From contig CAYIBP010000003.1 of the NCBI GenBank assembly GCA_964361705.1, positions 5,606-69,605 on the forward strand: a stretch of 64,000 nt of DNA, written 5' to 3'. The stretch is from an uncultured Candidatus Saccharibacteria bacterium. Lineage in GTDB: Bacteria; Patescibacteriota; Minisyncoccia; Phycocordibacterales; UBA9973. Positions 1 to 64,000 of the stretch are shown here, piece by piece (positions within the stretch are counted from its first letter, which is position 1; the number at the start of each line of letters is the position of its first letter). The translations under genes were made by a program, and so were the position numbers. A model generated the notes under the pieces. That model did not search any database. It was not told the origin of the DNA and saw only the letters and a program-made list of their open reading frames with translations.

Positions 1-290
1 ATATCCGGGAAAGTTTTCAGTATTTCGTCGTATGTTATAAACCCCCTCTTCTTGCCTTTTTCTATAAGCTCGTTGGAAAGACGTGTAAATTCCTCCGCTT
101 TTTTGTCTTTCTTGCCTTTTGGTTTTTTAACATCTTTCGCTTTACTAGTCTTTCTGATCTTAGGCAACTTTTTTACCGCTTTTATTTTCTTGTGATTCTT
201 TTTTACTGCTTTTTTAGCAGGCTTTCTCAATAGCTTCTTCGTTTTCTTTATCTTTGATTTTGCAATTTTTTTGTTTTTTGTTTTCTTCAT
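1..290 (-). CDS. rpoD: RNA polymerase sigma-70 factor, N-terminal part (gene continues past the window start)
   Basis: ATG at 290..288 on the minus strand, 12 nt after the dnaG stop. The minus-strand translation is MKKTKNKKIAKSKIKK...(Lys-rich tail)...LIEKGKKRGFITYDEILKTFPD, which matches sigma-70 region 1.1 (E. coli GKEQGYLTYAEVNDHLPED). This is the classic dnaG-rpoD order. It is absent from the ORF track because it is truncated. Confidence 0.8.
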   Translation of the reverse strand, partial: MKKTKNKKIAKSKIKKTKKLLRKPAKKAVKKNHKKIKAVKKLPKIRKTSKAKDVKKPKGKKDKKAEEFTRLSNELIEKGKKRGFITYDEILKTFPD

Positions 291-302
291 AAATTATTTG
301 TT

Positions 303-2060
303 TTAGCGACCGCTTTTAATATCTTCTATTTGTTTGTTAATTTCATTTATTTCTTTTAAAGTTTGCTCTGCGAGCGATACTTCTTTTTTTTCTTCCAGTT
401 CTTTAAGTTCTCGTATTTTCTTGGAAAGTTTCTCTTTTAAATCTTCTTCTTTCAGATTTCTTAGGAGCTCCATTGTATCTTTCTTCAAATCAGCTCCATC
501 TCCATAAAAAACCTCCGCTTCAAATATCAAATCTTCTTTATTGCTTTCCGCTTTATTAAAAATGGTTGATTCATCTTTGCCTAAAATGACTGTCAATTCT
601 CTCAACAGACTCTCAACATCAAAGCTTTGATTGTTCAAACTTTTTTGCCAAAAAACAATACCAAGCAATCTGTTCAAAATATAGTCTTTCCTGAAAAATG
701 CACTTCTACTGCTTTTGGCTTGTTCGATCTCATCTTTCTCTGTTTTTGATTCTTTTTCAATTTTTGACAGGTCTTCTCTTAAATCCTCCCCCCTTATCTG
801 CGATGCGTCGCTTATCTTGCGCAAAAAATCCGCTTTCTCTATTCTGCTTTCAAGCGCATTCACATAAGGCAACACTCTTTCTTTTATAGCTCTGCCCGCC
901 TTGCGAGTATCATTTTTATATTCGTTTAAAACTTTCTCTAAGAAAAATTCTATTATGTGTTTTGACTCTCTAATAGCAGAGCGCCAAGCATCAACTCCAT
1001 TCTTTGAGATCAAATCTGCCGGATCCACGCCTTCTTGCATGGAAGCAACTTTTACATCCATACCCAAAGACAAGGCGATCTTGCCAGCGCGAGCAGAAGC
1101 ATTCACCCCGGCTCGGTCAGCGTCAAATGCAAGTACGATGTTCTCTGAAAGTCGGCGAAGCAATCCTAAATTTGAAACTACATTTTCTTTTGAAACAAGA
1201 GCATCAGAAAGCGCTGTACCAGAAGTCGCTACTGTATTTTTAAACCCAGCCTGATGCGACAATACCAAATCCATCTGACCTTCAACCAAAATAGAAAAAT
1301 TATTCCTGCGAATTGAGTCTTTTGCTTTGTGAAGACCGTACAACACGGCAGATTTATTGAAAATGGGGGTATCCGGACTGTTGAGGTATTTAGCGGACTT
1401 ACCATCATCTTCAAAAATCCTGCCAGAAAAAGCAATAATGCGTCCGCTAGAGTCAGAGATAGGAAACATAATTCTTCCTCTAAATCTATCGTAGAATCCT
1501 TTTTCAGATTTCTTTGCAAGTCCCGCCTTTTCTATTTCCACATCCGTAAAACCCTTTTTCTGCAGATGAACGAGCAACAGCCTCCAATCGTTTTTTATAA
1601 AACCTATTCTAAAATCCTTGATTGTTTTTTCTTCTAGACCTCTTTTTTGCAAATATTCTAGAATTTCTTTGTTGTTTTCCAAACCCTGCTCAAAGAACAA
1701 ACACGCTTCTTCCATAGACTTGTACAACCTTTCTTTTTCGCTCTCTTTTTCTTTAGAGAATTCACCCAATACGACACCCGCTCTTTCTGCAAGCAACTTC
1801 AAAGCACCTTTAAAATCAAGGCCTTCGAATTCCTGCACAAAAGAAAAGATATCTCCTTTTGCGGCACAACCGAAACAATAATAACTACCTCGATCTGAAG
1901 ATACAAAAAAGGATGGTGTCTTTTCGTTGTGAAAAGGGCATCTGGCTTTGAAATTTATGCCTGATTTTTCAAGCTTTACATATGAAGATATAACCTCCTC
2001 AATAGAAAGTCTCTCTTTGATCTGCGAGACAGGAGAATTTGCTCCATTGTAAATTTTCAT
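303..2060 (-). CDS. dnaG: DNA primase
   Basis: 585 aa with the CHC2 zinc finger CPFHNEKTPSF...CFGC, a TOPRIM region (EGQMDLV, DADRAG), and rpoD downstream. Confidence 0.9.
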   Translation of the reverse strand: MKIYNGANSPVSQIKERLSIEEVISSYVKLEKSGINFKARCPFHNEKTPSFFVSSDRGSYYCFGCAAKGDIFSFVQEFEGLDFKGALKLLAERAGVVLGEFSKEKESEKERLYKSMEEACLFFEQGLENNKEILEYLQKRGLEEKTIKDFRIGFIKNDWRLLLVHLQKKGFTDVEIEKAGLAKKSEKGFYDRFRGRIMFPISDSSGRIIAFSGRIFEDDGKSAKYLNSPDTPIFNKSAVLYGLHKAKDSIRRNNFSILVEGQMDLVLSHQAGFKNTVATSGTALSDALVSKENVVSNLGLLRRLSENIVLAFDADRAGVNASARAGKIALSLGMDVKVASMQEGVDPADLISKNGVDAWRSAIRESKHIIEFFLEKVLNEYKNDTRKAGRAIKERVLPYVNALESRIEKADFLRKISDASQIRGEDLREDLSKIEKESKTEKDEIEQAKSSRSAFFRKDYILNRLLGIVFWQKSLNNQSFDVESLLRELTVILGKDESTIFNKAESNKEDLIFEAEVFYGDGADLKKDTMELLRNLKEEDLKEKLSKKIRELKELEEKKEVSLAEQTLKEINEINKQIEDIKSGR

Positions 2061-2108
2061 AAATTATTTTGAGTTACAAAGGCGAACTATTTCGTAATCC
2101 AAAGTATA

Positions 2109-5100
2109 TTATTCTTCTGTATTCCCTGTTTTAAAACCAGTACCCACCGGTATAAGTCGTCCGATGATAACGTTTTCCTTTAGTCCTCTCAAAGAATCTA
2201 TACCACCTTTTACAGCGTTCTCTATCAAAACACGGTTTGTGTTTTGGAAAGAAGCGGCAGAAAGCCAACTCTTGGTGCGAAGAGAAACTTCAGTTATACC
2301 AAGCACTATAATTTCTGCTTTTGCTTCTTTCAAACCTTCTTTTTCTACTCTTTGATTTTCTTCTATAAGAGCGGTATTTTCAATTATGTCTCCTATTGAG
2401 AAATTTGTTTCTCCTGCTTCTTTTACCTTTCTACGAGAAAACATTTGGCGCACGATGATCTCTGTGTGTTTTCTGGAAATAGAAGCACTTTGCAATTCGT
2501 ACACTTTGTTTATTTCACGAATAATGTATTCTTCTACCATTTCTTTTGTGCCAAGACTAAACATTTCAGCAATATCTGCGGAGCCATCAGTTAGGAGTTC
2601 ACCCTTCTTGACCTTCTGTCCAACCTTTACGATAGGAGTTCTACGAAAAGCGACGGTGTATTCTATTTCATTGGATTTGTTGCCCTTTACAGGATCGTCT
2701 GCCAAGATTTTGATAACTTTTTCTTTAGCGCTTAATTGCCCGTCCACCAAAACCTTTTCTTTAATTTCAAAGACTTCCCCGTCAACTTCAGAAATCACGG
2801 CAGAATTTTTAGGAGTTCTTCTTTCGAATATTTCCTCAACACGAGGCAAACCCGTGGTGATATCGGCACCCGCCACGCCTCCAGCGTGGAATGTACGCAA
2901 AGTAAGCTGTGTACCCGGCTCACCTATGGCTTGCGCGGCGATGATTCCCACAGCTTCACCAAGATTAACCATGTGGTTTCTTCCAAGATCAAGACCATAA
3001 CACATCTGACAAATTCCGTGCGTGGTTCTACAGGTCAAAGGAGATCTGACGAATACTTCCTCAAAACCAGCACCTTCGATATTACGAGCTTCTTCTTTGG
3101 TTACTAAGAAGCCCTTCTTGTAGATAGTCTTGCCGTCTGTGTCTTTCAAATCGCCGGCAAGTACTCTTCCGGAAATATTTTTAGCTAGTGGTATTTCAAT
3201 ACCGGAAATGTTTTCTTTTGTAACTACCTTGCCTTCTTTTGTACCGCAATCTTCTTCTGTGATCACAACATCTTGCGACACATCCACAAGTCTGCGAGTC
3301 AAATAACCCGCCTTTGCAGTGTTAAGAGCTGTGTCTGAAGCTCCTTTACGAGCACCGTGAGTGGTAACGAAATATTCAATAGGAGAAAGTCCTTCTTGAT
3401 AACATGGAATGATCGGAAACTCTAAAGTCTTACCCTGGTTATTCTGAATCAGACCTTTCATACCCGTCATCTGAATAAGTGAAGTCATCGTGCCTCTCGC
3501 GCCTGAAGTAAAAAGATCATAAGTAGAGCCATTCTTGTCTAGAGTCTTTGGCAAAACCTTTTCCAATTCTTTCTTGGATTGAGTCCAGATCTCTATAATC
3601 TTCTGATATCTTTCTTCTTCGGAAAGAAGACCGTCGTTCCATTCGTTGATTATTTTTGCTTCTAACTTTCTGCCATTTTCTATAATGCTTTCTTTCTCTA
3701 TTGGAACTTTCACATTATCAAGACCCCAAGTCGTGCCTGAAAATGTCGCGTACTTGAAACCGAAATTCTTTATCTTGTCCAATATTGGAGGAGTATTATC
3801 CACACCATAATGTACGATAAGCTCGTCAAGCAAAGCGGACAACCTCTTTTGTGTCATTTCATCACTGATATAAGGAAAGTCACTGGGCAATACACTATTG
3901 AATAACAATTTACCTACAGAGGTTTCAAACATTTGTTCATCAAACTTTTTATATTTAACATTTTTAGTAGCCAAAACTTTTATCTTTGCTCGAAAAGCCA
4001 CAATCCCATATTCGTATGCTGTAATAGCTGCATTTGGACTAGAAAAATATTTTCCTTCACCTTTTTCTCCTTCCACATTCTTGGTCATCCAATAAGAACC
4101 AAGCACCACATCTTTACTAGGATGCACTATAGGATCTCCGTTCTGTGGCTTCAAGAGATTTTTATTTGAAGCCATTAAATTTTTAGCTTCTGCTTGCGCT
4201 TCTTCTAAAAGAGGCACATATACAGCCATCTGGTCTCCGTCGAAGTCTGCATTGAACGCCTGACAAACAAGTGGATGCACTTGGATCGCATTGCCTTCTA
4301 TGAGGATAGGATTGAATGCTTGAATACCTAGTCTGTGCAAAGTAGGCGCGCGGTTCAACAAGACATACTTGCCTTTTATTACTTCTTCAAGCATAGCCCA
4401 GACTTCTGGAGTGCGTTCTTCGATAAGCTTGTTTGCGCCACGGATATTGAAAGCAAGCTCGGCCTGCAAAATTTTTGAAATTACAAAAGGTCTGAAAAGC
4501 TCCAAAGCCATATGTTTCGGAAGTCCGCATTGATTCAAAGCAAGTTCGGGACCGACAACAATCACAGAACGACCAGAATAATCAACACGTTTACCGAGAA
4601 GGTTCTGACGGAAAAGACCTTGTTTTGATTTCAAGTTGTCTGAAAGAGATTTCAACGGCCTTTTTTGAGACTGACTCATCGCCGCACTTTCGTTTTGTTT
4701 TGCTATTGAATTGTCTATCAAAGCATCTACCGCCTCCTGAATAATTCTTTTTTCATTTCTCAAAATAACATCCGGTGCATTTATTTCTTTGAGTTTTTTC
4801 AAACGATTATTTCTGTTTATTACTCTTCTGTAAAGATCGTTCAAATCTGAAGTGGCGTGTCGTCCTCCATCAAGAGCGACCATCGGGCGAAGCACTGGAG
4901 GAATGACAGGGATCGCAGTCAAGAACATCCATTCTGGTCTGATATCCGCATAGATCATGGCTCGTATTAGAGATAATCTTTTTTGAATTTTTTCTTTTTC
5001 TATGGAACTTGCCTTCTCGGATATCTTTTCTATATGGGATTTTAGTTTCTCCAAGTCCAAATTCTTGAATATGGAATAGATAGCTTCTGCGCCGATACTA

Positions 5101-5732
5101 GCTTCAAAACATGTGCCATATTTCAAAGAATAGTGATGAAAAGAAAATTCATTCAACACTTTGCCTTCATATATTTCTTGTATTTCTTTTTTTGTATTTG
5201 AGAATAGCTCTTTTAGTCTTTCACGAGTCTCATCGTCAGCAGAATTTTTAAACTTTGCCTTGTATTCTCTTTCTAGATTCTCTATAACAGAAGTTTTCTC
5301 TTCTTCATGAACTTTTGTAATGATGTATCCGGCAAAATATATAACCTTCTCTAAGTCCGAGACTGGAATATTTAAAAGAATACTCATCCTAGAAGGTACG
5401 CCTCGTAGGAACCAGATATGAGCCACAGGAGTAGCGAGTTCTATATGTCCCATCCTCTCTCGTCTGACTATGGAACGAGTCACTTCCACTCCGCATTTCT
5501 CACAGATGATATCCTTATATCGAATACGGCGATATTTTCCACAATAACATTCATAGTCTTTTTCTGGACCGAAGATCTTTTCATCAAAGAGACCTCCGCG
5601 TTCTGACCTACCAGTGCGATAGTTTATAGTTTCGGGCTTTGTTACTTCTCCATACGACCATTCTTTGATTTGGTCCGGAGATGCGAGACGGAGTGAGATG
5701 TGATCAAAGTCTGTTTTGTTTAATGTTTTCAT
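2109..5732 (-). CDS. rpoC: DNA-directed RNA polymerase beta' subunit
   Basis: 1207 aa. It carries NADFDGDQM, the catalytic motif, and zinc-binding Cys clusters, and sits immediately downstream of rpoB. Confidence 0.95.
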   Translation of the reverse strand: MKTLNKTDFDHISLRLASPDQIKEWSYGEVTKPETINYRTGRSERGGLFDEKIFGPEKDYECYCGKYRRIRYKDIICEKCGVEVTRSIVRRERMGHIELATPVAHIWFLRGVPSRMSILLNIPVSDLEKVIYFAGYIITKVHEEEKTSVIENLEREYKAKFKNSADDETRERLKELFSNTKKEIQEIYEGKVLNEFSFHHYSLKYGTCFEASIGAEAIYSIFKNLDLEKLKSHIEKISEKASSIEKEKIQKRLSLIRAMIYADIRPEWMFLTAIPVIPPVLRPMVALDGGRHATSDLNDLYRRVINRNNRLKKLKEINAPDVILRNEKRIIQEAVDALIDNSIAKQNESAAMSQSQKRPLKSLSDNLKSKQGLFRQNLLGKRVDYSGRSVIVVGPELALNQCGLPKHMALELFRPFVISKILQAELAFNIRGANKLIEERTPEVWAMLEEVIKGKYVLLNRAPTLHRLGIQAFNPILIEGNAIQVHPLVCQAFNADFDGDQMAVYVPLLEEAQAEAKNLMASNKNLLKPQNGDPIVHPSKDVVLGSYWMTKNVEGEKGEGKYFSSPNAAITAYEYGIVAFRAKIKVLATKNVKYKKFDEQMFETSVGKLLFNSVLPSDFPYISDEMTQKRLSALLDELIVHYGVDNTPPILDKIKNFGFKYATFSGTTWGLDNVKVPIEKESIIENGRKLEAKIINEWNDGLLSEEERYQKIIEIWTQSKKELEKVLPKTLDKNGSTYDLFTSGARGTMTSLIQMTGMKGLIQNNQGKTLEFPIIPCYQEGLSPIEYFVTTHGARKGASDTALNTAKAGYLTRRLVDVSQDVVITEEDCGTKEGKVVTKENISGIEIPLAKNISGRVLAGDLKDTDGKTIYKKGFLVTKEEARNIEGAGFEEVFVRSPLTCRTTHGICQMCYGLDLGRNHMVNLGEAVGIIAAQAIGEPGTQLTLRTFHAGGVAGADITTGLPRVEEIFERRTPKNSAVISEVDGEVFEIKEKVLVDGQLSAKEKVIKILADDPVKGNKSNEIEYTVAFRRTPIVKVGQKVKKGELLTDGSADIAEMFSLGTKEMVEEYIIREINKVYELQSASISRKHTEIIVRQMFSRRKVKEAGETNFSIGDIIENTALIEENQRVEKEGLKEAKAEIIVLGITEVSLRTKSWLSAASFQNTNRVLIENAVKGGIDSLRGLKENVIIGRLIPVGTGFKTGNTEE

Positions 5733-5771
5733 AATTTTTTAATTTATTTATTAATTCATTAATCTTACTTT

Positions 5772-8700
5772 TTATTTTTCTTCCGAGAACTTCTTCAAAT
5801 TCACATCAAGCGCAAGTCCTCGCAAGTAATTAAGCAAAACATTAAACGAAGCTGGCGAATTTGGCGCCTTGATCGCTTCGTTCTTGATAATAGAATCAAA
5901 AGTAGCGGATCGACCCATAATGTCATCTGATTTTATAGTTAGCATTTCACGCAACGTATAAGCAGCGCCGTATCCTTCGAGTGCCCAGACTTCCATTTCT
6001 CCAAATCTCTGTCCTCCGCCTTGAGCTTTTCCTCCAAGTGGTTGCTGAGTGATGAGCGAATACGGACCGATGGAACGCATGTGAATTTTGTCTTCTACCA
6101 TGTGGTGTAATTTGAGCATGTACATATATCCCACTGCCACATCTTGCGCAAAAGGTTCACCTGTACGTCCGTCGAAGAGTTTGAGTTTACCATTCTCTGG
6201 AAGTCCAGCTTTCTTAAGTTCTTCTTTGATCTCTTCGTGTTTCGCGCCTAGAAATGGAGGTACTATCGCTTGATAACCTAAAGCTTCTGCCGCCATTCCA
6301 AGGTGTATTTCCAAAATCTGTCCCAAGTTCATACGAGAAGGCACACCAAGTGGTGAAAGTATTATATCAACAGGAGTACCGTCAGCATCGTAAGGCATAT
6401 CTTCTTCTGGAAGGATTTTTGAAATAACACCCTTGTTGCCGTGTCTTCCAGAAAGTTTGTCTCCGACGGAAATATTTCTAATCTGCGCAACTTCAACCAC
6501 TATCTTTTTTATTATTCCCGCTTCAAGAGTATGTCCTAGATCACGAGAAAATATTTTGACTCCTATTATGCGTCCGCGCTTGCCGTGCTCCATGCGAAGT
6601 GATGTGTCCTTCACATCACGAGCTTTCTCGGCAAAGATTGATCTTAGAAGTCTTTCTTCTGGAGTGAGCTCTGTTTCGCCTTTGGGAGTGATTTTCCCAA
6701 TCAAAATATCATTTTCTCTTACCTCCGCGCCTATGCGCACTATTCCATCTTCATCAAGATCTTTCAATTTCAACTCTCCGACATTTGGTATGTCGCGAGT
6801 TGTAACTTCCGGACCAAGTTTTGTATCGCGTACAGTACAAACGAATTCTTCTACATAAATACTTGTGAACTTGCTCTTTTTTACAAGTCTTTCCGATAAA
6901 ATAATCGCGTCTTCATAGTTAAAACCAAACCAAGACAGAAACGCAACCCTTACATTTTGTCCTATTGCTATCTGCCCATCCACGGTGCTTGTGTTATCAG
7001 CTAAAACATCGCCTTTCTTTATTTTCTGTCCTACAGATACGATAGGTCTTTGATGCAAGGCGGAAAAATTGTTATTCCTCAAAAAGTTTACAAAATTATA
7101 TGTTTTTTCTTTATCTCCTTTTACTACTGCTTTTTTAGCATCTAGATAAGTCACCACACCGTCTTCTGTGGCGATGACCATTCTGCCTCCATCTCTTGAA
7201 GCGAGCGATTCGATACCTGTCGCGACCAAGGGTGCTTCAGGCAAAATACATGGTACAGCTTGTTTCTGCATGTTTGATCCCATCAGTGCGCGATTCGCAT
7301 CATTGTGTTCCAAGAAAGGAATCATGGAAGTACCTATCGAAAAGGCCTGATTCGCGGCTACATCTATGAAATCCACTTGATCTCGAGCGATAGTGCCTGC
7401 TTCTGTTTTAACTCTAGCCGCCACTCGATCTTCAGTAATTTTGCCATTTTCATCATAAATAACTCCCGCGTGAGCAATGTTGTATTTTTCTTCTTCTAGA
7501 GCGTTTAAGTATTGGACTTCTCCTGTAATTTTGCCGTTTTTGACTTTGACATAAGGGGTTTCGATGATTCCAAAATCATTTATTTTTGCGTATGTGGCAA
7601 GGTGAAGAATAAGACCGATGTTAGGACCTTCAGGAGTGTGTATAGGACATACTCTTCCATAGTGCGAAGGATGCACGTCGCGTACTTCAAGACCGGCTCG
7701 CTCTCGTGTCAAACCTCCGGGTCCCAAGGTAGAAAGTGTTCGCAGATGTTCCATTTCGCCGAGAACATTCTCCTGCATCATGAATTGCGAAAGCTGGTTG
7801 GTAGTGAAAAATTCTTTAATGCGAGCCTGAAGAGGACGCTGGTTTATGATGTGTATCGGCAAAGCAGTATCTACATCTATGATAGACATTCTGTCTTGAA
7901 TATTCCTTTTGATCTGCATCATACCAGTGCGAACCTTTTGCTGGAGCATTTCACCTACAAATCTGACTCGCCTTTGACCCAAATGGTCTATATCGTCAGC
8001 CTTTGCCCCTGGAGTGTTATTAAGAGAAATTACATGTTTGAGGATAACCGCCACATCATCTTTTGAGATAGTACGGCGAGCAAGTTCAGCTTCTTCTAAA
8101 GGCTTACTGAATCTTTGATTGAATCTATATCTACCTACTGGAGAAATATCATATCTTTCAGAAGTAAACAACGAATCTATAAACTCCTTTGCGTTTTCAG
8201 CAGTAGCCAAATCTCCGTCTCTTAGACGCTTATAAACTTCTATGTACGCGTCGTTCAAAGTCTTCGCTGTGTCTTTGGCAATACAAGCTTCTATCGCCTT
8301 TTTATAATCAATACCGTCAGTGGATTTCTCAAAGGCTTTCAACAGATTATCATCTGTATGATAACCCATGACTCTAAGAAGCGAAGTTGCAGAGAATTTT
8401 CTTTTTTTATCAATTCTTATATAAATGTTTCCATCACTGTCGGATTCTATTTCTATCCAAACTCCGCGAGCTGGAATAATCTTTGCTCCAAAATATTTCT
8501 TGCCTTTATTTTCAGATTCCGTAAAAAAAACTCCGAAAGAACGAGCAAGCTGTGGAACGATAATTCTCTCTACGCCATTTATAATGAAAGTGCCGTGAGG
8601 AGTCATAAGCGGAAGCTCTGACATGAATATTTCTTGTTCCTTTACTGTGCCCAATATTTTATTCTTAAGCTTTACACGAGCCTTCAACAAACCCTGATAT

Positions 8701-8948
8701 GAGAGTTTGTTGACCTTTGCATGAAGTTCATCACAATTCGGCTCACTCAAAGAGAAAGAAGTGAATTCAAGTTCAAACTTCTTGCCGAAATAATCAACAA
8801 TCGGCGAGAATTCTTTAAAAACTTCTTTTATTCCATCTTCCACGAGCCACTTGAAAGATTTTACTTGCGCTTCTATAAGATTAGGAAACTCTATCAAGGG
8901 TTTTTTATACCTTGAAAAATATTTCTTCGGACGCTTTTCTGTTTGCAT
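5772..8948 (-). CDS. rpoB: DNA-directed RNA polymerase beta subunit
   Basis: 1058 aa with conserved beta-subunit blocks (GEMEVWALEGYGAAYTLREMLTIKSDD, LGQRRVRFVGEML); rpoB-rpoC order. Confidence 0.95.
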   Translation of the reverse strand: MQTEKRPKKYFSRYKKPLIEFPNLIEAQVKSFKWLVEDGIKEVFKEFSPIVDYFGKKFELEFTSFSLSEPNCDELHAKVNKLSYQGLLKARVKLKNKILGTVKEQEIFMSELPLMTPHGTFIINGVERIIVPQLARSFGVFFTESENKGKKYFGAKIIPARGVWIEIESDSDGNIYIRIDKKRKFSATSLLRVMGYHTDDNLLKAFEKSTDGIDYKKAIEACIAKDTAKTLNDAYIEVYKRLRDGDLATAENAKEFIDSLFTSERYDISPVGRYRFNQRFSKPLEEAELARRTISKDDVAVILKHVISLNNTPGAKADDIDHLGQRRVRFVGEMLQQKVRTGMMQIKRNIQDRMSIIDVDTALPIHIINQRPLQARIKEFFTTNQLSQFMMQENVLGEMEHLRTLSTLGPGGLTRERAGLEVRDVHPSHYGRVCPIHTPEGPNIGLILHLATYAKINDFGIIETPYVKVKNGKITGEVQYLNALEEEKYNIAHAGVIYDENGKITEDRVAARVKTEAGTIARDQVDFIDVAANQAFSIGTSMIPFLEHNDANRALMGSNMQKQAVPCILPEAPLVATGIESLASRDGGRMVIATEDGVVTYLDAKKAVVKGDKEKTYNFVNFLRNNNFSALHQRPIVSVGQKIKKGDVLADNTSTVDGQIAIGQNVRVAFLSWFGFNYEDAIILSERLVKKSKFTSIYVEEFVCTVRDTKLGPEVTTRDIPNVGELKLKDLDEDGIVRIGAEVRENDILIGKITPKGETELTPEERLLRSIFAEKARDVKDTSLRMEHGKRGRIIGVKIFSRDLGHTLEAGIIKKIVVEVAQIRNISVGDKLSGRHGNKGVISKILPEEDMPYDADGTPVDIILSPLGVPSRMNLGQILEIHLGMAAEALGYQAIVPPFLGAKHEEIKEELKKAGLPENGKLKLFDGRTGEPFAQDVAVGYMYMLKLHHMVEDKIHMRSIGPYSLITQQPLGGKAQGGGQRFGEMEVWALEGYGAAYTLREMLTIKSDDIMGRSATFDSIIKNEAIKAPNSPASFNVLLNYLRGLALDVNLKKFSEEK

Positions 8949-9161
8949 ATTTTATGATTAAACCAGAAGAAAGCCAAAACAAAGAAAGCAAAGAAAAACA
9001 AAAAAGACATAGAAACTTGCTTTTCTTTAATTTCTTTTGTGGCTAACTTCGGATAATGTTATTTAATGCTTATTTTAAAGCTTATAATAATCTAGGATTG
9101 CATCCGATACTCAATCAATGAATCTCAAAATAGCCTACTCTTTTACAATCTTTTTGTCAAA

Positions 9162-9863
9162 TCAAGGCTGTGGATTGTCTCTTTTTTTCCACTCCTCTAT
9201 TTTTTTATGATTACCAGAAAGGAGGACTTTGGGAACTTTATGATTTTTGTTTTTATATCTTAAAACTTCTGGACGAGTATATACTTCGCTTGATGAAATA
9301 CGCTCTTCTTCAAGAGATTCAATCTTACCTAAAACTCCAGGCAACTGGCGAGAAACACAATCGAGCAGTATCATGGCGGGCAATTCACCACCTGTAACCA
9401 CATAGTCCCCTATCGAGATCTTTTTTGTTTTTAAAATTTTATCCACTCGCGCATCTATGCCTTCGTACCTGCCACAGATCAAAATAATATCTGTATATTT
9501 TTTTGAGATTTTTTTGGCAAAACTCGTAGTAAACTTTTCGGCGTTTGGAATGAAATTGATAGTTAAAATTTTTACTTGTTTTGTTCTGTTAGTAATATTT
9601 TTTAATTTTGAAATTTTTTTTAGAGCCTGCTCATAAGCCTTTATGATCGGTTCCGCACACATTACCATACCCGGACCTCCGCCATAAGGTTTGTCGTCCA
9701 CCGGCTTATACCCATTTTTACTCTTTGTCTTGTCCTTTACAAAATCTCTAGGGTTATAAAAAGACACAGAGATTGTTTTGTTTTTAATGGCGCGACCCAC
9801 AATAGACTCGTCCAAATACGAGCTAAAAATTTCGGGAAAGATTGTAATAATATGAAAATTCAT
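9162..9863 (-). CDS. trmD: tRNA (guanine37-N1)-methyltransferase
   Basis: 233 aa; N-terminus MNFHIITIFPEIF and SPOUT-fold motifs; downstream of rpsP and the KH protein. Confidence 0.9.
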   Translation of the reverse strand: MNFHIITIFPEIFSSYLDESIVGRAIKNKTISVSFYNPRDFVKDKTKSKNGYKPVDDKPYGGGPGMVMCAEPIIKAYEQALKKISKLKNITNRTKQVKILTINFIPNAEKFTTSFAKKISKKYTDIILICGRYEGIDARVDKILKTKKISIGDYVVTGGELPAMILLDCVSRQLPGVLGKIESLEEERISSSEVYTRPEVLRYKNKNHKVPKVLLSGNHKKIEEWKKRDNPQP

Positions 9864-9909
9864 AAAAAGAAAAACCGTGACATCAATATATCACGGTTTC
9901 TTCTTTTTA

Positions 9910-10245
9910 TTAAATACCTTTCAAGTCCTCCATCGCCTGATCAACAGTCTTCATGCTCATATCGTTTCCCATACTTGGGTTTTGAGGTCTCATGCCACCC
10001 TCTGGTTCGTTGATCTTTAGATTCACACGAGCGTTGTTCTTCATACCTATAATGCGAAGGAGTGTGCGAATAGCCTTTGCTGTATTGCCCATCCTTCCGA
10101 TGATCTTACCCATATCGGCTGGGTTGACTGTGAGACTGATGAGTACCCCCATCTCGTCTACTGTGCGATCCAACTTTACATCATTTGGATTATCTACCAA
10201 TGCCTTTACTATATATTCTAAAAATTCTTTATCAGCGTCATGCAT
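9910..10245 (-). CDS. KH-domain RNA-binding protein (KhpA/YlqC-like) with a C-terminal extension
   Basis: 111 aa with a KH GXXG loop (IIGRMGNTAKAIRTL); canonical position between rpsP and trmD. Confidence 0.75.
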   Translation of the reverse strand: MHDADKEFLEYIVKALVDNPNDVKLDRTVDEMGVLISLTVNPADMGKIIGRMGNTAKAIRTLLRIIGMKNNARVNLKINEPEGGMRPQNPSMGNDMSMKTVDQAMEDLKGI

Positions 10246-10357
10246 AGTGTTTCAGATTAATTAATTTTAAATTTTTAATGTTCGATCTACCAACGAAAAC
10301 AGTTTTGATACGACCCCAAAACATCACTTCCATTAGTATGAGTATAATTATATATTA

Positions 10358-10666
10358 TTACTTTTGAGCTTTCAACTCTTTTCTCTTTTTAGTTGGTTTC
10401 TTTTTAGATAACACATTTCTTTTCTTGCCTTCTATCACCTTTTGGCTAACCATAAAGTTATGCATAGTGTCAGAGAGTTGAGCGCCCTTTGAAACCCAAT
10501 ATTGTATTCTCTCGGCCTTAAAATTTGTCTCTCCTGCTTTCGGATTATAAGTACCGACTATCTCCAAGAATTTACCACTCTTGGTACTGTTTTTAGAATC
10601 AGTCAAAACAGCTCGAAAAGCTGGGTCGTTCTTCCTGCCTATCCTTTGTAATCTTATTTTTAACAT
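10358..10666 (-). CDS. rpsP: 30S ribosomal protein S16
   Basis: MLKIRLQRIGRKNDPAFR N-terminus; 102 aa with a Lys-rich tail. Confidence 0.9.
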   Translation of the reverse strand: MLKIRLQRIGRKNDPAFRAVLTDSKNSTKSGKFLEIVGTYNPKAGETNFKAERIQYWVSKGAQLSDTMHNFMVSQKVIEGKKRNVLSKKKPTKKRKELKAQK

Positions 10667-10697
10667 AGGAACAGTCTAACATAATTTATTAAAAAAG

Positions 10698-10732
10698 CAA
10701 TAAAATAAAAAGACGCGGAATGCGTCTTTTTA
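10698..10732. terminator. Bidirectional intrinsic terminator between the 118-aa gene and rpsP
   Basis: AAAGACGC-ggaat-GCGTCTTT hairpin flanked by A-run and T-run (ttattttatttatt). Confidence 0.5.
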
Positions 10733-10760
10733 TTTTATTTATTCTCTAGCTATTACAGAA

Positions 10761-11117
10761 CTAGATATTGTCTATAAACTCGTTTGCTAGACTTAGCACA
10801 AGAGCAGCTTGCGCGTCAGTTAGATACTTGTAGCCTTTCTTTTTTCCTAATTTCTTCTCCATATCATTAGCTACTCTTTCCATCTTCCTTTCTGCTTTAT
10901 CTAGTTTATTTTTCTTTCCTGCTAAAGCAATCATATTGTCTATTCTGTTTAAGAGCTTCTTCTCATCAGGGGTACTGCCTGGAAATGCTTCAACGGTTGC
11001 TCTCATAGAAAGCAAATGCGCCATAGGATCAAATGGACCACCATAGGCTGCAGCAGAACCAAAACCCAAAACCATCATCATCGTAACCAATAAACTCGCA
11101 CCTAAGAACTTTTTCAT
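10761..11117 (-). CDS. Small secreted hypothetical protein
   Basis: 118 aa; signal peptide MKKFLGASLLVTMMMVLGFGSAAAYG; Lys-rich; no recognisable domain. Confidence 0.5.
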   Translation of the reverse strand: MKKFLGASLLVTMMMVLGFGSAAAYGGPFDPMAHLLSMRATVEAFPGSTPDEKKLLNRIDNMIALAGKKNKLDKAERKMERVANDMEKKLGKKKGYKYLTDAQAALVLSLANEFIDNI

Positions 11118-11262
11118 AAAATATAATTAGTTAAATTAATAATAAAAACATTTCGGAATATTATTTATATAGCCGATAGCATCATTATACACAATCATAT
11201 ATAATATGAAAACAACTTTAGATGTGGATAACCCACAACAGAGCTACTTATGGAATTAATAT

Positions 11263-12784
11263 GGATTTAAAACAGCAAATAAAGCCTAAATATATATTTT
11301 TAATATTAGTATCCTTGCTTGTTTTAGGTGGATTTTTTAGATTTTACCAACTAGAAAAAGCCCCATACTGGATGGATGAAGGATACACCATCAATGCCGT
11401 ACTTTCTGTCGAAGAAAAAGGCTCAACAATACTGGATTCCGGAGAAAAATATCGTTGCCCTACATACTGCCATATCACAGCTTATATAGCTGAACGCTTC
11501 GGTAACAATGCTTTTTCTTTTAGGTTTCTTTCTGTAATTGCAGGGATACTTTCTATAGCGCTGATTTTCTACACCACCAAGAGATTTTTTGGGAATATTG
11601 TTGCTATCACCTCGACCTTTTTTATAACCTTTTCATATTGGCAAATAGCCTGGTCTAGACAAGCCAGATGGTACACGCTTTTTGCTTTATTTTTTTGGCT
11701 AGCTATTTTGTTCTTTGATAAGTTTTTGAAAAGCGACAAAAGCAACTTGGAGAAATATTTATTTTTGACAAGCTCGCTGGTATTTTCTTTTCTTGCGTCT
11801 ATAACCCACGGACTTGGATACTTGATGCCTTTTATTTTTATGATTTGGTATTTTGTTGAAAAAGTCATTATAGAAAAGAAGGCGTCTTGGAAAAGATATG
11901 TCCTTGGATTCATATTAATTACAGGGACAATCCTTATTCTTGATTCCCTGCTAGGAACACGGTTTTACAAAGGTCTGCTACGAGGAATTAATCTTGATTT
12001 CAATCCGCATTATTATATTTACTTTTTGATTAAGAACTATTGGCTGTTTATTCTGCCTATGATATATACTTTATATACATCAATCAGAAAAAAGAAATTC
12101 ATCGTGGGAATTTTATTTTTTATTTTTCTAGCCTATTTACTGCCACTTTCTTTTTTAACAAAACTTGTAAATTATAGATACATTTTTCATGTTACCCCTA
12201 TACTGATCATTTTAGGCTCTTTAGGAATATACGACATATACTTGTTGATAAACAAAAAATGGCAGAAAATAGCTTTTATTTTGTGCATCATAATATTGTT
12301 CTTTTCTTTTGGTAAAGGAGTACTTGCCCCTAAAAATTTTTATTTTTTGGAATCAGACACTCCAAAGACATGGGGCAAGGGGGCGCATTATTCATACACT
12401 CCGCAACCAGACTGGAACAAAGCCTATGACTTTATAAAAAGTAATATGGAAAACGAAGATCTGGTGATCAGCAGTTTGCCTCATTTTAATAAAATATTCC
12501 TCGGCATACCAGGGTATTGGATAAAATATAATTACTTGGGTATAACAGGCAAAGAATCTAAGACAAAAGACAACAAAGAATTCTATGTGGGAGCTGAAAC
12601 AATAAACAATTTATCTGAACTTAAAGAATTAGCTTCAAAGAATCATGGATACATCGTACTGGATTTTATGGCAATAGATGAAAAAATACAGCCCGATATA
12701 TTGGAATACATCACAAACAACTTTGCACAAGTGTTTTACGACAGGATAAACACATATTCGCGAGTTTGGATATATAGATTTTAA
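11263..12784 (+). CDS. GT39/GT-C family glycosyltransferase (ArnT/PMT-like), polytopic membrane protein
   Basis: About 506 aa from the ATG at 11263 (the ORF track starts at 11222). Multiple TM helices; the N-terminal loop YWMDEGYTINAV carries a DE-type motif typical of ArnT/PMT-family GT-C enzymes. Confidence 0.7.
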
Positions 12785-12821
12785 TGTTTACTTTGCATAT
12801 AGCTCGTGATATAAACGCTAT

Positions 12822-13910
12822 ATGCAAGAAAAGATAAAGAACTGGTTTAAATCTATAAATTTTAGAGAATTTGCAAAACAAGAAGCAAAAAATCCTATAT
12901 TTTGGGCACGATTTTTTGCTTATGCTATTCCCCTAACCTTTTTGCTCTATATACTTTATATAAATTTTCTGCCCTTTGGATATGATAAAACTTTCGTCAT
13001 AAATGCTGGTTCAAAAAACGATATTGTTGTCAGTGAATTTTACTTGGAACCATCGACAAATCTTTCAGAAGACAAAGTAGATGAAAATGGAAAAACATAT
13101 CGCGAATTAAATGGTAGCGCATATGCAATATTTAAACCCAAAGCGATACTAAAAAACGCGACAGTAGCCATCACGACGGAAGACGAAGGAATATTTATAA
13201 ACTCCTCTCTTTTAGATTTTGATAAAGATGAAATAGAATGGGAAAATTCTTTTGATTTCAATGAAGGAATACCAAAAGGATGGGGTGGAAACGCGTTGAT
13301 GGTTGATGATGAACTCACCTTCAATGGAGAAAATTCGCGCATTTATCTGCCCTACTCCAGAGATAGATTTGAGGACGGGCCTTTTAGTTTATATATGGAG
13401 TGGTCTCCGACAGATGAAGACTCAAATTCCCAGCAGATAGTGGGACATTATAACTGGGAACTTTGGCAAAACAAAAACAATGTAGAATTCAGAGTGGGAA
13501 GAATGAATGACAATCAGGGACCCGCTTATTCTATTAAATACACTTTTGACCCTGATCTTTTTTTCTATGACACACATTCAGCTATCGCGATCTATAACCC
13601 AAGCGACAACGGCTACATAGAACTATACATAGATGATGAATATGCGGGTAGAACATACATAGGTAAAGATAAAATTTATAAATATTATGGTGATCAAAAT
13701 CTGACCATCGGATGGAGTCCTCACAACAATGGCAATAATTCATATTTTTCTGGCACTATATATGATCTGAGATTTGCACTTAAAAACATAATTACGCCAA
13801 ACAAAACTGTGACACTAGAAATGGAAGATAACGCTCCTCTAAAAATAGAACTTTTTTCAAACGGTACGGCAAAGTTGAGACAAATCAAGCTAAATGCAGT
13901 CAAACAATAA
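12822..13910 (+). CDS. Membrane-anchored concanavalin-A-like (LamG) domain protein
   Basis: 362 aa; N-terminal TM (IFWARFFAYAIPLTFLLYILYI); C-terminal FSGTIYDLRFALKN is a LamG hallmark. Confidence 0.6.
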   Translation: MQEKIKNWFKSINFREFAKQEAKNPIFWARFFAYAIPLTFLLYILYINFLPFGYDKTFVINAGSKNDIVVSEFYLEPSTNLSEDKVDENGKTYRELNGSAYAIFKPKAILKNATVAITTEDEGIFINSSLLDFDKDEIEWENSFDFNEGIPKGWGGNALMVDDELTFNGENSRIYLPYSRDRFEDGPFSLYMEWSPTDEDSNSQQIVGHYNWELWQNKNNVEFRVGRMNDNQGPAYSIKYTFDPDLFFYDTHSAIAIYNPSDNGYIELYIDDEYAGRTYIGKDKIYKYYGDQNLTIGWSPHNNGNNSYFSGTIYDLRFALKNIITPNKTVTLEMEDNAPLKIELFSNGTAKLRQIKLNAVKQ

Positions 13911-16071
13911 GTTACAAAATATTTGGATTCTATTGGATAGCTATTTCTTCATGCCATTCTTTAGCGCTCTAGCTCTAGTTTTTTTGTGTTTTTACATCGC
14001 TCCACTGGAGTTGTTTTATTTTAGTAAAGTATCATCCATCTACACAGCTATCATTTCCGCATTCATTGCTTTTTTTCTTTGGTTTAGAAGACTAGGAGAA
14101 GAAAGTAGAATAAAAAATCTTTTGACTGAATTAAATAAACATTTCTTTCTTTCAGGTTTAATAACCATAATTATCTTGAATCTCACGCCCTTTGGGAATC
14201 TCTCTTTTCCGACGTACATAAAATTAGTTTTAAACTTTGCGACATTTTTCAGCGGATTTATAACGATCTATGTCAATAAAAATTTATTAGTAAACATAGA
14301 ATCGGAAAGAAATGATGAAATACTTGTGGAGCAGGAGAAAATAAACGAATTCAGAAACAAATTTCCAAAAATAAATAAAATTCCATTATTTAGAAATGTT
14401 GCCAGATTTATTTACATAGAAAAATGGTGGTACTCTCTTTCTATAATCTTACTTTTGGTTATAGGTTTTGTGATAAGACTCTACAATCTTGGTGAACTGA
14501 GTCTATGGTGGGATGAACTCTTAACAGGAACTTACGTCACGAGAATTCTGGAAACAGGTTTACCAATATCACCGTCCGGTTTTGAATATTACTGGAGGGG
14601 AATATCATACCATTATCTTGTTTCTGGCTTTACATTTATTTTCGGAAACACTGAATTTTGGCTTAGATTCCCTAGTGTACTATTAGGAATTGGAACCATA
14701 ATACTATCTTTCTTGATAACGAAAAGAATAAACAAGATTCTAGCTCTTTTTATAGTAATTATTTTAACTTTTTCGATTTACAACGTAGAATATTCTCAAT
14801 TCGCTCGTTTCTATATAATGAACGCCTTTCTTTTTTTACTAAACATAGAATTCTTTTGGCGAGGATTCTTTGAGCAAAAAAAGTGGTTTAAGGTGCTCTC
14901 TATCATTACTTTCTTAATAATGATATTAACCGTACAGTTAGGATCAATATTTATTTCAGTAATATTTTATTACTTAATATATAAAATATCTTTAATAAAA
15001 ATTAAGAAATCAAGAATCAGAGACTTATTTAGTTTAAAATTATTTATACCTATAATGCTTTTTTTGAGTTTATATATAACTGGAAACCCTTTTGATTTGA
15101 TTGGTATCTATAAAGATCATCCTTATGAAGTGGATTTAATTAGTCAGGTAGATGGCAATGTAAGATACATTTTACCTAAAATACCCTACCCAGAATTTAA
15201 AAATATCGTATTACCATTTTTTAATGACTTTTACTGGCCAACTATTTTTTTCATCTTAGCATCAATTATTTCTTTATTTTTAATTTTTAACAAACTAAAA
15301 TTAAACAAAGAACTAGGTTACTCAGAATATATTCTGGGGATATCTTTTATATCACTAATACTCTTTGAGTTCGCTAATCCATTTTCAAAAGAACCTAGAC
15401 TATACCTAATGTTTGAACCTCTTTATATCATCCTATCAATGATGACTATTTTCATCATTGTAAAAGAAATCTTACAACTAAAGCATAAAAAAACATTGAT
15501 TATTCTGTCTTTCATTCTCCTTGCTTTATTTTTTAGTTCAAAACCATCCCTTTATGATGTGATGAATATTAGATACGGTGACAATGTGTCAAACGATCCA
15601 TTTAGAACTACTTGGGCTCAAGCGTATCGTTCCGATTCAAAAACCACGCTTGAATATTTAAAGAAAAATATAGAAGACGAAGACATTTGGATCAATACTC
15701 TTGAACCAGCATATTTTTATTTACAAAGAAATCCAGATTTTATTTTGAATCAAAATTACAAATGGAAAAACATGTGGCGAGAAGAAATTTTTACCGATAA
15801 AGATAAAAACTATATAGAAATAAGATATAACAGTATACTTATAAACACAATGGAAGACTTACAAAAAATCTTAAACAATAATACTAATAAAAATGTATGG
15901 CTCTTAGCAAACGGGCAAAACCTCGAAACATTATATACAAAACAATTAAATAAGGATTTTGTGGACTTTTTATCCGAAAATACAGAAAACGTTGTATATT
16001 CTTCTCCAGACGAAAGAAGCAAGCTTTTGCTTTTCCAAAAATTAAATCAATCCTTCTTGTTAAAGAAATAA
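13894..16071 (+). CDS. GT39/GT-C family glycosyltransferase (ArnT/PMT-like), second paralog
   Basis: 725 aa; at least 12 TM segments; LWWDELLTGTYVTRILETGLP loop motif; overlaps the upstream gene by 17 nt. Confidence 0.7.
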   Translation: MQSNNKLQNIWILLDSYFFMPFFSALALVFLCFYIAPLELFYFSKVSSIYTAIISAFIAFFLWFRRLGEESRIKNLLTELNKHFFLSGLITIIILNLTPFGNLSFPTYIKLVLNFATFFSGFITIYVNKNLLVNIESERNDEILVEQEKINEFRNKFPKINKIPLFRNVARFIYIEKWWYSLSIILLLVIGFVIRLYNLGELSLWWDELLTGTYVTRILETGLPISPSGFEYYWRGISYHYLVSGFTFIFGNTEFWLRFPSVLLGIGTIILSFLITKRINKILALFIVIILTFSIYNVEYSQFARFYIMNAFLFLLNIEFFWRGFFEQKKWFKVLSIITFLIMILTVQLGSIFISVIFYYLIYKISLIKIKKSRIRDLFSLKLFIPIMLFLSLYITGNPFDLIGIYKDHPYEVDLISQVDGNVRYILPKIPYPEFKNIVLPFFNDFYWPTIFFILASIISLFLIFNKLKLNKELGYSEYILGISFISLILFEFANPFSKEPRLYLMFEPLYIILSMMTIFIIVKEILQLKHKKTLIILSFILLALFFSSKPSLYDVMNIRYGDNVSNDPFRTTWAQAYRSDSKTTLEYLKKNIEDEDIWINTLEPAYFYLQRNPDFILNQNYKWKNMWREEIFTDKDKNYIEIRYNSILINTMEDLQKILNNNTNKNVWLLANGQNLETLYTKQLNKDFVDFLSENTENVVYSSPDERSKLLLFQKLNQSFLLKK

Positions 16072-16964
16072 AATATTCCTCCAATTGATGTCTGAATCAA
16101 CATTATAAAACGTGATAACAAAGAAATACTAAGAGATGCCTCTGCCGAAATACCAATGAAAGACAACAGAGATATCAAAGATAATTCATATACACCAATA
16201 GCATTCACAGAAATAGGTACGATACTTATTAATTGTATTACCAGATAAAAACCTGTAACTAACAAATAATCAGTGTTATATCCAAACATTAAGAGATAAA
16301 TCCATAGGCTTAGCGATCCAAGCAAGGGGTATATTATTGAAATTGACACAACTCTAAACCAATTTAAATTCATCTCTTTTATATGATTTTTAATTTTTAG
16401 AACAATTCCTTTCAATTTACTTGAAAAAAAGTAGATAATCAGAGCAAAAAGAAAAATAACAATAAATAAAAAGATAATTGAAATCTTTTTTACTTCTAAA
16501 TAAAAAAACGGCAAGATTTTATAAGACAGGAAAATTAAAAGAAGTAGTGTGCCAGCGATCCCCGACAATCTGTCTAATAAAACGGAGGTGAGGACCTTGG
16601 TCTTGCCCAATTCTGGTCCTAACTTTACAACCTTATAAGCATCACCTCCTATCGTGGAAGGTAAAAAATTACTGAAGAAATTACTCATCCAGTAGATTCT
16701 GAATAGTTTCCAAAACGGGTATTTTATCATCCCCTCCCATTTCAGAGTAGATAAAAATAATCCAGGTAAATATAAGAAAAAAGGAACAAGAATCAAATAA
16801 TTAACATTTGAAAACAATTTTATAGATTCTTCTAAGTCTATTTGACTTAAAACTAACCAAATAAACAGAAACATAAAACAAAGTTTTATAAAAAACCTGT
16901 GTTTAATTAGTAGTATTTTATATGGTTGTAAAAAATCAATTAATTTTTTCATATATTTTAGCAA
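16047..16964 (-). CDS. Flippase-like / lysylphosphatidylglycerol-synthase-TM-like (UPF0104) membrane protein
   Basis: 305 aa; polytopic; GGDAYKVVKLGPELGKTKVLTSVLLDRLSG resembles the UPF0104 domain. Confidence 0.55.
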   Translation of the reverse strand: MLKYMKKLIDFLQPYKILLIKHRFFIKLCFMFLFIWLVLSQIDLEESIKLFSNVNYLILVPFFLYLPGLFLSTLKWEGMIKYPFWKLFRIYWMSNFFSNFLPSTIGGDAYKVVKLGPELGKTKVLTSVLLDRLSGIAGTLLLLIFLSYKILPFFYLEVKKISIIFLFIVIFLFALIIYFFSSKLKGIVLKIKNHIKEMNLNWFRVVSISIIYPLLGSLSLWIYLLMFGYNTDYLLVTGFYLVIQLISIVPISVNAIGVYELSLISLLSFIGISAEASLSISLLSRFIMLIQTSIGGIFYFFNKKD

Positions 16965-17991
16965 GAGAAGTAATGTAATTATTTAAATCTTTACCTTTTA
17001 CATTATCCTTACCGTTGTGAATAAGTTTCAAATAAAGTTCTCCGTCAGATAGTAGGTATTTTATTTTGTTTGCTAAATCAGCAGAATTCTTAGATTGAAA
17101 GGTCAACACATTCCTTTTATCTTGTACCAAACTAGCCAAACTTTCAATATCAGAAACAATAACAGGCACACCAAACATCCAAGATTCATTTAGAACTATT
17201 GGATTTGCTTCACTTAGAGAAGAGATCACTAGCAAATCGATCTCGTTGTAAACATGCTCTACATCAGAAACGAAACCAAGAAATTTTATTCTGGAATCCA
17301 GATCCAGATCTCTTGATAAAGTTTTTAAGTTTAATAATTCTGGACCATCACCCGCAATAATCGCCTTATAATTAGTAGGTAAAAAAGACAAAGATTCTAT
17401 TAAGAATTTACATCCTTTTACTTCACTCAACCTACCGATAAAACCTATTGTATAATTGTCCTTTGGATAAAAATCAATATTAATAATATCAGAAGAGGCA
17501 GAGCACCTAACAAAATTATTCAACACATACAATTTATCTTTCTTGATTGATATATTTTTAAGTAAAAAATCTCTTATGTAGTCAGATACACAGATGACAC
17601 CGTTTATCCTTTTTTTACAGATTTTAAATAAGTTATTGTACAGACGATTGTTTATTAAAATATCTCCATGTTCATGGTGTATAAATTTTAAATCTCGAAA
17701 AATAAGAGATAAGATAATTCCAAAGTAAAACCCCTTACGATGATGAGTGTGTATAATATCTATCTTTTTGTTTTTAATTATAAAAAAAATATCTATGAGA
17801 GGAAAAAGATTAAATTTTGAATAGTTTTTCACTATTACATTATTCTTTTGTATTACTGGTTTATCAACAGGTTTGCGAATAAAATAATAAGTAAGTTGAA
17901 TATTGGGTATATTAAAATTCTTAATTAAAGAATCTACGATGGACTCTACGCCACCGAAACCATATTTATCAACTATATGTAAAACGTTCAT
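16936..17991 (-). CDS. GT4 (GT-B fold) glycosyltransferase
   Basis: 351 aa; C-terminal sugar-donor motif SLSEANPIVLNESWMFGVPVIVSD (E-X7-E type). Confidence 0.8.
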   Translation of the reverse strand: MNVLHIVDKYGFGGVESIVDSLIKNFNIPNIQLTYYFIRKPVDKPVIQKNNVIVKNYSKFNLFPLIDIFFIIKNKKIDIIHTHHRKGFYFGIILSLIFRDLKFIHHEHGDILINNRLYNNLFKICKKRINGVICVSDYIRDFLLKNISIKKDKLYVLNNFVRCSASSDIINIDFYPKDNYTIGFIGRLSEVKGCKFLIESLSFLPTNYKAIIAGDGPELLNLKTLSRDLDLDSRIKFLGFVSDVEHVYNEIDLLVISSLSEANPIVLNESWMFGVPVIVSDIESLASLVQDKRNVLTFQSKNSADLANKIKYLLSDGELYLKLIHNGKDNVKGKDLNNYITSLAKIYEKIN

Positions 17992-17994
17992 AAT

Positions 17995-19095
17995 TTATAG
18001 ATTTGAATATGCCACTAATAAATCATTATTTTCATAATTACTAATTATATTATTCCTCGTACTGATCACACCATCTAATAAAGCATTATTATCTCGTTCA
18101 AGTCTAGAAAGGATATTTTGTAAATCACCTTTGTTTTTATAAAACAAACCATTAAAATTGTCACGTAGCAACTCATGGTTACATTCAATATCATTAGCTA
18201 TCGTGATTTTATCCATAAGCAGATAGTGTATCATTTTCATACTAGGTTGTCTGCCATATATTCTAGGTAAAACGCCCGCTATAGATTTTTTGATCAAAAA
18301 ATTAACATGGGGTACTGATAATTTACCAGGCAAGAAAACTTTTGCATTTAATTCGAGTGTATTTATCAAATCATTGATATTTTCTGAAATCTTCCCAACA
18401 ATGACTAATTTAAACTCGCTTTTAACTTGTGAAAAAAGATTTAAGAAGTTTTCAATACCTTGGTATGATTCAGAATTTCCAACATAAATAAGATATTTTT
18501 CATTTTTTTTATTATCAATAATATAATCTTCAATCTTCAAATCTAATTTATCATAAAAAAGTACAGTTTTTTTATCTTTAAAAACTGGATCCTTTGAATA
18601 AATCTGCCAATTCAAAATTATTAAATCGCAATTTTGGATAATCTTTCTTTCTAAAAAAAGAATAAAACTCCTAAAGGGAACTTCTTTTCTGGAAATTTCT
18701 AGATTATCTATAATGCGATTATGTAAGTCATAGATTAATTTAACTTTTTTTGATACAAAAAAAGAAAGGATATATCCAATAAAAGCAGCCTCAAAATCTT
18801 CACAGTGAACAAAACTATACTGTCTGGATAATATCAAATACAATCCTTTACAAAAAATCAAAAAATCTAGAATTATTCGAGATAAATTTATTTTTCCAAC
18901 ACCTATCGTGGGTTTAAAAAAACTAATAGTCCTGTATAATCTTGTATTTTTTAGCTCAATATCTTTCCCAAGATTATAAGTAAGTAAATCAATTTCATAT
19001 TTTTCACTTAATTTGCTAACCATCGAATACACACGAAGAGAAGAACCTTTTTCTTCGTAAAATGGTGTTGTGGCAATTACCAATACCCTCTTCAT
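17995..19095 (-). CDS. GT4-like glycosyltransferase
   Basis: 366 aa with GT-B architecture; adjacent to the GT4 gene and 4 nt-coupled to galE. Confidence 0.6.
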   Translation of the reverse strand: MKRVLVIATTPFYEEKGSSLRVYSMVSKLSEKYEIDLLTYNLGKDIELKNTRLYRTISFFKPTIGVGKINLSRIILDFLIFCKGLYLILSRQYSFVHCEDFEAAFIGYILSFFVSKKVKLIYDLHNRIIDNLEISRKEVPFRSFILFLERKIIQNCDLIILNWQIYSKDPVFKDKKTVLFYDKLDLKIEDYIIDNKKNEKYLIYVGNSESYQGIENFLNLFSQVKSEFKLVIVGKISENINDLINTLELNAKVFLPGKLSVPHVNFLIKKSIAGVLPRIYGRQPSMKMIHYLLMDKITIANDIECNHELLRDNFNGLFYKNKGDLQNILSRLERDNNALLDGVISTRNNIISNYENNDLLVAYSNL

Positions 19096-20042
19096 CTTTT
19101 TTTATTGTATGCTTTTAGGGTGCTTTCGACCATTTCTAGCAAGCCGAATTTTGGTTGCCAGTTTAATATTTTTTTTGCTTTATCAAAGGATGCCACTACG
19201 CTGGTAAGATCGCCCAATCTTTTCTTTATAAACCTGTATTTTACTTTTTTACCAGAGACTTTTTCAAACATATTCATTATTTCTAAAACAGAATAACCTT
19301 TTTCACTTCCTAGATTAAAAACACCAGAACCTTTCAGATTCATGGCTTTAATATGCGCATCGGCTATATCGGATACATGCACATAATCCCTGACACCTGT
19401 GCCATCTACTGTATCGTAATCATTGCCAAATATTTCAAGTTGTTTTTTATTACCAAAAAGCACATCGGCTATAACATTAAAAATATTTCTTACATTTGGA
19501 CCTATATAGTTCAATCCTTCATAACCTGCTACATTGAAATATCTCAGGGCGACATATCTCATGCCAGACAGATCAGCATGCCATTTCAATAAATCTTCGC
19601 CCATAAGCTTTGTAAAACCATAAAAATTAGCGGGGTTGCATTCGTGTGCTTCATTTATTTTTTTCACCTTTGGTTCGCCATATACTGCCGCAGAAGAAGA
19701 GAAAATAAATTGTTTGATCTTTAGTCTTGGTGCAATCTCCAAGAGATTCATCATGCCTTTAATATTCTCATCATACAAATCAGGTCTTTCCATAGATTCA
19801 CCAACATCCTTTCTAGCAGCGAAATGCATCAGCACATCAAATGCTTTATTTTTTAAATTCTTTTCAAAAGATGTAAAATTCAAAATATTTACTTTGTGAA
19901 AAACGGCTCTAGAATCCACATTTTCCTTTCTACCCCTTGAAAGATCATCCACCACTGTGACAGAATAACCGGCATCCACGAGCTTTTTCACCACTACGCT
20001 ACCAATATATCCGGCTCCCCCTGTGACAAGTATTTTCTTCAT
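19092..20042 (-). CDS. galE: UDP-glucose/UDP-hexose 4-epimerase (NAD-dependent SDR)
   Basis: KILVTGGAGYIGS Rossmann motif and catalytic YGFTK (YxxxK); 316 aa. Confidence 0.85.
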   Translation of the reverse strand: MKKILVTGGAGYIGSVVVKKLVDAGYSVTVVDDLSRGRKENVDSRAVFHKVNILNFTSFEKNLKNKAFDVLMHFAARKDVGESMERPDLYDENIKGMMNLLEIAPRLKIKQFIFSSSAAVYGEPKVKKINEAHECNPANFYGFTKLMGEDLLKWHADLSGMRYVALRYFNVAGYEGLNYIGPNVRNIFNVIADVLFGNKKQLEIFGNDYDTVDGTGVRDYVHVSDIADAHIKAMNLKGSGVFNLGSEKGYSVLEIMNMFEKVSGKKVKYRFIKKRLGDLTSVVASFDKAKKILNWQPKFGLLEMVESTLKAYNKKR

Positions 20043-20043
20043 T

Positions 20044-20997
20044 TTATACTTCTATTACCTCTCTTATATAATATCTTTTTTCATACGGGGAATTGTTTAG
20101 GTTGAGTTTAATCAAAAGATCGATGACAAGCCCAAAAGAAAAGAGCATTATGCCAGAAGTAAGGAAAAAGAAAGTCAGAAGACCCCAACCGTTTCTGTTG
20201 AGACTAAGTCCCAAGAAAAATTTGCCGTATAAAGTCCAAAGTCCAGAAAGAAAACCCAACAAAAGTAGAACAAAACTAATCGAACCAAAAAGATGCATCG
20301 GTCTTTGTGAGTATTTGTGTATAAACCATATAAAAATAAGATCAATCAATCCTTTTATTGATTTCTTCCAATTGTACTTGCTTTTGCCATACTCTCTCTT
20401 GCGATCATTTACAAACACCTCACCAATAGAAAAACCTTTCCAACGCAAAAGAGCGAGGATGTATCTGTGCATCTCGCCTCCTATATCCAGAGATTTTACC
20501 GCTTCCCTCTTGTAAACACGAAAAGAACATCCGGTGTCATGTACGATGTCCTTGATAAGTATCTTTCTAAACCATCTACCTATGCGAGTGAAGACTTTTA
20601 TCATATTTCTATCTTTGCGAACTTTTCTCCACCCAGCCACCACATCCAGATCTTCGTCGTGCATTTTTTTTAAAAGCAAATGAATATCACGCGGATCATT
20701 TTGCCCGTCACCATCCATGGAGATTACTATATCCCCCATTGCAACTTTAAAACCAGCATCAAAAGCTGTGGCTTGGCCATAATTGCGATTGAGATTTATT
20801 ATTTTTGCCTTATTTAAAGATTTAAGTTCTTCAAGTGATCTATCAGTACTGCCGTCATTTATGTAGATAATCTCGTATTTTGAACTTAAAGAGGCCAATT
20901 CACTGCTTATTTCTTGGTGCAGTGATAAGATGTTTCCTTCTTCGTTATATATAGGTACAACAACAGAAAAATTAAGGCCTTCTTTATCAGAATTCAT
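20044..20997 (-). CDS. GT2 polyprenyl-phosphate glycosyltransferase (ArnC/GtrB/DPM1-like) with C-terminal TM helices
   Basis: VVVPIYNEEGNI, INDGSTD and DGDGQNDP (DXD) motifs, plus two C-terminal TM helices. Confidence 0.85.
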   Translation of the reverse strand: MNSDKEGLNFSVVVPIYNEEGNILSLHQEISSELASLSSKYEIIYINDGSTDRSLEELKSLNKAKIINLNRNYGQATAFDAGFKVAMGDIVISMDGDGQNDPRDIHLLLKKMHDEDLDVVAGWRKVRKDRNMIKVFTRIGRWFRKILIKDIVHDTGCSFRVYKREAVKSLDIGGEMHRYILALLRWKGFSIGEVFVNDRKREYGKSKYNWKKSIKGLIDLIFIWFIHKYSQRPMHLFGSISFVLLLLGFLSGLWTLYGKFFLGLSLNRNGWGLLTFFFLTSGIMLFSFGLVIDLLIKLNLNNSPYEKRYYIREVIEV

Positions 20998-21005
20998 ATA
21001 CTGTA

Positions 21006-21014
21006 TTTATACCA
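21006..21014 (-). promoter_or_regulatory. Extended -10 (TGGTATAAA) 8 nt upstream of the GT2 ATG: leaderless-type promoter
   Basis: Minus strand reads TGGTATAAAT-ACAGTAT-ATG. Confidence 0.45.
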
Positions 21015-21072
21015 AAAAATAAATCTTTTTCAAGCCGTCTAATAATCGACACAAGACACATAATTCTTTTTT

Positions 21073-21081
21073 TGCTATATT
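21073..21081 (+). promoter_or_regulatory. Extended -10 (TGCTATATT) 7 nt upstream of the rnr ATG
   Basis: TGCTATATT-AAATAGA-ATG. Confidence 0.45.
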
Positions 21082-21088
21082 AAATAGA

Positions 21089-23056
21089 ATGAAAGAAAAA
21101 CATACAAAAAAGCCGATGAAGGTGTCGGGCATTATATCTGTTTCTTCAAAGGGTACTGGGTATGTCTCGGTAGAGGGTAAAGACAAAGACATAGAGATAG
21201 ATTTCGCTCGTTTGAATACTGCTCTCCATGGAGATACGGTAGAGATATGTATCCATTCTAAGGGCAAAGACAATACTAGGGGCGAAGTGATAAAAGTAAT
21301 TTCTCGCGCAAAGACAGGATTCTCTGGTGTTCTGCAAAGAGAAAAAGGCGTGTATTTTCTGAAACCTGATGACACAAAGATGTATGCCGACATATCAATA
21401 CCAGAAATGTTTTTAAATAAAGCAAAAGCTGGAGAAAAAGTGTATGCAGAAATAATGTCTTGGCAAGATTCTTCCAGATTACCCGAAGGCAAAGTATTAA
21501 AAATACTCGGCAAGCCGGGCAACAACGATACCGAAATGCACGCTATCGCCATAGAAAAAGGTTTCGATAACGATATGCCAGAGAGAGTCAAAGAAGAAGC
21601 AAAGAAAATAAAAACTCTCGGAATGCAAACAAAAGATTACGCAGACAGAAAAGACTTCAGAAAGATTCTGACATTTACTATCGATCCCGAAGATGCAAAA
21701 GATTTTGATGATGCGATATCCATTAGAGAGATAAAAGTAGGCGACCCTGCTCTACCCGAAGGAGGCTATGAGATAGGGGTACACATAGCAGATGTAACAC
21801 ATTTCGTACGAGAAGGTGGCACGATGGATGAAGAAGCCAAATCACGAGGTACTTCTGTGTATTTAGTGGACAGAACAATACCGATGTTACCAGAAGAGAT
21901 CTCCAACGATCTGTGTTCCCTGCTACCACACAAAGACAGGTTTGCAATGAGCGCAGTTTTTATGATGAACAAAAACGCAGAAGTAAAAGGAGAATGGTTC
22001 GGCCGCACGGTAATACATTCGCAAAAGAGATTTACATATGAGGAGGCGGAAAAATCTATAAATGATCAAAACGCACATCTGCACAGGGAACTACATATAC
22101 TAAACACTCTTGCAAAGAAATTAACCGAGGAGAGATTTAGATTAGGCGCGATGTCCCTAGAACAAGAAGAAGTGAAATTCGTACTAGATAAAAACGGTAA
22201 ACCTTTAAAGGTTATAAAAAAAATACGAGGAGATTCTAATAAACTCATCGAGGAATTTATGTTGCTCGCCAACAAAAAAGTCGCGGAATTATTTTCTGCC
22301 AAGGTAGATAAAACAGAAAAAGACAATGGGGTATTTATATACCGAATACACGATAGACCAGAGAAAGAAAAGGTTATTAATCTAGCTTTCTTTTTACGCA
22401 GTCTCGGACATAAAATCTCAATAATAAATGATCAAATTCCAAAGCAAGAGATAAACAAAATTTTACAAAAAATATCCGGGCAAAACGGAGAAGATACGAT
22501 TCGAAAGATGATCATAAGGTCTATGGCAAAAGCAATATATTCCACAAAAAATATTGGGCATTATGGTCTGGCATTTGATTATTACGCTCACTTTACTTCA
22601 CCTATCAGACGATATCCGGATATGGTAGCGCACAGACTCCTTGCTGATTTTCTGAAAACAGAAAGCAAACATCAGAAAGCAAACAAAGAAAAAGTAGCAG
22701 AGTTTCAGAAAATAGCAATGCGATCTTCTGAGCGCGAGAAATACGCTGCCGACGCAGAAAGAGCCTCGGTAAAATACAAACAAGTGGAATATATGTCTCT
22801 TAGAATTGGCAAAACTTTCTCCGGTACGATCAGCGGTGTCACCGAATGGGGAATGTTTGTAGAAGAACACGAAACTAAATGCGAAGGTTTGGTGCGTCTG
22901 CGCGAGATGAAAGATGATTTTTATATTTTCAATGAAAAAAAGATGGAGCTGGTAGGAGAAAAACACAAAAAGAAATACAGTCTGGGAGACAAAGTAAAAA
23001 TAAAAGTGAAAGACGCAAACCTAGAAAGAAAAACAATAGACTACGAACTCGTATGA
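21089..23056 (+). CDS. rnr: Ribonuclease R (RNB-family 3'-5' exoribonuclease with a C-terminal S1 domain)
   Basis: 655 aa with an RNB catalytic region (DPEDAKDFDDAIS, HIADVTHFV) and a C-terminal S1-like segment. Confidence 0.9.
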   Translation: MKEKHTKKPMKVSGIISVSSKGTGYVSVEGKDKDIEIDFARLNTALHGDTVEICIHSKGKDNTRGEVIKVISRAKTGFSGVLQREKGVYFLKPDDTKMYADISIPEMFLNKAKAGEKVYAEIMSWQDSSRLPEGKVLKILGKPGNNDTEMHAIAIEKGFDNDMPERVKEEAKKIKTLGMQTKDYADRKDFRKILTFTIDPEDAKDFDDAISIREIKVGDPALPEGGYEIGVHIADVTHFVREGGTMDEEAKSRGTSVYLVDRTIPMLPEEISNDLCSLLPHKDRFAMSAVFMMNKNAEVKGEWFGRTVIHSQKRFTYEEAEKSINDQNAHLHRELHILNTLAKKLTEERFRLGAMSLEQEEVKFVLDKNGKPLKVIKKIRGDSNKLIEEFMLLANKKVAELFSAKVDKTEKDNGVFIYRIHDRPEKEKVINLAFFLRSLGHKISIINDQIPKQEINKILQKISGQNGEDTIRKMIIRSMAKAIYSTKNIGHYGLAFDYYAHFTSPIRRYPDMVAHRLLADFLKTESKHQKANKEKVAEFQKIAMRSSEREKYAADAERASVKYKQVEYMSLRIGKTFSGTISGVTEWGMFVEEHETKCEGLVRLREMKDDFYIFNEKKMELVGEKHKKKYSLGDKVKIKVKDANLERKTIDYELV

Positions 23057-24924
23057 GGCATAATTTTAAACAAAAATTAAAAGTTGTTTTTTGGTTTATT
23101 ATCGCTATATTTCTCGGCATATCTGTCACCTCCTTTGCTTTTGAAAAACTATCTAAAGAAAAAGAATACCAATACAAAGAAACACAAGCTACAGCACTAG
23201 AGTCCATAGAGAAAGATACAACTCCAAAATATTTTTATGTTACAAAAGATGCGAGCTCAAAACCAAAAGTCGGAGCGAAAGCTTATCTTGTGGGAGATTT
23301 GGATACAGGTGAAATCATTCTTGAAGAAAATAAAGACGCAGAATTCCCCATAGCTTCAGTTTCAAAGCTCATGACAGCAACCCTTGCCAAAGAACTCATG
23401 TCTCCAGAGGATTTGGCAATCGTATCTAAAAAAGCCCTAAGCACACAAGGTACAAATGGAGATTTAAAAATTGGAGAAAAAATAAAAATAGAAGACCTTG
23501 TATATCCTCTACTTCTAGAATCCAGTAATGATGCCGCAGAGGTAATAGCTGAATATTTTGAAAGAGAATATTTTTTGAAAAAGATGAATCAATTGGCAGA
23601 GAAATTAAATCTTACCAAGACGGCATTTGACGATCCGAGCGGGCTTTCTGCAAAAAACAGATCCACAGTGTACGAGATATTTAAACTTACAGGATATATA
23701 AAAGAAAAAAATCCGGAAATACTTGATCTGACAAAAAACAAAAGTTTCAAAAACAAAAATCATCACTGGTTTAGCAACAATCAATTTTTAAGCGAAGATG
23801 GATACAATGGAGGAAAAAGCGGATACACAGACCCGGCAATGCAGACAGTAGTTTCCACTTTTGCGCTTCCTCTTTCGGAAACAGGAACACGCAATATAGC
23901 TATCACGTTACTTCAAAGCAAAGACCGTTTTAAAGATGTACAAAAAATATTAGAATATTTAAATCAAAATACATATTATGGAGGCAAAGCTGACGCAGAG
24001 AGCGCTTGGGTCAAACTACGCACAGATGTAGCTCCAGTTTACGAGAGGGATTTCGTATCGCTCACCTTCGGAGGAGACATGATGCTTGACCGCGGAGTAG
24101 AAACTTCCGTAAACAAAAATTTCGACGGAAATTTTTCCGCATTGTTTGAAAATTTGGGTATTTTGAAAAAAACAGACATATCATTTGCAAACTTGGAAGG
24201 CCCTGCATCAGACATAGGCAAAGACAGACAAAACTTATATTCGTTTAGAATGCACCCTTCCACTATACCCGCTTTGAAAGGCGCAGGGATCTCGGTGGTG
24301 TCAGTAGCGAACAACCATGTAGGAGATTGGGGACGAGATGCATATCTGGACACATTAGAAAGATTAAAAGAAAATGAAATATTTTACACTGGAGGCGGTG
24401 TGAACAGAATCGAAGCAGAACAACCAATCATAATAGAAAAATACGGGATCAAGATAGGATTTCTTGCCTTTTCAGATGTTGGACCAGATTGGATGCAAGC
24501 CGACGAAGACAAAGCAGGCCTCTTGATAGCACGCGATCCTCGTTTTGAAGAAATAATAACTAACGCCTCAAAACAAGTAGACCACCTAGTCGTCTCATTT
24601 CACTTTGGAGACGAATACAAGACAATACACAATGCTCGCCAAGAAGACCTGGCGCATAAAGCCATAGACTCCGGAGCAAAGATAGTGATAGGACATCACC
24701 CGCATGTAATACAAGACACAGAAATTTATAAAAATGGATTTATAGCCTATTCGCTGGGCAATTTTATATTTGACCAAAGCTGGTCCAAAGACACTATGAG
24801 AGGCATGCTCTTAGAAATAAAACTAGGAAGAGATGGAAATATGACTATAAAGAAAAACATCTCAAACTTGAGCAACTTTTTCCAACCAGAAAAAACGATT
24901 GCAGGTAAAGAGGAAAAATTATAA
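23053..24924 (+). CDS. Fusion of a D-alanyl-D-alanine carboxypeptidase (S11/PBP5-like) and a CapA/PgsA-type metallophosphoesterase
   Basis: The N-terminal half has SVSKLMT (SxxK), ESSND (SxN) and GKSGYT (KTG-like). The C-terminal half has FANLEGP, SVANNHVGDWG and GHHPHV CapA motifs. ATGA overlap with rnr. Confidence 0.8.
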   Translation: MRHNFKQKLKVVFWFIIAIFLGISVTSFAFEKLSKEKEYQYKETQATALESIEKDTTPKYFYVTKDASSKPKVGAKAYLVGDLDTGEIILEENKDAEFPIASVSKLMTATLAKELMSPEDLAIVSKKALSTQGTNGDLKIGEKIKIEDLVYPLLLESSNDAAEVIAEYFEREYFLKKMNQLAEKLNLTKTAFDDPSGLSAKNRSTVYEIFKLTGYIKEKNPEILDLTKNKSFKNKNHHWFSNNQFLSEDGYNGGKSGYTDPAMQTVVSTFALPLSETGTRNIAITLLQSKDRFKDVQKILEYLNQNTYYGGKADAESAWVKLRTDVAPVYERDFVSLTFGGDMMLDRGVETSVNKNFDGNFSALFENLGILKKTDISFANLEGPASDIGKDRQNLYSFRMHPSTIPALKGAGISVVSVANNHVGDWGRDAYLDTLERLKENEIFYTGGGVNRIEAEQPIIIEKYGIKIGFLAFSDVGPDWMQADEDKAGLLIARDPRFEEIITNASKQVDHLVVSFHFGDEYKTIHNARQEDLAHKAIDSGAKIVIGHHPHVIQDTEIYKNGFIAYSLGNFIFDQSWSKDTMRGMLLEIKLGRDGNMTIKKNISNLSNFFQPEKTIAGKEEKL

Positions 24925-24940
24925 ACTTTAAATAAAAAAC

Positions 24941-25708
24941 ATGAGCTTAGATAAAACAATCTCACAGGTGATGGATGTCCTACCAAAAAAATCCTCAGTT
25001 AAAAAAATAGGTAAAAGATTTATCCATAATCAAGAAGACAAACTGTATGTTGTAATACCATACTGGAAAGCTTCCCTATCGCAAGCACCAATGCGCGTAT
25101 TATCTGAAAGGATAGTAAAAGCAGGATATTCTTGCTTATCATACGAGTTTCCGACAAATATTCTTTCTCAAGATATATATAAAACTCGCGAAGCTTTTTT
25201 AAAAATCAAAAAAGATATAAGGAAAGAAATAAAAAGAATAAAAAAGTTTTACACTTTCAAAGAAATCACCATCATTGGTATTAGTCTTGGTTGTGTAAAC
25301 GCTACAATGATAGCCGATAACAATAAAGATATAGACAATATTTGTCTAGTAGTACCGGGTGATTCTCTGGCTTTTTGTCTCTGGAATGGCGTAGCAACGG
25401 TGGATATAAAAGAAAAGATTGAAAAACAAAATATCAGTTTAAAGACTCTTGAAAGGGTTTGGAAGAAACTCGCGCCAAAAAATAATTTATCTTATCAAAA
25501 AAATAAACACATAGAAATATACATATCGAGGACTGATGATGTCATACCTTATGAGAGTGGCAAACGTCTGGTAGAAGAAATGAAGAAAAAAGGTTTAAAT
25601 CCAGAAATATTCACAAACAACAAACTCGGACACTACCTGACACCGGTAAAGTTTATCCTATCTAAAAACTTTAATCAAAAGAAAATAAAAAAAGCTGAAA
25701 TAATTTAG
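24941..25708 (+). CDS. Alpha/beta-hydrolase-like protein (putative esterase)
   Basis: 255 aa; GxSxG nucleophile elbow IIGISLGCV. Confidence 0.5.
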   Translation: MSLDKTISQVMDVLPKKSSVKKIGKRFIHNQEDKLYVVIPYWKASLSQAPMRVLSERIVKAGYSCLSYEFPTNILSQDIYKTREAFLKIKKDIRKEIKRIKKFYTFKEITIIGISLGCVNATMIADNNKDIDNICLVVPGDSLAFCLWNGVATVDIKEKIEKQNISLKTLERVWKKLAPKNNLSYQKNKHIEIYISRTDDVIPYESGKRLVEEMKKKGLNPEIFTNNKLGHYLTPVKFILSKNFNQKKIKKAEII

Positions 25709-25752
25709 CGTAGTGTTGAGCATTGGGTGTTTGACACTGTGACACGAAAAGA

Positions 25753-28008
25753 TTATTTCGCGATAGCTTGTGCTTCGTTGAGTTTGACGGAGAGGAGTTT
25801 TGACGCGCCATCGGCGCCTATGGTCACACCGTAGAGTATACCTGCGCGAGACATAGTCTCTCTGTTGTGGGTTACCACTACGAGTTGTGAATGTTTTGAA
25901 AGTTTTTCAAGCATATCTCCGTACTTTCTGGAATTTGCTTCATCTAGAGCAGCATCAGTTTCGTCCAATACTAAAAAGGGTGGAGGATTTACTTGCGACA
26001 TTGCAAAAAGTAATGCTATAGAAGTGAGAGATCTTTCTCCTCCAGAGAGAGCATTTAATTCTTTGACTTTTTTCTGAGGTAAAGATACATCAATATCTAG
26101 GCCCTGTTCAAAAACTATTTCCTCCTCATCTTTTTCTGTTTCTTCATCTTCCTCCGGATTATTCTTCCTTGATTTTTTATTTTCAACCAAAAGAGACAAG
26201 TGCGCGGACCCGCCACCAAACATCAGATTGAAGAAATTATTGAATTCTACATTTATCTTTTTTACACCTTCTTTGAATTCTGTATCTATTTTTTCTTTAA
26301 GCTCCGCCATCAGCGTGCGGATAGATTCTATACTTTTTGCCAAATCTTCTATCTCCTTTGCTAAAAACGCATCTCTGCTTGTAACTTCTTCATATTCTTT
26401 TACAACTTCCAAACCCCTATCTAGCCCAGTGTCTTCAAGCCTTATTTTTATCTTTTCTATCTTTCTCTTCAATTCTTCATGTTCCATCTTATTTGATGTA
26501 TAAGAAACATTAAAATCTCTGTAAAGCAGAATATCTCCACCTATCAACACTGAACCTTCTTTTATCTCGTTATCAAAAGATTCAATTTGTCTGCGCAGGT
26601 TGTCTTCTTTGATTCGCACCATATCGAGCGATGACATGAGTTCTTGTTTTTTCATTCTTATATTGAATCTTTCTTTTTCTTTCAAGTGCAAAGATTCGCT
26701 TTCTCTGCGAGCTTCTTCTTTGAGCATCAATATCTTTTCAAAGATGTCTTTTTCTTCTTTTCTTATATTATCTAATTCCACTTCTATTTGTTTTTTTGTA
26801 TTTTTGAAATTTTCAAGCTCGTCTAAATTCTGATCTTCTCTATCACTCACAGAAATCTCAATTTTAAATTTCTTCAAAATCTCGTTCACAGAAGACAAAT
26901 AAGACTTTATTTCAGACAAGTCATCTTTTAATATCGCGTCATCTATAATGCTTTCGATTTCTTGCAAGAAAACAGACACTCTTTTTACTGGCACTGCGGT
27001 ATCTCTGTATTCTATGGACCTGTGTCGTGAGCTTACTTCTATCATAGCCTCTATGCGGCCAAGCTTTCTTTCAATCTCACTTTTAGCGCCACTCATTTCA
27101 AAACGCTTTTTCTCGAGAATTTTAATTTCTTTTTCTTTTTCACTTTCTTCTTTTTCTCTACCATCGCGTGATTCCATTTCTTTGAGTTCTTTTTCTGTAT
27201 TTTCAAGTTCCCAAGAAATCCTTTTTTTGTCAGAGCTGACGATAGTTTTTTCATTTTCAATATAAATACTTTCTTTTTTCAAATATTCCTGATAAAGCAA
27301 AGAAAGTTCAAAACGCATTTCTTTTGCTTTCTCGAGCCTTTCCATCTGCTTTTTCAAGAAATTAAGGTGCGGCGCATTTTCCCTGCGAAGCATGGTAACT
27401 TCTTTTATATTTATTTCCGTTCTTTCCAATTTTTTCGCGGATTCTTTTATCCTATACTGATATATTTTCAAACCCAAAGCTTCTTCTACCATTTCGCGTC
27501 TATCTTTTGGGTTTGCATTCAATATTCTGTCCGCTTCACCCTGTGAAATTATATGATGCTGTGAAGCGCCGATATTCACCGAGGACAGGAGGTTGTGAAT
27601 ATCTTTCAGCCTTGTCTCACTACCATTCAATATGTATTTATTTAATCCATCCGCGTAAACCTCACGAGAGATGGAAACAACATCGTAATTGAGATTTATA
27701 TTTTCACCTGCTTCATTTGAAAGTTTAAAAACATGGTCGGAATTGTCAAAATAAATGGCCACGCTAGCGCGTGTACCCTTAGACAAATTTTTAGAACCCT
27801 TGAATATCATATCCTCTCCTTTTGATCCACGCATAGATTTCATGGATTGTTCTCCAAGTACAAAACGAATAGCCTCAACCACATTTGATTTACCGGAACC
27901 ATTAGGACCTACAATGGAAACTATTGGATTTTGAAATTCTAAAACAGTTTTTTTAGAAAAAGATTTAAAACCATTTATTTCAAGACTCTTTAGGCGCGTC
28001 GAAAGCAT
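25753..28008 (-). CDS. smc: SMC-family ATPase, short hinge-poor form (mini-SMC)
   Basis: N-terminus FKSFSKKTVLEFQNPIVSIVGPNGSGKSNVVEAIRFVLGEQS (SMC Walker A). C-terminus LSGGERSLTSIALLFAM...FLVLDETDAALD (signature and Walker B). Only 751 aa; rnc-smc synteny. Confidence 0.8.
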   Translation of the reverse strand: MLSTRLKSLEINGFKSFSKKTVLEFQNPIVSIVGPNGSGKSNVVEAIRFVLGEQSMKSMRGSKGEDMIFKGSKNLSKGTRASVAIYFDNSDHVFKLSNEAGENINLNYDVVSISREVYADGLNKYILNGSETRLKDIHNLLSSVNIGASQHHIISQGEADRILNANPKDRREMVEEALGLKIYQYRIKESAKKLERTEINIKEVTMLRRENAPHLNFLKKQMERLEKAKEMRFELSLLYQEYLKKESIYIENEKTIVSSDKKRISWELENTEKELKEMESRDGREKEESEKEKEIKILEKKRFEMSGAKSEIERKLGRIEAMIEVSSRHRSIEYRDTAVPVKRVSVFLQEIESIIDDAILKDDLSEIKSYLSSVNEILKKFKIEISVSDREDQNLDELENFKNTKKQIEVELDNIRKEEKDIFEKILMLKEEARRESESLHLKEKERFNIRMKKQELMSSLDMVRIKEDNLRRQIESFDNEIKEGSVLIGGDILLYRDFNVSYTSNKMEHEELKRKIEKIKIRLEDTGLDRGLEVVKEYEEVTSRDAFLAKEIEDLAKSIESIRTLMAELKEKIDTEFKEGVKKINVEFNNFFNLMFGGGSAHLSLLVENKKSRKNNPEEDEETEKDEEEIVFEQGLDIDVSLPQKKVKELNALSGGERSLTSIALLFAMSQVNPPPFLVLDETDAALDEANSRKYGDMLEKLSKHSQLVVVTHNRETMSRAGILYGVTIGADGASKLLSVKLNEAQAIAK

Positions 28009-28017
28009 GCTCGTTTT

Positions 28018-28713
28018 TTAATCAGACCAATTTTTTATTCTTAATGCGGATTCGGCGGCTTTTTGTTCCGCTTCTTGTTTTGATTTACCTTTGCCTTCTG
28101 CCACTAATTCAGAACTGAAAAATACCCCAACAGTAAAGTGTTTGTCGTGATCAGGGCCTGACTCGCTTAGAATCTTGTAAGCAGGGGTTACTCCTATGTG
28201 CTCTTGCGCCTTTTCTTGGATCAGACTTTTTGAATCACGCCAGAGTTTTTTCTTTACTATTTCATCAGTGTATGGCAAGAGAGTATTTGTAACGAATTTA
28301 TTTGCCACATCATAACCCTGATCAAGATACACCGCCCCTAAATAAGCCTCGTATGTATTCGCCAATATATATTGCCTAGCTTTACCGGTATCTTTGGCTT
28401 CGCCTTTAGATAGAAGTAGATAATCGTTCATGCCAATTTTTAAAGCAACTTCGGAAATAGTAATAGCATTTACAAGAGCCGACCTGATAGCGGTAAGTTC
28501 ACCTTCGGTGTAACCTTTATATTTTTTATAAAGAAAGTCAGTCACGATGAGCTCGAGCACAGCATCTCCTAGAAATTCAAGCCGTTCGTTATGTAAAAGA
28601 TTTGAGCCTGGATTTTCGTTTATATAAGAACGGTGAACAAATGCCTGTTTGAGCAGAATTTTATCCTTAAAAGTTATTTTAGTGGTTTTTTCAAAATCTG
28701 AGAATTGGATCAT
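28018..28713 (-). CDS. rnc: Ribonuclease III
   Basis: ERLEFLGDAVL signature; C-terminal dsRBD; 231 aa. Confidence 0.9.
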   Translation of the reverse strand: MIQFSDFEKTTKITFKDKILLKQAFVHRSYINENPGSNLLHNERLEFLGDAVLELIVTDFLYKKYKGYTEGELTAIRSALVNAITISEVALKIGMNDYLLLSKGEAKDTGKARQYILANTYEAYLGAVYLDQGYDVANKFVTNTLLPYTDEIVKKKLWRDSKSLIQEKAQEHIGVTPAYKILSESGPDHDKHFTVGVFFSSELVAEGKGKSKQEAEQKAAESALRIKNWSD

Positions 28714-28720
28714 GGGGGTT

Positions 28721-28726
28721 TTTATA
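28721..28726 (-). promoter_or_regulatory. -10 box TATAAA 7 nt upstream of the rnc ATG
   Basis: Minus strand reads TATAAA-AACCCCC-ATG. Confidence 0.35.
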
Positions 28727-28735
28727 TTAATAAAT

Positions 28736-29662
28736 TTAACTTATTTTCTTGCTTATAATATCTATCGCCTTGGTAATAAGCGGAATAATGTCATTGTAAA
28801 TGCGAAGCTGTGGGATTTCAGAAAGCTGAAACCATCTCGCATCATCAAGACCACCAGACTTTTCTAACACAAGTTCTTTGTACTCGCTCTCTGCTAAAAA
28901 ATAAACCACTTTTTTCAAAGTCTTGCCATTTTCCGGATGAGTTGCAACATATTCATTCACGCCTATTTTTTCTTTGATTTCTACATCAAGACCTATTTCT
29001 TCTTTTATTTCCCTTTTTGTGCCTGTCTCTATTTCTTCTCCTGACTCTACTTTACCTTTTGATAAAGTCCAATACCCAAAAACATCGTGTACAAAAGCAA
29101 ATAAAACATCACTGTCCTTCTTTGCATAAACTAATGCTCCACCCAGATTCTCAACGGGAAGTTTGCTGATATCTACAGACTCTTCTTTCTTTTTCGTTTT
29201 GCTTATCTGTTCTTTGCCCGGCTCGCCTATCTCTTTGTACACAGCACCCAACACGCCATTGATAAACTTGCTTGAATTTTCTCCACCGAAAGTTTTTGCA
29301 AGCTCTATGGCTTCGTTTATAGCAACTTTCGGAGGCACTTCATTTCTATCGCCGAAAAGGAGTTCGGTGAGACCAATCCTTAATATATTTCTATCAACAA
29401 CCGAGATTTTCTCAAGAGGCCAGTCTGGAGCTGCCTTTTTGATTATCTCATCAATAATGCTAGTTTTTTTTAATACAAGTTCAGCGAGAATAAAAACAAA
29501 CGGATCATCTTCAAAACTGGGAGTGAATTCTTTCAGGTTTCTTTTTAGAGCATTTTTCACTTTCTCTTCATCCCAAGAAACACCACCTTCATGAGTAGAC
29601 ATAAAATCCCATTCAAAGAGGGTTTGGAGAACTATTGATCTTGAAAGGTGCCTGTTTGCCAT
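28736..29662 (-). CDS. nusB: NusB antitermination factor fused to a C-terminal Nudix hydrolase domain
   Basis: The N-terminal 140 aa are NusB-like (RSIVLQTLFEWDF...VDRNILRIGLTELLF...INEAIELAKTFG). The C-terminus carries a Nudix box GYWTLSKGKVESGEEIETGTKREIKEEIG. Confidence 0.8.
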   Translation of the reverse strand: MANRHLSRSIVLQTLFEWDFMSTHEGGVSWDEEKVKNALKRNLKEFTPSFEDDPFVFILAELVLKKTSIIDEIIKKAAPDWPLEKISVVDRNILRIGLTELLFGDRNEVPPKVAINEAIELAKTFGGENSSKFINGVLGAVYKEIGEPGKEQISKTKKKEESVDISKLPVENLGGALVYAKKDSDVLFAFVHDVFGYWTLSKGKVESGEEIETGTKREIKEEIGLDVEIKEKIGVNEYVATHPENGKTLKKVVYFLAESEYKELVLEKSGGLDDARWFQLSEIPQLRIYNDIIPLITKAIDIISKKIS

Positions 29663-29723
29663 AGCAAAGATTAATGAACAAAAGCGGACAAAAAACCAAA
29701 ACTCGTGCGCAGAACAAGAAGTA

Positions 29724-29951
29724 TTATTTTTCTTCTGCTTTCTTCGCTTTTTCTTTCTTTTGCTTCTTTTCTATCTTTTTGATTAAATCCAATACTTTCT
29801 TGCCGTTGTAATATCCACAAGACAAGCAGACTGTGTGGCCTTTCTTTGGAAGTTTACAGTTTTCACACTTCACAAAAACGGTCTTCTCCAGTGCGTGGTG
29901 AGATCGTCTGTTTTTCGTATGCGATTTTGTATGCCTCATTCGTACTACCAT
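29724..29951 (-). CDS. rpmF: 50S ribosomal protein L32
   Basis: MVVRMRHTKSHTKNRRSHHAL N-terminus; CxxC...CxxC zinc ribbon; Lys-rich tail. Confidence 0.85.
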   Translation of the reverse strand: MVVRMRHTKSHTKNRRSHHALEKTVFVKCENCKLPKKGHTVCLSCGYYNGKKVLDLIKKIEKKQKKEKAKKAEEK

Positions 29952-29958
29952 AATACCG

Positions 29959-29964
29959 ATTATA
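29959..29964 (-). promoter_or_regulatory. -10 box TATAAT 7 nt upstream of the rpmF ATG
   Basis: Minus strand reads TAGTATAAT-CGGTATT-ATG. Confidence 0.45.
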
Positions 29965-30007
29965 CTAGCATATAAAAGATAAAAAGCAAAATTTTAACTC
30001 TGCCTTG

Positions 30008-30035
30008 TTGACAATAAATATATCCGCGCTATCAT
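30008..30035 (+). promoter_or_regulatory. Sigma-70-type promoter of the thrS leader (TTGACA-16-TATCAT)
   Basis: TTGACA at 30008-30013, a 16-nt spacer, TATCAT at 30030-30035. Confidence 0.5.
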
Positions 30036-30041
30036 ACTCTT

Positions 30042-30224
30042 ATATAGAGATTGTCACGGCTACCAACCGTAATCCGATTAAAACGGACTCTTAAGAGAGC
30101 TAATCTATGAAAGAGCGCTCGGGAAAATTCTCGAGAAACTAGGTGGAACCACGAGGACTTTAACTTCCCCGCCCTAGTAAGGATGTAGAACTTTTGCATC
30201 TTTACTAGGGCGGGGATTTTTTGT
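30042..30224 (+). ncRNA. T-box riboswitch leader (Thr-specific candidate) ending in an intrinsic terminator
   Basis: The T-box-like sequence AACTAGGTGGAACCACGAG (30137-30156) matches AGGGUGGNACCGCG at 11 of 13 positions. The UGGA bulge could pair with the tRNA NCCA end. ACC Thr codons followed by a purine lie in the upstream stem region (GGCTACCAACCG). A 14-bp GC-rich terminator CCCCGCCCTAGTAA...TTACTAGGGCGGGG plus a T-run sits at 30167-30224. About 230 nt separate the promoter from the thrS ATG. Confidence 0.55.
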
Positions 30225-30270
30225 TTTATATTATTAAAATTAATCAATTAACCTATTTGAAATAGTTTTT

Positions 30271-32019
30271 ATGGAAAAAGAAAATTTAGAACACAAAAGA
30301 CATTCGTTAGCGCATTTGTTATCAGCAGCAGTTTTGGAACTTTACCCCGATACAAAAAACACTATCGGTCCTGCTATTGATGATGGTTTCTATTATGATT
30401 TTGAATTCTCTGAACCTATATCAGACAAAGATCTGCCAAATATAGAGAAAAAAATGCGCGCGCTTTTGAAATCTTGGAAAGAATTTAAAAGTGAAGAAAA
30501 AACAAAAGAAGAAGCGCAAGAATATTTCAAAAATAATCCATACAAACTAGAACTAATAAACGAGATAAAAGATAAGAGTGAAAAAATTACTTTTTATACT
30601 TGTGGCAATTTTACTGATTTATGCCGAGGTGGACACAGTGAAAACCCTAGCAGAGATATCGCCCCAGACTCTTTCAAACTTGATCGCGTAGCAGGCGCAT
30701 ACTGGCGTGGAGATGAAAAAAACAAAATGCTCACTCGCATATATGGATTAGCTTTTGAAACGAAAGACGAGCTTGAAAAATATATTTATCAAAGAGAAGA
30801 AGCAAAGAAAAGAGACCATAGAAAGCTCGGCAAAGAACTTGAACTCTTTACAAACATAGAAGAAATCGGCCCTGGGCTTCCCCTCTTTTATCCAAATGGC
30901 ACAATATTGCGTAGAACGATTGAGAACTTTATACAAGAAACTCAGGAAGCGCTGGGCTACGTTCCTATCTGGATACCTCATATAACAAAAGAAAATTTGT
31001 ATAAAATCTCTGGGCACTTGGATAAATATGATGCCATGTATTCACCTATGAAAATAGATGATGATAATTATTATCTAAAACCCATGAATTGTCCGCATTT
31101 CATGATGCTATACAAGACAAAACCACATTCATACAAAGAAATGCCTGTGCGATACACTTGCACGACGACAAATTACCGTTACGAAAAATCAGGTGAACTA
31201 TCTGGTCTCACTCGAGTGCGCGCGCTGACTCAGGACGACTGTCATGTATTTTGCGAACCAGAAAAAATAAAAGAGGAAATAAATTTAATTCTAAAAATGA
31301 TAGAAAAAGTTTATTCTGCATTTGGACTCAAAGATTTCTATGTACGCATATCGCTCCGTGATTCAAAAGACAAAAGCAAATATTTGGGTTCCGATAAAGT
31401 ATGGGAAACGGCAGAAAACGCTCTCCGTGAGATAGTGAAAGCTACAGGTTGGAAATACGAAGAAGCCGAAAATGAGGCCGCTTTCTACGGACCAAAATTA
31501 GACTTTATGTTCAAGGACGCCATAGGTCGTGAGTGGCAACTCTCCACCGTACAACTAGACTTTAATCTGCCAGAAAGATTTGAATTGGAGTATACAAACA
31601 ACAACGGAGAAAAGGTTCGTCCTGTAGTGATACATCGTGCAATTCTCGGATCCACAGAAAGATTTATGGGTATAATGATCGAACATTTTGCTGGTAATTT
31701 CCCTCTTTGGCTTTCGCCTACCCAAGTCGCCATAGTACCTGTACGCGAAAACCACGACGAAGAAGCACTCAAACTTGCAGACAGCTTGAAAGCAGAAAAT
31801 TTGCGCGTAGAAATATATCAATCCGCATCAGATAGTCTTGGCAAGCGCATCCATAAAGCAAAAGATATGTTGATACCTTATGTCATAGTCCTTGGTGACA
31901 AAGAAGTCTCCTCCCAAAAACTCACAATAGAAAAGAGAGATGGCACAAAGATAGAAAATATTTCTGCTTTAGAATTTATAGAGAGTTTAAAGAGGGGAAC
32001 AGAAAAAAAAGACCTTTGA
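30271..32019 (+). CDS. thrS: Threonyl-tRNA synthetase (lacks the N-terminal TGS/N1 region)
   Basis: 582 aa. It begins in the second additional domain (HxxxH ... CxxxxxxCRGGH zinc motif), followed by the class II catalytic core and the anticodon-binding domain. Confidence 0.9.
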   Translation: MEKENLEHKRHSLAHLLSAAVLELYPDTKNTIGPAIDDGFYYDFEFSEPISDKDLPNIEKKMRALLKSWKEFKSEEKTKEEAQEYFKNNPYKLELINEIKDKSEKITFYTCGNFTDLCRGGHSENPSRDIAPDSFKLDRVAGAYWRGDEKNKMLTRIYGLAFETKDELEKYIYQREEAKKRDHRKLGKELELFTNIEEIGPGLPLFYPNGTILRRTIENFIQETQEALGYVPIWIPHITKENLYKISGHLDKYDAMYSPMKIDDDNYYLKPMNCPHFMMLYKTKPHSYKEMPVRYTCTTTNYRYEKSGELSGLTRVRALTQDDCHVFCEPEKIKEEINLILKMIEKVYSAFGLKDFYVRISLRDSKDKSKYLGSDKVWETAENALREIVKATGWKYEEAENEAAFYGPKLDFMFKDAIGREWQLSTVQLDFNLPERFELEYTNNNGEKVRPVVIHRAILGSTERFMGIMIEHFAGNFPLWLSPTQVAIVPVRENHDEEALKLADSLKAENLRVEIYQSASDSLGKRIHKAKDMLIPYVIVLGDKEVSSQKLTIEKRDGTKIENISALEFIESLKRGTEKKDL

Positions 32020-32055
32020 TTCATATGTTTTCAACATCTCGTAATTTAAAATACT

Positions 32056-32199
32056 CTAGTTTGTATTTTCTCTTGCGTCTTTTTCGGCTTTTTCCCTTAA
32101 CATATCCTCATATGCTTTTTGTTTTGCTGCTGCATCTTCCTCGGCCTTTTTTAACGCCTCATCATCTTCTGCTGGTGTTGTTGCATGTTCTCTATTCAT
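32056..32199 (-). CDS. Small acidic/charged hypothetical protein (47 aa), 18 nt downstream of gyrB
   Basis: MNREHATTPAEDDEALKKAEEDAAAKQKAYEDMLREKAEKDARENTN; below the ORF-track size cut-off; tightly spaced after gyrB. Confidence 0.3.
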   Translation of the reverse strand: MNREHATTPAEDDEALKKAEEDAAAKQKAYEDMLREKAEKDARENTN

Positions 32200-32217
32200 A
32201 AATGGATTGACTCTTAT

Positions 32218-34272
32218 TTATATATCTATCTCCGCAAGTTTTGCATTGGACTGGATGAAAGACTTGCGGGGAGGGACTTCGCTACCCATCAATATCTCGA
32301 AGACTTTGTTGGCTTCTTCGGCATCTTCGATCTTGACCTTTTTTAATACACGATTCTTCGGGTCCATCGTGGTCTCCCAGAGTTCTTCGGGATTCATTTC
32401 TCCGAGACCTTTGTAACGTTGGATGTGGAATTTGTTTGATTTTGCTTTGGCTTCTTCCTGTTCTTCTTTTCCTTCATTACTCTCTTGAGATACATCAGTC
32501 TCTACTTCTTGGATCTCTGCGACGTCCATGTCTTTGCCAATAATTTTTATTTTTTCTTCATCGGAATACGCATAGTTTATCTCTTTGCCTTTCTTGATCT
32601 TGTACAATGGTGGCTGGGCTATGTATATGTAGCCGGCTTCTATCACTGCTCTAAAATATCTGTAAAAGAGGGTAAGTAAAAGCGTGCGTATATGAGCGCC
32701 GTCCACATCGGCATCTGTCGCTATGATGATCTTGTGATAACGTATTTTAGAAATATCAAAAGTATCTCCAATAGATGTGCCCATGGCTATCACCAATGCG
32801 CGGATTTCTTTTGAATCAAGCATCTTGTCTATGCGAGCTCGTTCAACATTTAAAATTTTTCCGCGAAGTGGCAGTATGGCCTGCGTCCTGCGATCGCGAC
32901 CTTGCTTGGCAGAGCCTCCTGCGCTATCTCCTTCCACAAGAAATATTTCTGATTCTTCAGCACTCTTGCTCTGACAATCTGCGAGCTTGCCGGGTAATGT
33001 CATACCCTCGAGCGCGCCTTTACGGAGCACGGAATCTTTGGCGGCTTTAGCGGCTTTGCGAGCTTTGAGAGCGAGTATGGATTTATTTATTATCGCTTTT
33101 GCTTCATCTGGATTTTCTTCCAAGAAACTGGCAAAAGCTTCACCAAAAACTGTCGCCACTGCGCCTTGGGCTTCTACGGAGCCGAGCTTAGCTTTGGTCT
33201 GACCTTCAAATTGTATCTCACGGAGTTTTACAGACACTACAGCTGTAAGACCTTCTAGAACATCGTCTCCGGTGAATCCTCCCTCGGACTCCTTCATCAT
33301 TTCATTTTTCTTGCAATAAGTATTGAGAGTGCGAGTGAGCGCAGTCTTGAATCCGGTGATATGTGTACCACCCTCTGCTGTATGAATATTGTTTGCAAAA
33401 GGAACTATTCTATCTGCTATGTCATCCACATATTGGAGTGCCACTTCGACGCCAACTCCATCAACTTCTTTTTCGACATAAAAAATATTTTTATGGAGTG
33501 GTTTTTGGAATTTATTGTAATATTTGATGAGAGATACAAGCCCCCCCTCGAAATAAAAAGAGATAGAAGGCAATTCGAGCTCTAATTCTCTAAAATAAAA
33601 AAAATCACCATCACCTATTTTGTCTTCATAACCACGAGCATCTATAATTAAAATCTTCAAACCCTTTACTAAATACGCCTGCTGACGAATATGACTCACA
33701 ACTGTATTCCATTCAAATTTAATATCTTTAAAAATTTCTATGTCTGGCTCAAATGTAACTATGGTGCCATGAAATTTAGAAGAACCGACTTTTTTCACTG
33801 CACCCTTTTTCTTGCCCTGAGAATATTCTTGCGCATATTTTCCGCCATCTCTATGAACCTCTACTTTACAATAAATAGAAAGGGCATTCACAACAGATGC
33901 ACCCACACCGTGTAGCCCCCCAGAAACTTTATAACCACTCTCTTCTCCGCCAAATTTTCCTCCAGCGTGAAGCGTGGTCATCACTGTCTCAAGCGCGGAG
34001 ACTTTTGTTTTCTTATGAATATCTACAGGAATACCTCGGCCATTGTCAGCCACACGGATACGATTGCCAGGTAAAAGTACAATCTCAATATCATTACAAA
34101 AACCTCCCATTGCTTCATCGCGTGAATTATCAAAAATCTCCCATATCAGGTGATGCAAGCCATCTATGCCCGTAGTACCGATATACATCCCAGGACGCTT
34201 TCTGACAGGCTCTAGGCCCTCTAAAACCGATATACTTTCAGCTCCGTATTTAGACTCTTTTTCCTTTGACAT
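32218..34272 (-). CDS. gyrB: DNA gyrase subunit B
   Basis: N-terminal GHKL ATPase (LEGLEPVRKRPGMYIG), a TOPRIM (EGDSAGG) and a C-terminal tail; 684 aa. Confidence 0.95.
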   Translation of the reverse strand: MSKEKESKYGAESISVLEGLEPVRKRPGMYIGTTGIDGLHHLIWEIFDNSRDEAMGGFCNDIEIVLLPGNRIRVADNGRGIPVDIHKKTKVSALETVMTTLHAGGKFGGEESGYKVSGGLHGVGASVVNALSIYCKVEVHRDGGKYAQEYSQGKKKGAVKKVGSSKFHGTIVTFEPDIEIFKDIKFEWNTVVSHIRQQAYLVKGLKILIIDARGYEDKIGDGDFFYFRELELELPSISFYFEGGLVSLIKYYNKFQKPLHKNIFYVEKEVDGVGVEVALQYVDDIADRIVPFANNIHTAEGGTHITGFKTALTRTLNTYCKKNEMMKESEGGFTGDDVLEGLTAVVSVKLREIQFEGQTKAKLGSVEAQGAVATVFGEAFASFLEENPDEAKAIINKSILALKARKAAKAAKDSVLRKGALEGMTLPGKLADCQSKSAEESEIFLVEGDSAGGSAKQGRDRRTQAILPLRGKILNVERARIDKMLDSKEIRALVIAMGTSIGDTFDISKIRYHKIIIATDADVDGAHIRTLLLTLFYRYFRAVIEAGYIYIAQPPLYKIKKGKEINYAYSDEEKIKIIGKDMDVAEIQEVETDVSQESNEGKEEQEEAKAKSNKFHIQRYKGLGEMNPEELWETTMDPKNRVLKKVKIEDAEEANKVFEILMGSEVPPRKSFIQSNAKLAEIDI

Positions 34273-34279
34273 ACAGGGT

Positions 34280-34288
34280 ATTATAGCA
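34280..34288 (-). promoter_or_regulatory. Extended -10 (TGCTATAAT) 7 nt upstream of the gyrB ATG: leaderless-type promoter
   Basis: Minus strand reads TGCTATAAT-ACCCTGT-ATG. Confidence 0.5.
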
Positions 34289-34337
34289 GAAAAATAAACC
34301 GTTTGCTAGTGAAAAAATTTTGAAATATGAGATATAA

Positions 34338-34372
34338 TAAAAAAAATAGTCTGCGAATGAAAATTCGCAGAC
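34338..34372 (-). terminator. Intrinsic terminator downstream of the tRNA
   Basis: Minus strand reads GTCTGCGAAT-TTTC-ATTCGCAGAC followed by a T8 run. Confidence 0.7.
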
Positions 34373-34377
34373 TTTCG

Positions 34378-34453
34378 TGACGGTGACGGGATTCGAACCC
34401 GTGGACACTGCTTCTCAGGCAGTTGGCGATCCTATCGCCTCGTCTCCACCGTC
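34378..34453 (-). tRNA. tRNA with an atypical cloverleaf and an apparent GAG anticodon
   Basis: On the minus strand there is a perfect 7-bp acceptor (GACGGTG/CACCGTC), a T-arm ACGGG-TTCGAAT-CCCGT, an anticodon arm ACTGC-CTGAGAA-GCAGT and a D-arm GGCG-ATAGGAT-CGCC. Seven nt, not two, separate the acceptor from the D-stem, and the variable loop is 4 nt. A GAG (Leu) anticodon should come with a long variable arm, which is absent, so the identity is uncertain. Confidence 0.55.
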
Positions 34454-35014
34454 ATGAACATCGCATTTGATACGACAAAGTCATATGAAATGCGATATCC
34501 ACGATAGATAAAGACAAAAAAATTGGGGGTGGATTGAAAAAATTTTCGCGCCAACCCCCTCATTTTCTCTATCCTTATTTGCCTTTTCGTTTAACCAACT
34601 CCCTTCTAAAGAGGAATTGGGGGGAAGGCATTCAGATAGAGAGCAGAAAACACAAAACCTTTTATTTATGTCAATTGCTCTCTATCCGAAAATCTTTGCC
34701 AAAGAACAAAATCTAGTAAAAACTAAACTAGCCCTATCCTTGCGGAGAGGGCTAGTGTTTGAGTTGTATATTTTCCCTTATTTCCTTCTTAGTTATACAG
34801 CGCAAGCATCAGACCTCTCCTTCCCGTGTTGGGTGAGGATAGTAATAAAGAGGACGACGTATTTGCTTGCAAACTGTAAAGTTTTCACAGCTACAAATAT
34901 ACCAAAATCGAAAAAAACCTGCAAGCGCAAGTGTGGATAACTCCCAAATTTTAAGGAGCAAAGCGACTATAAAACTTGAGGATCCCGCCAAAGGCGGGAT
35001 AAAAATAGAGATTT

Positions 35015-35054
35015 GGGCAAAATTTGGCCCTCAGCATGAAGCTTGCTGAGGGCC
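35015..35054 (-). terminator. Candidate pheT terminator: 11-bp GC-rich hairpin
   Basis: GGCCCTCAGCA-tgaagct-TGCTGAGGGCC, followed on the minus strand by CAAATTTTG, about 95 nt after the pheT stop. Confidence 0.45.
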
Positions 35055-35146
35055 ACGATAACTCCGGCTAGGCTATCCCACATAGGGACCTCCGAGATTA
35101 AGTTATTTTCATCTTCCAAGATTATAACATTTACAGACAAATTAGT

Positions 35147-36952
35147 CTACCTCACAGACCAGCTGGACTGTGAATTCAACTTTTCGGTGATTTTGTTTAT
35201 TATGGTGTTTATTTCTTCGTCAGATAAAGTGCGTTCGTAAGATTGGAAAATGACCTTGAAAGCATAGGATACTTTGCCGTCTTTCTTAAATTCATCAAAA
35301 AGTTTCGGGCCCAACACTACCATATCTCCTATATTTTCTTTTATAATCTTTTCCACATCTGCACTCGAAATAATCTCAGGCACCCACACTGCTATATCAC
35401 GCGCAATGAATGGGTAGAGTGACCACATTTTAAATTTAGAATTCTCACCTATATTCTTTTCTGAAGAGACTTGAAAAAAAGTACCAGGCGAAGTTTCTGG
35501 CATACTTTTACAAAACTCTTCCAAGCTCATTTCTTTCACTTCTTTTTTATCTGCAATACAAACATGTATCTCCTCACCTTCTTTTTTAAATACTGTTCCT
35601 ATTTCAAATATTTTTATTTCGTCCATTTCTAGAAGCGGAGAATTAAGCTGATTTAGTTTTAGGCTTTCTTTCACGCCATCAGAAAGATTGACCCTCAAGA
35701 ATTTCTTATCCGAAGCAGAAGCTAAAACTTCTACATCCCCTTTATTTCTAAAAACATAAGTCATCACCTCGCTGTAACCATCATTTAAAAGTTTTTCTCT
35801 AGACCAAGATATTTTTGAGAATATATCATTCGCTTGTGGCTTGAAATCAATCTTGGGTAATTTCGGCACAATCTTGTCATAACCCATAATTCGAGCTACT
35901 TCTTCAGCTATATCTTCCTCCATTGAAAAATCGAGACGCATAGGGGGAACATTAATCTCAATTATCCCATCTTCCTTTTCCTCAAAATGTATATTGTACC
36001 TGTCTAAAATGCTTTTCATTTCTTCGCTAGTCACATCCACACCCAACACCTTAGAAACTTTATGCAAAGAAAAAGAAAGTTTACGATCTTCTTGTTTTAC
36101 GGGATACTCATCCACAATATCTTCAAAAACTGCTTCTGGACATATCTCCATTATGAGACCCGAGAGTTCTTTCATACCATAAGATACGAGCTCGGGTGAT
36201 AAATCATTTTCAAATCTTTTCTTTGAATCAGTCTGAATATTTGCAGATTGAGCGGTCTTACGCACAGATACTGGATCAAAATTTGCTACTTCGATGATTA
36301 TATTTTTTGTATTACTGTCCACTTCTGCGGATTTACCACCTTTTACACCAGCTATGGCTAAAATATTAGTATTGTCCGCTATTACCATGTCTTTGGCAGA
36401 AAGTTTGACTTCTTTATTATCCAAAGCGGTCATCTGTTCGCCATCTCTCGCCTGTCTGACTATGATTCCTCCATCTACTTTATCTAAATCAAAAGCGTGA
36501 GTAGGCTGACCACTGTCGTACATCACAGTATTTGTAGCATCTACTATGTTGTTGATACTTCTCTGTCCTATTGATTCTAAATGTTCTACAACCCAAGCAG
36601 GCGAAGATCCTATTTTTATATTTTTTATTATTCTTCCAGCGTACCTGCGACATTTATCCGTATCTATCTTTATTTTAAGATTAGTTGGATTTGAATTTGG
36701 AATTTTATATAAAGGTTCTGGATTCTTGAATTCTATTTCCAAAAGAGAAGCGAGCTCGCGTGCCACACCCTGATGAGAAAGCAGATCGTGAGCTCTGTTC
36801 GGTAGAATTTTTATATCCAAAACTACATCTCCACCTTCGAGTTTTTCCATGCTTTCAACCTCAGCTAGATGGTATGTAACAATATCAGCGAGTTTGTCTA
36901 CTTCTGGAATCTGTGGAACGTACCATTTTAACCAATTGTAAGATATCTTCAT
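35147..36952 (-). CDS. pheT: Phenylalanyl-tRNA synthetase beta subunit (short form)
   Basis: 601 aa with B3/B4 and B5 regions and a C-terminal anticodon-binding-like domain; immediately downstream of pheS. Confidence 0.85.
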   Translation of the reverse strand: MKISYNWLKWYVPQIPEVDKLADIVTYHLAEVESMEKLEGGDVVLDIKILPNRAHDLLSHQGVARELASLLEIEFKNPEPLYKIPNSNPTNLKIKIDTDKCRRYAGRIIKNIKIGSSPAWVVEHLESIGQRSINNIVDATNTVMYDSGQPTHAFDLDKVDGGIIVRQARDGEQMTALDNKEVKLSAKDMVIADNTNILAIAGVKGGKSAEVDSNTKNIIIEVANFDPVSVRKTAQSANIQTDSKKRFENDLSPELVSYGMKELSGLIMEICPEAVFEDIVDEYPVKQEDRKLSFSLHKVSKVLGVDVTSEEMKSILDRYNIHFEEKEDGIIEINVPPMRLDFSMEEDIAEEVARIMGYDKIVPKLPKIDFKPQANDIFSKISWSREKLLNDGYSEVMTYVFRNKGDVEVLASASDKKFLRVNLSDGVKESLKLNQLNSPLLEMDEIKIFEIGTVFKKEGEEIHVCIADKKEVKEMSLEEFCKSMPETSPGTFFQVSSEKNIGENSKFKMWSLYPFIARDIAVWVPEIISSADVEKIIKENIGDMVVLGPKLFDEFKKDGKVSYAFKVIFQSYERTLSDEEINTIINKITEKLNSQSSWSVR

Positions 36953-36955
36953 AAA

Positions 36956-37699
36956 TTAAAATTGATTAAATCTCAAATCACCTTGATAAAAAAGTCTTAC
37001 ATCGGGTATACCCCATTTGATCATCGCGATTCTTTCAAGTCCCCCACCAAAAGCAAAACCTTGAACTTTTTTCGGATCAAGTCCACAATTTTTTATGACA
37101 TTTGGGTGAAGCATCCCTGCGCCCATCATCTCTAACCAGCGACCTTTCCACTTGGCGAAGACTTCTATTGAGGGTTCAGTAAAAGGAAAAAAGCTTGGAC
37201 GAAATTCTACCTCTACATCGTCGCCCAAGATTTTTTTATAAAAAGTAGAGAGCACTCCCTTTAGATCAGCAATAGAAATATTTTCACCTACCATAGTGCC
37301 GTCTATCTGGAAAAATTGCATTTCATGTGTGGCATCCGTGGCTTCATTTCTGAAAACTTTACCGACAGAAATAAACGCGCAAGGTAATCTGCCTTTCTTT
37401 CCAGCTTGTTCGACAGCACGAGCAGTGACATTGGTGGTATGTGTGCGTAAAACTTTTCTGTCTTCTTTATTTTCACCTTCTTTTGATTTTATCCAAAAAG
37501 TATCCTGCATATCGCGAGCTGGATGGTCTTTGGGAACATTTAATACATCAAAATTGTACCACTCGCTCTCGAGTTCAGGTCCCATAGCTATTTCAAAACC
37601 AAGCTCAGAAAACACGCTATAAGCCTGATTTGCAAGCAAAGAGAGAGGATGAATAGTGGCTTTTTTGTTTTGTTCCATAAAAATCAAATTATTCTTCAA
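36956..37699 (-). CDS. pheS: Phenylalanyl-tRNA synthetase alpha subunit (catalytic core only)
   Basis: Class II motifs (FRNE, GAGMLHPNV, GLERIAMI). The ORF-track start at 37699 is TTG; an in-frame ATG (MEQNKK) at 37678 is the more likely start. Confidence 0.85.
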   Translation of the reverse strand: MKNNLIFMEQNKKATIHPLSLLANQAYSVFSELGFEIAMGPELESEWYNFDVLNVPKDHPARDMQDTFWIKSKEGENKEDRKVLRTHTTNVTARAVEQAGKKGRLPCAFISVGKVFRNEATDATHEMQFFQIDGTMVGENISIADLKGVLSTFYKKILGDDVEVEFRPSFFPFTEPSIEVFAKWKGRWLEMMGAGMLHPNVIKNCGLDPKKVQGFAFGGGLERIAMIKWGIPDVRLFYQGDLRFNQF

Positions 37700-37711
37700 G
37701 CATGAAGGCCA

Positions 37712-38680
37712 TTATACCAAATTTGCTTCGACCGGGCTAATCTTACGTCCGTGACGAGATAGCACGCAACCACCAGCACAAAATGCTTTGCCATCATTTC
37801 TTTCCAAACATTTCTCGCAGTTTATAAAATGCCTGTGGCAAACTGGATTTGAACAATTTACATAATTCTCAGAAGTATTTCCACAACTATCACATCGTCC
37901 AACAACTTCGTGTTTCTCATCATTAGTATAAAAACCCATCGCCACTCTGCCATCAAAAACATATAGCTTGCCTTTGAAATCTTCATTTGGATATTTTTCC
38001 ATATAGCTCACTATCCCGCCGTCGAGCTGATACACATCTGTAAAGCCTTGCGAAATCAAAAAACCAGATGCTTTTTCACAGCGTACCCCGCCAGTGCAGA
38101 CAGTGAGCACTGTTTTATTTTTCAGATGTGTGATTTGTTCTACAACTCTCGGCAAATCTCTAAAGTTCTCTATTGAAGGTAAAATAGAACCAGCAAAATG
38201 TCCGACTTTATGTTCGTAAGCATTTCGCATATCTACTATATAAAACTCTTTTTTATCTTTTATCCATTCATGCAATTCTTCTGGTTTTAGATGTATGCCC
38301 GTGATCTGATTTGGATCGATATCGCACACTCCATCATCAGCTAAATGGAGAGACACTATTTCTTTACGCACTTTTATGGAAAGTTTTGGAAAAGCATTTC
38401 CCGTGCCAGAACTTAGTTTGAAATGAATATTTAAAAACATAGAATCTTTTTCAAGTTCTTTTATGTATTTTTGGATATTTTCTTTCGTGCCTTCATATGT
38501 GGCATTTATGCCCTCAAAGGCGATGATACACCTGCCTTTCAAGCCCAGGCCTTCGCAAACTGCGCGTTCTTTTTCAGCTGTTTTTTCAGGGTCTTCTATA
38601 TGAATATATTTGTAGAAAAGGATTATTTGAAAATTCTCTTGCATAATTTTTATACTAAATAAATCTTGCTCATTTTGCAA
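37712..38680 (-). CDS. trhO: Rhodanese-domain tRNA uridine(34) hydroxylase (YceA/UPF0176 family)
   Basis: 322 aa with an N-terminal UPF0176 region, a rhodanese active-site loop VCTGGVRCEK and a C-terminal Cys-rich tail. It overlaps the upstream helicase end by 31 nt, so the true start may be the internal Met at about 38644. Confidence 0.7.
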   Translation of the reverse strand: MQNEQDLFSIKIMQENFQIILFYKYIHIEDPEKTAEKERAVCEGLGLKGRCIIAFEGINATYEGTKENIQKYIKELEKDSMFLNIHFKLSSGTGNAFPKLSIKVRKEIVSLHLADDGVCDIDPNQITGIHLKPEELHEWIKDKKEFYIVDMRNAYEHKVGHFAGSILPSIENFRDLPRVVEQITHLKNKTVLTVCTGGVRCEKASGFLISQGFTDVYQLDGGIVSYMEKYPNEDFKGKLYVFDGRVAMGFYTNDEKHEVVGRCDSCGNTSENYVNCSNPVCHRHFINCEKCLERNDGKAFCAGGCVLSRHGRKISPVEANLV

Positions 38681-41634
38681 TATTTACAGGAAGCATTTTG
38701 TTTGCCATATGATTTGAAATGACAAGGTCTCTCGTTCCACTCGCCTGTCTTAATCAGGCGATCATAATCGGTGATATCTCTCCGAAGCAGATCAATCTTT
38801 TCTTCATCTACAAATATCTCATAAAAATATTCTTTTGGATCGGTGGCTTCCAGAAATTCCAACCGAGACATAGCAACATCTTTTTTCCATTTCCCTTCTT
38901 TACCCAAGAGATATGAATACATAGCCAGTTGGCGCATATAATCGCTCATTCTGCCTTCCTCATCTGTCTTTTCTATATCGCTCTTTTTTCTTGGATTACC
39001 AGTTTTGAAATCCGTAACTTCGGCTCTATTTTCTTTGTGCATTTCCACAAGGTCTATCTTGCCGTAAATCTTGAGATGGGAAAATCTTTTATCGGAAATA
39101 GATACATCAAGCTCGCTCTCTCGCTGTTTGGAAATATTTGGTAATCTTTCTTTTGCCCATCTTGATACTATATCTGTGACATTTTTTATCATTACCTCTT
39201 TTTGTTTTTCTTCAAAAATATTTATACTTTGCGCTTTTCTTTCTACTATGATTTTCACTTCTTTCTCACTCACAGACATATTCATATCAATCAATTCAGA
39301 TATAACACCATGTACTAGACTTCCGAATTCCAGACTCTCTGTTTTTGGCTCGGGTAATTCTAGCAAATTCCTAAAATACCATTTCCAAGGACATTCAAAG
39401 AAATTATTTAAAAGTGAAACTGAAACTCTTTTATCTTCATATTCATCTTCTATTATTTTATTCAAATCTTTCAGGTTCACATTCTCACCTCCAATCTCTT
39501 TTTTCTGTATAAAAGCCTTTGGATCTGATGCTAAAATATTCTTTTCCGTTTCGATAGCATTTTGTTTTTCTAGATCAGACAAAAGAGAAACGACTATATT
39601 TGCAAGTTCCAGCTCTCCTCCTGTATAAGAGAACAGTGAATAAGACAGCGTGCAAAATCTCTTTGCGCGAGTGATAGCGACATATAATTTTCTCTTTTTT
39701 TCATCTTCATCTTTTTCTCTATCTTTTACATCTAATTCTTGTGGCAAGGCAAAGCCTGAACGACCAGACCCAGATACGGATTTCTCATCTAGATGCGCGA
39801 TCCATACAAAATCAAACTCTAAACCTTTAGCCCCATGAAAAGTCAGCACGCGCACTCCTTCATTTTTACCAAACACCGACATGGAGATATGTTCACCATA
39901 GGATTCAAGTCTTCTAATAAAAGAAATAAACTCTTTTAAAGTGAGCTTTTTATTTTTTTCCATTTCAAACAGAGCTAGATGCAAAAATGTGCGCATTATT
40001 TCTATCCGAGAAATCATCTTCTCATGATCTTTTGCATTCTCCAAAAGCAAATCAGAACCTATGTATTGCAGAAAAGAATAAACATTCTGTTTTGTAGATA
40101 CTTCTATGAAACTTTTAATCTTTTTTATCCAAGACTCCACCGGATCAGATTCTTCAAATAATGTCTGACCAGAAGACCTATCGTCAAATATAGAGAAATC
40201 GCGCATTTTGTTTTTTCTCAAGAATTTATGAGCAGAAATAGGTGGTACCAAAGAAAGAGGATTGAAAAAAGTAGTTGAAACCAAAGCCGAATCATGCGAA
40301 TCCGATATTGCTTCCAATATTTCCAAAAATGCTTGGGCTTCTTGTGAATCAAAAATATTCATTTTTTCTCCTGACGCCACAGATAGACCCAAATCCCGCA
40401 GAAGCATCATCGCATTTCTGGCTTGTCTGTTGTTTGGCACCAATACTGCTATCTCTTCTGGTCTTATTCCCTCTTTTATCTTTTTCTTTATTTCAATTGA
40501 AGCCGATAATATTTCATCTCTCTCGTATTCAGCCTCGATTAGTTTTATTGGGTGATTCTCTTTGTGATTACTTTTGATTTTTTCATCAGTCAATGAACTT
40601 TGCAAGAGAGAATGAGCAAGATTTAAAATATTTTCAGTTGAACGATAATTCTCTATCAGATTTATCAGTTTAGCTTGACCAAAGAGATGTTTGAAATTAT
40701 CAAAATACTCGAGCTTTGCTCCAGAGAATCCATAAATAAGCTGTCTGTCATCTCCCACCACAAAAATATTCGGCTTCTCGACTTGTAACCTACCCCATAC
40801 TGCTTCCAAAAATTCATTTTGTACCAGAGAAGAGTCTTGATGTTCGTCTACAAGTATATATTGATACTGTTCTCTGATATCAGAGGCTGCTCCTTCTGAT
40901 ACCTCCACAATCTTCACCAAACCTTCTAGAAAATCATCATAGTCAAAAAGATTTTTTTCTTTTTTCTTTTTTTCATAAAGACTGAAAAACTTTACTGCTT
41001 CAAGGGTGCGCGACAAGGATTCTATCTTGCGCAAAGCGTCTTTCTTCATCTCACCTTTCGTGCTGCCACGACTTGAAATATTGTCTGGGTCTTTTTTTAT
41101 TTTTTCTATTTCTTGCAAGATTGATTGTTCAAAAATTTCTGGACTCTGACGCTCTCTTTTCAATATAGAAATCAGGCTTTTCAAATCTCTGAAATATCTC
41201 GCTGTATCAGAGCGAGGTTTAATATAATCCCATTCGTTTTCTTCCAAGATACTATCGCACAGAGTCACAGAATCTCTGTCGTCTATTATTTTTGGCGGAG
41301 ACGACACAGAAAGCGCGTCAAAATACTTTTCCACTATCTCTACGGCAAAACTGTGAAAAGTAGAAACCCGCACATTTACATATTCCGCGCCGATGTATTT
41401 TGCCAGTCTTTCTCGCATCGCTTTTACTCCGGATTTGGTAAAAGTCAGGCATAAAACACTATCCGCTTTTGTGTCGGTTTTTGTAAGTATGTTTGCTATA
41501 CGTAAAGCTAAAATCTGCGTTTTACCCGTGCCTGGACCTGCTACTACCATCACAGGACCCTCTGTAGTGTCTACTGCTTCCTTTTGGGCTTTATTTAGCT
41601 TTCCATATTCTTCTTGAAAAATCTTTACAGACAT
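38650..41634 (-). CDS. UvrD/PcrA-type SF1 helicase fused to a C-terminal PD-(D/E)XK nuclease with a Cas4/AddB-like Cys cluster
   Basis: Walker A VVAGPGTGKTQ and UvrD motifs (VDEHQDS, YRST). The C-terminus carries CPWKWYF, GKIDLVE, TDFKTG, QLAMYSY and CHFKSYGKQNASCKYC. Confidence 0.85.
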   Translation of the reverse strand: MSVKIFQEEYGKLNKAQKEAVDTTEGPVMVVAGPGTGKTQILALRIANILTKTDTKADSVLCLTFTKSGVKAMRERLAKYIGAEYVNVRVSTFHSFAVEIVEKYFDALSVSSPPKIIDDRDSVTLCDSILEENEWDYIKPRSDTARYFRDLKSLISILKRERQSPEIFEQSILQEIEKIKKDPDNISSRGSTKGEMKKDALRKIESLSRTLEAVKFFSLYEKKKKEKNLFDYDDFLEGLVKIVEVSEGAASDIREQYQYILVDEHQDSSLVQNEFLEAVWGRLQVEKPNIFVVGDDRQLIYGFSGAKLEYFDNFKHLFGQAKLINLIENYRSTENILNLAHSLLQSSLTDEKIKSNHKENHPIKLIEAEYERDEILSASIEIKKKIKEGIRPEEIAVLVPNNRQARNAMMLLRDLGLSVASGEKMNIFDSQEAQAFLEILEAISDSHDSALVSTTFFNPLSLVPPISAHKFLRKNKMRDFSIFDDRSSGQTLFEESDPVESWIKKIKSFIEVSTKQNVYSFLQYIGSDLLLENAKDHEKMISRIEIMRTFLHLALFEMEKNKKLTLKEFISFIRRLESYGEHISMSVFGKNEGVRVLTFHGAKGLEFDFVWIAHLDEKSVSGSGRSGFALPQELDVKDREKDEDEKKRKLYVAITRAKRFCTLSYSLFSYTGGELELANIVVSLLSDLEKQNAIETEKNILASDPKAFIQKKEIGGENVNLKDLNKIIEDEYEDKRVSVSLLNNFFECPWKWYFRNLLELPEPKTESLEFGSLVHGVISELIDMNMSVSEKEVKIIVERKAQSINIFEEKQKEVMIKNVTDIVSRWAKERLPNISKQRESELDVSISDKRFSHLKIYGKIDLVEMHKENRAEVTDFKTGNPRKKSDIEKTDEEGRMSDYMRQLAMYSYLLGKEGKWKKDVAMSRLEFLEATDPKEYFYEIFVDEEKIDLLRRDITDYDRLIKTGEWNERPCHFKSYGKQNASCKYCKMSKIYLV

Positions 41635-42386
41635 TATATGTATATTCTAGTCCTCTTTATTTTAAAAGCGAGGGCAGGCAAATTAATATTTTTCCCCAAA
41701 TCGTTTGCGATACTACGAACATAAGTGCCACTGCTACATCTAATCTTAAAATTCGCAATAAAATACTTATCCTTGTTTTTGCTCAATTCTTTATTCCAGA
41801 TATTTAAAATCTCTTTCTGTCTAAAATCACCTTTCACTTTCTTGATTCTCCTTTCAATATTTTCCAGTAGCTTTTTCGTACCGACACTTTTCAAACCCAA
41901 AAATTTCAAACTTTTCACTTTTACTTTATTTTCCGGCAACATCACACTCACCCCCTCTCTACCGTATTCAAAGAGAGGTTTACCCTTCACTGTCTTTGAA
42001 GAAAAAATAGGATATTTTTGAATTATATCGCCTATGAAAAATCTTAGATTCTTTAATATTTCCTTTTTTAGGCCTATCGTTAGGCCTTGCCTAACGATAT
42101 TTTCTTTTTTTAGAATTTTCCCCAATATATCAAAAGTGTCTGTCGCAAAGCCAAACAAAACTTCAAACTCGTATTCTTTATCAAGTTTCAGATACTTTTC
42201 TTTATTCTTTACTTCATCCCCTGCGAGAATAAGCAATACACCGGAGGCCATAGGGTCCAACCTGCCAGCGTAAGTCATCAGCAGATCTTTGTATTCTTTA
42301 TGTTTTGCCCGAAAATGTTCAAGAGCTTGAAGAGGAGTCTCACCTTCTTTTTTATTCAGCACTATGACCTTTTTAGCTTTATTCAT
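41634..42386 (-). CDS. truB: tRNA pseudouridine(55) synthase
   Basis: AGRLDPMASGVLLI catalytic-Asp motif. The start is set at the internal Met (MNKAKKVIVL), which lies 9 nt downstream of a TATAAT. The ORF-track extension to 42458 is probably spurious. Confidence 0.85.
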   Translation of the reverse strand: MNKAKKVIVLNKKEGETPLQALEHFRAKHKEYKDLLMTYAGRLDPMASGVLLILAGDEVKNKEKYLKLDKEYEFEVLFGFATDTFDILGKILKKENIVRQGLTIGLKKEILKNLRFFIGDIIQKYPIFSSKTVKGKPLFEYGREGVSVMLPENKVKVKSLKFLGLKSVGTKKLLENIERRIKKVKGDFRQKEILNIWNKELSKNKDKYFIANFKIRCSSGTYVRSIANDLGKNINLPALAFKIKRTRIYI

Positions 42387-42395
42387 CACCGAATG

Positions 42396-42401
42396 ATTAT
42401 A
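42396..42401 (-). promoter_or_regulatory. -10 box TATAAT 9 nt upstream of the truB ATG
   Basis: Minus strand reads GTATATAAT-CATTCGGTG-ATG. Confidence 0.4.
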
Positions 42402-42445
42402 TACGACTTTCTTTTTTATAGAAATAAGGTAAATTAGATATAGCC

Positions 42446-42532
42446 GGAGGCGTCGCATAGTGGTCTAGTGCACCACCTTGGAAAGGTGGCAGGCTCGAAA
42501 GGGTCTCGTGAGTTCAAATCTCACCGCCTCCG
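42446..42532 (+). tRNA. tRNA-Ser (anticodon GGA)
   Basis: Acceptor GGAGGCG/CGCCTCC; 3-bp D-stem; anticodon arm CCACC-TTGGAAA-GGTGG; long variable arm; T-arm GTGAG-TTCAAAT-CTCAC; discriminator G. Confidence 0.85.
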
Positions 42533-42551
42533 CACGAATTTGAAAGAATTT

Positions 42552-43712
42552 ATGTCCCATAATAATTTAAACTCAAAAAACAAATTGATAAGCGAAAGTC
42601 TAACGGTCCGACTAAACACGCTGGCAAATCAACTCAAATCTGAAGGCAAGAAGATAATAAACCTCACTGCAGGAGAACTCGATTTCCCTACTCCGTCTTA
42701 TATACAACAAGAAGTAAAGAACAAACTGTCTCTGAACAAATACACTCCCACCACAGGGTTTCTGGATTTGCGTCAAGCTTTGGCAAGACAGGTATTCAAA
42801 GAATATAAATGGCAAGTCACACATCAAAATGTGGCAGTAACATCAGGATGCAAACAAGCGCTCTTTGAGAGTTTGTTCGCAATACTCAAAAAGGACGATG
42901 AAGTCATAGTCCCATCACCTGATTGGGTGACATACAGATACCAGATCATTTTAAATGATGCTGTGCCTGTGATCGTGCCACTCGATAAAGATTTCGATCT
43001 GGATGTGGAAAAAATAAAAAAAGCGATCACTAAAAAAACAAAAGCAATAATACTAAATAGTCCCAATAACCCCACCGGCTCTATATATAGTACAAAAAAA
43101 CTTCTGGAATTAAAGAAAATTTTAAAAGAAAAAGATATATATGTAATAGTAGATGACACTTACAGCAAAATCGTGTATGACGCGTCTTATAAATCTCCGG
43201 CGCTTTTTATGCCAGATGAAAGATATCTGATCTTGGTAAACAGTTTTTCTAAAAGCCAAGCACTGACTGGCTGGAGGATAGGATATGTAATAGCCGACAA
43301 AGAAATCATAAATGCAATATCTTCTTATCAGAGCCACACCACAGGCAATGCTCCAATACTGTCGCAGATCGCTGCGCAAAAAATATTGGAAAAAGGAGAC
43401 AAGACTGAAAGATTTGTAAAAGTACTAAAGAAACAAAGAGACCTAGCTGATAAAATATTAAAAAATATATCTGGGATTTCCTACACAGTTCCAAAAGGCG
43501 CTTTTTATTATTTCATAGATGTGTCTAAGATCGAAAAAAACACAGAAAAGTTTTGCGAAGAACTTCTGAAATCGGGATTGGCGTTGGTTCCCGGTGAAGC
43601 TTTTGGTTATCCCGGATTTGTGAGATTGTCATTTTCAACTTCGACAAAAAATCTGATCGAGGGTATTAAAATATTTAAAAAGTTCTGCGAAAACTATAAA
43701 AACCATGATTAA
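42552..43712 (+). CDS. Class I/II PLP-dependent aminotransferase (aspartate aminotransferase-like)
   Basis: PLP-lysine motif SFSKSQALTGWRIGY. The start is moved to the ATG at 42552 because the ORF-track start at 42468 overlaps tRNA-Ser. The stop overlaps the ppcA ATG. Confidence 0.85.
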   Translation: MSHNNLNSKNKLISESLTVRLNTLANQLKSEGKKIINLTAGELDFPTPSYIQQEVKNKLSLNKYTPTTGFLDLRQALARQVFKEYKWQVTHQNVAVTSGCKQALFESLFAILKKDDEVIVPSPDWVTYRYQIILNDAVPVIVPLDKDFDLDVEKIKKAITKKTKAIILNSPNNPTGSIYSTKKLLELKKILKEKDIYVIVDDTYSKIVYDASYKSPALFMPDERYLILVNSFSKSQALTGWRIGYVIADKEIINAISSYQSHTTGNAPILSQIAAQKILEKGDKTERFVKVLKKQRDLADKILKNISGISYTVPKGAFYYFIDVSKIEKNTEKFCEELLKSGLALVPGEAFGYPGFVRLSFSTSTKNLIEGIKIFKKFCENYKNHD

Positions 43713-45207
43713 AATTCCAAGAACAATGGCAACACAGCATCCTGATAATGCCAAAGCTCCGTATTGGGAACAAGATGGCGACACTTTTGTGAGCGCAAAA
43801 GAAGAACCAGCAGAATGCGTAGATGCATTTCAAAATCTAAATGTAGAAGAATTTATGTGGGACTGGGAAGGCAAATTTGCAGAAGAAGCGGTGATAGACA
43901 GGTTGTTTCATAAATATTTTGATTACTTCAAAGAAAACCAGCTTGGACTAAAGAAAAGACTCACTTTTCGCATACCAAACATTTGGCAGGAAAAAGGCTA
44001 CAGTCTGATCCGCGCATTGATGGTAATATTGACCAGTGAAGATTTTGCGCGAGATTTGAAATTTCATTCACCTCCCTTGTTTGAAGTCATTTTGCCGATG
44101 ACAGAGAATGCAAAACAACTTATCTTTATTCAGAAATCATTCCAAGAATTGGCAAAGATAAAATCAAAGATATTCAACCAGTCTGAAAAAAATGCTCAAT
44201 ATATAAATATAATTCCCCTTTTTGAAGATGTACACACGCAAATAAATGCAAAGAGAATTCTGATAGAGTACATAAAACTCCATAAAAGAACTTTTGGCTT
44301 CAAGCCAAAATATTTGCGCGTATTTATAGCTCGCAGTGACCCAGCCATGTCTTCAGGCATGGTATCCACAGTGCTTGCCAACAAGATAATCCTCTCTGAT
44401 CTTTGCGAATTAGAAAAAGAATCCGGCATACCCATATACCCTATCTTGGGCGCAGGCTCTCTGCCTTTTCGCGGAGGACTTTCACCTTTGACCATGAAAG
44501 AATTTGATGAAGAGTACAGAGGAATACATACCATAACAATCCAATCAGCTTTCAGATACGACTACAAACTCTCTTCAGTCAAAAAAGCCATAAAATATTA
44601 CAATCAGCAAACTATCCGCAAGCCAGAAATCATTTCTAGCGAAGAGCGAAGCAAGTTACTGAGAATAATAAACTTGTTTGAAAAAGAATATAAGGCGAAT
44701 CTAAAAAAGATCTTGCCTGATGTTTCTTTTGTATTCAATTCTTTCCCAAGAAGAAGGGAGAGGCACCTGCATATAGGGCTCCTCTCTTATGGTAGGAAAA
44801 TACATGGTGTAAATATGCCACGCGCTATCACATTTACCGGATCTTTTTATTCATTGGGTATTCCGCCAGAGTTTTTAGACGTAGGAGCTATTTTATCACT
44901 CACAGACAAGGAAGTAGCCTTGGTAAATAAATTTTATAAAAATACCAAAGGTGCCCTTTCGCATGCTGGACGATTTTTAAATCGAAACAATCTGCGCAAA
45001 CTAGGTAAAAAATCAAAAAGTTGGGCAAAAATTGAAAAAGATATAGAACAAACCGAGAATTTTCTAAAGATTAAATTCAAAACTCAAAGTAAAGACGACA
45101 TAGCTCACCTTAAACTCACAGGCATGCTTCTGAAATCAAAGAAAAATCCGAAAAAGATAAAGCAAATCATAAATAAAACCGGAATCCTGAGAAAAAGTCT
45201 AGGATAA
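43705..45207 (+). CDS. ppcA: Archaeal-type phosphoenolpyruvate carboxylase
   Basis: N-terminus MIKIPRTMATQHPDN is the hallmark start of atPEPC; about 500 aa is typical for the archaeal-type enzyme. Confidence 0.8.
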   Translation: MIKIPRTMATQHPDNAKAPYWEQDGDTFVSAKEEPAECVDAFQNLNVEEFMWDWEGKFAEEAVIDRLFHKYFDYFKENQLGLKKRLTFRIPNIWQEKGYSLIRALMVILTSEDFARDLKFHSPPLFEVILPMTENAKQLIFIQKSFQELAKIKSKIFNQSEKNAQYINIIPLFEDVHTQINAKRILIEYIKLHKRTFGFKPKYLRVFIARSDPAMSSGMVSTVLANKIILSDLCELEKESGIPIYPILGAGSLPFRGGLSPLTMKEFDEEYRGIHTITIQSAFRYDYKLSSVKKAIKYYNQQTIRKPEIISSEERSKLLRIINLFEKEYKANLKKILPDVSFVFNSFPRRRERHLHIGLLSYGRKIHGVNMPRAITFTGSFYSLGIPPEFLDVGAILSLTDKEVALVNKFYKNTKGALSHAGRFLNRNNLRKLGKKSKSWAKIEKDIEQTENFLKIKFKTQSKDDIAHLKLTGMLLKSKKNPKKIKQIINKTGILRKSLG

Positions 45208-45231
45208 AATAGATATTTCCCATCCAAAAAT

Positions 45232-45272
45232 ACAAAAGCCCCATATAGATACAATATCTATACAGGGGAGAT
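45232..45272. terminator. Bidirectional intrinsic terminator between convergent ppcA and the GC-rich gene
   Basis: CCCC-a-TATAGATA-caa-TATCTATA-ca-GGGG followed by ATTTTTA on the plus strand and by a T-rich run on the minus strand. Confidence 0.55.
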
Positions 45273-45310
45273 TTTTACGATAATCTCAAAAACGTAAAAT
45301 GAAAACTTGC

Positions 45311-46060
45311 TCAGCTTGCGACGGGCTCTGCAGCAATCTCTTCGGGCCTGCAAGCAACAATTGCCACGAATAACTTCTTCGTTGGCGAAGAAAGTGGTAA
45401 AATTTCGCTTGTGATTTTGCCCAAATGAGAGCGTAGCAATGTAAAATTGCTAGCTCCAGTATCTGTCCCAAAAAATGCCAGAGGAGACCCATTCAGAGCC
45501 TCCTTAAAATCATTGACATCAAAAGACGCGATATTTCGAGCCGTAGTTGCTCCAGCAAGGCAAAATCCTAAACCGCGCCTGCGAAAAGATTTGGCAATTT
45601 CACCTGCCGTTCTCCCTTCGCCACTGACAGCCACAACCGCAAGTTTTTCGTCGTCCAGAAGAAAAGCCGGATTTTCCCTGAAGAGCTTCAGGGCATTGAG
45701 AGCTTGCGCGTAATCGTCTTTGATTTCGGCCTCAGCCAAAATCGACGCGGCCTGCGTCCCCGTGACGGCTTGAAGGTTGAGAGGTTGCCTAGCGCGCGGA
45801 TCAAAAGCGGTCCTAGTGCCAATAGGAACCGGCGAAAGTTCTTCGTCCGGCAACTTTGTTGACGAAAATTCTTCTTGTTCTTGAGATAACAATCCGTGGA
45901 TAAAAGCCTCGAACTTTGCCTTGAACGCATAAGGACTGCTGATAATCCAATCGTTCAGGGTTTCGAATTCTTCCTCCGAGAGTTCCATCATCTTAAGCCT
46001 CTCAGCGAAGCTTCTAATAATATCTCTTCTGAGATCCCAAATGATCAGTTTTTTTAGCAT
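45311..46060 (-). CDS. Hypothetical protein encoded in a compositionally foreign GC-rich segment
   Basis: 249 aa from the ATG at 46060, which sits 11 nt after a perfect AAGGAG Shine-Dalgarno. The GTG start at 46099 in the ORF track is less likely. Local GC is about 55-60% against about 30% around it. No confident domain assignment. A possible Rossmann-like segment (LAVVAVSGEGRTAGEIAKSF...GFCLAGATTARNIA) is a weak call. Confidence 0.6.
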   Translation of the reverse strand: MLKKLIIWDLRRDIIRSFAERLKMMELSEEEFETLNDWIISSPYAFKAKFEAFIHGLLSQEQEEFSSTKLPDEELSPVPIGTRTAFDPRARQPLNLQAVTGTQAASILAEAEIKDDYAQALNALKLFRENPAFLLDDEKLAVVAVSGEGRTAGEIAKSFRRRGLGFCLAGATTARNIASFDVNDFKEALNGSPLAFFGTDTGASNFTLLRSHLGKITSEILPLSSPTKKLFVAIVACRPEEIAAEPVAS

Positions 46061-46116
46061 GGCTCTTTTCTCCTTAGAGTTTAGCCATTTTACTAACACT
46101 ACGCGGGATTGGGTGC

Positions 46117-46170
46117 GTAGTCATAGCTCCAAAAACCCAATATTTATTGGGTACTTAAAGCTATGACTAC
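46117..46170. repeat. Nested inverted repeat upstream of the GC-rich gene
   Basis: A 12-bp perfect IR GTAGTCATAGCT / AGCTATGACTAC flanks a 30-nt spacer that contains the palindrome CCCAATAttTATTGGG. Confidence 0.6.
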
Positions 46171-46248
46171 TTGAGCAAGTAATTTTTAAAGAGCTTTATA
46201 CTTTTATATTATAGCATACTGGACACCTATGTGTCAAACAGACCTGAC

Positions 46249-46273
46249 ATGATGTCAAAGAGACTCTTTGACA
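46249..46273. repeat. Perfect 25-nt palindrome at the 3' end of ligA
   Basis: GATGTCAAAGAG-a-CTCTTTGACATC, followed on the plus strand by TAGAGCATTTTTAAAAATT. Confidence 0.55.
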
Positions 46274-46274
46274 T

Positions 46275-48805
<2,531 letters not shown>

Positions 48806-48809
48806 TTTA

Positions 48810-49421
48810 TTATTCTATCCAGTTATATAAATACTCTGTAAGTACGATGCTGTGTGTACCTGACTGTTGACTCCAAGACACCCTTGAATACACTTTTACT
48901 CTATCCACAACTGAAGTATCCGCCCATGTAGTACGAATAAATCCAGAATCAACGCCATTGGCAGGATTCGTGCTGTAATTGCCATTATTAAAATACAAAT
49001 GACAATTGCTTGGATTTTCAGCACACTTAAACACAGAGATCGCATTGGTCTGGTTTACTATCGCAATATTGAAACCACAAAGTCCAGTTTCATTTGAGCT
49101 TGGGGGCTGACTTCCACTGCATTTGGTATTTGAAATACCTGTAAAATTAAACCTAAAATCATTCCAATCTGTTGGATTGCTGGAAAATAGCATATAAGCG
49201 TTTCTTTTGTTCAAGAAGTATTCTATACCTTCTTGAGCCAAATATGTGGCAGTAATTTTTTTCTTTGCGTATTCTATATCAGAAAGTCCATTGCCCAACA
49301 CAGACATCAAAGACACAATGGATAAAGAAAATATCGCAACAGCAACAAGCGTTTCAATCAAAGTAAAACCTTGTTTGGTATTTTTGATATTTATATTTTT
49401 TTGCGTAGAAAAATTATTCAT
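48810..49421 (-). CDS. Minor pilin/pseudopilin (GspI/PilV-like)
   Basis: QGFTLIETLVAVAIFSLSIVSLM prepilin N-terminus. Confidence 0.7.
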   Translation of the reverse strand: MNNFSTQKNINIKNTKQGFTLIETLVAVAIFSLSIVSLMSVLGNGLSDIEYAKKKITATYLAQEGIEYFLNKRNAYMLFSSNPTDWNDFRFNFTGISNTKCSGSQPPSSNETGLCGFNIAIVNQTNAISVFKCAENPSNCHLYFNNGNYSTNPANGVDSGFIRTTWADTSVVDRVKVYSRVSWSQQSGTHSIVLTEYLYNWIE

Positions 49422-49427
49422 GGTTTT

Positions 49428-50039
49428 TTATTGTATATCTACTAACCGTTGTGATATGGTGGTTTGCAAGGCAAAAGGCGTCTTAATATTTTTATAAAAA
49501 ATATCTCCCATGAGTCTGATCCTCACCATGGGTTGCGCATCGTCTCCAGCTTCGGCGCCACTGACTATGAATTTAGATCCACTACCTATCAACACATCGC
49601 TTGTATTTAATGTTGCCCACGTAATTCCTCCATCTGTTGACTTCTCTATGTTAGGAGGAACGATCTTGTATATCCATTGATTACTAGTGTCATCATACAC
49701 AAATTCTTCCGGTTCAAATACAATCTGCGCACTTCCATTCAAACAACTCACAGGATCTTCACTTGCGGCTTCTCCAGCAAGACCACAATGATAGAAGAAT
49801 CCTGTTCTTAAGTTCCTAGACATATCTTCCATTATAAAACTCAAACTATCCATAATAGAACGCATATCTTCCGATTTCCTATGAACTAAATTTGCATTTA
49901 GAAGCGAATCCATGCCCACCATAGTAACCACCAGAAAAATAGAAACGGCAATCATGGTTTCTATAATAGTATATCCGCTAGTTTTTAGTTTCTTTCTTTT
50001 TTCTTTCATATTTTGTTTTTTAAAAAATATTTTCATCAC
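49428..50039 (-). CDS. Minor pilin/pseudopilin (GspJ/PilW-like)
   Basis: SGYTIIETMIAVSIFLVVTMV prepilin N-terminus. Confidence 0.7.
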   Translation of the reverse strand: MMKIFFKKQNMKEKRKKLKTSGYTIIETMIAVSIFLVVTMVGMDSLLNANLVHRKSEDMRSIMDSLSFIMEDMSRNLRTGFFYHCGLAGEAASEDPVSCLNGSAQIVFEPEEFVYDDTSNQWIYKIVPPNIEKSTDGGITWATLNTSDVLIGSGSKFIVSGAEAGDDAQPMVRIRLMGDIFYKNIKTPFALQTTISQRLVDIQ

Positions 50040-50052
50040 AATAAAATATAAT

Positions 50053-50709
50053 TTAATCTATATCTATCCTGCCGGAAGAATACACCTTTATCGTGGAGCC
50101 AAGAGCGTTTGGCGATACCACATCTATGGCTACATATTCTATCTTACACGAAGGGCCAAGTGAAGGAGTGGCTTTTATATTGGCAAGCGAACTCGGTCTT
50201 TTAAAAGTAATGGTTATATTGTTTGTCGTAGCCGGACATCCCGTGCCAGAAATTCTAAGAGAAGAAATAAAATTACCTTTTGTGATGTCTATTTTATCAA
50301 GACATTCTTGATTGCAAGTGGAATTACCTATAGTGGGACCAGTATAAGAACCGTTGTTATCAAGATCCACAAAATATACAAATCTTTTGTTGTTATTATT
50401 ATCGAGATTGAAACGCAAACCATAAGAAGGTTTCCATGTTGTCCCTGCGGCCAGGTTTAGCTTGCCAGACATCGAAGATCTCTGTGCTTCTACGATTTGG
50501 AGAGCAATATCATTTGCTAATACCTTGACATCTACCCTGCCCTGAAACCCTCTGTAATCAAAAAGCACCACAGAAGTCATAACAGAAAAAATACTGAGCA
50601 CTATTATGAGTTCGACATAGGTCATGCCTGCTTTGAGGTTTTTAAATTTCCCAAGATGACAGCAACCTTGCCATTTGTTTCTTGTGTTTTTTATAGATGA
50701 TGTTTCCAT
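50053..50709 (-). CDS. Minor pilin/pseudopilin (GspH/FimT-like)
   Basis: KAGMTYVELIIVLSIFSVMTSVVL prepilin signal with E+5. Confidence 0.7.
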   Translation of the reverse strand: METSSIKNTRNKWQGCCHLGKFKNLKAGMTYVELIIVLSIFSVMTSVVLFDYRGFQGRVDVKVLANDIALQIVEAQRSSMSGKLNLAAGTTWKPSYGLRFNLDNNNNKRFVYFVDLDNNGSYTGPTIGNSTCNQECLDKIDITKGNFISSLRISGTGCPATTNNITITFKRPSSLANIKATPSLGPSCKIEYVAIDVVSPNALGSTIKVYSSGRIDID

Positions 50710-50734
50710 ATACTGAAACTCTTTTCAATCAAAA

Positions 50735-51535
50735 TTAAAAGCCAGATGGCAAAGCACTAAATATTCCAGACTGAAGCATAAAAGCAATAAAAGCTCCAAG
50801 GGCTAAAAACGGCGCAAACGGTAACTCACTTTTTGCTTTGTATTTTTTAGAAAATAAAAGTAGTAAAATCCCAACGATCGCTCCTGACCAGAATGCCATA
50901 ACTGCGCCAGTGGCTATCTTTGCAAAGCCAATGACCCAACCTATACCGATGGCAAGCTTTGCATCTCCTAACCCCATCCATTCACCGCGTGACAGGAGCC
51001 AGAGTAAAGCAAAAGGCAACGCAAGCACAACTCCAGAAATAAACTCTGTGAGAGGCGGTATGTTCGGATCGAGGTGATATCCAGAAAAGAAAAACAGGCC
51101 CAAGAAAGCAAAAACCCCAAAGAACAAAACCAAGGAGTCGGGGATGATCTTGTGTCTTAAATCATACACCGCCATTACAAGAAGCAAAGAAAACATCGTC
51201 ACATAATATGCGTAAGATACAGAAAAATCCAAGGTACTCAAATAAAAAGTATCCTGAAACTTTAGAAACACTAAAGCAAACATGCCTCCAGTGACAAATT
51301 CAACTAAAGGATATTGCCAAGAAATTCGTGTCTTGCAATGTCTGCACCTCCCTTTCAAAAACAGAAAACTAAGCACGGGAATAAGCTCACGCCATCCGAG
51401 AATATGCCTGCAAGAAAGACAACCGCTCCGCCCGCCAAAAGTGCAATTAGTGTTGAACCTTAGTATCACCACATTCAAAAAGCTTCCAATAATCAATCCA
51501 AGGCCGAAAAAAATAATCGTGAGTAATAAAGTCAT
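50735..51535 (-). CDS. pilD: Prepilin peptidase (A24 family)
   Basis: N-terminal tetra-Cys (CLSCRH...CRHCKTRISWQYPLVE) and a polytopic membrane core; 266 aa. Confidence 0.8.
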   Translation of the reverse strand: MTLLLTIIFFGLGLIIGSFLNVVILRFNTNCTFGGRSGCLSCRHILGWRELIPVLSFLFLKGRCRHCKTRISWQYPLVEFVTGGMFALVFLKFQDTFYLSTLDFSVSYAYYVTMFSLLLVMAVYDLRHKIIPDSLVLFFGVFAFLGLFFFSGYHLDPNIPPLTEFISGVVLALPFALLWLLSRGEWMGLGDAKLAIGIGWVIGFAKIATGAVMAFWSGAIVGILLLLFSKKYKAKSELPFAPFLALGAFIAFMLQSGIFSALPSGF

Positions 51536-51592
51536 ATTTAATAACTTTATTATAACAAATATAGAGCTTGAAGACCAACAGATACGTCCCGC

Positions 51593-54500
51593 CTACTGGT
51601 TAGTATTTACAGCATTTTTCAGCACCTCTTTGAATTTCAAGCCTTTTACATCCAAACTAGCATTTGCATCTACGGTAAACAATTTGCTTTTAGAAAACTT
51701 TGACATCACTGTATTGGAATCGGTAACATCGTTGCCCACTTGCCTATCTACATCCATCACCACATCTTCTGTCGGATCTATTTTCAAAGTATAGGCTAAA
51801 CCATCCGGCACGGAAATGAATTTCGTACTACCTATCTCTGTGTATCTGGTCTGTGGTATCTCTTGCTTCACTTTTCCGGTCGTAAAGTCTACACCAGTAT
51901 ATCTGCCTTTTGCATCCACTATACCCACCCTACCCTCAGTAAAGAGATGATAATGTATGCGTGGAGCAAATACGGTCGTAGGATAATGTTTGACCACCAC
52001 ATCTTCTGAATCAGAAAACGGAACACCTGTGATTTTTGATTTTATAAAATCACGCAGGTTAGAAACCTCCATTATGTCTTTGTGATTTCTCTCTACAGCA
52101 AACCAAGTATCATACTTGATCAGATCAACCCACCATTTTTCCACATTTAGATTTGAGTCTGACATCCACAACGCAGAGGAAGTAACTACAGTATTGTCCC
52201 CTTCGGAAATATATTTTGGTTTGTAAGTTACATCTTCTTGCCCGCTTTTTACAAATGTTTTGTACTCTATACCTGACACAGTCTCTTTACCCCAGCCCGC
52301 CAACTGCACGACTTTTGTACTTGATGAAGGTTGCCAAGAATCCAATACATTATGTACGGACTCCGCCTTTGGAAAAAGTATCGAATTGCCTTTTGCGGGC
52401 TTTTTCACTTCATCAAATAGAGGCTCTGCCCTGCCGTCGCCACCGAGCACATAATCTTTTAATTCTGAAAAATTATTCACTTGCAAACCATATTTTGAAA
52501 TCTGTGGATTAAACAATGCATGATTCTGAAAAGTCACGATCTGATCCGGAGCTATCACTGGATCATTAATGCTAAAATAACTCACCGAAGGCAAGAGATT
52601 GTAAGCTGTGGGCATATTTTTTGCCAGCCATCTATTTCTCTTTGCCGTCATCACGAAACCCACTGGACCCATAGACTCTCCATGCAACATATTGATCAGA
52701 GCTTGCGGAGTACCTATCTGAGGTACACCCACAAAGATTACCTGATCAATCTTGTCATATAGAGGATCGTTTGTTTCCTTTAGCTTTTGTATCAAAGCTT
52801 TGATAACCAAGCCGCCATTTGAATGACCTATGAGAGTGACCCTGCCAGTCCTAGATGTAGCCTGCAACTCTTTTAATTTTTTCAAAATAAAGGACTCGGA
52901 GAAGGTTTGATTATTGTTATAAAAAAGTTTTCCATTCACATTCAAGTCACCTTTTACGACAATATCCTCCAATGCCACGCGCCAGTCGTAAGGTATAAAA
53001 TGATAATCATTGATTGTGCCTTCTTTTTTCCAATCCTTCAAATCAAAAAGAAATGAATTGTAAATATTAAAACCCGAAATCTCATCCACGATACCTGTTT
53101 CCCTTTCATATCCATCGCTGATTTTCTGCGTATCATTCTTTGTGTAAACATTTGAATTTTTGCCATTTGTATTCAAAGTTAGCTTGGATTGCAAAGCGTC
53201 ATCAGCCGAAACCCATAGTTCTTTTTCACCATTAGATTCTTGCAAATACAACCGAGAACCCATTATTCCCGGGAAAAACATCACATTTGAAAAACAATTT
53301 ATTTTGCATATTTCCTTAGTAAGCCAAGGAGTAAAATTTACATTATCAGAAACCTTGTCACCTTTACCATTTGGATTCTTGGTCAGATGATAAGGTCCAG
53401 ATGAATCTCCCCAATAGTTATCTTTGGCATTTACCAGTACTTTTGAATAAACACCAGTTTGATGACCAAATATATCACTATTCGTTATATTCAGAGACCC
53501 ACGCTCTACATAAATACCATAAGATTGATTATTTTTTATCTGTGAAGAACTAATATTTAAAGAACCATAGTACTGTCTAATACCATACATTTCATTATCT
53601 TCGATAGAACTATTAACGAGAGACACATTGCCACCACTGTTATATATAACACCATTATTTGATCCACTATAGGAGTAATACCAACGACCTCCGTACTTCA
53701 TAGCAACATGAGAAAGCTGACTTACACTTTTATCTCCAAAAAATAAATGATTCCAGTCACCTGCGCTAGGAGCGATATCACTTTGATCATTATTTGTATC
53801 GCCACCTACAGTATCATCATTAATAGATGTAAAATATACTTTCTGCTCATTGGTACCATTAATTATCAGGTTACCTTTAACACTCACACTCATGTTTCTT
53901 TTAAACTTTACAATAACTCCAGGATCAATATTCAGAGTTACACCCAAAGGAACAGAAAAAACATAATCGGATGAATTGTAATTCGTTGTACCAGAACCAT
54001 TAATAATATAGGGCATATTATCCTTGGTCCATGTTTGATTTTGAGATAATTTACCAGATATATAAATACCATCCGACTTAGTGGAAGTGTTACCGGAATG
54101 TAAGAAATTACGAACACCATTTAAGTTTATATATATTCCTCCATCAAAAACATTATTTGTTAGTGTAATTAAATCTTCAATTTTATTCTGTCCACCTCCA
54201 CCGTAAAAACCCCAATAATCTCGAAGAACTGTTCCTGAAATATTCGTGGTGCCAGCATAGGTCTTCACCCCATAAAGCACATTATTCTCAACCAAACTGT
54301 CTGTCACAGAAATATTACCACCGTGATTAGAAATAGATCCAACAGTCTCAGCATAATAGCTATAGTAATAACTACCTCCATATCTGATAACAGTATTATT
54401 AAATACACCCGTACTCCCTTGATGAAAAAGAATATTTGCCCAATCTCCTACTTGTGGTGCGGTATCCAAACCGTCATTGTTTGTGTCACCACCTATAGTA

Positions 54501-54850
54501 TCATCATTATAAGAAGTAAAATATACCTTCTGTTCTGAAGTGCCATTTACTCTTAAATTACCATTTATGGAAATACCATATTTACCAAAAATCTTAACAA
54601 TTACACCGGGCTCAATCGTCAAAGTCACGCCAGACGAGACAAGCGGAACATGAGTAAAACCTCGCAATATATCATAGCTATAAATAACATAAGGGCTGTT
54701 TTCTAGCGTCCATGTCGTATCAGTATCGATTGGCGCAGAGATAGTTGTGCTGGCATCTGCATAATTTATATTCCAGAGAAAAAGAAAACTGAAAAATAAA
54801 ACCATCAACGCAAGTTTAATCTCGTTTTTTAAAAAAGTCATAATAGTCAA
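51593..54850 (-). CDS. Large secreted protein: two tandem right-handed beta-helix modules followed by a C-terminal lipase-like alpha/beta-hydrolase domain
   Basis: 1085 aa with a signal peptide. An approximately 270-aa unit is duplicated (TW..N.PY.I...GVTL.I.PGVIVK...NGT.EQKVYFTS.NDDT.GGDTNND...GDW). Pectate-lyase-like repeats follow (NVSLVNSSIEDNEMYGI, NISSSQIKNNQSYGIYVERGSLNITNSDI). The C-terminus has FPGIMGSRLY and the lipase nucleophile elbow VTLIGHSNGGLV. Confidence 0.7.
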   Translation of the reverse strand: MTIMTFLKNEIKLALMVLFFSFLFLWNINYADASTTISAPIDTDTTWTLENSPYVIYSYDILRGFTHVPLVSSGVTLTIEPGVIVKIFGKYGISINGNLRVNGTSEQKVYFTSYNDDTIGGDTNNDGLDTAPQVGDWANILFHQGSTGVFNNTVIRYGGSYYYSYYAETVGSISNHGGNISVTDSLVENNVLYGVKTYAGTTNISGTVLRDYWGFYGGGGQNKIEDLITLTNNVFDGGIYINLNGVRNFLHSGNTSTKSDGIYISGKLSQNQTWTKDNMPYIINGSGTTNYNSSDYVFSVPLGVTLNIDPGVIVKFKRNMSVSVKGNLIINGTNEQKVYFTSINDDTVGGDTNNDQSDIAPSAGDWNHLFFGDKSVSQLSHVAMKYGGRWYYSYSGSNNGVIYNSGGNVSLVNSSIEDNEMYGIRQYYGSLNISSSQIKNNQSYGIYVERGSLNITNSDIFGHQTGVYSKVLVNAKDNYWGDSSGPYHLTKNPNGKGDKVSDNVNFTPWLTKEICKINCFSNVMFFPGIMGSRLYLQESNGEKELWVSADDALQSKLTLNTNGKNSNVYTKNDTQKISDGYERETGIVDEISGFNIYNSFLFDLKDWKKEGTINDYHFIPYDWRVALEDIVVKGDLNVNGKLFYNNNQTFSESFILKKLKELQATSRTGRVTLIGHSNGGLVIKALIQKLKETNDPLYDKIDQVIFVGVPQIGTPQALINMLHGESMGPVGFVMTAKRNRWLAKNMPTAYNLLPSVSYFSINDPVIAPDQIVTFQNHALFNPQISKYGLQVNNFSELKDYVLGGDGRAEPLFDEVKKPAKGNSILFPKAESVHNVLDSWQPSSSTKVVQLAGWGKETVSGIEYKTFVKSGQEDVTYKPKYISEGDNTVVTSSALWMSDSNLNVEKWWVDLIKYDTWFAVERNHKDIMEVSNLRDFIKSKITGVPFSDSEDVVVKHYPTTVFAPRIHYHLFTEGRVGIVDAKGRYTGVDFTTGKVKQEIPQTRYTEIGSTKFISVPDGLAYTLKIDPTEDVVMDVDRQVGNDVTDSNTVMSKFSKSKLFTVDANASLDVKGLKFKEVLKNAVNTNQ

Positions 54851-54895
54851 TATTATACAATAATTAGAGAAAAGTCAAATTTTATATTTGGTCTT

Positions 54896-55378
54896 CTATA
54901 ACGAGTTCACAGCAAGACTACAATCCATTCCAGAAACCAGACTTGCAAAAGCTATCTTTTTCGAATTTCCGTGATTATCAACACACCAAGCATTTGAAGA
55001 ATCGGACTTTAATGGTATTGCTAAAACATAATTATTACCATTTGCTTGACATTTTGCATCCAATCCGCCATTTGCGTCTATCGCAGCCTCAATTTGTTCT
55101 TGAACAGTAGCATCATTAAAGACATTTGTTGCTGGGGTAACAGCTATTATAGTTCCACAATTAGTTATAAAAGACCGATTACCATAACTGCCCGATAAAT
55201 TACCATAAATAATTTCTGCTTGTGTTTTTAAATTCGCTAAATTAGATTGAATACTGGCATCACTTCCACTTTTCTTTGCGCTATTTAGCGACCCTAAAAC
55301 CACAGACGCCAATATACCAATAATGGCGACAACTACCAAGAGTTCAATCAATGTAAAACCTTTCTTTAGATTCTTCAT
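54896..55378 (-). CDS. Type IV major pilin paralog
   Basis: True start MKNLKKGFTLIELLVVVAIIGILASVVLGSL at 55378; the 53-aa N-terminal extension in the ORF track is probably spurious. Confidence 0.75.
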   Translation of the reverse strand: MKNLKKGFTLIELLVVVAIIGILASVVLGSLNSAKKSGSDASIQSNLANLKTQAEIIYGNLSGSYGNRSFITNCGTIIAVTPATNVFNDATVQEQIEAAIDANGGLDAKCQANGNNYVLAIPLKSDSSNAWCVDNHGNSKKIAFASLVSGMDCSLAVNSL

Positions 55379-55496
55379 AAAAATTTTAAGTAAAAAATAC
55401 TTTCTAATTAATGAAGAAATTATACCAAATACAAAAAACAAAAACCACCCTATAGAGATGGTTTTTGTAAGAAACACTGTAAACAAAGAGTAGTAA

Positions 55497-55976
55497 CTAT
55501 GAAGCTGGACAAGCAGCTGATGAGCCAGCAAGAACACTTACTCTACCTGCAGAAGTCCCAAGACTATCCACGCACCAATATAAATTACCATTATCTGCGG
55601 CTTTTAGAGGAACTGATATAGCCCAAGCTGATGATGTTGCATGACAGTTTGAAGTTGTTGCTGTTTGTGCCGTTGCGTACGTAAGAACTATACCACCACT
55701 AACACCACTAGCCGAATGCGCTGCTGTAAGAGCTTTTGAAATCGTTCCATCCTGTACACCATTACAAACAGTATCATAACTATTTGGATTTGCTCCATCA
55801 TAGACTATCTCTGCTTGAGCGCGAATATTTGCAAGATTTGCCTTTATCGCGGCATTATTACCTTTACTTCTCGCTGTATTCAAAGACCCCAAGACTACAG
55901 ACGCCAAGATACCGATGATGGCGACGACGACCAAGAGTTCAATTAATGTAAAACCTTTTTTAAGATTATTCTTCAT
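55497..55976 (-). CDS. Type IV major pilin paralog
   Basis: MKNNLKKGFTLIELLVVVAIIGILASVVLGSLN has an N-terminus nearly identical to the neighbouring pilin; 159 aa. Confidence 0.8.
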   Translation of the reverse strand: MKNNLKKGFTLIELLVVVAIIGILASVVLGSLNTARSKGNNAAIKANLANIRAQAEIVYDGANPNSYDTVCNGVQDGTISKALTAAHSASGVSGGIVLTYATAQTATTSNCHATSSAWAISVPLKAADNGNLYWCVDSLGTSAGRVSVLAGSSAACPAS

Positions 55977-56145
55977 AATTTATTTTATAAAAGTTAATAA
56001 ATACTTTAACGAAATTTCGACTCGTTTTAATATATGTATTATAACTTCTATTATGAAGAGGTTGCAACAAGGTTATCCACACCAAAATTTTGGCGTTTAA
56101 AAAAATATGAGAAAAATTATGTTAAGAAAAAGTTTTTATGCGATA

Positions 56146-57243
56146 TTATTCACCCACAAAGGTAAAATGAGCTCCCTCGGGCGACCATTTGCCGGCCGCG
56201 TCCGCATTGTCCCAAAGTCTTATTACCCATTCATACTCAACGCCAGATTTCAAAGCAGGACCACTATATTCTACTGGTATTATCAATCTTTGTCCGCTAA
56301 AGGTCTCCATGATAGGATAGCCCGGTACTTCTTTTACACCAGAGTCCCATTGGCTTTTATCTCCACCCTTGATTATCAAACGATACTTTTTGACCATATC
56401 TCCTGTATCAGGATCGTTGAAAATTACAGAGAATTCAGGAGTTGGATCAGTCACTTCTTTTGGATTTATTTTATCTTCCACTAGAGGCTCTGTAGGAAAA
56501 GTCGGGGCGTTATTATTCACATTATCAAGGACAGCAGAGACAGTTTTTGAACTCATATTGCCGGCGTTGTCCTTTGCTTCAATATGCAAATAGAAAACTC
56601 CATTACCTTCCGATACGGTCGTATAGCAATATTTTCTGCTAAAAGCCCCCGTTGGCTTACCTATCGGATTTTGATCAACGATAAATCTATAAGTAGAATC
56701 ATCATCTGGGGAAGCACACCAATTCCAATATTTTGTCTTCTTGGCTACTGTATCGTCCACTAAGTCTGGATCACTTAAATCTGGCGGAGTCGTATCTGCC
56801 ACCGAATTTACTAATAAACCGTTCACAAGAGTAAAGGCAAAACTGCTGTGTGTTTGCTTGCAATCATTTCCTCCATAAGCTTTAAAGACCACAGCGTAAG
56901 TGCCGTTGGCTCCTGGAGCTTTCATCTGAAAAGATTCAGTGCCGGTGGTGCCTGCCTTGTGGTTTGCGGTGTCTACACACACCCAAGGAGCTTTACCTAT
57001 TTTATACATAGTAGAAGCCCAGTTACCAAGGTTCTTTGACTCTACGGTAACGCTCGCATTCACCATTTCACTCTTCTTTACAGATGCGCTGCTGACACCA
57101 TTAAGTGTAGCACTTATAATATCTCTCGCTGCAGAAACTTGCGAAAAAGGCACAAAAAAAGCGCTAACTAGGAGCGCGATCATGGCAACATTACCAAGTA
57201 CATATTTAATGAAAACCCTATAATATAAAAATCGTTTTTTCAT
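56146..57243 (-). CDS. Secreted Ig/FN3-like repeat protein in the pilus locus
   Basis: 365 aa; signal peptide; beta-rich, Thr/Asp/Pro-rich repeats; no enzymatic motif. Confidence 0.5.
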   Translation of the reverse strand: MKKRFLYYRVFIKYVLGNVAMIALLVSAFFVPFSQVSAARDIISATLNGVSSASVKKSEMVNASVTVESKNLGNWASTMYKIGKAPWVCVDTANHKAGTTGTESFQMKAPGANGTYAVVFKAYGGNDCKQTHSSFAFTLVNGLLVNSVADTTPPDLSDPDLVDDTVAKKTKYWNWCASPDDDSTYRFIVDQNPIGKPTGAFSRKYCYTTVSEGNGVFYLHIEAKDNAGNMSSKTVSAVLDNVNNNAPTFPTEPLVEDKINPKEVTDPTPEFSVIFNDPDTGDMVKKYRLIIKGGDKSQWDSGVKEVPGYPIMETFSGQRLIIPVEYSGPALKSGVEYEWVIRLWDNADAAGKWSPEGAHFTFVGE

Positions 57244-57330
57244 AGGCTTTATTAATTTGTTAAAACCCTATTAATGCCATTATTAGACTCTATAAGACTA
57301 ATACTGTCAAAGATTGACTGTGGATAACTT

Positions 57331-58539
57331 TTATTGTATTCCGCCTGTCAAATTATATATAGGAATGAGTACAGACACCAAAAGTACACCGACTCCCAGA
57401 CCTAAGACCACTATCATGACCGGCTCTATGAGTCCAACCAGAGTATCTATGGCATCATCAACTTCTCTTTTATAGAAATCAGTAAGGGTTTTCAATATTT
57501 GACCAAGCGAACCTGTCTCCTCACCTATCTTTATCATTTGAGTCATTATGCTAGGAACATAATCCTTGTGTCTTTCAAACGTTGCAGAAAAAGCAAGGCC
57601 GGACTTCACGCCGTCTTGAACATCTTGCATTATTTTTTTGTATATCTGACTGTCCACTACCTCGGATGTGATCTCTATAGCTCGGACAATAGGCACACCA
57701 GAAGTTAACATTGTATCCATATTGTCGGCTATGCGAGAAAGGTAGAATTTTTTGTAAAGATTCCCGACTGCAGGCGTAGAAAGACGCATCTTGTCCAGAT
57801 ATATCCTACCCTTTTCAGTAACAGAAAGTCTCCAAAGCCATATGCCCAAAAGTATAAAGAAAATAATTACTAGGAAACCATAATCAACAAAAAAATTCGA
57901 AAGAGCAATGACAAATTTGGTGTACAAAGGCGGTTCTTGTCCTGAATCAAGTATTATAGCTGAAAGCTTTGGTATCACCACCACAAACATCAGAGCCATC
58001 ACCACAAAAAAAGTGAAAATAACAAAGACGGGATAAATCAAAGCATTCTTGGTCTTTGAAGTCAGAGCATATTGGCGATTTAAATAATTTGCCAGATGAT
58101 CAAAAGTTTCATTGAGTTTACCTGTTTCTTCTCCGACACGAACCATATTCACATAAAAATTTGAAAAGATATCAGAATGTTTTGCTAAAGCACCAGAAAT
58201 AGAAAATCCGGCTTGCAGATCATCTGCTATCTCTGTCAATTTCTTGCTTAAAGTTTTATTTTCAGTGTTCGTGGCAAGTATGGTAAAAGCCTTTAAAGCA
58301 GAAACCTGCGCTTCAAAGAGAGTTGATATCTGACGAGAAAGAATCACTACTTCTTTTGGAGAAACTCTCTTCTCAAGAGAAAACGATAGAAAAGATTTTC
58401 TCTTTCCTTCCTCAACAATAGAAACGATTATCAAACCGCGCCTCTGCAAACCATTGATGGCCATATCGCGACTCTGCGCGTCTATCTCGCCTTCTTTGTT
58501 TAGTCCCCTTTCATCTACCGCTTTGTATTTAAATAGCAT
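57331..58539 (-). CDS. pilC: Type IV pilus / T2SS platform protein (GspF/PilC family)
   Basis: 402 aa with two T2SS_F repeats and 3 TM segments. Confidence 0.85.
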   Translation of the reverse strand: MLFKYKAVDERGLNKEGEIDAQSRDMAINGLQRRGLIIVSIVEEGKRKSFLSFSLEKRVSPKEVVILSRQISTLFEAQVSALKAFTILATNTENKTLSKKLTEIADDLQAGFSISGALAKHSDIFSNFYVNMVRVGEETGKLNETFDHLANYLNRQYALTSKTKNALIYPVFVIFTFFVVMALMFVVVIPKLSAIILDSGQEPPLYTKFVIALSNFFVDYGFLVIIFFILLGIWLWRLSVTEKGRIYLDKMRLSTPAVGNLYKKFYLSRIADNMDTMLTSGVPIVRAIEITSEVVDSQIYKKIMQDVQDGVKSGLAFSATFERHKDYVPSIMTQMIKIGEETGSLGQILKTLTDFYKREVDDAIDTLVGLIEPVMIVVLGLGVGVLLVSVLIPIYNLTGGIQ

Positions 58540-58545
58540 GGAAAA

Positions 58546-59604
58546 TTAAATCATTCGCTCAAGACCTTTAGGATTAAATGAATACAAATAAGCATTCTCT
58601 ATTGTTATTTCTCCGGCACGTACAAGCTCGATCAAAGAGTGGTTCAAATCTATCATGCCGGATTCTGAACCAGTCTCTATAACTACATTGATCTCTTGTG
58701 TTCTTTTTTCGCGAATCAAGTTTGCAACAGCGTTGTTGTTCAAAAGCAACTCGCAAGCAGGCACGAGGCCTCCAGCGATTCTGGGAATAAGTCTTTGTGA
58801 TAATATTCCGAGTAAACTTCCCGCGAGCTGTATGCGTATTTGGTCTTGTTGTTCTCCCGGGAATGAATCAATGATGCGGTCTATAGTTTGCGCGGCATTG
58901 TTGGTATGCAGAGTAGAAAGCACGAGGTGTCCTGTCTCTGCCGCAGTCACAGCAGTAGAAATGGTTTCGGTATTTCTCATCTCGCCTACCATTATTATAT
59001 TCACATCTTCGCGAAAGACGGATTTGAGCGCGGTGTGAAAATCTTTGGTATCAATGCCGACTTCACGCTGATTGATGATGGATTTATTTGGAGTAAACAT
59101 ATATTCGATAGGATCTTCGATGGTCACTATATGGCGAGCTTGTTCACTATTGATCAGGTTTACCATAGCCGAAAGCGTGGTGGATTTGCCTTGACCTACC
59201 GGCCCCACTACCAAAAAGAAACCTTGTTTCTTACGAGCAATATCTGCAAGGACAGCAGGCAAATGTAGATCAGTCAAAGTCTTTACTTTTGGCACCAAGC
59301 GAAATGCCACGCTGATCAGATTTTTCTGAAAAAAAGCATTACCCCTTAAACGCATTTCCCCACGAAAGTCGTAGGAAAAATCAACTTCTTTATCTTTAAA
59401 AAATTTTTCAAGTTTTTTCTCATCTAAAACCTCACTCAAAATACCAACCACATCTTCTTTGGACATTTCGGGATGTTTAGCAAGAAAAATAAGCTCGCCC
59501 GCTACGCGTATAGCCGGTACTTTCAAAGCACCTATGTGCAAATCCGAAGCGCCTTCGCGCATGAGCGTCAAAATAAGTTCTTCAAATTCTTTTTTATAAT
59601 CCAT
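58546..59604 (-). CDS. pilT: PilT-like retraction ATPase
   Basis: 352 aa; Walker A GPVGQGKSTT; PilT-size AAA+ secretion ATPase without the N-terminal GSPII_E_N domain. Confidence 0.75.
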   Translation of the reverse strand: MDYKKEFEELILTLMREGASDLHIGALKVPAIRVAGELIFLAKHPEMSKEDVVGILSEVLDEKKLEKFFKDKEVDFSYDFRGEMRLRGNAFFQKNLISVAFRLVPKVKTLTDLHLPAVLADIARKKQGFFLVVGPVGQGKSTTLSAMVNLINSEQARHIVTIEDPIEYMFTPNKSIINQREVGIDTKDFHTALKSVFREDVNIIMVGEMRNTETISTAVTAAETGHLVLSTLHTNNAAQTIDRIIDSFPGEQQDQIRIQLAGSLLGILSQRLIPRIAGGLVPACELLLNNNAVANLIREKRTQEINVVIETGSESGMIDLNHSLIELVRAGEITIENAYLYSFNPKGLERMI

Positions 59605-59675
59605 ATTACAAGTATATTACAAAAGAACGACAAGAAAAAGAGGGCACTCTGAAATTTGTGGACAACCGCGTGAAG

Positions 59676-61427
59676 TTAGCCTTCGGCAGTGAAATTAAAG
59701 ACTTCTTTGTATGGAATGATACCATTTATAGCTTTGAGCATCGCGTCTTCTTTCATAGAAAGCATACCGTCTTTTCTGGCGACTTTATATATTTCGTCGT
59801 TTACTGGATTTTTAAGAATGACAGACTGCATTTCTCTATTAATTTTGAACATTTCAAATATCGCTATACGACCACGAGTACCAGAAGGACAGTCTGGCGA
59901 TGGCACAGTATCGTACATTTCGTTTTTTATTTCTATAGTCTTTTTGAATTCCTCTGGTAAATCTTTCAAACTGCCCTCTATTTGAAGCTTGATGCTTTCA
60001 TCCATAGGTACTTTCTTTCTTGAAGATTCACAAGTAAGTTTTGAGAGTCTTTGAGCGACAGATAATATGAGTGTAGGCGCTATAAGATAAGGATCGACTC
60101 CCATATCCACAAGTCTTGGCACAGCTCCTATCGCATCATTTGTGTGCAAAGTAGAAAGCACAAGGTGTCCAGTAAGCGCAGCTTGAATGGCAAGTTGCGC
60201 AGTTTCTTTATCGCGAATCTCACCCACCATAATAACATCAGGATCTTGACGAAGAATAGATCGAAGACCTGAAGCAAAAGTGTATCCTATCTCGGGCATC
60301 ATCTGAGACTGGTTTATATCCGGCATGTGATATTCCACAGGATCTTCCAAAGAGACGATATTCGTACCTTCCTTGTCGAGTTCATTCATCATAGAGTAAA
60401 GTGTGGTGGATTTACCTGAACCCGTAGGACCTGTGATTAAAATAAGTCCATATGGCTTTTTCAAACTTTCGCGCAGAAGTTCCAGATTTCTTTCTGAAAG
60501 TCCAAGCTGATCAAGTGGCTTGACCCCTTTCTCTGAATCAAGAATACGCATCACGACTTTTTCGCCATAATACGCCGGCATAGTAGAAACGCGAAAATCA
60601 ATCTTTCTACTATTTAATGTAGTAGTGAAAGATCCGTCCTGTGGTTTTCTTTTTTCGTCCAAGCGAAGCTTTGCAAGTATTTTGATACGAGCTACGACTC
60701 CATTGTAAACACTAAGTGGTAAAACCGTAGTTGTGCCAAGCGTACCATCTATACGGACGCGAACTTTTACTTTTTCTCCCGTATTTTCTATGTGTATATC
60801 TGAAGCATTGCTTTCTATGGCGTTACGCAAAATCACCGCGACGATCTTGATCACAGGAGCGTCTTCAACTATTTTTGTATTTTCTTTTCCTTCTGCGTTT
60901 TTTAATTCAGCGTTCAAACTACTGAATTCATTGGCTGTTTTTATATCGTCTGATTTTCCTTCTTTGATTTCACTCAATGCATCTTCAACTTGCACAGAAA
61001 GACCTTTATAACTCTCCATCACCTCTTTGTAATCACTGTTTGATATCAAAAAAAGCTTAAAGGATATACCTGTCTTTGCCGCGATGAACTGTAACGCGTC
61101 GAGGGCTTCTGTGTTCTCTCCGTCTGTAATACCCACCTCCAGCACGCCGTCTTTGAAGTCTATCGGCACAAATCTATAATGCGATACGGCTTCTTCGGGT
61201 ATATATTTCAAAGCGTCAAAAAGCGTGGTCTCTTTTATGTCTACTTTTTTCGTCGGCATCTTGAGATAAGAGCCTTTCGCTTCTAAGATTTTATCTTCTG
61301 GAACGCCAAAAGACATCAACGCCAGATCTATGTCACCTGCGTATTTTTCTTTTGCTAAATCTTTTATCTCATCTATCTGGTCATGATTGATGACATCTTT
61401 TTTTGCTAATTCTTCTAAAAAACTCAT
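59676..61427 (-). CDS. pilB: PilB/GspE assembly ATPase
   Basis: 583 aa; N-terminal GSPII_E_N-like region; Walker A GPTGSGKSTT; Asp and His boxes. Confidence 0.85.
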   Translation of the reverse strand: MSFLEELAKKDVINHDQIDEIKDLAKEKYAGDIDLALMSFGVPEDKILEAKGSYLKMPTKKVDIKETTLFDALKYIPEEAVSHYRFVPIDFKDGVLEVGITDGENTEALDALQFIAAKTGISFKLFLISNSDYKEVMESYKGLSVQVEDALSEIKEGKSDDIKTANEFSSLNAELKNAEGKENTKIVEDAPVIKIVAVILRNAIESNASDIHIENTGEKVKVRVRIDGTLGTTTVLPLSVYNGVVARIKILAKLRLDEKRKPQDGSFTTTLNSRKIDFRVSTMPAYYGEKVVMRILDSEKGVKPLDQLGLSERNLELLRESLKKPYGLILITGPTGSGKSTTLYSMMNELDKEGTNIVSLEDPVEYHMPDINQSQMMPEIGYTFASGLRSILRQDPDVIMVGEIRDKETAQLAIQAALTGHLVLSTLHTNDAIGAVPRLVDMGVDPYLIAPTLILSVAQRLSKLTCESSRKKVPMDESIKLQIEGSLKDLPEEFKKTIEIKNEMYDTVPSPDCPSGTRGRIAIFEMFKINREMQSVILKNPVNDEIYKVARKDGMLSMKEDAMLKAINGIIPYKEVFNFTAEG

Positions 61428-61433
61428 AGGTAA

Positions 61434-61829
61434 TTATGGTCTAGCCCCAGTCCTTCCGCCACTTGTCGATCCGGGAGTGGTATTCGTGGTAGAAATAGGA
61501 GCAAAAGGATTTGGTCTTCCTTCATCACCGGTAGGAACCAAAAGAATACTTGAATCATTCAAACCGGCAAAAACTTTGTCTGAAAAAATAGAATCATCTA
61601 ATTTGATGTTTTTTACGCTAAGCAATACCGAAAGGAAATCCTGCGTTACTCTATTCATCTCACTAGTTGTGGGTGAAACTGGAGGGATGTTAGGATCATA
61701 AGAAAATTCCCCTGACGTAGATGACAAATTCGCCTCTTCCCCTTTACTCCCTATAAAAAAAATATAAGCTAAGACCACCAAAGCTCCTATCACGACAAAG
61801 AGTATTATGTTTTTGACAGTTGTGTTCAT
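61434..61829 (-). CDS. Small bitopic membrane protein (PilP-like position)
   Basis: 131 aa; single N-terminal TM; Ser/Thr/Pro-rich. Confidence 0.45.
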   Translation of the reverse strand: MNTTVKNIILFVVIGALVVLAYIFFIGSKGEEANLSSTSGEFSYDPNIPPVSPTTSEMNRVTQDFLSVLLSVKNIKLDDSIFSDKVFAGLNDSSILLVPTGDEGRPNPFAPISTTNTTPGSTSGGRTGARP

Positions 61830-61830
61830 T

Positions 61831-62421
61831 TTAGTTTTTTAGCCAATAAGTCTTAATTTTAAAATCATAAGTGTAAACTTCGGACAAAGAGGATCCTGCA
61901 CCCAAGTTTGTATTTGAAGAAAATTGTATTGAAGATATATCTACGATACGTAGGTTACTTTCTAGGTCTTTTATAAAATTTATAAAATTACTATACGAGC
62001 CAGAGGTTGAAAACTCAAGATTCCAAGTATCATAATCTTTAACCATGATTTCTTCCTCTGCTGGCACAGATTCTTCGCCCTCTGTCAGAACAACATTCTC
62101 TCCCGCATCGTATTTGACATCTTTGAGCGCCATGCCATATGGAGAAGCTATTTTTTCTATCTCAAGTATGAGGCGTATATTGTCTACATTATCAGGCAAA
62201 AGCTTCTGCAGTTTAGATAAATTGTCTGGATTAAAAGAATTATATTTTTGAGTGAGCTTGTCGCGTTCAGCTTCAAATGCTTTCGCGTTATCAAGCGCCT
62301 TATTGTAATCTGAAACCTGACTTCTCTTCAAAGAAACATCTTGGTAAAGAGGACTTGTAAATAGGAAAAAGGCTGTGAGCGCTATTCCTATTAATATACC
62401 TGGTAAAATAAATTTAAACAT
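61831..62421 (-). CDS. pilO: PilO-like pilus assembly protein
   Basis: 196 aa; N-terminal TM then coiled coil; PilN-PilO pairing position. Confidence 0.55.
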   Translation of the reverse strand: MFKFILPGILIGIALTAFFLFTSPLYQDVSLKRSQVSDYNKALDNAKAFEAERDKLTQKYNSFNPDNLSKLQKLLPDNVDNIRLILEIEKIASPYGMALKDVKYDAGENVVLTEGEESVPAEEEIMVKDYDTWNLEFSTSGSYSNFINFIKDLESNLRIVDISSIQFSSNTNLGAGSSLSEVYTYDFKIKTYWLKN

Positions 62422-62436
62422 AAATATCTGCTAGAA

Positions 62437-63135
62437 TCACAAGTTTAATAAATCCTCTTCGCTTAAAACATCTTCTTCTGCTTCCAAATCGTTTTCAAGA
62501 TTGATATCGGCAAAATCATCTTGGGCGCCAGTGTTAGCTTCGGTAACTTCTATTAATTTTTTGTAATTTACAAAATTTGCATCTACGCCGAATTCCAGTT
62601 CAAAAAGTACGTTACCCTTGTCATCCAGCGATAGGTTGGAAAAAATCGGGTCAATAAAATTTTTATTTTTAGCAAAAAGATCTGACTGGAGAGCAACAGA
62701 CCTGTAACCCACAGCCACACCATCAAGCTTGATCATCACCAAGCCGTTCTTGCTGTTGGTTAAATCATAAGTGAACTTGGTATAGCCAATAGTCTGCATT
62801 GTAACAGTCTGAAGCTCTTTGAAAATCGGAGAAATAGCTATGTGTTTGGCAAGAATTTCATCGGAAGCTCTAAGTCTCTTGTCTAGAACCTGTAGCTGGA
62901 CTATTTTTGATGGTTCAAAACGGTTCTTGGAAAGATTCAAATCGCTTTCCATCTGGATTATGTTCTTTGCTAAAACTCCGTTGTAAAAATACAGAGCTCC
63001 TGTCGCAAGAATAATAGTAAAGAAAATGAAGACAGAAAAAACTGTCAGGTAGCTTGCCCGACTTCCACTTACAACCCTAGCTTCAATCATCGGTTTTTTG
63101 GGAATGAAAGATGTTTGAAAATTTTGACCGTCCAT
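62437..63135 (-). CDS. pilN: PilN-like pilus assembly protein
   Basis: 232 aa; N-terminal cytoplasmic segment then TM; downstream of pilM. Confidence 0.55.
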   Translation of the reverse strand: MDGQNFQTSFIPKKPMIEARVVSGSRASYLTVFSVFIFFTIILATGALYFYNGVLAKNIIQMESDLNLSKNRFEPSKIVQLQVLDKRLRASDEILAKHIAISPIFKELQTVTMQTIGYTKFTYDLTNSKNGLVMIKLDGVAVGYRSVALQSDLFAKNKNFIDPIFSNLSLDDKGNVLFELEFGVDANFVNYKKLIEVTEANTGAQDDFADINLENDLEAEEDVLSEEDLLNL

Positions 63136-63167
63136 TTTGTTTATAACCCTGTATCTATTATCTCAAC

Positions 63168-63992
63168 TTATTGTAATTTACGCAAGGCAAGACCGATGGA
63201 AACAGCAAATTCTGGACCAATACTTTCCAATACTTTGTTTAAAAATTCAGGTGCGTTGGTTTTAGAGAACGGTTGACCGATCTCAAGCTCTGCTCGGAAG
63301 TTATTAATTGCTATTTCCTTAAAACCTTTCATAAGTGAACCTCCGCCAGTTAGAATAACCTTGGTGACGGTTCTGTCGTACTTTTTCTCATATCCCAAAA
63401 GAACACTATTTGCCTCTGAAAAGATATAATCTGTGTGAACTTTTATAATATCCGCGATGTTTTGTTTTAAGGGATTTTCAAAAAGACCATATTCTTTCTT
63501 CATTTCTTCAGCTTGAGGAAAAGGAATTCCTAAAGACTGCGCTATAGAATTAGATATCTCTGCGCCACCTCGATTTATAGTGTGATGACCTTTTACCATG
63601 CCGAATTCAACAAGCGTAAGTTTGGTACTTGAAGCGCCTAAATCCATAACGAGCACCAAAGAAAGCTCATGTTCAAAATTTGACCTTATATACGAAAAAA
63701 CTTCTATCTCAAAAAAACTCGCCTCGAGGCCACATTCGGATACTATGGATCTATATCTTGAAATAGCTTCATTTTGTATTGCAACAGCTAGAACTTCTTT
63801 TTTCTCTTGAGATGCGTCTGGTAAAACAGTCGCGTTTGCTTCTTCAAAGGACATTTCTCTTTTGGGAAGCATAAAATAATCTAGCGTGACTTCAGTGATA
63901 GGAAGAGGTATGTATTTACGCGCTTCTATTGACACTACAGAAGCTATGTCGCCTTCTTTTACTTGGGGAGGCAACGCAAGCGTAAATATCAA
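63168..63992 (-). CDS. pilM: PilM actin-like ATPase, C-terminal part (gene continues past the window end)
   Basis: ASKHA-fold motifs (VMDLGASSTKLTLVE, ILTGGGSLMKGF), C-terminus AVSIGLALRKLQ, and the N-terminus lies off the window. Confidence 0.75.
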   Translation of the reverse strand: MIFTLALPPQVKEGDIASVVSIEARKYIPLPITEVTLDYFMLPKREMSFEEANATVLPDASQEKKEVLAVAIQNEAISRYRSIVSECGLEASFFEIEVFSYIRSNFEHELSLVLVMDLGASSTKLTLVEFGMVKGHHTINRGGAEISNSIAQSLGIPFPQAEEMKKEYGLFENPLKQNIADIIKVHTDYIFSEANSVLLGYEKKYDRTVTKVILTGGGSLMKGFKEIAINNFRAELEIGQPFSKTNAPEFLNKVLESIGPEFAVSIGLALRKLQ

Positions 63993-64000
63993 ACTTGACT

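Follow-up and report, generated by a model that had tools for sequence, protein, structure and literature searches.

Eight tightly packed genes in the window, the 64,000-nt stretch of DNA that was analysed, form a conserved, mobile cassette, which is a new finding. It is very probable that the cassette serves lipid-carrier-dependent glycosylation outside the cytoplasm; homology, predicted structure and conserved synteny together support glycosylation from a lipid carrier on the outer face of the membrane. The comparisons establish the fold or family of each component, the catalytic motifs, the membrane topology and a gene order with modular replacement. From these we infer the order of the reactions, an oligosaccharide donor, which sugars are used, how the two GT-C enzymes share the work, what a lectin-like protein does and which acceptor is modified.

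Gene order and its conservation

All eight ORFs lie where the preliminary description had placed them. They are separated by gaps of no more than 37 nt or overlap by 4-29 nt, and they form two convergent operons, one on the plus strand (11222-16071) and one on the minus strand (20997-16047). The eight-gene locus of the preliminary description therefore stands, with every ORF and proposed family confirmed except the GT39 label. The contig was assembled in a Patescibacteria MAG from Hainich groundwater, the genome of an ultra-small bacterium. Divergent from the first plus-strand gene is an ORF for a small secreted Lys-rich protein of 118 aa with a signal peptide (10761..11117, minus strand). It has a counterpart at the equivalent position in L002 only (57% identity), and in other relatives its slot is occupied by PG_binding_1 and CAP-domain secreted proteins; whether it belongs to the locus is uncertain.

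How widely is this arrangement shared? The comparison covers 13 loci, the window and 12 related ones, from Patescibacteria, one DPANN archaeon and two methanogens. Because the searches that collected these loci started from GT-C2 or from the lectin-like protein, finding those two in them is a consequence of the sampling. Since the same gene set recurs in the 12 other loci, the linkage of the genes is far beyond chance. In 11 of the 13, GT2, the GT4s and then a flippase gene are read from one strand, and this operon converges on GT-C1-(lectin)-GT-C2. GT-C2 and the GT4s are much more variable than GT2, GT-C1 and the lectin-like protein, an unevenness that could equally mark two semi-independent modules.

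Several relatives carry additional enzymes among the cassette genes: SAM methyltransferases (L004, L006, L007, L010 and L015), a pyruvyltransferase (L006), a hexapeptide acyltransferase (L004) and extra GT2s (L020 and L021). Such modifying enzymes are typical of the decoration of a lipid-linked repeat unit. An initiating phosphoglycosyltransferase (Bac_transf or WecA-type) is absent from all 13 loci and from the scanned window ORFs of at least 100 aa, which leaves the conserved GtrB-like GT2 as the sole candidate initiator.

Families and folds of the encoded proteins

The profiles PMT_2, Glycos_transf_2, Glyco_transf_4 and LPG_synthase_TM, whose use the preliminary description had suggested, matched GT-C1, GT2, GT4a and the UPF0104 protein, respectively. 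GT2, the first gene of the minus-strand operon (20044..20997), matches Glycos_transf_2 (Pfam) with 102 bits and can be aligned from end to end with GtrB sll0501 (PDB 5EKE; E 4.7e-31) and with ArnC structures, C-terminal TM helices included; identity to E. coli ArnC is 29% (E 3e-38). It has a DGD (DXD) motif, and the stretch DGDGQNDP is conserved. Orthologues are found in 11 of the 12 related loci at 41-80% identity, while the copy in L007 is divergent (23%). The proposal that GT2 is a polyprenyl-phosphate glycosyltransferase of the GtrB/ArnC/DPM1 type had been staked on its architecture, and the two C-terminal TM helices of GtrB and ArnC are present (236-254 and 274-292).

The adjacent gene (19092..20042, minus strand) encodes a UDP-hexose 4-epimerase. 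Its identification as GalE is upheld by a TIGR01179 match (327 bits against a cut-off of 262) and by the catalytic residues S-Y-K, which are kept; identity to E. coli GalE is 39%. The gatekeeper position, Y299 in E. coli, is Val282. The enzyme would provide a UDP-Gal-type donor, possibly UDP-GalNAc. It is a variable accessory gene, present in only four of the 13 loci (the window, L006, L015 and L020).

GT4a (16936..17991) and GT4b (17995..19095), both on the minus strand, are cytoplasmic GT-B glycosyltransferases. GT4a matches Glycos_transf_1 with 112 bits and Glyco_transf_4 with 58.9 bits. By sequence, its nearest solved relatives are PglH, PglA and WbnH, followed by BshA, TarM and PimA; PglH, PglA and WbnH are active on lipid-linked glycans. 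It also has weak matches to monoglucosyl-DAG synthase, processive DAG glucosyltransferase, the LTA-anchor enzymes IagA/BgsA and PimA, with scores for glycolipid-synthase families far under the family cut-offs. A GT4a-type gene is found in all 12 related loci. GT4b is of a divergent type (Glycos_transf_1, 53.7 bits), and a sequence search found no relative of solved structure. Its orthologues are confined to L002, L003 and L011, and elsewhere a different GT4 fills the slot. GalE and the two GT4s had been described as supplying nucleotide sugars and building glycans; the GT4 family assignment holds, but the GT4s are transferases and not suppliers of nucleotide sugars. Judging from their position, which is always between GT2 and the flippase, they probably belong to the main assembly line with GT2 and the flippase and not to a side supply.

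The last gene of the minus-strand operon (16047..16964), whose start overlaps GT4a by 29 nt, encodes a UPF0104 or MprF-flippase-domain protein with about eight TM helices. Its description as a UPF0104-type, flippase-like protein is confirmed by PF03706 (LPG_synthase_TM; 118.7 bits against a cut-off of 33.4), and it also matches TIGR00374 (60.5 bits). In eight of the 13 loci, the place of this protein is taken by Wzx (Polysacc_synt), the canonical flippase of oligosaccharide-lipids; in L007 and L009 the wzx gene lies downstream of GT-C2, on the GT-C2 strand. The two are mutually exclusive, each of the 13 loci having one or the other and never both. UPF0104 is proposed to be a flippase for a lipid-linked glycan. 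A flippase role in glycosylation had been predicted for UPF0104 because archaeal copies neighbour the genes for an AglD-like GT2 and for a PMT/STT3-like protein (PMC5898192). Among its relatives with experimental support, MprF moves modified phospholipids and GpgSDF is linked to GT4-made glycolipids.

The plus strand encodes two GT-C glycosyltransferases. GT-C1 (11222..12784; 520 aa) matches PMT_2 with 40.1 bits (cut-off 26.1), and BLAST finds orthologues in nine of the 12 related loci (28-56% identity); a further GT-C1-type gene in L008 was recognised only via L006_GTC1 and the A1 profile. GT-C2 (13894..16071; 725 aa) has no Pfam match. It is placed in the GT-C fold by its paralogy with GT-C1 (26% identity over about 550 aa, E 2e-17) and by the structure match of its AlphaFold model (pLDDT 80.5, pTM 0.84). 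GT-C glycosyltransferases make up 26 of the first 28 Foldseek matches of this model, with ArnT the best (E 1.7e-6), so the structural comparison proposed earlier comes out in favour of a GT-C enzyme; the remaining two are XPR1 phosphate-exporter chains (E at least 0.35, probability 0.10). In the protein, an N-terminal extension of four helices precedes the GT-C core, an outer alpha/beta domain forms the C-terminus, and the long N-terminus is kept in P0002 (70% identity, 721 aa).

Both paralogues retain the DE-type loop on which their description as GT-C enzymes had been made to depend. A W-x-D-E motif lies just beyond the first core helix in each, WMDE in GT-C1 (50-53, immediately past TM1) and WWDE in GT-C2 (W205-W206-D207-E208, nearly invariant within the GT-C2 family), and the DE is conserved in every orthologue examined. 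By the positive-inside rule, the motif is predicted to lie on the outer face. The label GT39, which denotes true PMTs, is not supported: neither protein has a PF02366 match or a MIR domain, and both are better described as ArnT/PMT_2-like.

Between the two lies the gene for a membrane-anchored lectin-like protein (12822..13910, plus strand), with a TM helix at 26-48 and an ectodomain of ConA/LamG fold (structure model pLDDT 91.2). The family is narrow, accounting for 263 representative clusters in a set of 1.84 billion proteins, and is 40-60% identical across CPR and Nanoarchaeota. In all nine family loci examined, the lectin gene is upstream of GT-C2 and a GT-C1-type gene is further upstream; both GT-Cs flank it directly in five loci (the window, L002, L003, L011 and L020), and one to four short or inserted ORFs intervene in L008, L009, L010 and L021. 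The preliminary description had named this LamG protein and the pilins as possible acceptors. Its strongly conserved position between the GT-C genes makes an accessory glycan-binding subunit more likely, and the pilins are about 28 kb distant and unlinked to the cassette in every relative. No Ser/Thr-rich candidate acceptor was found among the proteins encoded in the window.

Which glycan is transferred?

Our tentative preference is for en bloc transfer of an oligosaccharide built on polyprenyl monophosphate, a route suggested by homology and gene order. GalE would provide the UDP-Gal-type donor, and GT2 would place the first sugar on polyprenyl phosphate at the cytoplasmic face. GT4b and GT4a would lengthen the chain, and UPF0104, or Wzx in the relatives, would flip the lipid-linked oligosaccharide across the membrane. 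On the outer face the GT-C paralogues would take it as donor, one polymerising or priming and the other ligating to a final acceptor, either a protein at the surface or a polymer of the wall or surface. The lectin-like protein might bind and present the glycan or set its chain length. Earlier, a complete extracytoplasmic pathway with a single flipped sugar was envisaged; its core, outer-face transfer from a lipid carrier, is retained, and an oligosaccharide is favoured over the single sugar. This preference comes from the grouping of the GT4s with GT2 and the flippase, the decorating enzymes, Wzx, the lack of a phosphoglycosyltransferase and the activity of the solved GT4a relatives on lipid-linked glycans. 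Against it, characterised ArnT/PMT_2-type GT-Cs use monosaccharide donors, and the supported substrates of UPF0104 relatives are phospholipids and glycolipids, neither being a polyprenyl-linked oligosaccharide. The gene for an initiating phosphoglycosyltransferase could also lie in another part of the genome, just as WecA is encoded away from many O-antigen clusters.

The same monosaccharide donors would suit a lipoglycan route, which is possible but rather unlikely. It adds a lipid-anchored primer to the three-component monosaccharide route, as in PIM/lipomannan synthesis: the GT4s would build a di-glycosyl lipid inside (on diacylglycerol, phospholipid or another lipid), UPF0104 would flip it, GT2 would make polyprenyl-P-hexose, and the GT-Cs would add single sugars in turn to the flipped primer outside, the lectin binding the chain. 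Mycobacterial PimA/PimB', Ppm1 and PimE/MptA/MptB likewise comprise two GT4s, a polyprenyl-P-sugar GT2 and several GT-Cs, a logic that the gene pattern follows. The substrates that experiments support, or that have been proposed, for UPF0104 are membrane lipids with modified head groups (MprF; GpgF with the GT4 GpgS), the UPF0104 gene overlaps GT4a by 29 nt, and two modules would suit the contrast between a conserved trio of GT2, GT-C1 and lectin and the more variable flippase, GT4s and GT-C2. The weak GT4a matches to DAG-glycolipid synthases, IagA/BgsA and PimA point the same way, but these scores are far under the cut-offs. Moreover, Wzx is the flippase in eight of the 13 loci, and we know of no Wzx that flips diacylglycerol glycolipids. 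The methyl-, pyruvyl- and acyltransferases and extra GTs of the relatives imply a cytoplasmic product beyond a lipid primer, and the route requires a second flippase, for the polyprenyl-P-sugar, which is not encoded.

Protein O-glycosylation with a single sugar, as proposed earlier on Pgf-, PMT- or GtrB/PgtC2-like lines, is improbable. GT2 and GalE would make polyprenyl-P-Gal(NAc) for flipping by UPF0104, the GT-Cs would modify Ser/Thr of surface proteins with differing specificities, and the GT4s would serve an unrelated cytoplasmic glycan. The Pgf operon of Streptococcus mutans has precisely this make-up of a GT2, an epimerase and two GT-Cs, GT2 matches the PgfS model (E 6e-38), and varied flippase families serve such systems. 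However, that match scores 131 bits, far under the equivalog cut-off of 500, PgfM1 and PgfM2 belong to the YfhO family and not to PMT_2, and the epimerase is confined to four loci. Two GT4s, present in 13 of 13 loci and in each between GT2 and the flippase, are left without a role, and neither the window proteins nor the distant, unlinked pilins offer a convincing acceptor. It is very improbable that one GT-C is a translocator of lipid-linked sugars like Haloarcula Agl23 and not a transferase, with another role for UPF0104. Purified Agl23 translocates lipid-linked oligosaccharides in proteoliposomes and rescues yeast rft1 (PMC11182771). The only NCBIfam match of GT-C2 is to this family (TIGR03663, "flippase activity-associated"; E 1e-11), but its 44.6 bits fall far short of the 126 that this model requires. 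Both paralogues also have the nearly invariant DE motif on the outer face, as catalytic GT-Cs typically do, and each locus already has a flippase-like gene, UPF0104 or Wzx.

Comparison with known systems

The en bloc route would resemble the Wps pathway of Lactococcus lactis, in which WpsI is a GT-C polymerase using C55-P-oligosaccharide, WpsJ is a GT-C ligase and WpsH is an accessory protein (PMC9574508). The two GT-Cs and the single-pass ectodomain protein of the cassette appear to mirror this trio in composition. The lectin-like protein, having a ConA fold and a single TM helix, is no homologue of Wzz/WpsH. The cassette is a variant of known pathways and not a new kind of system.

Layout and predicted products

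The cassette lies on a contig of 87.8 kb, assembled from a metagenome of 0.1-µm-filtered Hainich groundwater. The preliminary description had placed eight genes at 11222-20997, and an ORF check of the window found all eight at exactly these coordinates. They form two convergent, tightly packed operons, in which gaps do not exceed 37 nt and several genes overlap by 4-29 nt. The plus-strand operon encodes the membrane enzyme GT-C1 (11222-12784), a 362-aa lectin-like protein (12822-13910), and a second membrane enzyme, GT-C2 (13894-16071). The minus-strand operon encodes, in order, GT2 (20997-20044), GalE, the two GT4 proteins GT4b and GT4a, and a UPF0104 protein (16964-16047). The two operons share 25 nt at their converging ends, and a terminator scan found no terminator between them; the sole convincing hairpin lies outside the locus, at 10699-10739. 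Promoter-like sites showed no excess in a scan (58, against 52±7 in shuffled sequence).

Housekeeping genes flank the cassette, with dnaG, rpoC, rpoB, trmD, khpA, and rpsP upstream; rnr and a DacC–CapA fusion lie downstream. The fusion (23053-24924, 623 aa) joins a D-Ala-D-Ala carboxypeptidase (Peptidase_S11) and a PGA_cap (CapA-like) domain in one protein. The G+C content is 0.28-0.31 over 14-20 kb of the window, compared with 0.35-0.43 in the flanks. Elsewhere on this bacterial contig, at 43705-45207, there is an archaeal-type phosphoenolpyruvate carboxylase (PEPcase_2, E 4e-141).

Which carriers and sugars might the cytoplasmic enzymes use? The GT2 was proposed to make a lipid-linked monosaccharide, and it has the architecture that such a role calls for. 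It matches PF00535 (Glycos_transf_2, 102 bits), and the DXD motif of its N-terminal GT-A domain, DGDGQNDP, aligns with DADLQ(D/N)PP of GtrB and ArnC. The alignment runs end to end, covering residues 8-295 with GtrB (5EKE, E 5e-31) and residues 10-315 with ArnC structures, with 29% identity to E. coli ArnC (E 3e-38), and a C-terminal pair of TM helices is found at 236-254 and 274-292. By this architecture, the GT2 is predicted to be a polyprenyl-phosphate glycosyltransferase of the GtrB/ArnC/DPM1 type. It matches AglJ weakly and falls far below the PgfS equivalog NF047588 (130.8 bits, cut-off 500).

The identity of GalE stands, at 327 bits to TIGR01179 (cut-off 262) and with the catalytic Ser/Tyr/Lys kept: SSSAAVYG and YGFTK align with S124 and Y149/K153 of the E. 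coli enzyme. In E. coli, the gatekeeper Y299 excludes N-acetylated substrates. The corresponding residue 282 is Val, which is smaller than Tyr, so epimerisation of UDP-GlcNAc/GalNAc is conceivable and the enzyme may possibly act on these sugars. Both GT4s are GT-B enzymes, as proposed, with Glycos_transf_1 scores of 112 bits for GT4a and 53.7 bits for GT4b (threshold 26.4), while the N-terminal Glyco_transf_4 domain exceeds its threshold in GT4a only. The closest solved relatives of GT4a are PglH, PglA, and WbnH, at E 1e-12 to 1e-10, barely apart from BshA and TarM; it also matches Agl16 weakly. PglH, PglA, and WbnH extend lipid-linked glycans. The flippase-like protein is a clear member of the UPF0104 family (PF03706, 118.7 bits against 33.4; TIGR00374, 60.5 bits against 43.2), an assignment at the level of the family.

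GT-C1 passes PMT_2; GT-C2, which is paralogous to it over ~550 residues, matches no Pfam family and reaches the Agl23 family only below threshold. Neither GT-C, nor a profile of 24 GT-C2 sequences, found meaningful relatives of solved structure in sequence searches. The relation is detectable by fold comparison alone, in which the polytopic core matches solved GT-C enzymes. The CAZy label "GT39" is not supported, as neither protein has PF02366 or MIR. By contrast, the DE-type loop that the preliminary description attributed to both enzymes is present as W-x-D-E in the first extracytoplasmic loop, ~10 residues past the first core helix (TM1), in both paralogues and in all GT-C1 and GT-C2 orthologues. 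GT-C enzymes carry a catalytic acidic residue on the outer face, and this is where the positive-inside rule places the motif. When the GT-C2 profile was aligned with E. coli ArnT by hhalign, D207/E208 fell over D31/E32 in an alignment that is not significant (E 0.17) and a register that is just suggestive. GT-C2 also has an N-terminal extension (residues 1-175; 13894-14420) with four predicted TM helices and a long amphipathic helix before the GT-C core. It is kept in database homologues including P0002, P0011, and P0015, and is cut off in P0001, a public gene call of 649 aa.

The beta-sandwich of the lectin-like protein matches solved lectin and CBM domains of the ConA-like/LamG type. Its family is small and sharply bounded: clustering at 90% identity gives 119 clusters, 263 representatives are found in a set of 1.84 billion proteins, and every member is annotated "hypothetical". 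Identity is 40-60% between Patescibacteria classes and a nanoarchaeon. Several members of the family, P0161, P0162, P0172, and P0198 among them, have 575-927 aa and two to five tandem ConA-like domains.

Recurrence in bacteria and archaea

Homologues of GT-C2 and of the lectin-like protein served to retrieve related loci, which were compared gene by gene. The same architecture is found in 13 distinct loci, the window included, from several Patescibacteria lineages and from archaea. The archaeal loci are L008, from a nanoarchaeon of this same aquifer, L006, from a MAG of a methanogen, and L015, from Methanosarcina sp. KYL-1, which is in culture. Such synteny rules out chance adjacency of the eight genes. 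Because retrieval used GT-C2 or the lectin-like protein, only the co-occurrence of the other genes is independent evidence. A scan of a genome collection with a GT-C2 profile gave 7 loci only; its back-translated patterns were very specific, so this number is not a taxonomic census.

All 13 loci contain an operon of GT2–GT4–(modifying enzymes)–GT4, and in the relatives methyltransferases, a pyruvyltransferase, an acyltransferase, and extra GT2s lie among the GT4s. The GtrB-like GT2, present throughout, is the best-conserved component (41-80% identity except in L007), while GalE-like epimerases occur in just four loci. In 11/13 loci the flippase gene comes next on the same strand and the operon runs towards a convergent GT-C1–(lectin)–GT-C2; L007 and L009 instead have a Wzx gene downstream of GT-C2, on the GT-C2 strand. 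Wherever the lectin-like gene is carried (9/9 loci), GT-C2 lies downstream of it and a GT-C1-type gene upstream. It is directly flanked by both GT-Cs in 5/9; L008, L009, L010, and L021 have short or inserted ORFs in between.

Each locus has exactly one flippase-like gene, UPF0104 in five and Wzx-type Polysacc_synt in eight, and never both (n=13). This mutually exclusive swap in one slot, in 13/13 loci, makes UPF0104 a candidate flippase here. No locus contains a PF02397 phosphoglycosyltransferase, and the single PF00953 match is a 352-aa MraY in a murG-ftsW-mraY cluster of L002, outside the cassette. Likewise, no initiating phosphoglycosyltransferase was found among the scanned window ORFs of at least 100 aa.

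Has the cassette moved between genomes? The cassette has different neighbours in each relative, and several copies have mobile or defence genes (Fic, NYN/WYL, HicA, Bro-N/RhuM, resolvase) next to or within them. Combined with the low G+C content and the occurrence in archaea, this suggests that the cassette is horizontally mobile, including between domains.

Candidate pathways and acceptor

In generic terms, the locus very probably encodes a lipid-carrier-dependent extracytoplasmic glycosylation cassette. A more specific model, by analogy with the Wps pathway of Lactococcus lactis, is put forward tentatively, with a likelihood a little short of even. If the pathway runs by the Wps scheme, every conserved gene gains a role. 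GalE would supply a UDP-Gal-type donor, GT2 would prime the carrier, GT4b and GT4a would extend the glycan, and UPF0104 would flip it. Outside, GT-C1 and GT-C2 would polymerise or attach the glycan. The lectin-like protein would bind it, a role that EmbC, AftD, and Citrobacter ORF12 cover in cis with their own CBMs, which bind the acceptor glycan (PMC11127046).

The strongest alternative resembles the PIM/lipomannan route: the GT4s would make a glycolipid primer, UPF0104 would flip the primer, and the GT-Cs would add single sugars from polyprenyl-P-hexose. Mycobacterial PIM/LM/LAM synthesis (PimA, PimB', Ppm1, PimE, MptA/B) has inner-face GT4s, a GT2 for polyprenyl-P-mannose, and several GT-Cs extending outside, as would the cassette, and uses comparable glycan-binding accessory modules. 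Its genes, however, are dispersed and not in one cassette, and we know of no flippases for it. The known substrates of UPF0104 relatives (MprF; GpgF, with a GT4 partner) agree with such a route, as do the monosaccharide donors of characterised ArnT/PMT enzymes. The presence of Wzx in the same slot and the decorating enzymes of the relatives fit it poorly, and overall it appears somewhat unlikely. The preliminary description had favoured single-sugar protein O-glycosylation. This proposal resembles Pgf of S. mutans, which likewise joins a GT2, an epimerase, and two GT-Cs, but it leaves the GT4 pair, present in all loci, without explanation, and the Pgf GT-Cs are of the YfhO type; we regard it as distinctly unlikely. 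By analogy with Agl23, one GT-C-like protein might itself act as the flippase. Such a role is highly improbable, given that the DE motif is kept and that a dedicated flippase candidate is present in every locus.

What is the acceptor? Pilins, which had been suggested, are unsupported: the type IV pilus cluster is distant (48-64 kb) and is unlinked to the cassette in every relative. This cluster (48293-63992) comprises several pilins with N_methyl motifs (48810-50039 and 54896-55976), a prepilin peptidase (50735-51535), PilC (57331-58539), PilT-/PilB-like ATPases (58546-61427), and PilO/PilM (61831-63992). Within it, at 51593-54850, is a 1085-aa protein with a right-handed beta-helix and an LCAT/lipase-like alpha/beta-hydrolase domain, possibly a host-directed surface enzyme. 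The lectin-like protein is itself an unlikely acceptor, with a well-folded, highly conserved (40-60%) ectodomain and no Ser/Thr-rich region. A scan of the window for Ser/Thr-rich candidates gave one spurious antisense ORF only.

Secreted PG_binding_1 and CAP (PF00188) proteins flank the cassette in several relatives, usually divergent from GT-C1 (L004, 17152-18993; L009, 4326-8186; L010, 1910-5391; L011, 1321-1677; L021, 5256-6868; L020, 20598-21116). These neighbours weakly hint that the glycan target is wall-associated. The corresponding slot in the window (10761-11117) holds an unrelated 118-aa Lys-rich secreted protein, which is kept in L002 only.

A broader joint reading, unlikely as a whole, is that the cassette is an inter-domain surface-glycan module common to Patescibacteria, DPANN archaea, and some methanogens. 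The ArnT/PMT_2-type GT-Cs would be a polymerase/ligase pair for polyprenyl-monophosphate oligosaccharides, obligately complexed with a lectin subunit anchored in the membrane. UPF0104 would truly flip lipid-linked oligosaccharides and be interchangeable with Wzx, and the cassette would be the main route to the glycopolymer that these episymbionts show to their hosts. To our knowledge, the only activity so far assigned to GT-Cs of this type is monosaccharide transfer.

Patescibacteria and DPANN archaea, which live attached to other cells, have surface glycans that are almost undescribed. For making the surface glycan of such cells, the cassette offers a concrete candidate that is compact and widely conserved. 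The assignment of UPF0104 as a flippase has been a prediction since 2015, and the alternation with Wzx is natural genetic evidence that UPF0104/MprF-type proteins can replace Wzx in a glycan pathway. The cassette also defines a small family of membrane-anchored lectin-like proteins adjoining GT-C2, and its variant in the cultured Methanosarcina sp. KYL-1 makes experiments feasible.

Comparison with known glycosylation systems

How much of this is new? Three-component and multicomponent systems are well described, and the triad of GT2, UPF0104, and a PMT/STT3-like protein is known as an archaeal neighbourhood (PMC5898192). Literature searches found no description of this cassette in CPR or DPANN. 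Several features appear to be new: the set of seven genes as a whole with its pair of ArnT-like GT-Cs, a partner family of lectin-like proteins dedicated to it, the alternation of UPF0104 and Wzx, which exclude each other, and the spread over Patescibacteria, DPANN, and methanogens.

The archaeal neighbourhood consists of an AglD-like GT2, UPF0104 (arCOG00899), and the PMT/STT3-like arCOG00563, with UPF0104 as the predicted flippase (Makarova et al. 2015, PMC5898192). The cassette shares this trio of families and itself occurs in archaea (L006, L008, L015). However, UPF0104 is often fused to the GT2 in the archaeal case (AglD) and encoded separately in the cassette, and the published description contains no paired GT-Cs, GT4 pair, or lectin-like partner. 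Archaeal N-glycosylation (Agl22/Agl23; AglJ-initiated Dol-P-glycans) ends with AglB, which the cassette does not have.

The Pgf operon for protein O-glycosylation in S. mutans encodes PgfS, PgfM1, PgfE, and PgfM2 (PMC5856776, PMC12041528). Like the cassette, it keeps a pair of GT-C membrane enzymes in one locus with a 4-epimerase and a polyprenyl-P-sugar synthase of the GT-A type, and transfer takes place on the outer face. Yet PgfM1 and PgfM2 belong to the YfhO family, whereas the cassette GT-Cs are PMT_2-like, and the Pgf operon has no GT4s, flippase gene, or lectin-like gene. Moreover, the epimerase is dispensable in most versions of the cassette.

In three-component systems (GtrA/GtrB/Gtr*, GacI-J-K-L, CsbB/YfhO, ArnC/ArnEF/ArnT, and Citrobacter ORF12-15; PMC11127046), a polyprenyl-P-sugar synthase, a flippase, and a GT-C are genetically linked. 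The same three components, with UPF0104 or Wzx as the putative flippase, are linked and syntenic in the 13 loci; the cassette GT2 aligns full-length with GtrB and ArnC, and the GT-C fold is ArnT-like. These systems add one sugar to a pre-made polymer with no obligatory cytoplasmic GT4s, while the cassette has two GT-Cs, two GT4s, and a separate lectin-like gene. A shared element is the CBM, which lies inside ORF12, EmbC, and AftD and in the cassette takes the form of a CBM-like protein provided in trans. The flippase families also differ, UPF0104 being the candidate here and SMR (GtrA), MATE, or ArnEF being used there.

The L. lactis Wps system for the polysaccharide pellicle (WpsA/B, WpsC-F, WpsG, WpsI, WpsH, WpsJ) is a "multicomponent glycosylation system" (PMC9574508). 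A GacI/GtrB-type GT2 primes undecaprenyl (C55) monophosphate, cytoplasmic GTs extend the glycan, and a flippase exports the C55-P-oligosaccharide; one GT-C-fold enzyme then polymerises it and another ligates it to a wall polymer, assisted by a bitopic accessory protein (PMC9574508). Component count and operon logic match the cassette one-to-one: cytoplasmic GTs lie between GT2 and the candidate flippase, there are two GT-C-fold enzymes, and a phosphoglycosyltransferase is absent from both. The cassette GT-Cs are set beside WpsI and WpsJ by fold and proposed role. Wps has a Wzx flippase and the two-TM, Wzz-like WpsH, whereas the window has neither; it carries UPF0104, although relatives carry Wzx, and a single-pass accessory protein with a ConA-type lectin fold. 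A GacJ/WpsB-like partner is missing from the cassette, which also has no rhamnan genes, so the acceptor is expected to differ from that of Wps. The hosts differ too, Wps belonging to Lactococcus lactis and the cassette to Patescibacteria, DPANN archaea, and methanogens. Current models stand, and the Gtr and Wps paradigms are extended to new lineages and component families.

Follow-up and report, generated by a model that had tools for sequence, protein, structure and literature searches.

Many sigma-70 promoters of a Nomurabacteria-like bacterium likely start transcription on the A of the ATG start codon, or 1–5 nt before it, giving mRNAs that would be translated by the leaderless route, and this arrangement is likely lineage-wide among the Paceibacteria/Nomurabacteria-like members of the Candidate Phyla Radiation (CPR). 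Leaderless mRNAs had been proposed in the initial annotation of this DNA because of a recurring TATAAT-like box just upstream of ATG start codons. The proposal is supported by the position of the boxes, their promoter identity, their specificity for ATG, the restriction of their TG-extended form to first genes, their conservation, and the lack of Shine-Dalgarno (SD) sequences. It is from these properties that we infer where exactly transcription starts and that translation is leaderless.

The window, by which we mean the whole stretch of 64,000 nt that was analysed, has a GC content of ~37% and comes from a Nomurabacteria-like CPR bacterium with a tiny genome, living in groundwater. The GyrB protein of the window is 83–88% identical to Candidatus Nomurabacteria/Paceibacterota proteins from metagenome-assembled genomes, and contigs of Hainich groundwater metagenomes, with wells H51 and H52 as the source samples, carry exact copies of window proteins. 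Judging from the use of TGA as the stop codon in 8 of the 49 window stops, this organism uses genetic code 11. A sigma-70 factor of 417 aa with the Pfam domains r1_1, r1_2, r2, r3, and r4, region 3 being the one that contacts TG, is encoded directly after dnaG on contigs of the same organism.

Several other features of the window are recorded here for completeness. An island of 27–29% GC at 13894–19095, in which GC at the third codon position falls to 21%, encodes GT1/GT4 glycosyltransferases, an LPG_synthase_TM protein, and a large protein without a Pfam match, and is probably devoted to surface glycans, as a variable or acquired locus. The window also encodes a NusB-NUDIX fusion protein (28736–29662), an archaeal-type PEP carboxylase (PEPcase_2; 43705–45207), and a long type IV pilus cluster (48293–63872) comprising PilM, PilO, two T2SSE ATPases, PilC, several prepilins, and the PilD peptidase.

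Boxes before the start codons of the window

Gene starts in this study are our own calls, taken as the first ATG of the open reading frame, two of which were corrected by hand, and "gap" denotes the count of bases separating the −10 hexamer from the ATG. Boxes at gaps of 7–9 had been described for six genes, encoding a family-2 glycosyltransferase (GT2), RNase R (rnr), RNase III (rnc), L32 (rpmF), GyrB (gyrB), and TruB (truB). All six boxes are present in the sequence at the coordinates given, and the gene names are upheld by Pfam, with which the other genes of the window were annotated as well. As had also been described, three of the six carry TGn (GT2, rnr, and gyrB), and a GGAG-like SD motif is found at none of the six genes (0/6). 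These boxes and others of the window are collected in Table 1.

Table 1. Candidate −10 boxes and associated elements in the window, with one SD-led gene for contrast (coordinates of minus-strand elements run from high to low)
Feature	Span (strand)	−35 hexamer	Spacer	TGn	−10 hexamer	Gap (nt)	Start codon	Remark
GT2 promoter	20998..21033 (−)	TTGAAA 21033..21028	16 nt	TGG 21014..21012	TATAAA 21011..21006	8 (21005..20998)	ATG 20997	
rnr (RNase R) promoter	21053..21091 (+)	AAGACA 21053–21058	17 nt	TGC 21073–21075	TATATT 21076–21081	7	ATG 21089	
rnc box	28714..28726 (−)				TATAAA 28726..28721	7	ATG 28713	doubtful
rpmF (L32) promoter	29952..29989 (−)	TTGCTT 29989..29984	16 nt		extended −10 TGc-TAGTAT 29970..29962	10	ATG 29951	
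gyrB promoter	34273..34308 (−)	−35-like TAGCAA 34308..34303	17 nt	TGC 34288..34286	TATAAT 34285..34280	7	ATG 34272	
truB box	42387..42401 (−)				TATAAT 42401..42396	9 to ATG; 6 to GTG	ATG 42386; in-frame GTG 42389	
UvrD/PD-(D/E)XK helicase box	41635..41649 (−)				TAGAAT 41649..41644	9	ATG 41634	inside truB 3′ end
LamG-like gene promoter	12787..12824 (+)	TTTACT 12787–12792		TGA 12807–12809	TATAAA 12810–12815	6	ATG 12822	
T2SSE-type ATPase gene (58546–59604) box	59605..59616 (−)				TATACT 59616..59611	6	ATG 59604	
Gene 51593–54841 box	54842..54857 (−)				TATAAT 54857..54852	10		predicted leader ~3–4 nt
Contrast gene 45311–46060	46061..46075 (−)						ATG 46060	AAGGAG 46075..46070, 9 nt before ATG

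The divergent GT2 and rnr ATGs are separated by a spacer of only 91 nt that holds both promoters back to back, with their −35 hexamers 19 nt apart. Both promoters fit in this arrangement only if both transcripts start at the ATGs. The rnr box, with its TG, was among the sites found by a sigma-70 consensus scan; the GT2 box, like that of rnc, ends in A (TATAAA), without the conserved T at −7. The gyrB promoter is directly preceded by a terminator hairpin (34373..34348), and before this hairpin, in the order of transcription, lies an element at 34378–34444 (minus strand) that is tRNA-like by Rfam (34 bits, E ~1e-5 locally), not by ARAGORN, and whose alignment lacks four bases of the 5′ acceptor strand. 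Most boxes of the window are found at gap 7–9, unlike the mode of 6 in the clade, and some transcripts may thus carry leaders of 1–3 nt.

Further boxes were observed in the same organism past the right end of the window (L084, 6800–8850), where TGgTATCAT-N6-ATG precedes a cupredoxin-like gene, TATAAT-N7-ATG a DsbA-like gene, and TATAAT-N11-ATG a phosphoribosyltransferase gene. The phosphoribosyltransferase gene and pilM are divergent, with start codons only 43 nt apart.

TATAAT-like hexamers are common at 37% GC, and some of them are expected near ATGs by chance. The rnc box looks like such a case, as do some operon-internal matches, which appear compositional. It has no TG, its −35 matches are 3/6, the preceding gene ends only 22 nt before it, and it is not conserved in relatives; lacking both conservation and promoter features, it is probably a chance match. 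A generic sigma-70 scan also failed to discriminate in this AT-rich DNA, finding 48 sites in 20 kb vs 54.7 in shuffles, which tells us that the signal is the position relative to the ATG and is carried by no single box. When position was considered, strict hexamers (second base A, sixth base T, and at least 5/6 matches to TATAAT) were found at gap 6–9 in 11 of 50 window genes, as against 3.1 at other upstream offsets and 3.8 in shuffles (P ~0.001), and allowing TATAAA as well raised the count to 15 genes vs 3.7–4.6 expected. TG-extended boxes numbered 4 vs 0.2 expected, a count reached in 0 of 5000 shuffles. The enrichment in the window is therefore threefold for strict boxes and ~20-fold for TG-extended ones, and it is joined by the sharp single-offset peak in relatives, by the TG found at the unselected positions −15/−14 in 49% of aligned boxes, and by the phage K control, in which only 1 of 104 genes has such a box. 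Chance is refuted by these results for the box set as a whole, for which we consider it extremely improbable, and is possible for single sites such as rnc.

It could also be asked whether the start codons were mis-called, so that translation would begin at a downstream codon behind an ordinary leader. The starts are, after all, deduced from the sequence, and the first-ATG rule failed for truB, whose longest-ORF start (42458) runs into tRNA-Ser (42446–42533, opposite strand); the true start of truB is 42386 or 42389. Against such an error, the called starts of the window genes sit 6–38 residues before the onset of Pfam domains (for example, the Glycos_transf_2 match of GT2 begins at residue 11 and the OB_RNB match of rnr at residue 14), the N-termini of GyrB and L32 are conserved from residue 1 in relatives, and the same 75-aa L32 is called identically in public assemblies. 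In addition, SD motifs were found neither downstream nor upstream of the called starts, and a test that is free of gene calls likewise places at gap 6–8 an ATG that opens a long ORF. We regard mis-called starts as a very improbable explanation of the pattern.

Position and promoter character of the boxes in related loci

The comparison set consisted of 80 Paceibacteria loci around gyrB (1.3 Mb), in which genes were called mechanically and grouped into 489 families, with family weighting so that orthologues were not counted repeatedly; since all these loci surround gyrB and share orthologous genes, their independence is imperfect despite the weighting. TANNNT was found at exactly gap 6 in 14.3% of head-gene families vs ~4.4% at other offsets (family-weighted), while the frequencies of TGnTAnnnT among head families were 6.3% (gap 6) and 2.6% (gap 7), over a background of ~0.5%. 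Among operon-internal genes, TGnTAnnnT was found in 0.2–0.6% (0.2% of internal families at gap 6). Plain TANNNT was somewhat raised at gap 6–8 before internal genes too, and its first-gene specificity is only partial because of composition. Leaving out gyrB, 500 head genes gave 55, 21, 17, and 18 matches at gaps 6, 7, 8, and 9, respectively, over a background of 6.2.

The same peak was obtained without gene calls. Of 162 TGnTATAAT sites, 13.6% had at gap 6, and 33% at gaps 6–11, an ATG that begins an ORF of 60 aa or more, with ~0–1% at most other offsets. In the low-GC loci, ATGs that open ORFs of at least 80 aa followed TG-extended boxes 39, 19, and 13 times at gaps 6, 7, and 8, and mostly 0–5 times elsewhere, while GTG and TTG were flat after these boxes. 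This strict ATG specificity fits a leaderless route that needs a 5′-terminal AUG. One conceivable artefact, a bias of "first ATG after stop" calls by the TAA inside TATAAT, was ruled out, because this TAA is out of frame at gap 6 and the peak is the same in the gene-call-free analysis.

A strict −10 hexamer at gap 6–11 was found in the low-GC loci in 30% of the genes with an upstream spacer of at least 50 nt (6.5–9% at control offsets) and in 42% of those with spacers of 20–49 nt (~10%), and from these frequencies about one quarter to one third of transcription units have the leaderless geometry. Accordingly, the term widespread, used for the boxes at first, applies to roughly one quarter to one third of first genes and not to the majority of genes. 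The spacing of exactly 7–9 nt given in the initial annotation was too narrow, as the clade has its mode at 6, a range of 6–8, and a tail to 11, corresponding to leaders of 2–5 nt.

For an assessment of promoter character, 142 candidate boxes from 80 families were aligned on the hexamer, and positions outside the selection were examined. Position −15 was T in 70% of the boxes, position −14 was G in 55%, and the TG dinucleotide was present in 49% vs ~6% expected. A −35 element with at least 4/6 matches was present in 34% vs 11–18% in shifted controls, with a weak TTG and a spacing of 16–18 nt, and a pyrimidine occupied −1 in 65%. Judging from these sequence features, the boxes are sigma-70 extended −10 promoters with a weak −35.

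The distance from the −10 hexamer to the transcription start is normally ~7 nt (6–9 nt) for RNA polymerase holoenzyme, which prefers a purine that follows a pyrimidine. With gaps of 6–8, transcription would thus begin on the A of the ATG, whereas gaps of 9–11 would leave leaders of 2–5 nt. In the mechanism that we propose, promoters for the housekeeping sigma-70, most of them extended −10 promoters (TGnTAtaaT) whose −35 is weak, would produce an mRNA without room for a ribosome-binding site and without anti-SD pairing, the 5′-terminal AUG of which would be recognized by the ribosome together with the initiator tRNA. The remaining genes, tightly packed or overlapping, would be initiated behind A/T-rich upstream sequence with no SD.

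This geometry is kept across the orthologues of rpmF, the UvrD-like helicase gene, and gyrB while the spacer sequence drifts. For rpmF, in 46 related loci (41–100% protein identity), a −10 box lies 6–10 nt before the same ATGGTAGTACGAATG. The UvrD-like helicase gene has a strict TAnnAT-type box at gap 6–8 in 12 of 20 orthologues, mostly at gap 6, with spacer sequences that are unrelated among the orthologues; a genome of 58% GC is included, with gap 6. In gyrB relatives, TGnTATAAT is located 7–13 nt before the ATG. As for the coding side of rpmF, ATGGTAGTACGAATG is nearly invariant in relatives down to 41% L32 identity, bar some synonymous variation, and the L32 start MVVRM is conserved in the window (29949–29937) and in the 46 loci. 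The eight listed occurrences of rpmF on public contigs are all metagenomic-looking; in each of them the contig extends upstream of the ATG, and none is transcript-like.

The rpmF case bears on how short the leaders are. A TATAAT (29964..29959) at gap 7, overlapping TGc-TAGTAT, is indeed present before the ATG at 29951, which opens MVVRMRHT..., as had been described. The relatives, however, favour TGcTAGTAT, 3 nt further upstream, with a leader of ~3 nt. In close relatives, TGyTAnnaT at gap 9–10 is conserved with a −35 TTGCTT and with cATT immediately before the ATG, and this conservation makes a start ~3 nt upstream of the ATG likelier than the TATAAT-N7 reading. It is a serious possibility, although rated somewhat below even, that the boxes at gap 8–11 in general (GT2, truB, the helicase gene, rpmF with TGcTAGTAT, and gene 51593–54841) produce leaders of 1–5 nt. 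The conserved rpmF arrangement speaks for such leaders, since it would place C at −1 and A at +1 of a start 3 nt before the ATG, and so do the range of gaps in gyrB relatives (7–13) and the fact that 20 of the 91 long-ORF ATGs at gaps 6–11 after TG-extended boxes fall at gap 9–11. On the other side, the polymerase range of 6–9 together with the preference for a purine after a pyrimidine is often satisfied by the ATG itself, as reflected in the 65% of boxes with a −1 pyrimidine. Moreover, mRNAs with such leaders would still be without SD and are usually classed as leaderless.

Beside rpmF, the plus-strand gene thrS (30271–32019) is preceded by a promoter of strong consensus, TTGACA-16-TATCAT (30008–30035), and by a leader. 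This leader (within 29970–30225) is T-box-like, matching Rfam RF00230 with a score of 35 bits (E = 1.8e-6) that does not reach the gathering score of 93, and contains AAACUAGGUGGAACCACG and a 20-bp terminator hairpin (30168–30214) followed by a T-run. The thrS genes of several relatives have instead TGnTAnnAT 7–8 nt before the ATG, indicating that the leader was gained or lost within the clade.

Shine-Dalgarno usage

A GGAG/GAGG-type motif was found in only 1 of 48 window genes, 45311–46060, which is the sole window gene with a conventional leader and SD. This gene (span to 46274, minus strand) has the highest GC of the window (47.6%; 46% at the third codon position), and TGcTATAAT is located ~150 nt further upstream of its AAGGAG. 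The perfect AAGGAG noted for it in the initial annotation is there; for the foreign origin proposed at the same time, GC content is the one argument, since among 5.8 billion proteins only a truncated copy of the gene product itself was matched.

No SD enrichment was found in the low-GC loci, where GGAG/GAGG at −18..−5 occurred in 13 of 522 genes vs 19 in a control stretch. The same was true of each class of genes in these loci: head genes without the leaderless geometry had SD in 18/240 (19–21 in controls), internal genes in 11/171 (21–22 in controls), and for head genes with the leaderless geometry no SD enrichment was found either. The internal genes are packed at −4 to ~+10 nt, and their upstream sequences are A-rich and G-poor. 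In higher-GC relatives SD was enriched about twofold, which shows that the method detects SD where it is present.

As an external control, 100 kb of Staphylococcus phage K, an AT-rich (30% GC) SD user, was run through the same pipeline. A −10 hexamer at gap 6–9 was found in 1 of 104 phage genes, and SD in 60 of 104 vs 7 in the control stretch. As this pattern is the opposite of that in the window, AT-rich composition by itself does not yield the spacing distribution. The spacing thus differs from the random expectation for AT-rich DNA.

16S rRNA was found neither in the window nor in the 80 loci by universal segments (exact and with two mismatches), and the flanks of the source contigs carry protein genes only, with no 16S. 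In one locus (L076, 11035–15233), a 23S rRNA gene that is not preceded by a 16S starts ~1 kb past gyrB, which indicates that the rRNA genes are unlinked.

The absence of SD raises the possibility that the box is a non-SD element bound by the ribosome or by S1 on leadered mRNAs, as in group B of the Bacteroidota, with the promoters further upstream. SD is unused in the clade, all genes are A-rich upstream, and plain TANNNT is somewhat raised at gap 6–8 before internal genes, all of which would suit such an element. Before internal genes, however, the frequency of the TG-extended form is lower by a factor of 10 or more (0.2–0.6% vs 6.3% and 2.6%), and the boxes have the sigma-70 features of TG at −15/−14 and a −35 at 16–18 nt. 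The peak of offsets is 1 nt wide and lies at the distance at which RNA polymerase starts, and little room for a promoter is left by the terminator upstream of gyrB and by the 91-nt GT2/rnr spacer. We consider a binding element of this kind improbable, and retain the promoter reading of the boxes.

Leaderless genes in other bacteria and in the CPR

The accepted signature of leaderless genes is a Pribnow box 6–8 nt from the start codon (PMC6028130; PMC3160421). Genes with this signature, termed "TA-led" (PMC3160421) or assigned to group C of GeneMarkS-2, are known mainly from Actinobacteria and Deinococcus-Thermus (PMC6028130; PMC12340547). The genes described here resemble them in having TANNNT 6–8 nt before the ATG of the first gene of an operon, an arrangement that accounts for ~25–50% of transcription units in those bacteria. 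Of the features of group C, we found the TANNNT-type peak, the first-gene restriction of the TG-extended form, and the 5′ AUG, but not SD on the remaining genes. The TA-led and group C genomes are mostly high-GC and use SD for leadered and internal genes, whereas the organism studied here has 37% GC and no gene class enriched in SD; half of the boxes here are TG-extended, and the lineage belongs to the CPR/Patescibacteria.

Among the genomes of groups C and D that use code 11, nearly all have a high GC content (bioRxiv 10.1101/2022.07.25.500264), and a low-GC genome with code 11 is described as rare for group C. Low-GC genomes of group C are found with code 4 (Mycoplasma), in which 30–60% of transcripts are predicted to be leaderless (bioRxiv 10.1101/2022.07.25.500264). 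Our organism is similar to Mycoplasma in its AT-rich, reduced genome, but Mycoplasma has code 4 and an RBS model, while TGA is a stop codon here. With group B of the Bacteroidota it shares little or no SD and A-rich upstream sequences, those of operon-internal genes included; unlike here, where the TG-extended box is first-gene-specific and promoter-like, in group B every gene has the motif within its transcribed leader.

Within the same broad lineage, no more than 48% of Parcubacteria were found to have a detectable anti-SD motif, and many lack bS21 (Tsurumaki et al., 2022; PMC9297842). That study concerned the ribosome side and not mRNA 5′ regions or promoters, and the present results add the matching mRNA-side picture, a lack of SD. 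The mechanism is known from other bacteria, and no report of it for the CPR lineage was found in the open literature that our search covered.

Gene finders that expect SD or take the longest ORF misplace starts in genomes of this kind, as illustrated by the truB ORF that extends into a tRNA gene, and with the −10 box as a start marker, thousands of metagenome-assembled CPR genomes could be annotated better. The arrangement would also give an mRNA-side account of initiation in Parcubacteria with reduced ribosomes, in which the anti-SD and bS21 are often missing, and the bacteria with many leaderless genes would come to include a deep-branching lineage of low GC and code 11, which bears on the debate about whether leaderless initiation is ancestral. 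More tentatively, and with odds that we put a little against it, Paceibacteria, the present organism included, may have given up SD/anti-SD pairing altogether, with first cistrons that are largely leaderless or have leaders of at most 5 nt, transcribed from extended −10 promoters, and with downstream cistrons that are initiated independently of SD on A-rich junctions with tight packing. If this is true, SD-free Paceibacteria would be the mRNA-side counterpart of the loss of anti-SD and bS21 in Parcubacteria, and one of the few bacterial lineages with completely SD-free initiation.

Follow-up and report, generated by a model that had tools for sequence, protein, structure and literature searches.

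A hinge-less, short-armed Smc of the Parcubacteria group with a candidate dimerisation module at its arm tips

How can an Smc protein that keeps both halves of its ATPase head, but has short arms and no recognisable hinge, hold its two arms together? This question is raised by an ORF on the minus strand (25753..28008) of a 64-kb stretch of DNA (the window, 64,000 nucleotides in full length). The ORF, here called mini-Smc, runs from an ATG to a stop codon in the ORF listing (751 aa plus stop), and it has SMC_N, TIGR02168 and 5XG3 matches. The original prediction, made from the sequence alone, described a miniaturised SMC of 751 aa with both head halves, and the ORF, its motifs and the SMC_N match bear this out. 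The RNase III gene rnc (28018..28713, minus strand; Pfam Ribonucleas_3_3, 2.3e-36, plus dsrm) lies upstream on the same strand with a gap of 9 nt, which means that the rnc-smc order of Bacillus, also part of that prediction, is kept. Indeed, the same order was found in loci L001-L006, and 76 of 80 related loci had an RNase III ORF in their flanks. The other flank of mini-Smc is a convergent hydrolase-like ORF, and its neighbours include rnc, nusB-Nudix and a PBP. Across the loci examined, this neighbourhood is conserved and consists of housekeeping genes. The hosts of mini-Smc are tiny groundwater bacteria.

The N-terminal head half (residues 1-175, 27484..28008, minus strand) aligned to residues 3-200 of B. 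subtilis Smc, and reading of the sequence located in it the Walker A motif GPNGSGKS (27886-27909, minus strand), a KSMR arginine-finger region and the Q-loop SQG, with a family column conservation of 80-100%. The C-terminal head half (residues 546-751, 25756..26373, minus strand) aligned to the C half of the B. subtilis Smc head and contains the signature LSGGE (26035-26049), the Walker B motif FLVLDE (25960-25977), both on the minus strand, the D-loop DAALD and the H-loop THN, which are near-invariant in the family. All of the canonical SMC head motifs named beforehand, FKSF, GPNGSGKSN, AIRFVLGEQS, LSGGERSLTSIALLFAM and LVLDETDAALD, were found in the ORF. Moreover, Pfam SMC_N matched residues 6-736 (2.2e-53), and the best PDB match of mini-Smc was the B. 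subtilis Smc head 5XG3 (2e-77, both halves), the two heads sharing 41% identity over 411 positions. A variable acidic insertion in the C-terminal head half (residues 611-632, KKSRKNNPEEDEETEKDEEEIV, 26113..26178, minus strand) forms a gap in the 5XG3 alignment; it is absent from B. subtilis Smc, has a pLDDT <50, and shows low conservation and indels. Judged by its motifs (Walker A, Q-loop, LSGGE, Walker B DE, D-loop and H-loop), the mini-Smc head is catalytically complete.

From the head, the AlphaFold helices trace an N-terminal coiled-coil strand (residues 176-328, 27025..27483, minus strand) with a break at 282-289; the helices were 181-281 and 290-328 in the full-length model, which is of moderate confidence (pLDDT 70), and 290-335 in the model of the centre only. 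The distance between Walker A and residue 322 varied little in the family (sd 5.6 aa, n = 225 sequences). The distal part of the C-terminal strand (residues 394-480, 26569..26829, minus strand; AlphaFold helix 394-498) has conserved hydrophobic residues at heptad a/d spacing, and the head-proximal part with the joint region (residues 481-545, 26374..26568, minus strand) had a column conservation of 0.85-0.89, with a conserved EIKEG...IKIRLEDTGL that aligns with the IKLAIEELGTVNL segment of the B. subtilis Smc head construct. Taking B. subtilis Smc as 1186 aa, mini-Smc is 435 aa shorter, close to the 430 aa or so that had been predicted. Alignment-based register mapping placed the missing part in about 150 aa of each coiled-coil strand and about 170 aa of hinge, which agrees with the earlier description of the arms as roughly half length. 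We estimated about 150-190 aa per strand of the antiparallel coiled coil and a coiled-coil length of about 25-28 nm; the B. subtilis Smc arm has 344 aa per strand (PMC5344682).

At the position of the hinge lies a tip module (residues 329-393, 26830..27024, minus strand) that is laid out as a linker (329-340), helix A (341-359), a turn (360-363), helix B (364-386) and a second linker (387-393). No Pfam match to SMC_hinge was obtained in the whole protein at E<=1 or in the isolated centre (residues 306-411) at E<=10, and PF06470 was a precomputed domain in 0 of the 120 nearest homologues; a hinge match in the centre had been set beforehand as the result that would speak against a hinge-less protein, and neither the query nor these 120 relatives gave one. 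The protein contains no cysteine at all, and the stretch between residues 318 and 484 is free of glycine. The centre was all-helical in both the full-length and the centre-only AlphaFold models, and the centre model superposed on long antiparallel coiled coils. A hinge remnant was therefore rejected on the grounds of the missing HMM match and the all-helical predicted structure. The original prediction about residues 340-380 was right in that Gly-rich hinge motifs are lacking, yet this segment appears as a helical hairpin that is conserved in pattern. Conserved hydrophobic positions made up 0.35 of the helical tip vs 0.17 of the adjacent C arm, in a 3-3-1 stripe, and in 101 of 147 sequences the best 40-residue tip window was more hydrophobic than either arm (Wilcoxon p 1.5e-12), an excess of modest size.

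When characterizing the relatives of mini-Smc, we observed a CxxC motif at the apex in 12 of 269 database homologues (6 from the 120 nearest hits, 6 from the 150 representatives) and likewise in 22 of the 80 species genomes that are closest. These orthologues are syntenic, and the hairpin is replaced in them by about 40 aa with SG[RK]CPxCG; in most of the hook-bearing database homologues the CxxC pair are the sole cysteines of the protein. The top PDB match of a hook-segment profile was the zinc hook of P. furiosus Rad50 (1L8D, E=8.5e-5). Pfam PF04423 matched 15 of 24 hook segments, only as isolated segments and always under the gathering score, and Rad50_zn_hook gave no match on full-length hook variants. 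The hook-bearing P0046 lies in the locus pheST-gyrB-thrS-rpmF-nusB-rnc-smc, the same as that of mini-Smc. Hook-bearing and helical proteins had arms of the same length (277-280 and 258-260 aa), and the tip ranged from 32 to 108 aa across forms while the arms stayed constant. What is new here is the Rad50-type hook, as recognised by its motif and profile, in syntenic orthologues at the position of the helical tip. Because positional orthologues carry this Rad50-like CxxC hook at the tip, they lend independent support to non-hinge dimerisation, and the expectation that such a protein must dimerise differently thereby gains support at the level of sequence. The hook orthologues suggest that the hinge serves mainly to pair the two arms. 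Further, the hinge-less Smc of Parcubacteria may carry a tip cassette that can be exchanged while the arms keep a fixed length, with hairpin and hook swapped repeatedly among close relatives, a proposal for which we see the case as evenly balanced; with regard to recombination of the cassette, all partitions sorted weakly by tip type and the flanking C arm most strongly, in neighbour-joining trees that carry no support values.

We presume that mini-Smc is probably the housekeeping Smc of its host, in which the hinge has been replaced by a minimal dimerisation module at the tip. On this reading, the Parcubacteria-group (CPR/Patescibacteria) lineage lost the hinge together with some 150 residues per arm strand, and it kept a catalytically complete Smc head, followed by the head-proximal joint and by a coiled coil ending in a 46-residue helical hairpin. 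Two hairpins would pack into a four-helix bundle and join the arms at their tips, a dimerisation and a geometry that we infer, and the tip hairpin would do the job of the hinge of canonical Smc or of the zinc hook of Rad50. ATP-driven head engagement and hydrolysis would act on DNA as in Smc-ScpAB; the kleisin partnership of mini-Smc is assumed here, and its function would be to organise the chromosome. In the 64-kb window, PF02616/PF04079 gave no match in 20 mid-sized ORFs, ScpA/ScpB were not found in about 10 kb beyond each window end, and none was found at distances of up to 10 kb from smc in 80 related genomes (1.4 Mb; phmmer and an N-terminal motif regex), the phmmer queries being approximate B. 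subtilis sequences of low sensitivity for divergent CPR proteins.

It is also conceivable that the helical tip is just the end of a hairpin, without any dimerising role, and that two proteins pair only by ATP-dependent head engagement, which would make an open two-armed clamp, perhaps bridged by a kleisin, and not a closed ring. Such a reading sits badly with the orthologues that place a putative intermolecular CxxC dimeriser exactly there with arm lengths unchanged, and with the conserved, unusually wide hydrophobic stripe, which is kept despite sequence drift. To our knowledge, all characterised SMC, Rad50, MukB and RecN proteins join their arms distally, and we count this against a bare tip as well. 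What speaks for it is that the AlphaFold monomer simply extends the tip hairpin as a plain one with no globular fold, which counts against the tip as a dimeriser, that the tip is hypervariable in length and sequence across the family, and that, for their own hinge-less SMC, Sussfeld et al. do not settle on a mechanism (PMC12153180). Taken together, we regard a tip without a dimerising role as rather unlikely, and we retain the tip as a probable dimerisation module.

As to the family to which the protein belongs, the Smc model TIGR02168 (SMC_prok_B) scored 493 bits on mini-Smc with a cut-off of 567, which is in line with the loss of the hinge and of parts of the arms. The other models scored far lower: Rad50 61 bits (cut-offs 847-1087; 44-62 bits against 700-1087 over the Rad50 models), SbcC 32 bits (cut-off 478) and RecN (TIGR00634) 40 bits (cut-off 408). 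Lamassu LmuB has about 650 aa, arms of about 20 nm, a hook in many homologues and a Walker B that is generally changed from E to Q (PMC10586767). In size, in its short coiled coil and in the CPxCG hook of its relatives, the mini-Smc family resembles LmuB, and the PADLOC LmuB model gave 76 bits for mini-Smc and 102 bits for P0046, a match of weak to moderate strength, from which one could suppose an LmuB-type sensor or another SMC-like paralogue that accompanies a canonical Smc encoded at a different locus. We hold this to be very improbable: the Smc model reaches 493 bits on the same protein against 76 for LmuB, its heads are far nearer to those of Smc, and it has kept the Walker B glutamate. 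We saw nothing like LmuA or LmuC next to the gene, the housekeeping synteny with rnc-smc is conserved in the loci examined, and the gene is lineage-wide: relatives occur in no fewer than 587 species genomes, whereas a defence island would be patchy.

The 120 nearest homologues had 705-805 aa, and the 150 best representatives at 50% identity, which reach down to 40% identity, had about 690-800 aa save for a few fragments. The same architecture was common to all 269 homologues retrieved; the named members of the family come without exception from the Parcubacteria/Patescibacteria group, and those at least 587 species genomes are of the Parcubacteria group. That mini-Smc is an artefact of assembly or annotation, or a gene that is split or in decay, for which its unusual length is the only hint besides an NCBIfam score under the equivalog cut-off, has a negligible probability and is refuted by the identical protein on 8 contigs from separate assemblies, by the homologue lengths and the spread over genomes, and by hundreds of homologues with the same architecture and near-invariant catalytic residues. 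A hinge encoded nearby was likewise rejected: no second gene with the missing part, the other finding that would have spoken against the original prediction, was seen, both head halves being joined by a continuous coiled coil in one ORF, and the flanks hold no SMC fragments, only rnc and the convergent hydrolase-like ORF.

Most mini-Smc homologues are named 'AAA family ATPase' at NCBI because they score under the Smc model cut-off, and therefore Parcubacteria may be counted as having no Smc in gene-content surveys. Surveys seeded with the hinge, among them the arm-length analysis of 2017, are blind to mini-Smc. The hinge is regarded as a defining SMC feature, and it is debated whether it is a dimeriser only or also a DNA gate and a DNA-binding site; the mini-Smc lineage would be a natural experiment that supports the 'dimeriser only' view derived from engineered B. 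subtilis Smc. If the Smc of this whole bacterial radiation does rely on exchangeable tip cassettes, the Smc(Zh) experiment has already been done in nature, the hinge-specific activities (DNA binding, DNA gate) are dispensable, and distal dimerisation with a tuned arm length suffices. In that case these compact proteins of 700-750 aa would be the smallest natural SMC motors for structural and single-molecule studies, and useful for mechanistic work.

Among known systems, we found no literature on a hinge-less or hook-bearing Smc in Patescibacteria, and the sole natural hinge-less precedent that we found is a Tara Oceans cluster which branches within marine Actinobacteria and which its authors read as a divergent Smc, not Rad50 (Sussfeld et al. 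2025, PMC12153180). [quoted passage not shown] The cluster is actinobacterial, without reported zinc-hook variants or tip analysis, and mini-Smc belongs to the Parcubacteria group of Patescibacteria. The P. furiosus Rad50 sequence KGKCPVCGRE matches the apex SG[RK]CPxCG(R/S)E of the orthologues, a feature of theirs and not of mini-Smc itself, which differs from Rad50/SbcC by its Smc-type heads and the lack of any cysteine; no Mre11/SbcD-type nuclease neighbour was seen in L001-L006. With B. subtilis-type Smc (Smc-ScpAB), mini-Smc shares the head motifs, the joint segment and the rnc-smc order, whereas the former has a hinge and arm strands of about 340 aa, and mini-Smc has no hinge and is about 150 aa shorter per strand. 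The shortest natural arm mode in the survey of Burmann et al. 2017 was 163 aa (PMC5344682), which is close to our estimate of roughly 160-190 aa for mini-Smc, and that survey could not find this family because it was seeded with hinge alignments. B. subtilis Smc in which the hinge is replaced by a Rad50 hook grows normally, and the engineered Smc(Zh)/Mini-Smc proteins, like the mini-Smc family, combine Smc heads, shortened arms and a non-hinge dimeriser (PMC5344682). The former are laboratory constructs and the latter is natural and ancient; Smc(Zh) has a hook, whereas the mini-Smc of the window has a cysteine-free helical hairpin, and its hook-bearing orthologues have the same design as Smc(Zh).

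The 751-aa mini-Smc of the window is encoded by an uninterrupted ORF (25753..28008, minus strand), in which all the motifs quoted in the original prediction were found. Walker A GPNGSGKS (residues 34-41), the KSMR arginine region (57-60), Q-loop SQG (155-157), signature LSGGE (654-658), Walker B FLVLDE (678-683), D-loop DAALD and H-loop THN were read directly from the protein, which to judge from its sequence has the full ABC/SMC catalytic motif set. Pfam SMC_N matched residues 6-736 (2.2e-53) and SMC_hinge had no match in the whole query even at E<=1, so the missing hinge claimed earlier was confirmed. The bacterial Smc equivalog TIGR02168 was by far the top NCBIfam model (493 bits, below its cut-off of 567; Rad50 at most 62, RecN 40, SbcC 32), and the best solved relative was the B. 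subtilis Smc head 5XG3 (2e-77, query residues 6-213 and 514-747 aligned), with 41% identity to the B. subtilis head over 411 positions. The query has no cysteine, and no glycine between residues 318 and 484. At residues 611-632 (window 26113-26178, minus strand), between two strands of the C-terminal head, lies a highly acidic variable insertion, KKSRKNNPEEDEETEKDEEEIV, which B. subtilis Smc lacks and which was modelled with very low confidence.

AlphaFold models were obtained for the full-length query (mean pLDDT 70) and for its centre, residues 255-465 (pLDDT 85). Both have helices at residues 181-281 and 290-328/335, a loop at 329/336-340, a helix at 341-359, a four-residue turn at 360-363, a helix at 364-386/387, and a short loop followed by helix 391/394-498; the joint-region helices (507-526 and 529-597) run into the C head. 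Using a register mark from the B. subtilis head construct (B. subtilis 219 facing 975, query 232 facing 519), we counted 129 + 157 residues from mark to apex in the query versus 281 + 305 to the hinge in B. subtilis. By this mapping the query lost about 150 residues per strand, in agreement with the roughly half-length arms originally predicted, and about 170 residues of hinge, which together account for the 435-aa difference from B. subtilis Smc. Among 225 family members the arm strands are near constant in length (sd 5.6 and 9 aa) and the tip, the apical segment bounded by two conserved anchors (query residues 322 and 398), varies between 32 and 108 aa; arm lengths are equal in the hook and helical forms of the tip. 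Functional and natural Smc arm lengths fall into discrete modes of 163, 238, 341, 423 and 515 aa (Burmann et al., PMC5344682), and the query arm (about 160-190 aa, by choice of arm end) is near the shortest. That survey was seeded with hinge alignments and therefore could not detect a hinge-less family.

Tip-region extraction revealed that the shortest family members have about 30-40 residues with SGKCPLCGSEIKE where the query has a segment of about 65. This hook was present in 6 of the 120 nearest database proteins, its two cysteines being the sole cysteines of each, and 84 of the 120 had no cysteine whatever. Six further, more divergent representatives had CPVCGQ, CRYCGQ, CRTCKQ, CGYCGQ, CIYCAQ or CAACGQ at the same place, and SG[RK]CP[LTMV]CG occurred in 22 of the 80 closest species genomes. 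Examples of the hook form are proteins P0046, P0050, P0079, P0144, P0189, P0192, P0195, P0206 and P0249, and loci L004:10001-12148 (P0046), L014, L018, L036, L037 and L052. The hook-bearing P0046 is the positional orthologue of the window's smc, because its locus matches exactly (pheS-pheT-gyrB-thrS-rpmF-nusB/Nudix-rnc-smc-PBP-RNase R). Single hook segments gave sub-threshold matches only, to PF04423 (E 0.01) and to the P. furiosus Rad50 hook 1L8D (E 0.014; 85 residues aligned, GKCPlCGsE versus GKCPvCGrE). With a profile of 24 hook segments the top PDB match was 1L8D (E=8.5e-5), with 6ZFF at 1.6e-3, and PF04423 was the Pfam family matched by most segments (15/24, best 3e-4, each below the gathering score). 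Instead of the helical tip, syntenic orthologues have a Rad50-like CxxC zinc hook at the apex of the arms. In distance trees built without the tip, hook forms appeared at about five places among representatives and were interleaved with helical forms among close relatives. Recombination or repeated replacement of the tip may lie behind this distribution. Tip type follows phylogeny in part: in the partition test the head-domain nearest neighbour had the same tip type in 67-83% of cases. The tip-adjacent arm segment sorted most strongly by tip type.

A zinc hook joins two molecules into a dimer, and its being the alternative occupant of the apex, on otherwise unchanged arms, argues that this position holds the distal dimerisation function. 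The query tip is a discrete 46-residue helix-turn-helix (341-386) flanked by hydrophilic, indel-prone linkers (326-340 and 387-400). Its sequence is hypervariable across the family and its pattern is retained: the conserved large hydrophobics of helix B (364, 367, 370, 371, 374, 377, 378, 381) follow 3-3-1 spacing, a stripe broader than the a/d seam found in two-stranded coiled coils, whereas the adjacent C arm has plain 7-4-3 heptad spacing and a density of conserved hydrophobics of 0.17, versus 0.35 of positions in the tip. The best 40-residue window of the tip exceeded that of either arm in hydrophobicity in 101 of 147 helical-tip sequences (Wilcoxon p 1.5e-12). This pattern is consistent with an additional buried surface; in the simplest geometry, which we infer, two hairpins would pack as a four-helix bundle. 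A helical tip without a dimerising role is possible, but would fit poorly with both the stripe and the hook orthologues. In P0043, an 805-aa homologue, the helix B segment is tandemly duplicated (DNIAEVKIILLRIKDILKRF then DNIAEVKIILLRIRNILKEF), so the tip tolerates large rearrangements. Just after helix B (query ~381-386), at the main indel hot spot of the family, a subset of homologues shares a recurrent insertion, about 15-20 aa long, with the conserved sequence ISSGPRxxGSLSQPDH.

Separate groundwater assemblies yielded 8 contigs that encode the identical 751-aa protein. The 120 nearest database proteins, from the Parcubacteria group (Nomurabacteria, Paceibacterota, Minisyncoccia), are all 705-805 aa long and 60-81% identical to the query, and a precomputed hinge domain is absent from all of them (0/120). 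When 1.84 billion cluster representatives were scanned exhaustively with HMMER, the 150 best clusters, with identities as low as 40%, were again about 690-800 aa long, with a few fragments as exceptions; scanning one genome per species detected relatives in at least 587 genomes, the best 80 matches all spanning the whole query at the short length. The short hinge-less architecture is, on these comparisons, old and lineage-wide, and the gene split that the original prediction had allowed for was not what we found. Truncation, a split gene or an artefact were excluded by the identical copies, the short homologues throughout and the number of species genomes. The size, the short arms and the presence of hooks in relatives (LmuB features: PMC10586767), together with a PADLOC match of 76 bits, suggested a Lamassu LmuB-like identity, but the Smc score is far stronger, the Walker B glutamate is kept, and the housekeeping synteny and lineage-wide distribution speak against it. 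Most members of this Smc family are named 'AAA family ATPase' by NCBI, not Smc, and score below the TIGR02168 cut-off; therefore, their genomes may be scored as Smc-less in annotation-based surveys.

The RNase III gene lies 9 nt upstream of smc on the same strand, as the predicted rnc-smc order had it, and an RNase III ORF was within the fetched flanks of 76 of 80 loci (the 80 best species-genome matches). A 308-aa protein (28736-29662, minus strand) fuses a NusB domain to a C-terminal NUDIX hydrolase domain, as does a 312-aa protein that occupies the equivalent place in related locus L004. A 623-aa protein with D-Ala-D-Ala carboxypeptidase (Peptidase_S11) and PGA_cap (poly-gamma-glutamate capsule synthesis-type) domains (23053-24924, plus strand) is a conserved smc neighbour in related loci. 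The stretch at ~14000-20000 is low in GC (0.28-0.31 versus ~0.37-0.39 elsewhere) and, with its genes for a glycosyltransferase, an epimerase and LPG_synthase_TM, resembles a surface-polysaccharide island. Type IV pilus genes form a large cluster at ~46000-64000 (minus strand; PilM, PilO, two T2SSE ATPases, T2SSF, prepilin peptidase, several N_methyl pilins and a 1085-aa beta-helix protein).

We showed that this Smc lacks a hinge and combines a catalytically complete head and a conserved joint with a half-length arm whose size is fixed. With dimerisation at the tips, helical hairpins would join two protomers, Zn2+ would do so in the hook orthologues, and ATP-driven head engagement would act on DNA as in Smc-ScpAB. 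No ScpA or ScpB was detected in 20 mid-sized window ORFs, in ~10 kb past either window end, or, for 80 related genomes, in the 10 kb around smc, a search made with B. subtilis queries and of limited sensitivity. The tip-joined mechanism is supported by precedent from engineered B. subtilis, which grows normally when the P. furiosus Rad50 hook takes the place of the Smc hinge and in which shortened arms function in specific length windows (PMC5344682). A natural 'hinge-less SMC' was previously described from Tara Oceans data, as a cluster that branches within Actinobacteria and lacks CXXC, and was put forward as possibly new biology (PMC12153180). We found no literature report of a hinge-less SMC in Patescibacteria or of natural Smc orthologues with zinc hooks. 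Therefore, beside that one precedent, the Parcubacteria-group family, detected in at least 587 species genomes, represents a second lineage of hinge-less Smc, and its hook-or-hairpin tip cassette on fixed-length arms is a new observation.

Follow-up and report, generated by a model that had tools for sequence, protein, structure and literature searches.

A small thrS leader in Patescibacteria, apparently a structurally reduced T-box variant

The thrS locus and its family of leaders

The window (the whole 64,000-nucleotide stretch of DNA analysed here) carries thrS on its forward strand (30271..32019), which encodes a threonyl-tRNA synthetase (ThrRS) of 582 amino acids and which we take to be the regulated gene. 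Domain matches identify the class II core, the anticodon-binding domain and the SAD domain of the enzyme, which lacks the N-terminal TGS domain. Its best relatives are all from the Candidate Phyla Radiation (CPR)/Patescibacteria (Nomurabacteria at 63% identity, then Paceibacterota, Parcubacteria, Falkowbacteria and Komeilibacteria) and, judged from them, the lineage is an unusual one for a T-box, as the first-pass annotation of this DNA had remarked. The gene for ribosomal protein L32 lies divergently upstream of the thrS leader, and a single open reading frame of 308 amino acids on the minus strand (28736-29662) combines a NusB domain with a NUDIX hydrolase domain.

The leader itself is about 175 nt long (30044-30216, plus strand) and lies between a promoter and thrS. 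The promoter, a near-consensus sigma-70 type that had already been recognised, stands up well: TTGACA (30008-30013) and TATCAT (30030-30035), separated by 16 nt, give 11 of 12 matches (30008..30035, plus strand). The predicted transcription start, at about 30042-30044, coincides with the foot of P1, the first helix of the leader, and the -10 box of the window ends 8 nt 5' of that helix. Throughout the family described below, -10-like hexamers end 7-10 nt 5' of P1; their distances peak sharply at 7 nt, with a count of 37 where the background is 1-5. This indicates that the RNA begins at P1 and leaves no room for a long Stem I upstream. A 196-nt stretch of the region folds with -71.7 kcal/mol (z = -7.1 against shuffles). 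The 71-amino-acid open reading frame on the minus strand (30032..30247) is spurious, as had been suspected, and represents the leader read antisense; it has no Pfam match and its frame is not kept in relatives, where the longest antisense open stretch has a median of 47 amino acids.

The leader belongs to a family of at least about 111 distinct members, which come from CPR/Patescibacteria wherever taxonomy is available. Leaders at eight loci identified by ThrRS homology, and at four more found later with a covariance model, align with that of the window element by element. The 5' order is P1 (5 bp), the strand GAUUG, P2 (6 bp, with the heptaloop YUACCAA), one or two variable hairpins, the strand CUAA and the 3' strand of P1; the shared 3' order is a purine-rich linker (usually with a Stem III), the T-box and a terminator. 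Further members came from a metagenome scan. Its pattern prescribed GATTG, the AA after the triplet, CTAA and GGTGGNACCRCG but put no constraint on the triplet, on the arms of the hairpin or on the first two bases of the loop. Among scan matches, GAUUG, AA, CUAA and the T-box core are therefore invariant as a product of the search, and the unbiased evidence for these elements is provided by the 13 leaders found via ThrRS homology. The triplet, the RRRxG and AA flanks of Stem III and the pairings, on the other hand, were not search criteria.

Among the matches listed from this free-triplet scan, 105 of 119 have the triplet ACC together with arms of 5-6 bp. The remaining 14 of the 119 listed have 0-4 arm pairs, mostly with another UGGN, and are chance matches beside ordinary T-boxes. 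No other amino-acid specificity occurs among the scan matches listed; the family, as sampled here, is confined to threonine, so that codon switching between genes offers no confirmation of ACC, the putative specifier. The gene downstream is thrS in 98 of the 113 listed, directly in 97 and behind a small acetyltransferase-like open reading frame in one. The other 15 comprise 14 contigs that end too soon and L092, which has no thrS within 1.1 kb and whose leader has a large insertion in the A2 loop. The prevalence of ACC and the presence of thrS downstream tie the scaffold both to threonine and to this gene. A motif search over 1.2 Mb yielded no further T-box leaders beyond thrS leaders, with ordinary T-boxes as noise.

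A covariance model was built from 44 leaders with the window left out. It gave a single hit in the window, at 30044-30177, which is full length and scores 92.1 bits (E 8e-18), and only 21-28 bits on canonical T-boxes from Anaerolineae. The earlier proposal that thrS has a T-box-type leader is supported. A minus-strand match in L023 lies antisense inside thrS and was set aside as chance. We likewise rejected the GGGUGGCACC site of L081 as a T-box, since it looks like part of an RNase P RNA: the structured region at about 1990-2330 (plus strand) of that contig contains both AAAGUCCGGGG and GGGUGGCACC, is followed by a terminator and resembles the RNase P RNA of the CPR organism concerned.

We note several variations on the locus. 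The open reading frame between leader and thrS, found in L145, encodes 185 amino acids; at that locus the leader may govern an operon of two genes. At seven loci (L095, L103, L107, L122, L141, L185 and L199) the ThrRS match starts at about residue 155-182 of the window protein, apparently reflecting shorter synthetases that lack the N-terminal SAD/editing region and have the same leader. Four other CPR thrS leaders (L063 1254-1420, L028 1364-1460, L031 1330-1440 and L026 1350-1434) have a GGGUGGAACC bulge and a terminator; their 5' domains are different and apparently even simpler, and the larger loop of L063 still has ACC.

The antiterminator, the terminator and the discriminator

The T-box string AACTAGGTGGAACCACGAG is located at 30137-30155 and is the one to which the first-pass annotation had drawn attention (AACUAGGUGGAACCACGAG). 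It forms part of an antiterminator (30139..30177, plus strand) to which the 3' half of the Rfam T-box model, RF00230, can be aligned. Helix A1 pairs CUAGG (30139-30143) with CCUAG (30173-30177), and its three outer pairs covary; helix A2 pairs ACGAGG (30151-30156) with CCCCGC (30167-30172); and the 7-nt T-box bulge UGGAACC (30144-30150, with UGGA at 30144-30147) lies between the two. Covariation in A1 and A2 was assessed in an alignment of 44 whole leaders. The pair at the base of A2, a position described as the T-box steric sensor (PMC7583486), is G-U in 30 leaders of this alignment, G-C in eight and A-U in three, and thus shows the wobble behaviour known from T-boxes; the window has A-C.

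Read from the sequence, the UGGA of the bulge is complementary to a UCCA tRNA end, and the pairing that had been proposed on this basis is plausible. UGGA is present in 109 of the 111 distinct members listed and UGGG in the other two (L151 and L185), whose organisms are accordingly predicted to have discriminator C in tRNA-Thr. One tRNA-Thr gene was found on a member contig (L163); it encodes the UGU isoacceptor, not GGU, and ends in U73-CCA, which matches UGGA. Neither the window nor the loci examined contain a tRNA-Thr(GGU) gene.

The linker 5' of the antiterminator supplies the first part of a discriminator (30113..30135, plus strand), in which GAGCG (RRRxG, 30113-30117) is followed by Stem III (30118-30135, 7 bp) and then by AAA. 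A linker hairpin of this kind occurs in 81 of the 111 leaders listed, with RRRxG on its 5' side (purines 90-100%, G 91%) and AA on its 3' side (91-94%). The combination RRRxG-Stem III-AA is the motif that defines the aminoacylation-sensing T-box discriminator (PMC7583486). Stem III is absent from the remaining 30 of the 111 leaders listed, including the closest relative, L001, as well as L029, L085 and L099 (an example of such a linker is AAAGAACAAAGUUG). In T-boxes, Stem III has been reported to be indispensable for binding of the tRNA 3' end (PMC7583486).

An intrinsic terminator follows (30166..30227, plus strand), consisting of a 24-bp hairpin (30166-30216, -42.7 kcal/mol) and the U-run U6-G-U4 (30217-30227). 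The earlier description of a strong terminator with a U-run was correct as such, but the stem has 24 pairs and not 14, and the terminator ends 44-54 nt before the ATG, not just before it. The 5' arm of the terminator is made of the 3' strands of A2 and A1, so the antiterminator and terminator helices are mutually exclusive and the alternation that was to be checked is indeed present. The antiterminator of the window alone has -4.9 kcal/mol, as compared to -42.7 kcal/mol for the terminator; the difference suggests that the default state is off and that the antiterminator needs stabilisation from outside, as in T-boxes. Within the family, a terminator (defined as at least -10 kcal/mol, then a U-run) was detected in 101 of 108 members (median -29.7 kcal/mol), and the 3' strand of A1 is located inside it in 84 of 90.

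The 5' domain and the anatomy of canonical T-boxes

The 5' domain is closed by P1, in which AUAGA (30044..30048, plus strand) pairs with UCUAU (30104..30108, plus strand). Inside it, the junction strand GAUUG (J1/2, 30049..30053, plus strand) leads into P2, and CUAA (J4/1, 30100..30103, plus strand) leads back to P1; each strand is conserved in 12 of the 13 leaders found via ThrRS homology, and a role in holding the junction is what we tentatively assign to them. P2 (30054..30072, plus strand; arms 30054-30059 and 30067-30072) contains one C-A mismatch in the window and carries the heptaloop CUACCAA (30060-30066), with the putative specifier ACC (30062-30064) followed by AA. Two small hairpins complete the domain. 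P3 (UCCG-AUUAAAA-CGGA, 30073..30087, plus strand) corresponds to a variable hairpin that in the family starts directly 3' of P2, and P4 (CUCU-UAAG-AGAG, 30088..30099, plus strand) to a second small hairpin, adjoining CUAA in about half of the members. The loop sequences of P3 and P4 are not conserved across the family. All of the 65 nt between the transcription start and the purine-rich linker are accounted for by P1-P4.

The pairings were evaluated in an alignment without gaps that comprises 102 distinct 5' domains. P1 is paired in 90% of cells, with compensatory changes at five of its five pairs, and P2 in 97.5%, with covariation at all six; the two helices together have 11 of 11 pairs changed on both sides. 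Controls in which the strands were slid are only 28-40% paired, and on four of the five summary measures none of 500 shuffles came up to the real alignment; the remaining measure, which counts pairs changed on both sides, is saturated. RNAalifold alone recovers P2 and A1 but not P1, and the support for P1 is therefore that of the direct pair counts. An alternative register, AGAUUG/UAAUCU, could form in the window. It is paired in about half of the family (46-52% for pairs 5-36 and 7-34), and for this reason we prefer P1. Within the P1 register, the UAA of CUAA could pair with the UUG of GAUUG, a possible lengthening of P1 across the junction strands by U-A, U-A and G-U past a GA bulge; three variants with CCAA keep the last of these proposed pairs as G-C.

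The loop of P2 is conserved. Leaders found by ThrRS homology have the consensus (C/U)(U/C)ACCAA and, in the 111 leaders listed, position 1 is a pyrimidine in 110 (99%) and position 2 is U in 93 (84%). The resulting layout (pyrimidine-U-triplet-A-A) is that of a tRNA anticodon loop. The third base of ACC is C and the next base is a purine; T-box specifiers usually end in C (PMC7583486). An ACC specifier had been suggested from the sequence, and an ACC-A is present at 30062-30065, about 205 nt 5' of the thrS ATG; its place, however, is the 7-nt loop capping a hairpin of 6 bp, and it does not occupy an internal loop within a long Stem I.

What had been expected, a canonical Stem I with the specifier in an internal loop and with an AG bay and a distal loop, is absent. 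The leader has neither a long Stem I nor a K-turn, and it shows no S-turn specifier loop, no AG bay/distal loop, no Stem II and no pseudoknot; none of the corresponding motifs (the GA motif, AGUA/GAA, AGAGA and CCGUUA) is conserved in the family; the GAUUG and CUAA junction strands have no tandem G-A pairs. At its gathering score, RF00230 has no match anywhere in the window, and the region alone (351 nt) scores 35.2 bits (E 2e-6), far below the threshold of 93, with only the 3' half matching. Stem III, the T-box bulge and A1/A2 fit this model well. Its Stem I is deleted (87 model positions are reduced to 21 nt), the alignment puts its 5' end on DNA that lies upstream of the transcription start, and the GA motif falls on DNA 5' of the -35 box. 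The IIA/B (F-box) hairpin of the model is placed on P2, whose arms vary freely in the family; CCGUAA in the window is the variable 3' arm of P2 and not an F-box. No other Rfam family matches the region. At gathering thresholds, Rfam identifies no T-box in 20 related loci, and E-value thresholds give only partial 3' matches to relatives, of 36-40 bits, or nothing. As a calibration, the thrS leaders of two Anaerolineae (L035 and L034) are canonical full-length T-boxes that score 84 and 68 bits, and their alignments show the K-turn, S-turn, AG bay, distal loop, Stem II and F-box.

The failure of Stem I and of the RF00230 check had been expected to leave simple attenuation as the explanation. This does not follow, because a complete discriminator and the ACC loop are conserved across at least about 111 leaders. 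The original observation is real, and its interpretation was right in kind and wrong in anatomy.

Proposed mechanism, known relatives and alternatives

We conclude, with a probability of roughly 80%, that this is a T-box riboswitch which acts by attenuating transcription, is specific for tRNA-Thr(GGU) and has a decoding domain of unusually small size. P1-P4 would fold into a compact four-helix junction, held by GAUUG and CUAA, that displays the threonine codon ACC in the terminal loop of P2, where the anticodon of tRNA-Thr(GGU) would pair with it. If the tRNA is uncharged, its 3' UCCA would also pair with the UGGA bulge, which would stabilise the antiterminator and allow transcription of thrS. 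Charging would make this second contact impossible, and with charged tRNA, or none, the 24-bp terminator would form and transcription would stop at the U-run.

The proposal meets a difficulty in what is known of tRNA binding by T-boxes. In current structural models, a transcriptional T-box depends on the platform of its long Stem I for rapid capture of the elbow of the tRNA (PMC7583486). The platform to which the tRNA elbow binds is held to be essential in transcriptional T-boxes, and a Stem I that is truncated has hardly any affinity for tRNA unless Stem II and its pseudoknot assist (PMC7583486). Lacking both an elbow platform and Stem II, the leader might bind tRNA poorly or need a helper factor. 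We suggest that a loop-loop complex replaces the elbow and Stem II contacts. Given the anticodon-loop-like layout of the P2 loop, the codon could be pre-stacked as it would be in an anticodon loop. Complementary anticodon loops bind each other far more tightly than free triplets do, as older work established, and Grosjean and colleagues reportedly described such complementary anticodon-anticodon loop complexes between tRNAs in vitro. The arrangement proposed here would be similar (a pair of 7-nt loops whose triplets are complementary, with a 3' purine on which each triplet stacks), although the tRNA-tRNA pairs are in vitro complexes and not regulatory, so that their relevance to the leader is by analogy.

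The likeness to canonical T-boxes such as those of B. subtilis tyrS and thrS and of glyQS lies mainly in the 3' half of the leader: a UGGN bulge predicted to pair with the NCCA end of the tRNA, helices A1 and A2, RRRxG-Stem III-AA and a mutually exclusive intrinsic terminator. The leader also shares with them a cognate codon that ends in C and is followed by a purine, and a position upstream of an aminoacyl-tRNA synthetase gene; like glyQS, it has neither Stem II nor the pseudoknot. In contrast to canonical T-boxes, there is no long Stem I, K-turn (GA motif), S-turn or AG bay/distal loop platform, the codon occupies the terminal heptaloop of a hairpin within a four-helix junction that P1 closes, the score of 35 bits falls well short of the gathering score (93), and 30 of the 111 relatives listed lack Stem III.

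The ultrashort (US), or class II, ileS T-box of Actinobacteria (Sherwood et al. 2015) is similar in having its specifier in the terminal loop of a short helix, in having no elbow-binding double T-loop, and in the presence of Stem III and the T-box bulge. US T-boxes are the only described type with a terminal-loop specifier; they are translational and all recognise tRNA-Ile (bioRxiv 10.1101/2023.02.28.530422). They require a K-turn, a Stem II S-turn and a IIA/B pseudoknot (PMC7583486), none of which the leader has. They also differ from it in acting through a Shine-Dalgarno sequestrator and in being reported only for ileS, where the leader is terminator-based and Thr-specific; P1 of the leader encloses the specifier hairpin together with two variable hairpins.

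The family is apparently a large, structurally reduced and undescribed T-box variant, and full-text literature searches returned no paper that links T-boxes with CPR or Patescibacteria. We consider it somewhat more probable than the contrary that it represents a third architectural class of T-box: a natural, minimal transcriptional type that reads tRNA-Thr through an anticodon-loop-like "codon loop" on a four-way junction, without the K-turn, S-turn, Stem II or elbow platform on which tRNA capture during transcription is at present believed to depend, and that is widespread in Patescibacteria and restricted to thrS. Counted as far as the antiterminator's 3' end, the leader measures about 135 nt, and relatives that lack Stem III about 105 nt. 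If our reading is true, a terminator switch that operates without an elbow platform or Stem II would constitute a different solution to tRNA capture, and a pre-organised loop-loop interaction may be that solution. The family would then be the smallest natural T-box scaffold, of use for structural work and for engineered tRNA sensors, and one of the few defined cis-regulatory RNAs from CPR bacteria, which are largely uncultured and poor in regulation.

Of the alternatives, the one that survives best places something additional at the junction: either the junction is an aptamer for a small molecule such as threonine, combined with a T-box-like platform, or a further protein or RNA partner holds the tRNA. 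Conserved nucleotides (GAUUG and CUAA) do sit in the junction, as they do in many aptamers, and the elbow or Stem II contacts that T-boxes require (PMC7583486) are unmet, which leaves room for something else to add affinity. However, the unpaired block with the highest conservation is the ACC loop, which is remote from the junction, the UGGA matches the 3' end of tRNA-Thr, and a full aminoacylation-sensing discriminator would have no purpose in a switch for a small ligand. This explanation is less economical than the T-box reading. We regard it as unlikely but worth bearing in mind, given that a truncated Stem I is described as almost inactive when Stem II is missing (PMC7583486).

Autoregulation by ThrRS is less probable still. 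P2 would then be a mimic of the anticodon arm, bound by the synthetase, and the protein would control the terminator; the 7-nt loop of P2, with its Y-U-NNN-A-A layout, does resemble an anticodon arm, and the gene is thrS. There is said to be a precedent in the E. coli thrS operator, a tRNA mimic studied by Springer, Romby and their colleagues. ThrRS reads G35 and U36 of tRNA-Thr. The E. coli operator copies the anticodon (NGU), which the enzyme reads at the ribosome-binding site. The leader resembles that operator in being a thrS leader with an anticodon-arm-like hairpin but differs from it in a T-box bulge, a terminator and a loop triplet, ACC, that is the codon: it does not copy the anticodon but is its complement. 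Moreover, the UGGAACC bulge, RRRxG-Stem III-AA and the design of A1/A2 against the terminator would all be left unexplained. We therefore give this explanation very little weight.

Nor do we find it credible that the leader is a canonical class I T-box, with a long Stem I, K-turn, S-turn loop and AG bay/distal loop, that has merely diverged in sequence. Its T-box sequence, Stem III and terminator are typical, and the related ThrRS genes of Anaerolineae carry full-length T-boxes (the 84 and 68 bits given above). The anatomy rules this out: the RF00230 alignment drops Stem I and places the rest on promoter DNA, the -10 box is found 7-10 nt before P1 family-wide, the 65 nt from the start to the purine linker are assigned to P1-P4 by covariation, and the canonical motifs are not conserved. 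Least credible of all is constitutive attenuation, a chance hairpin-rich spacer or a real 71-amino-acid protein on the minus strand: a terminator alone would attenuate and the open reading frame does appear in the six-frame list, but the comparative data refute this: the structure is conserved with covariation throughout the family, and the reading frame, without a Pfam match, is not. The T-box reading is the one that we retain.

The window contains one other element with features of a tRNA. It lies on the minus strand (34377-34454), about 105 nt upstream of gyrB and on the same strand as that gene, and matches the Rfam tRNA model with 34.4 bits without being called by ARAGORN. Its geometry is odd: an 8-bp acceptor stem and a 7-nt spacer precede a 6-bp "D" stem with a 3-nt loop, and then come an anticodon arm bearing GAG, a variable region of 4 nt and a T arm of normal form.
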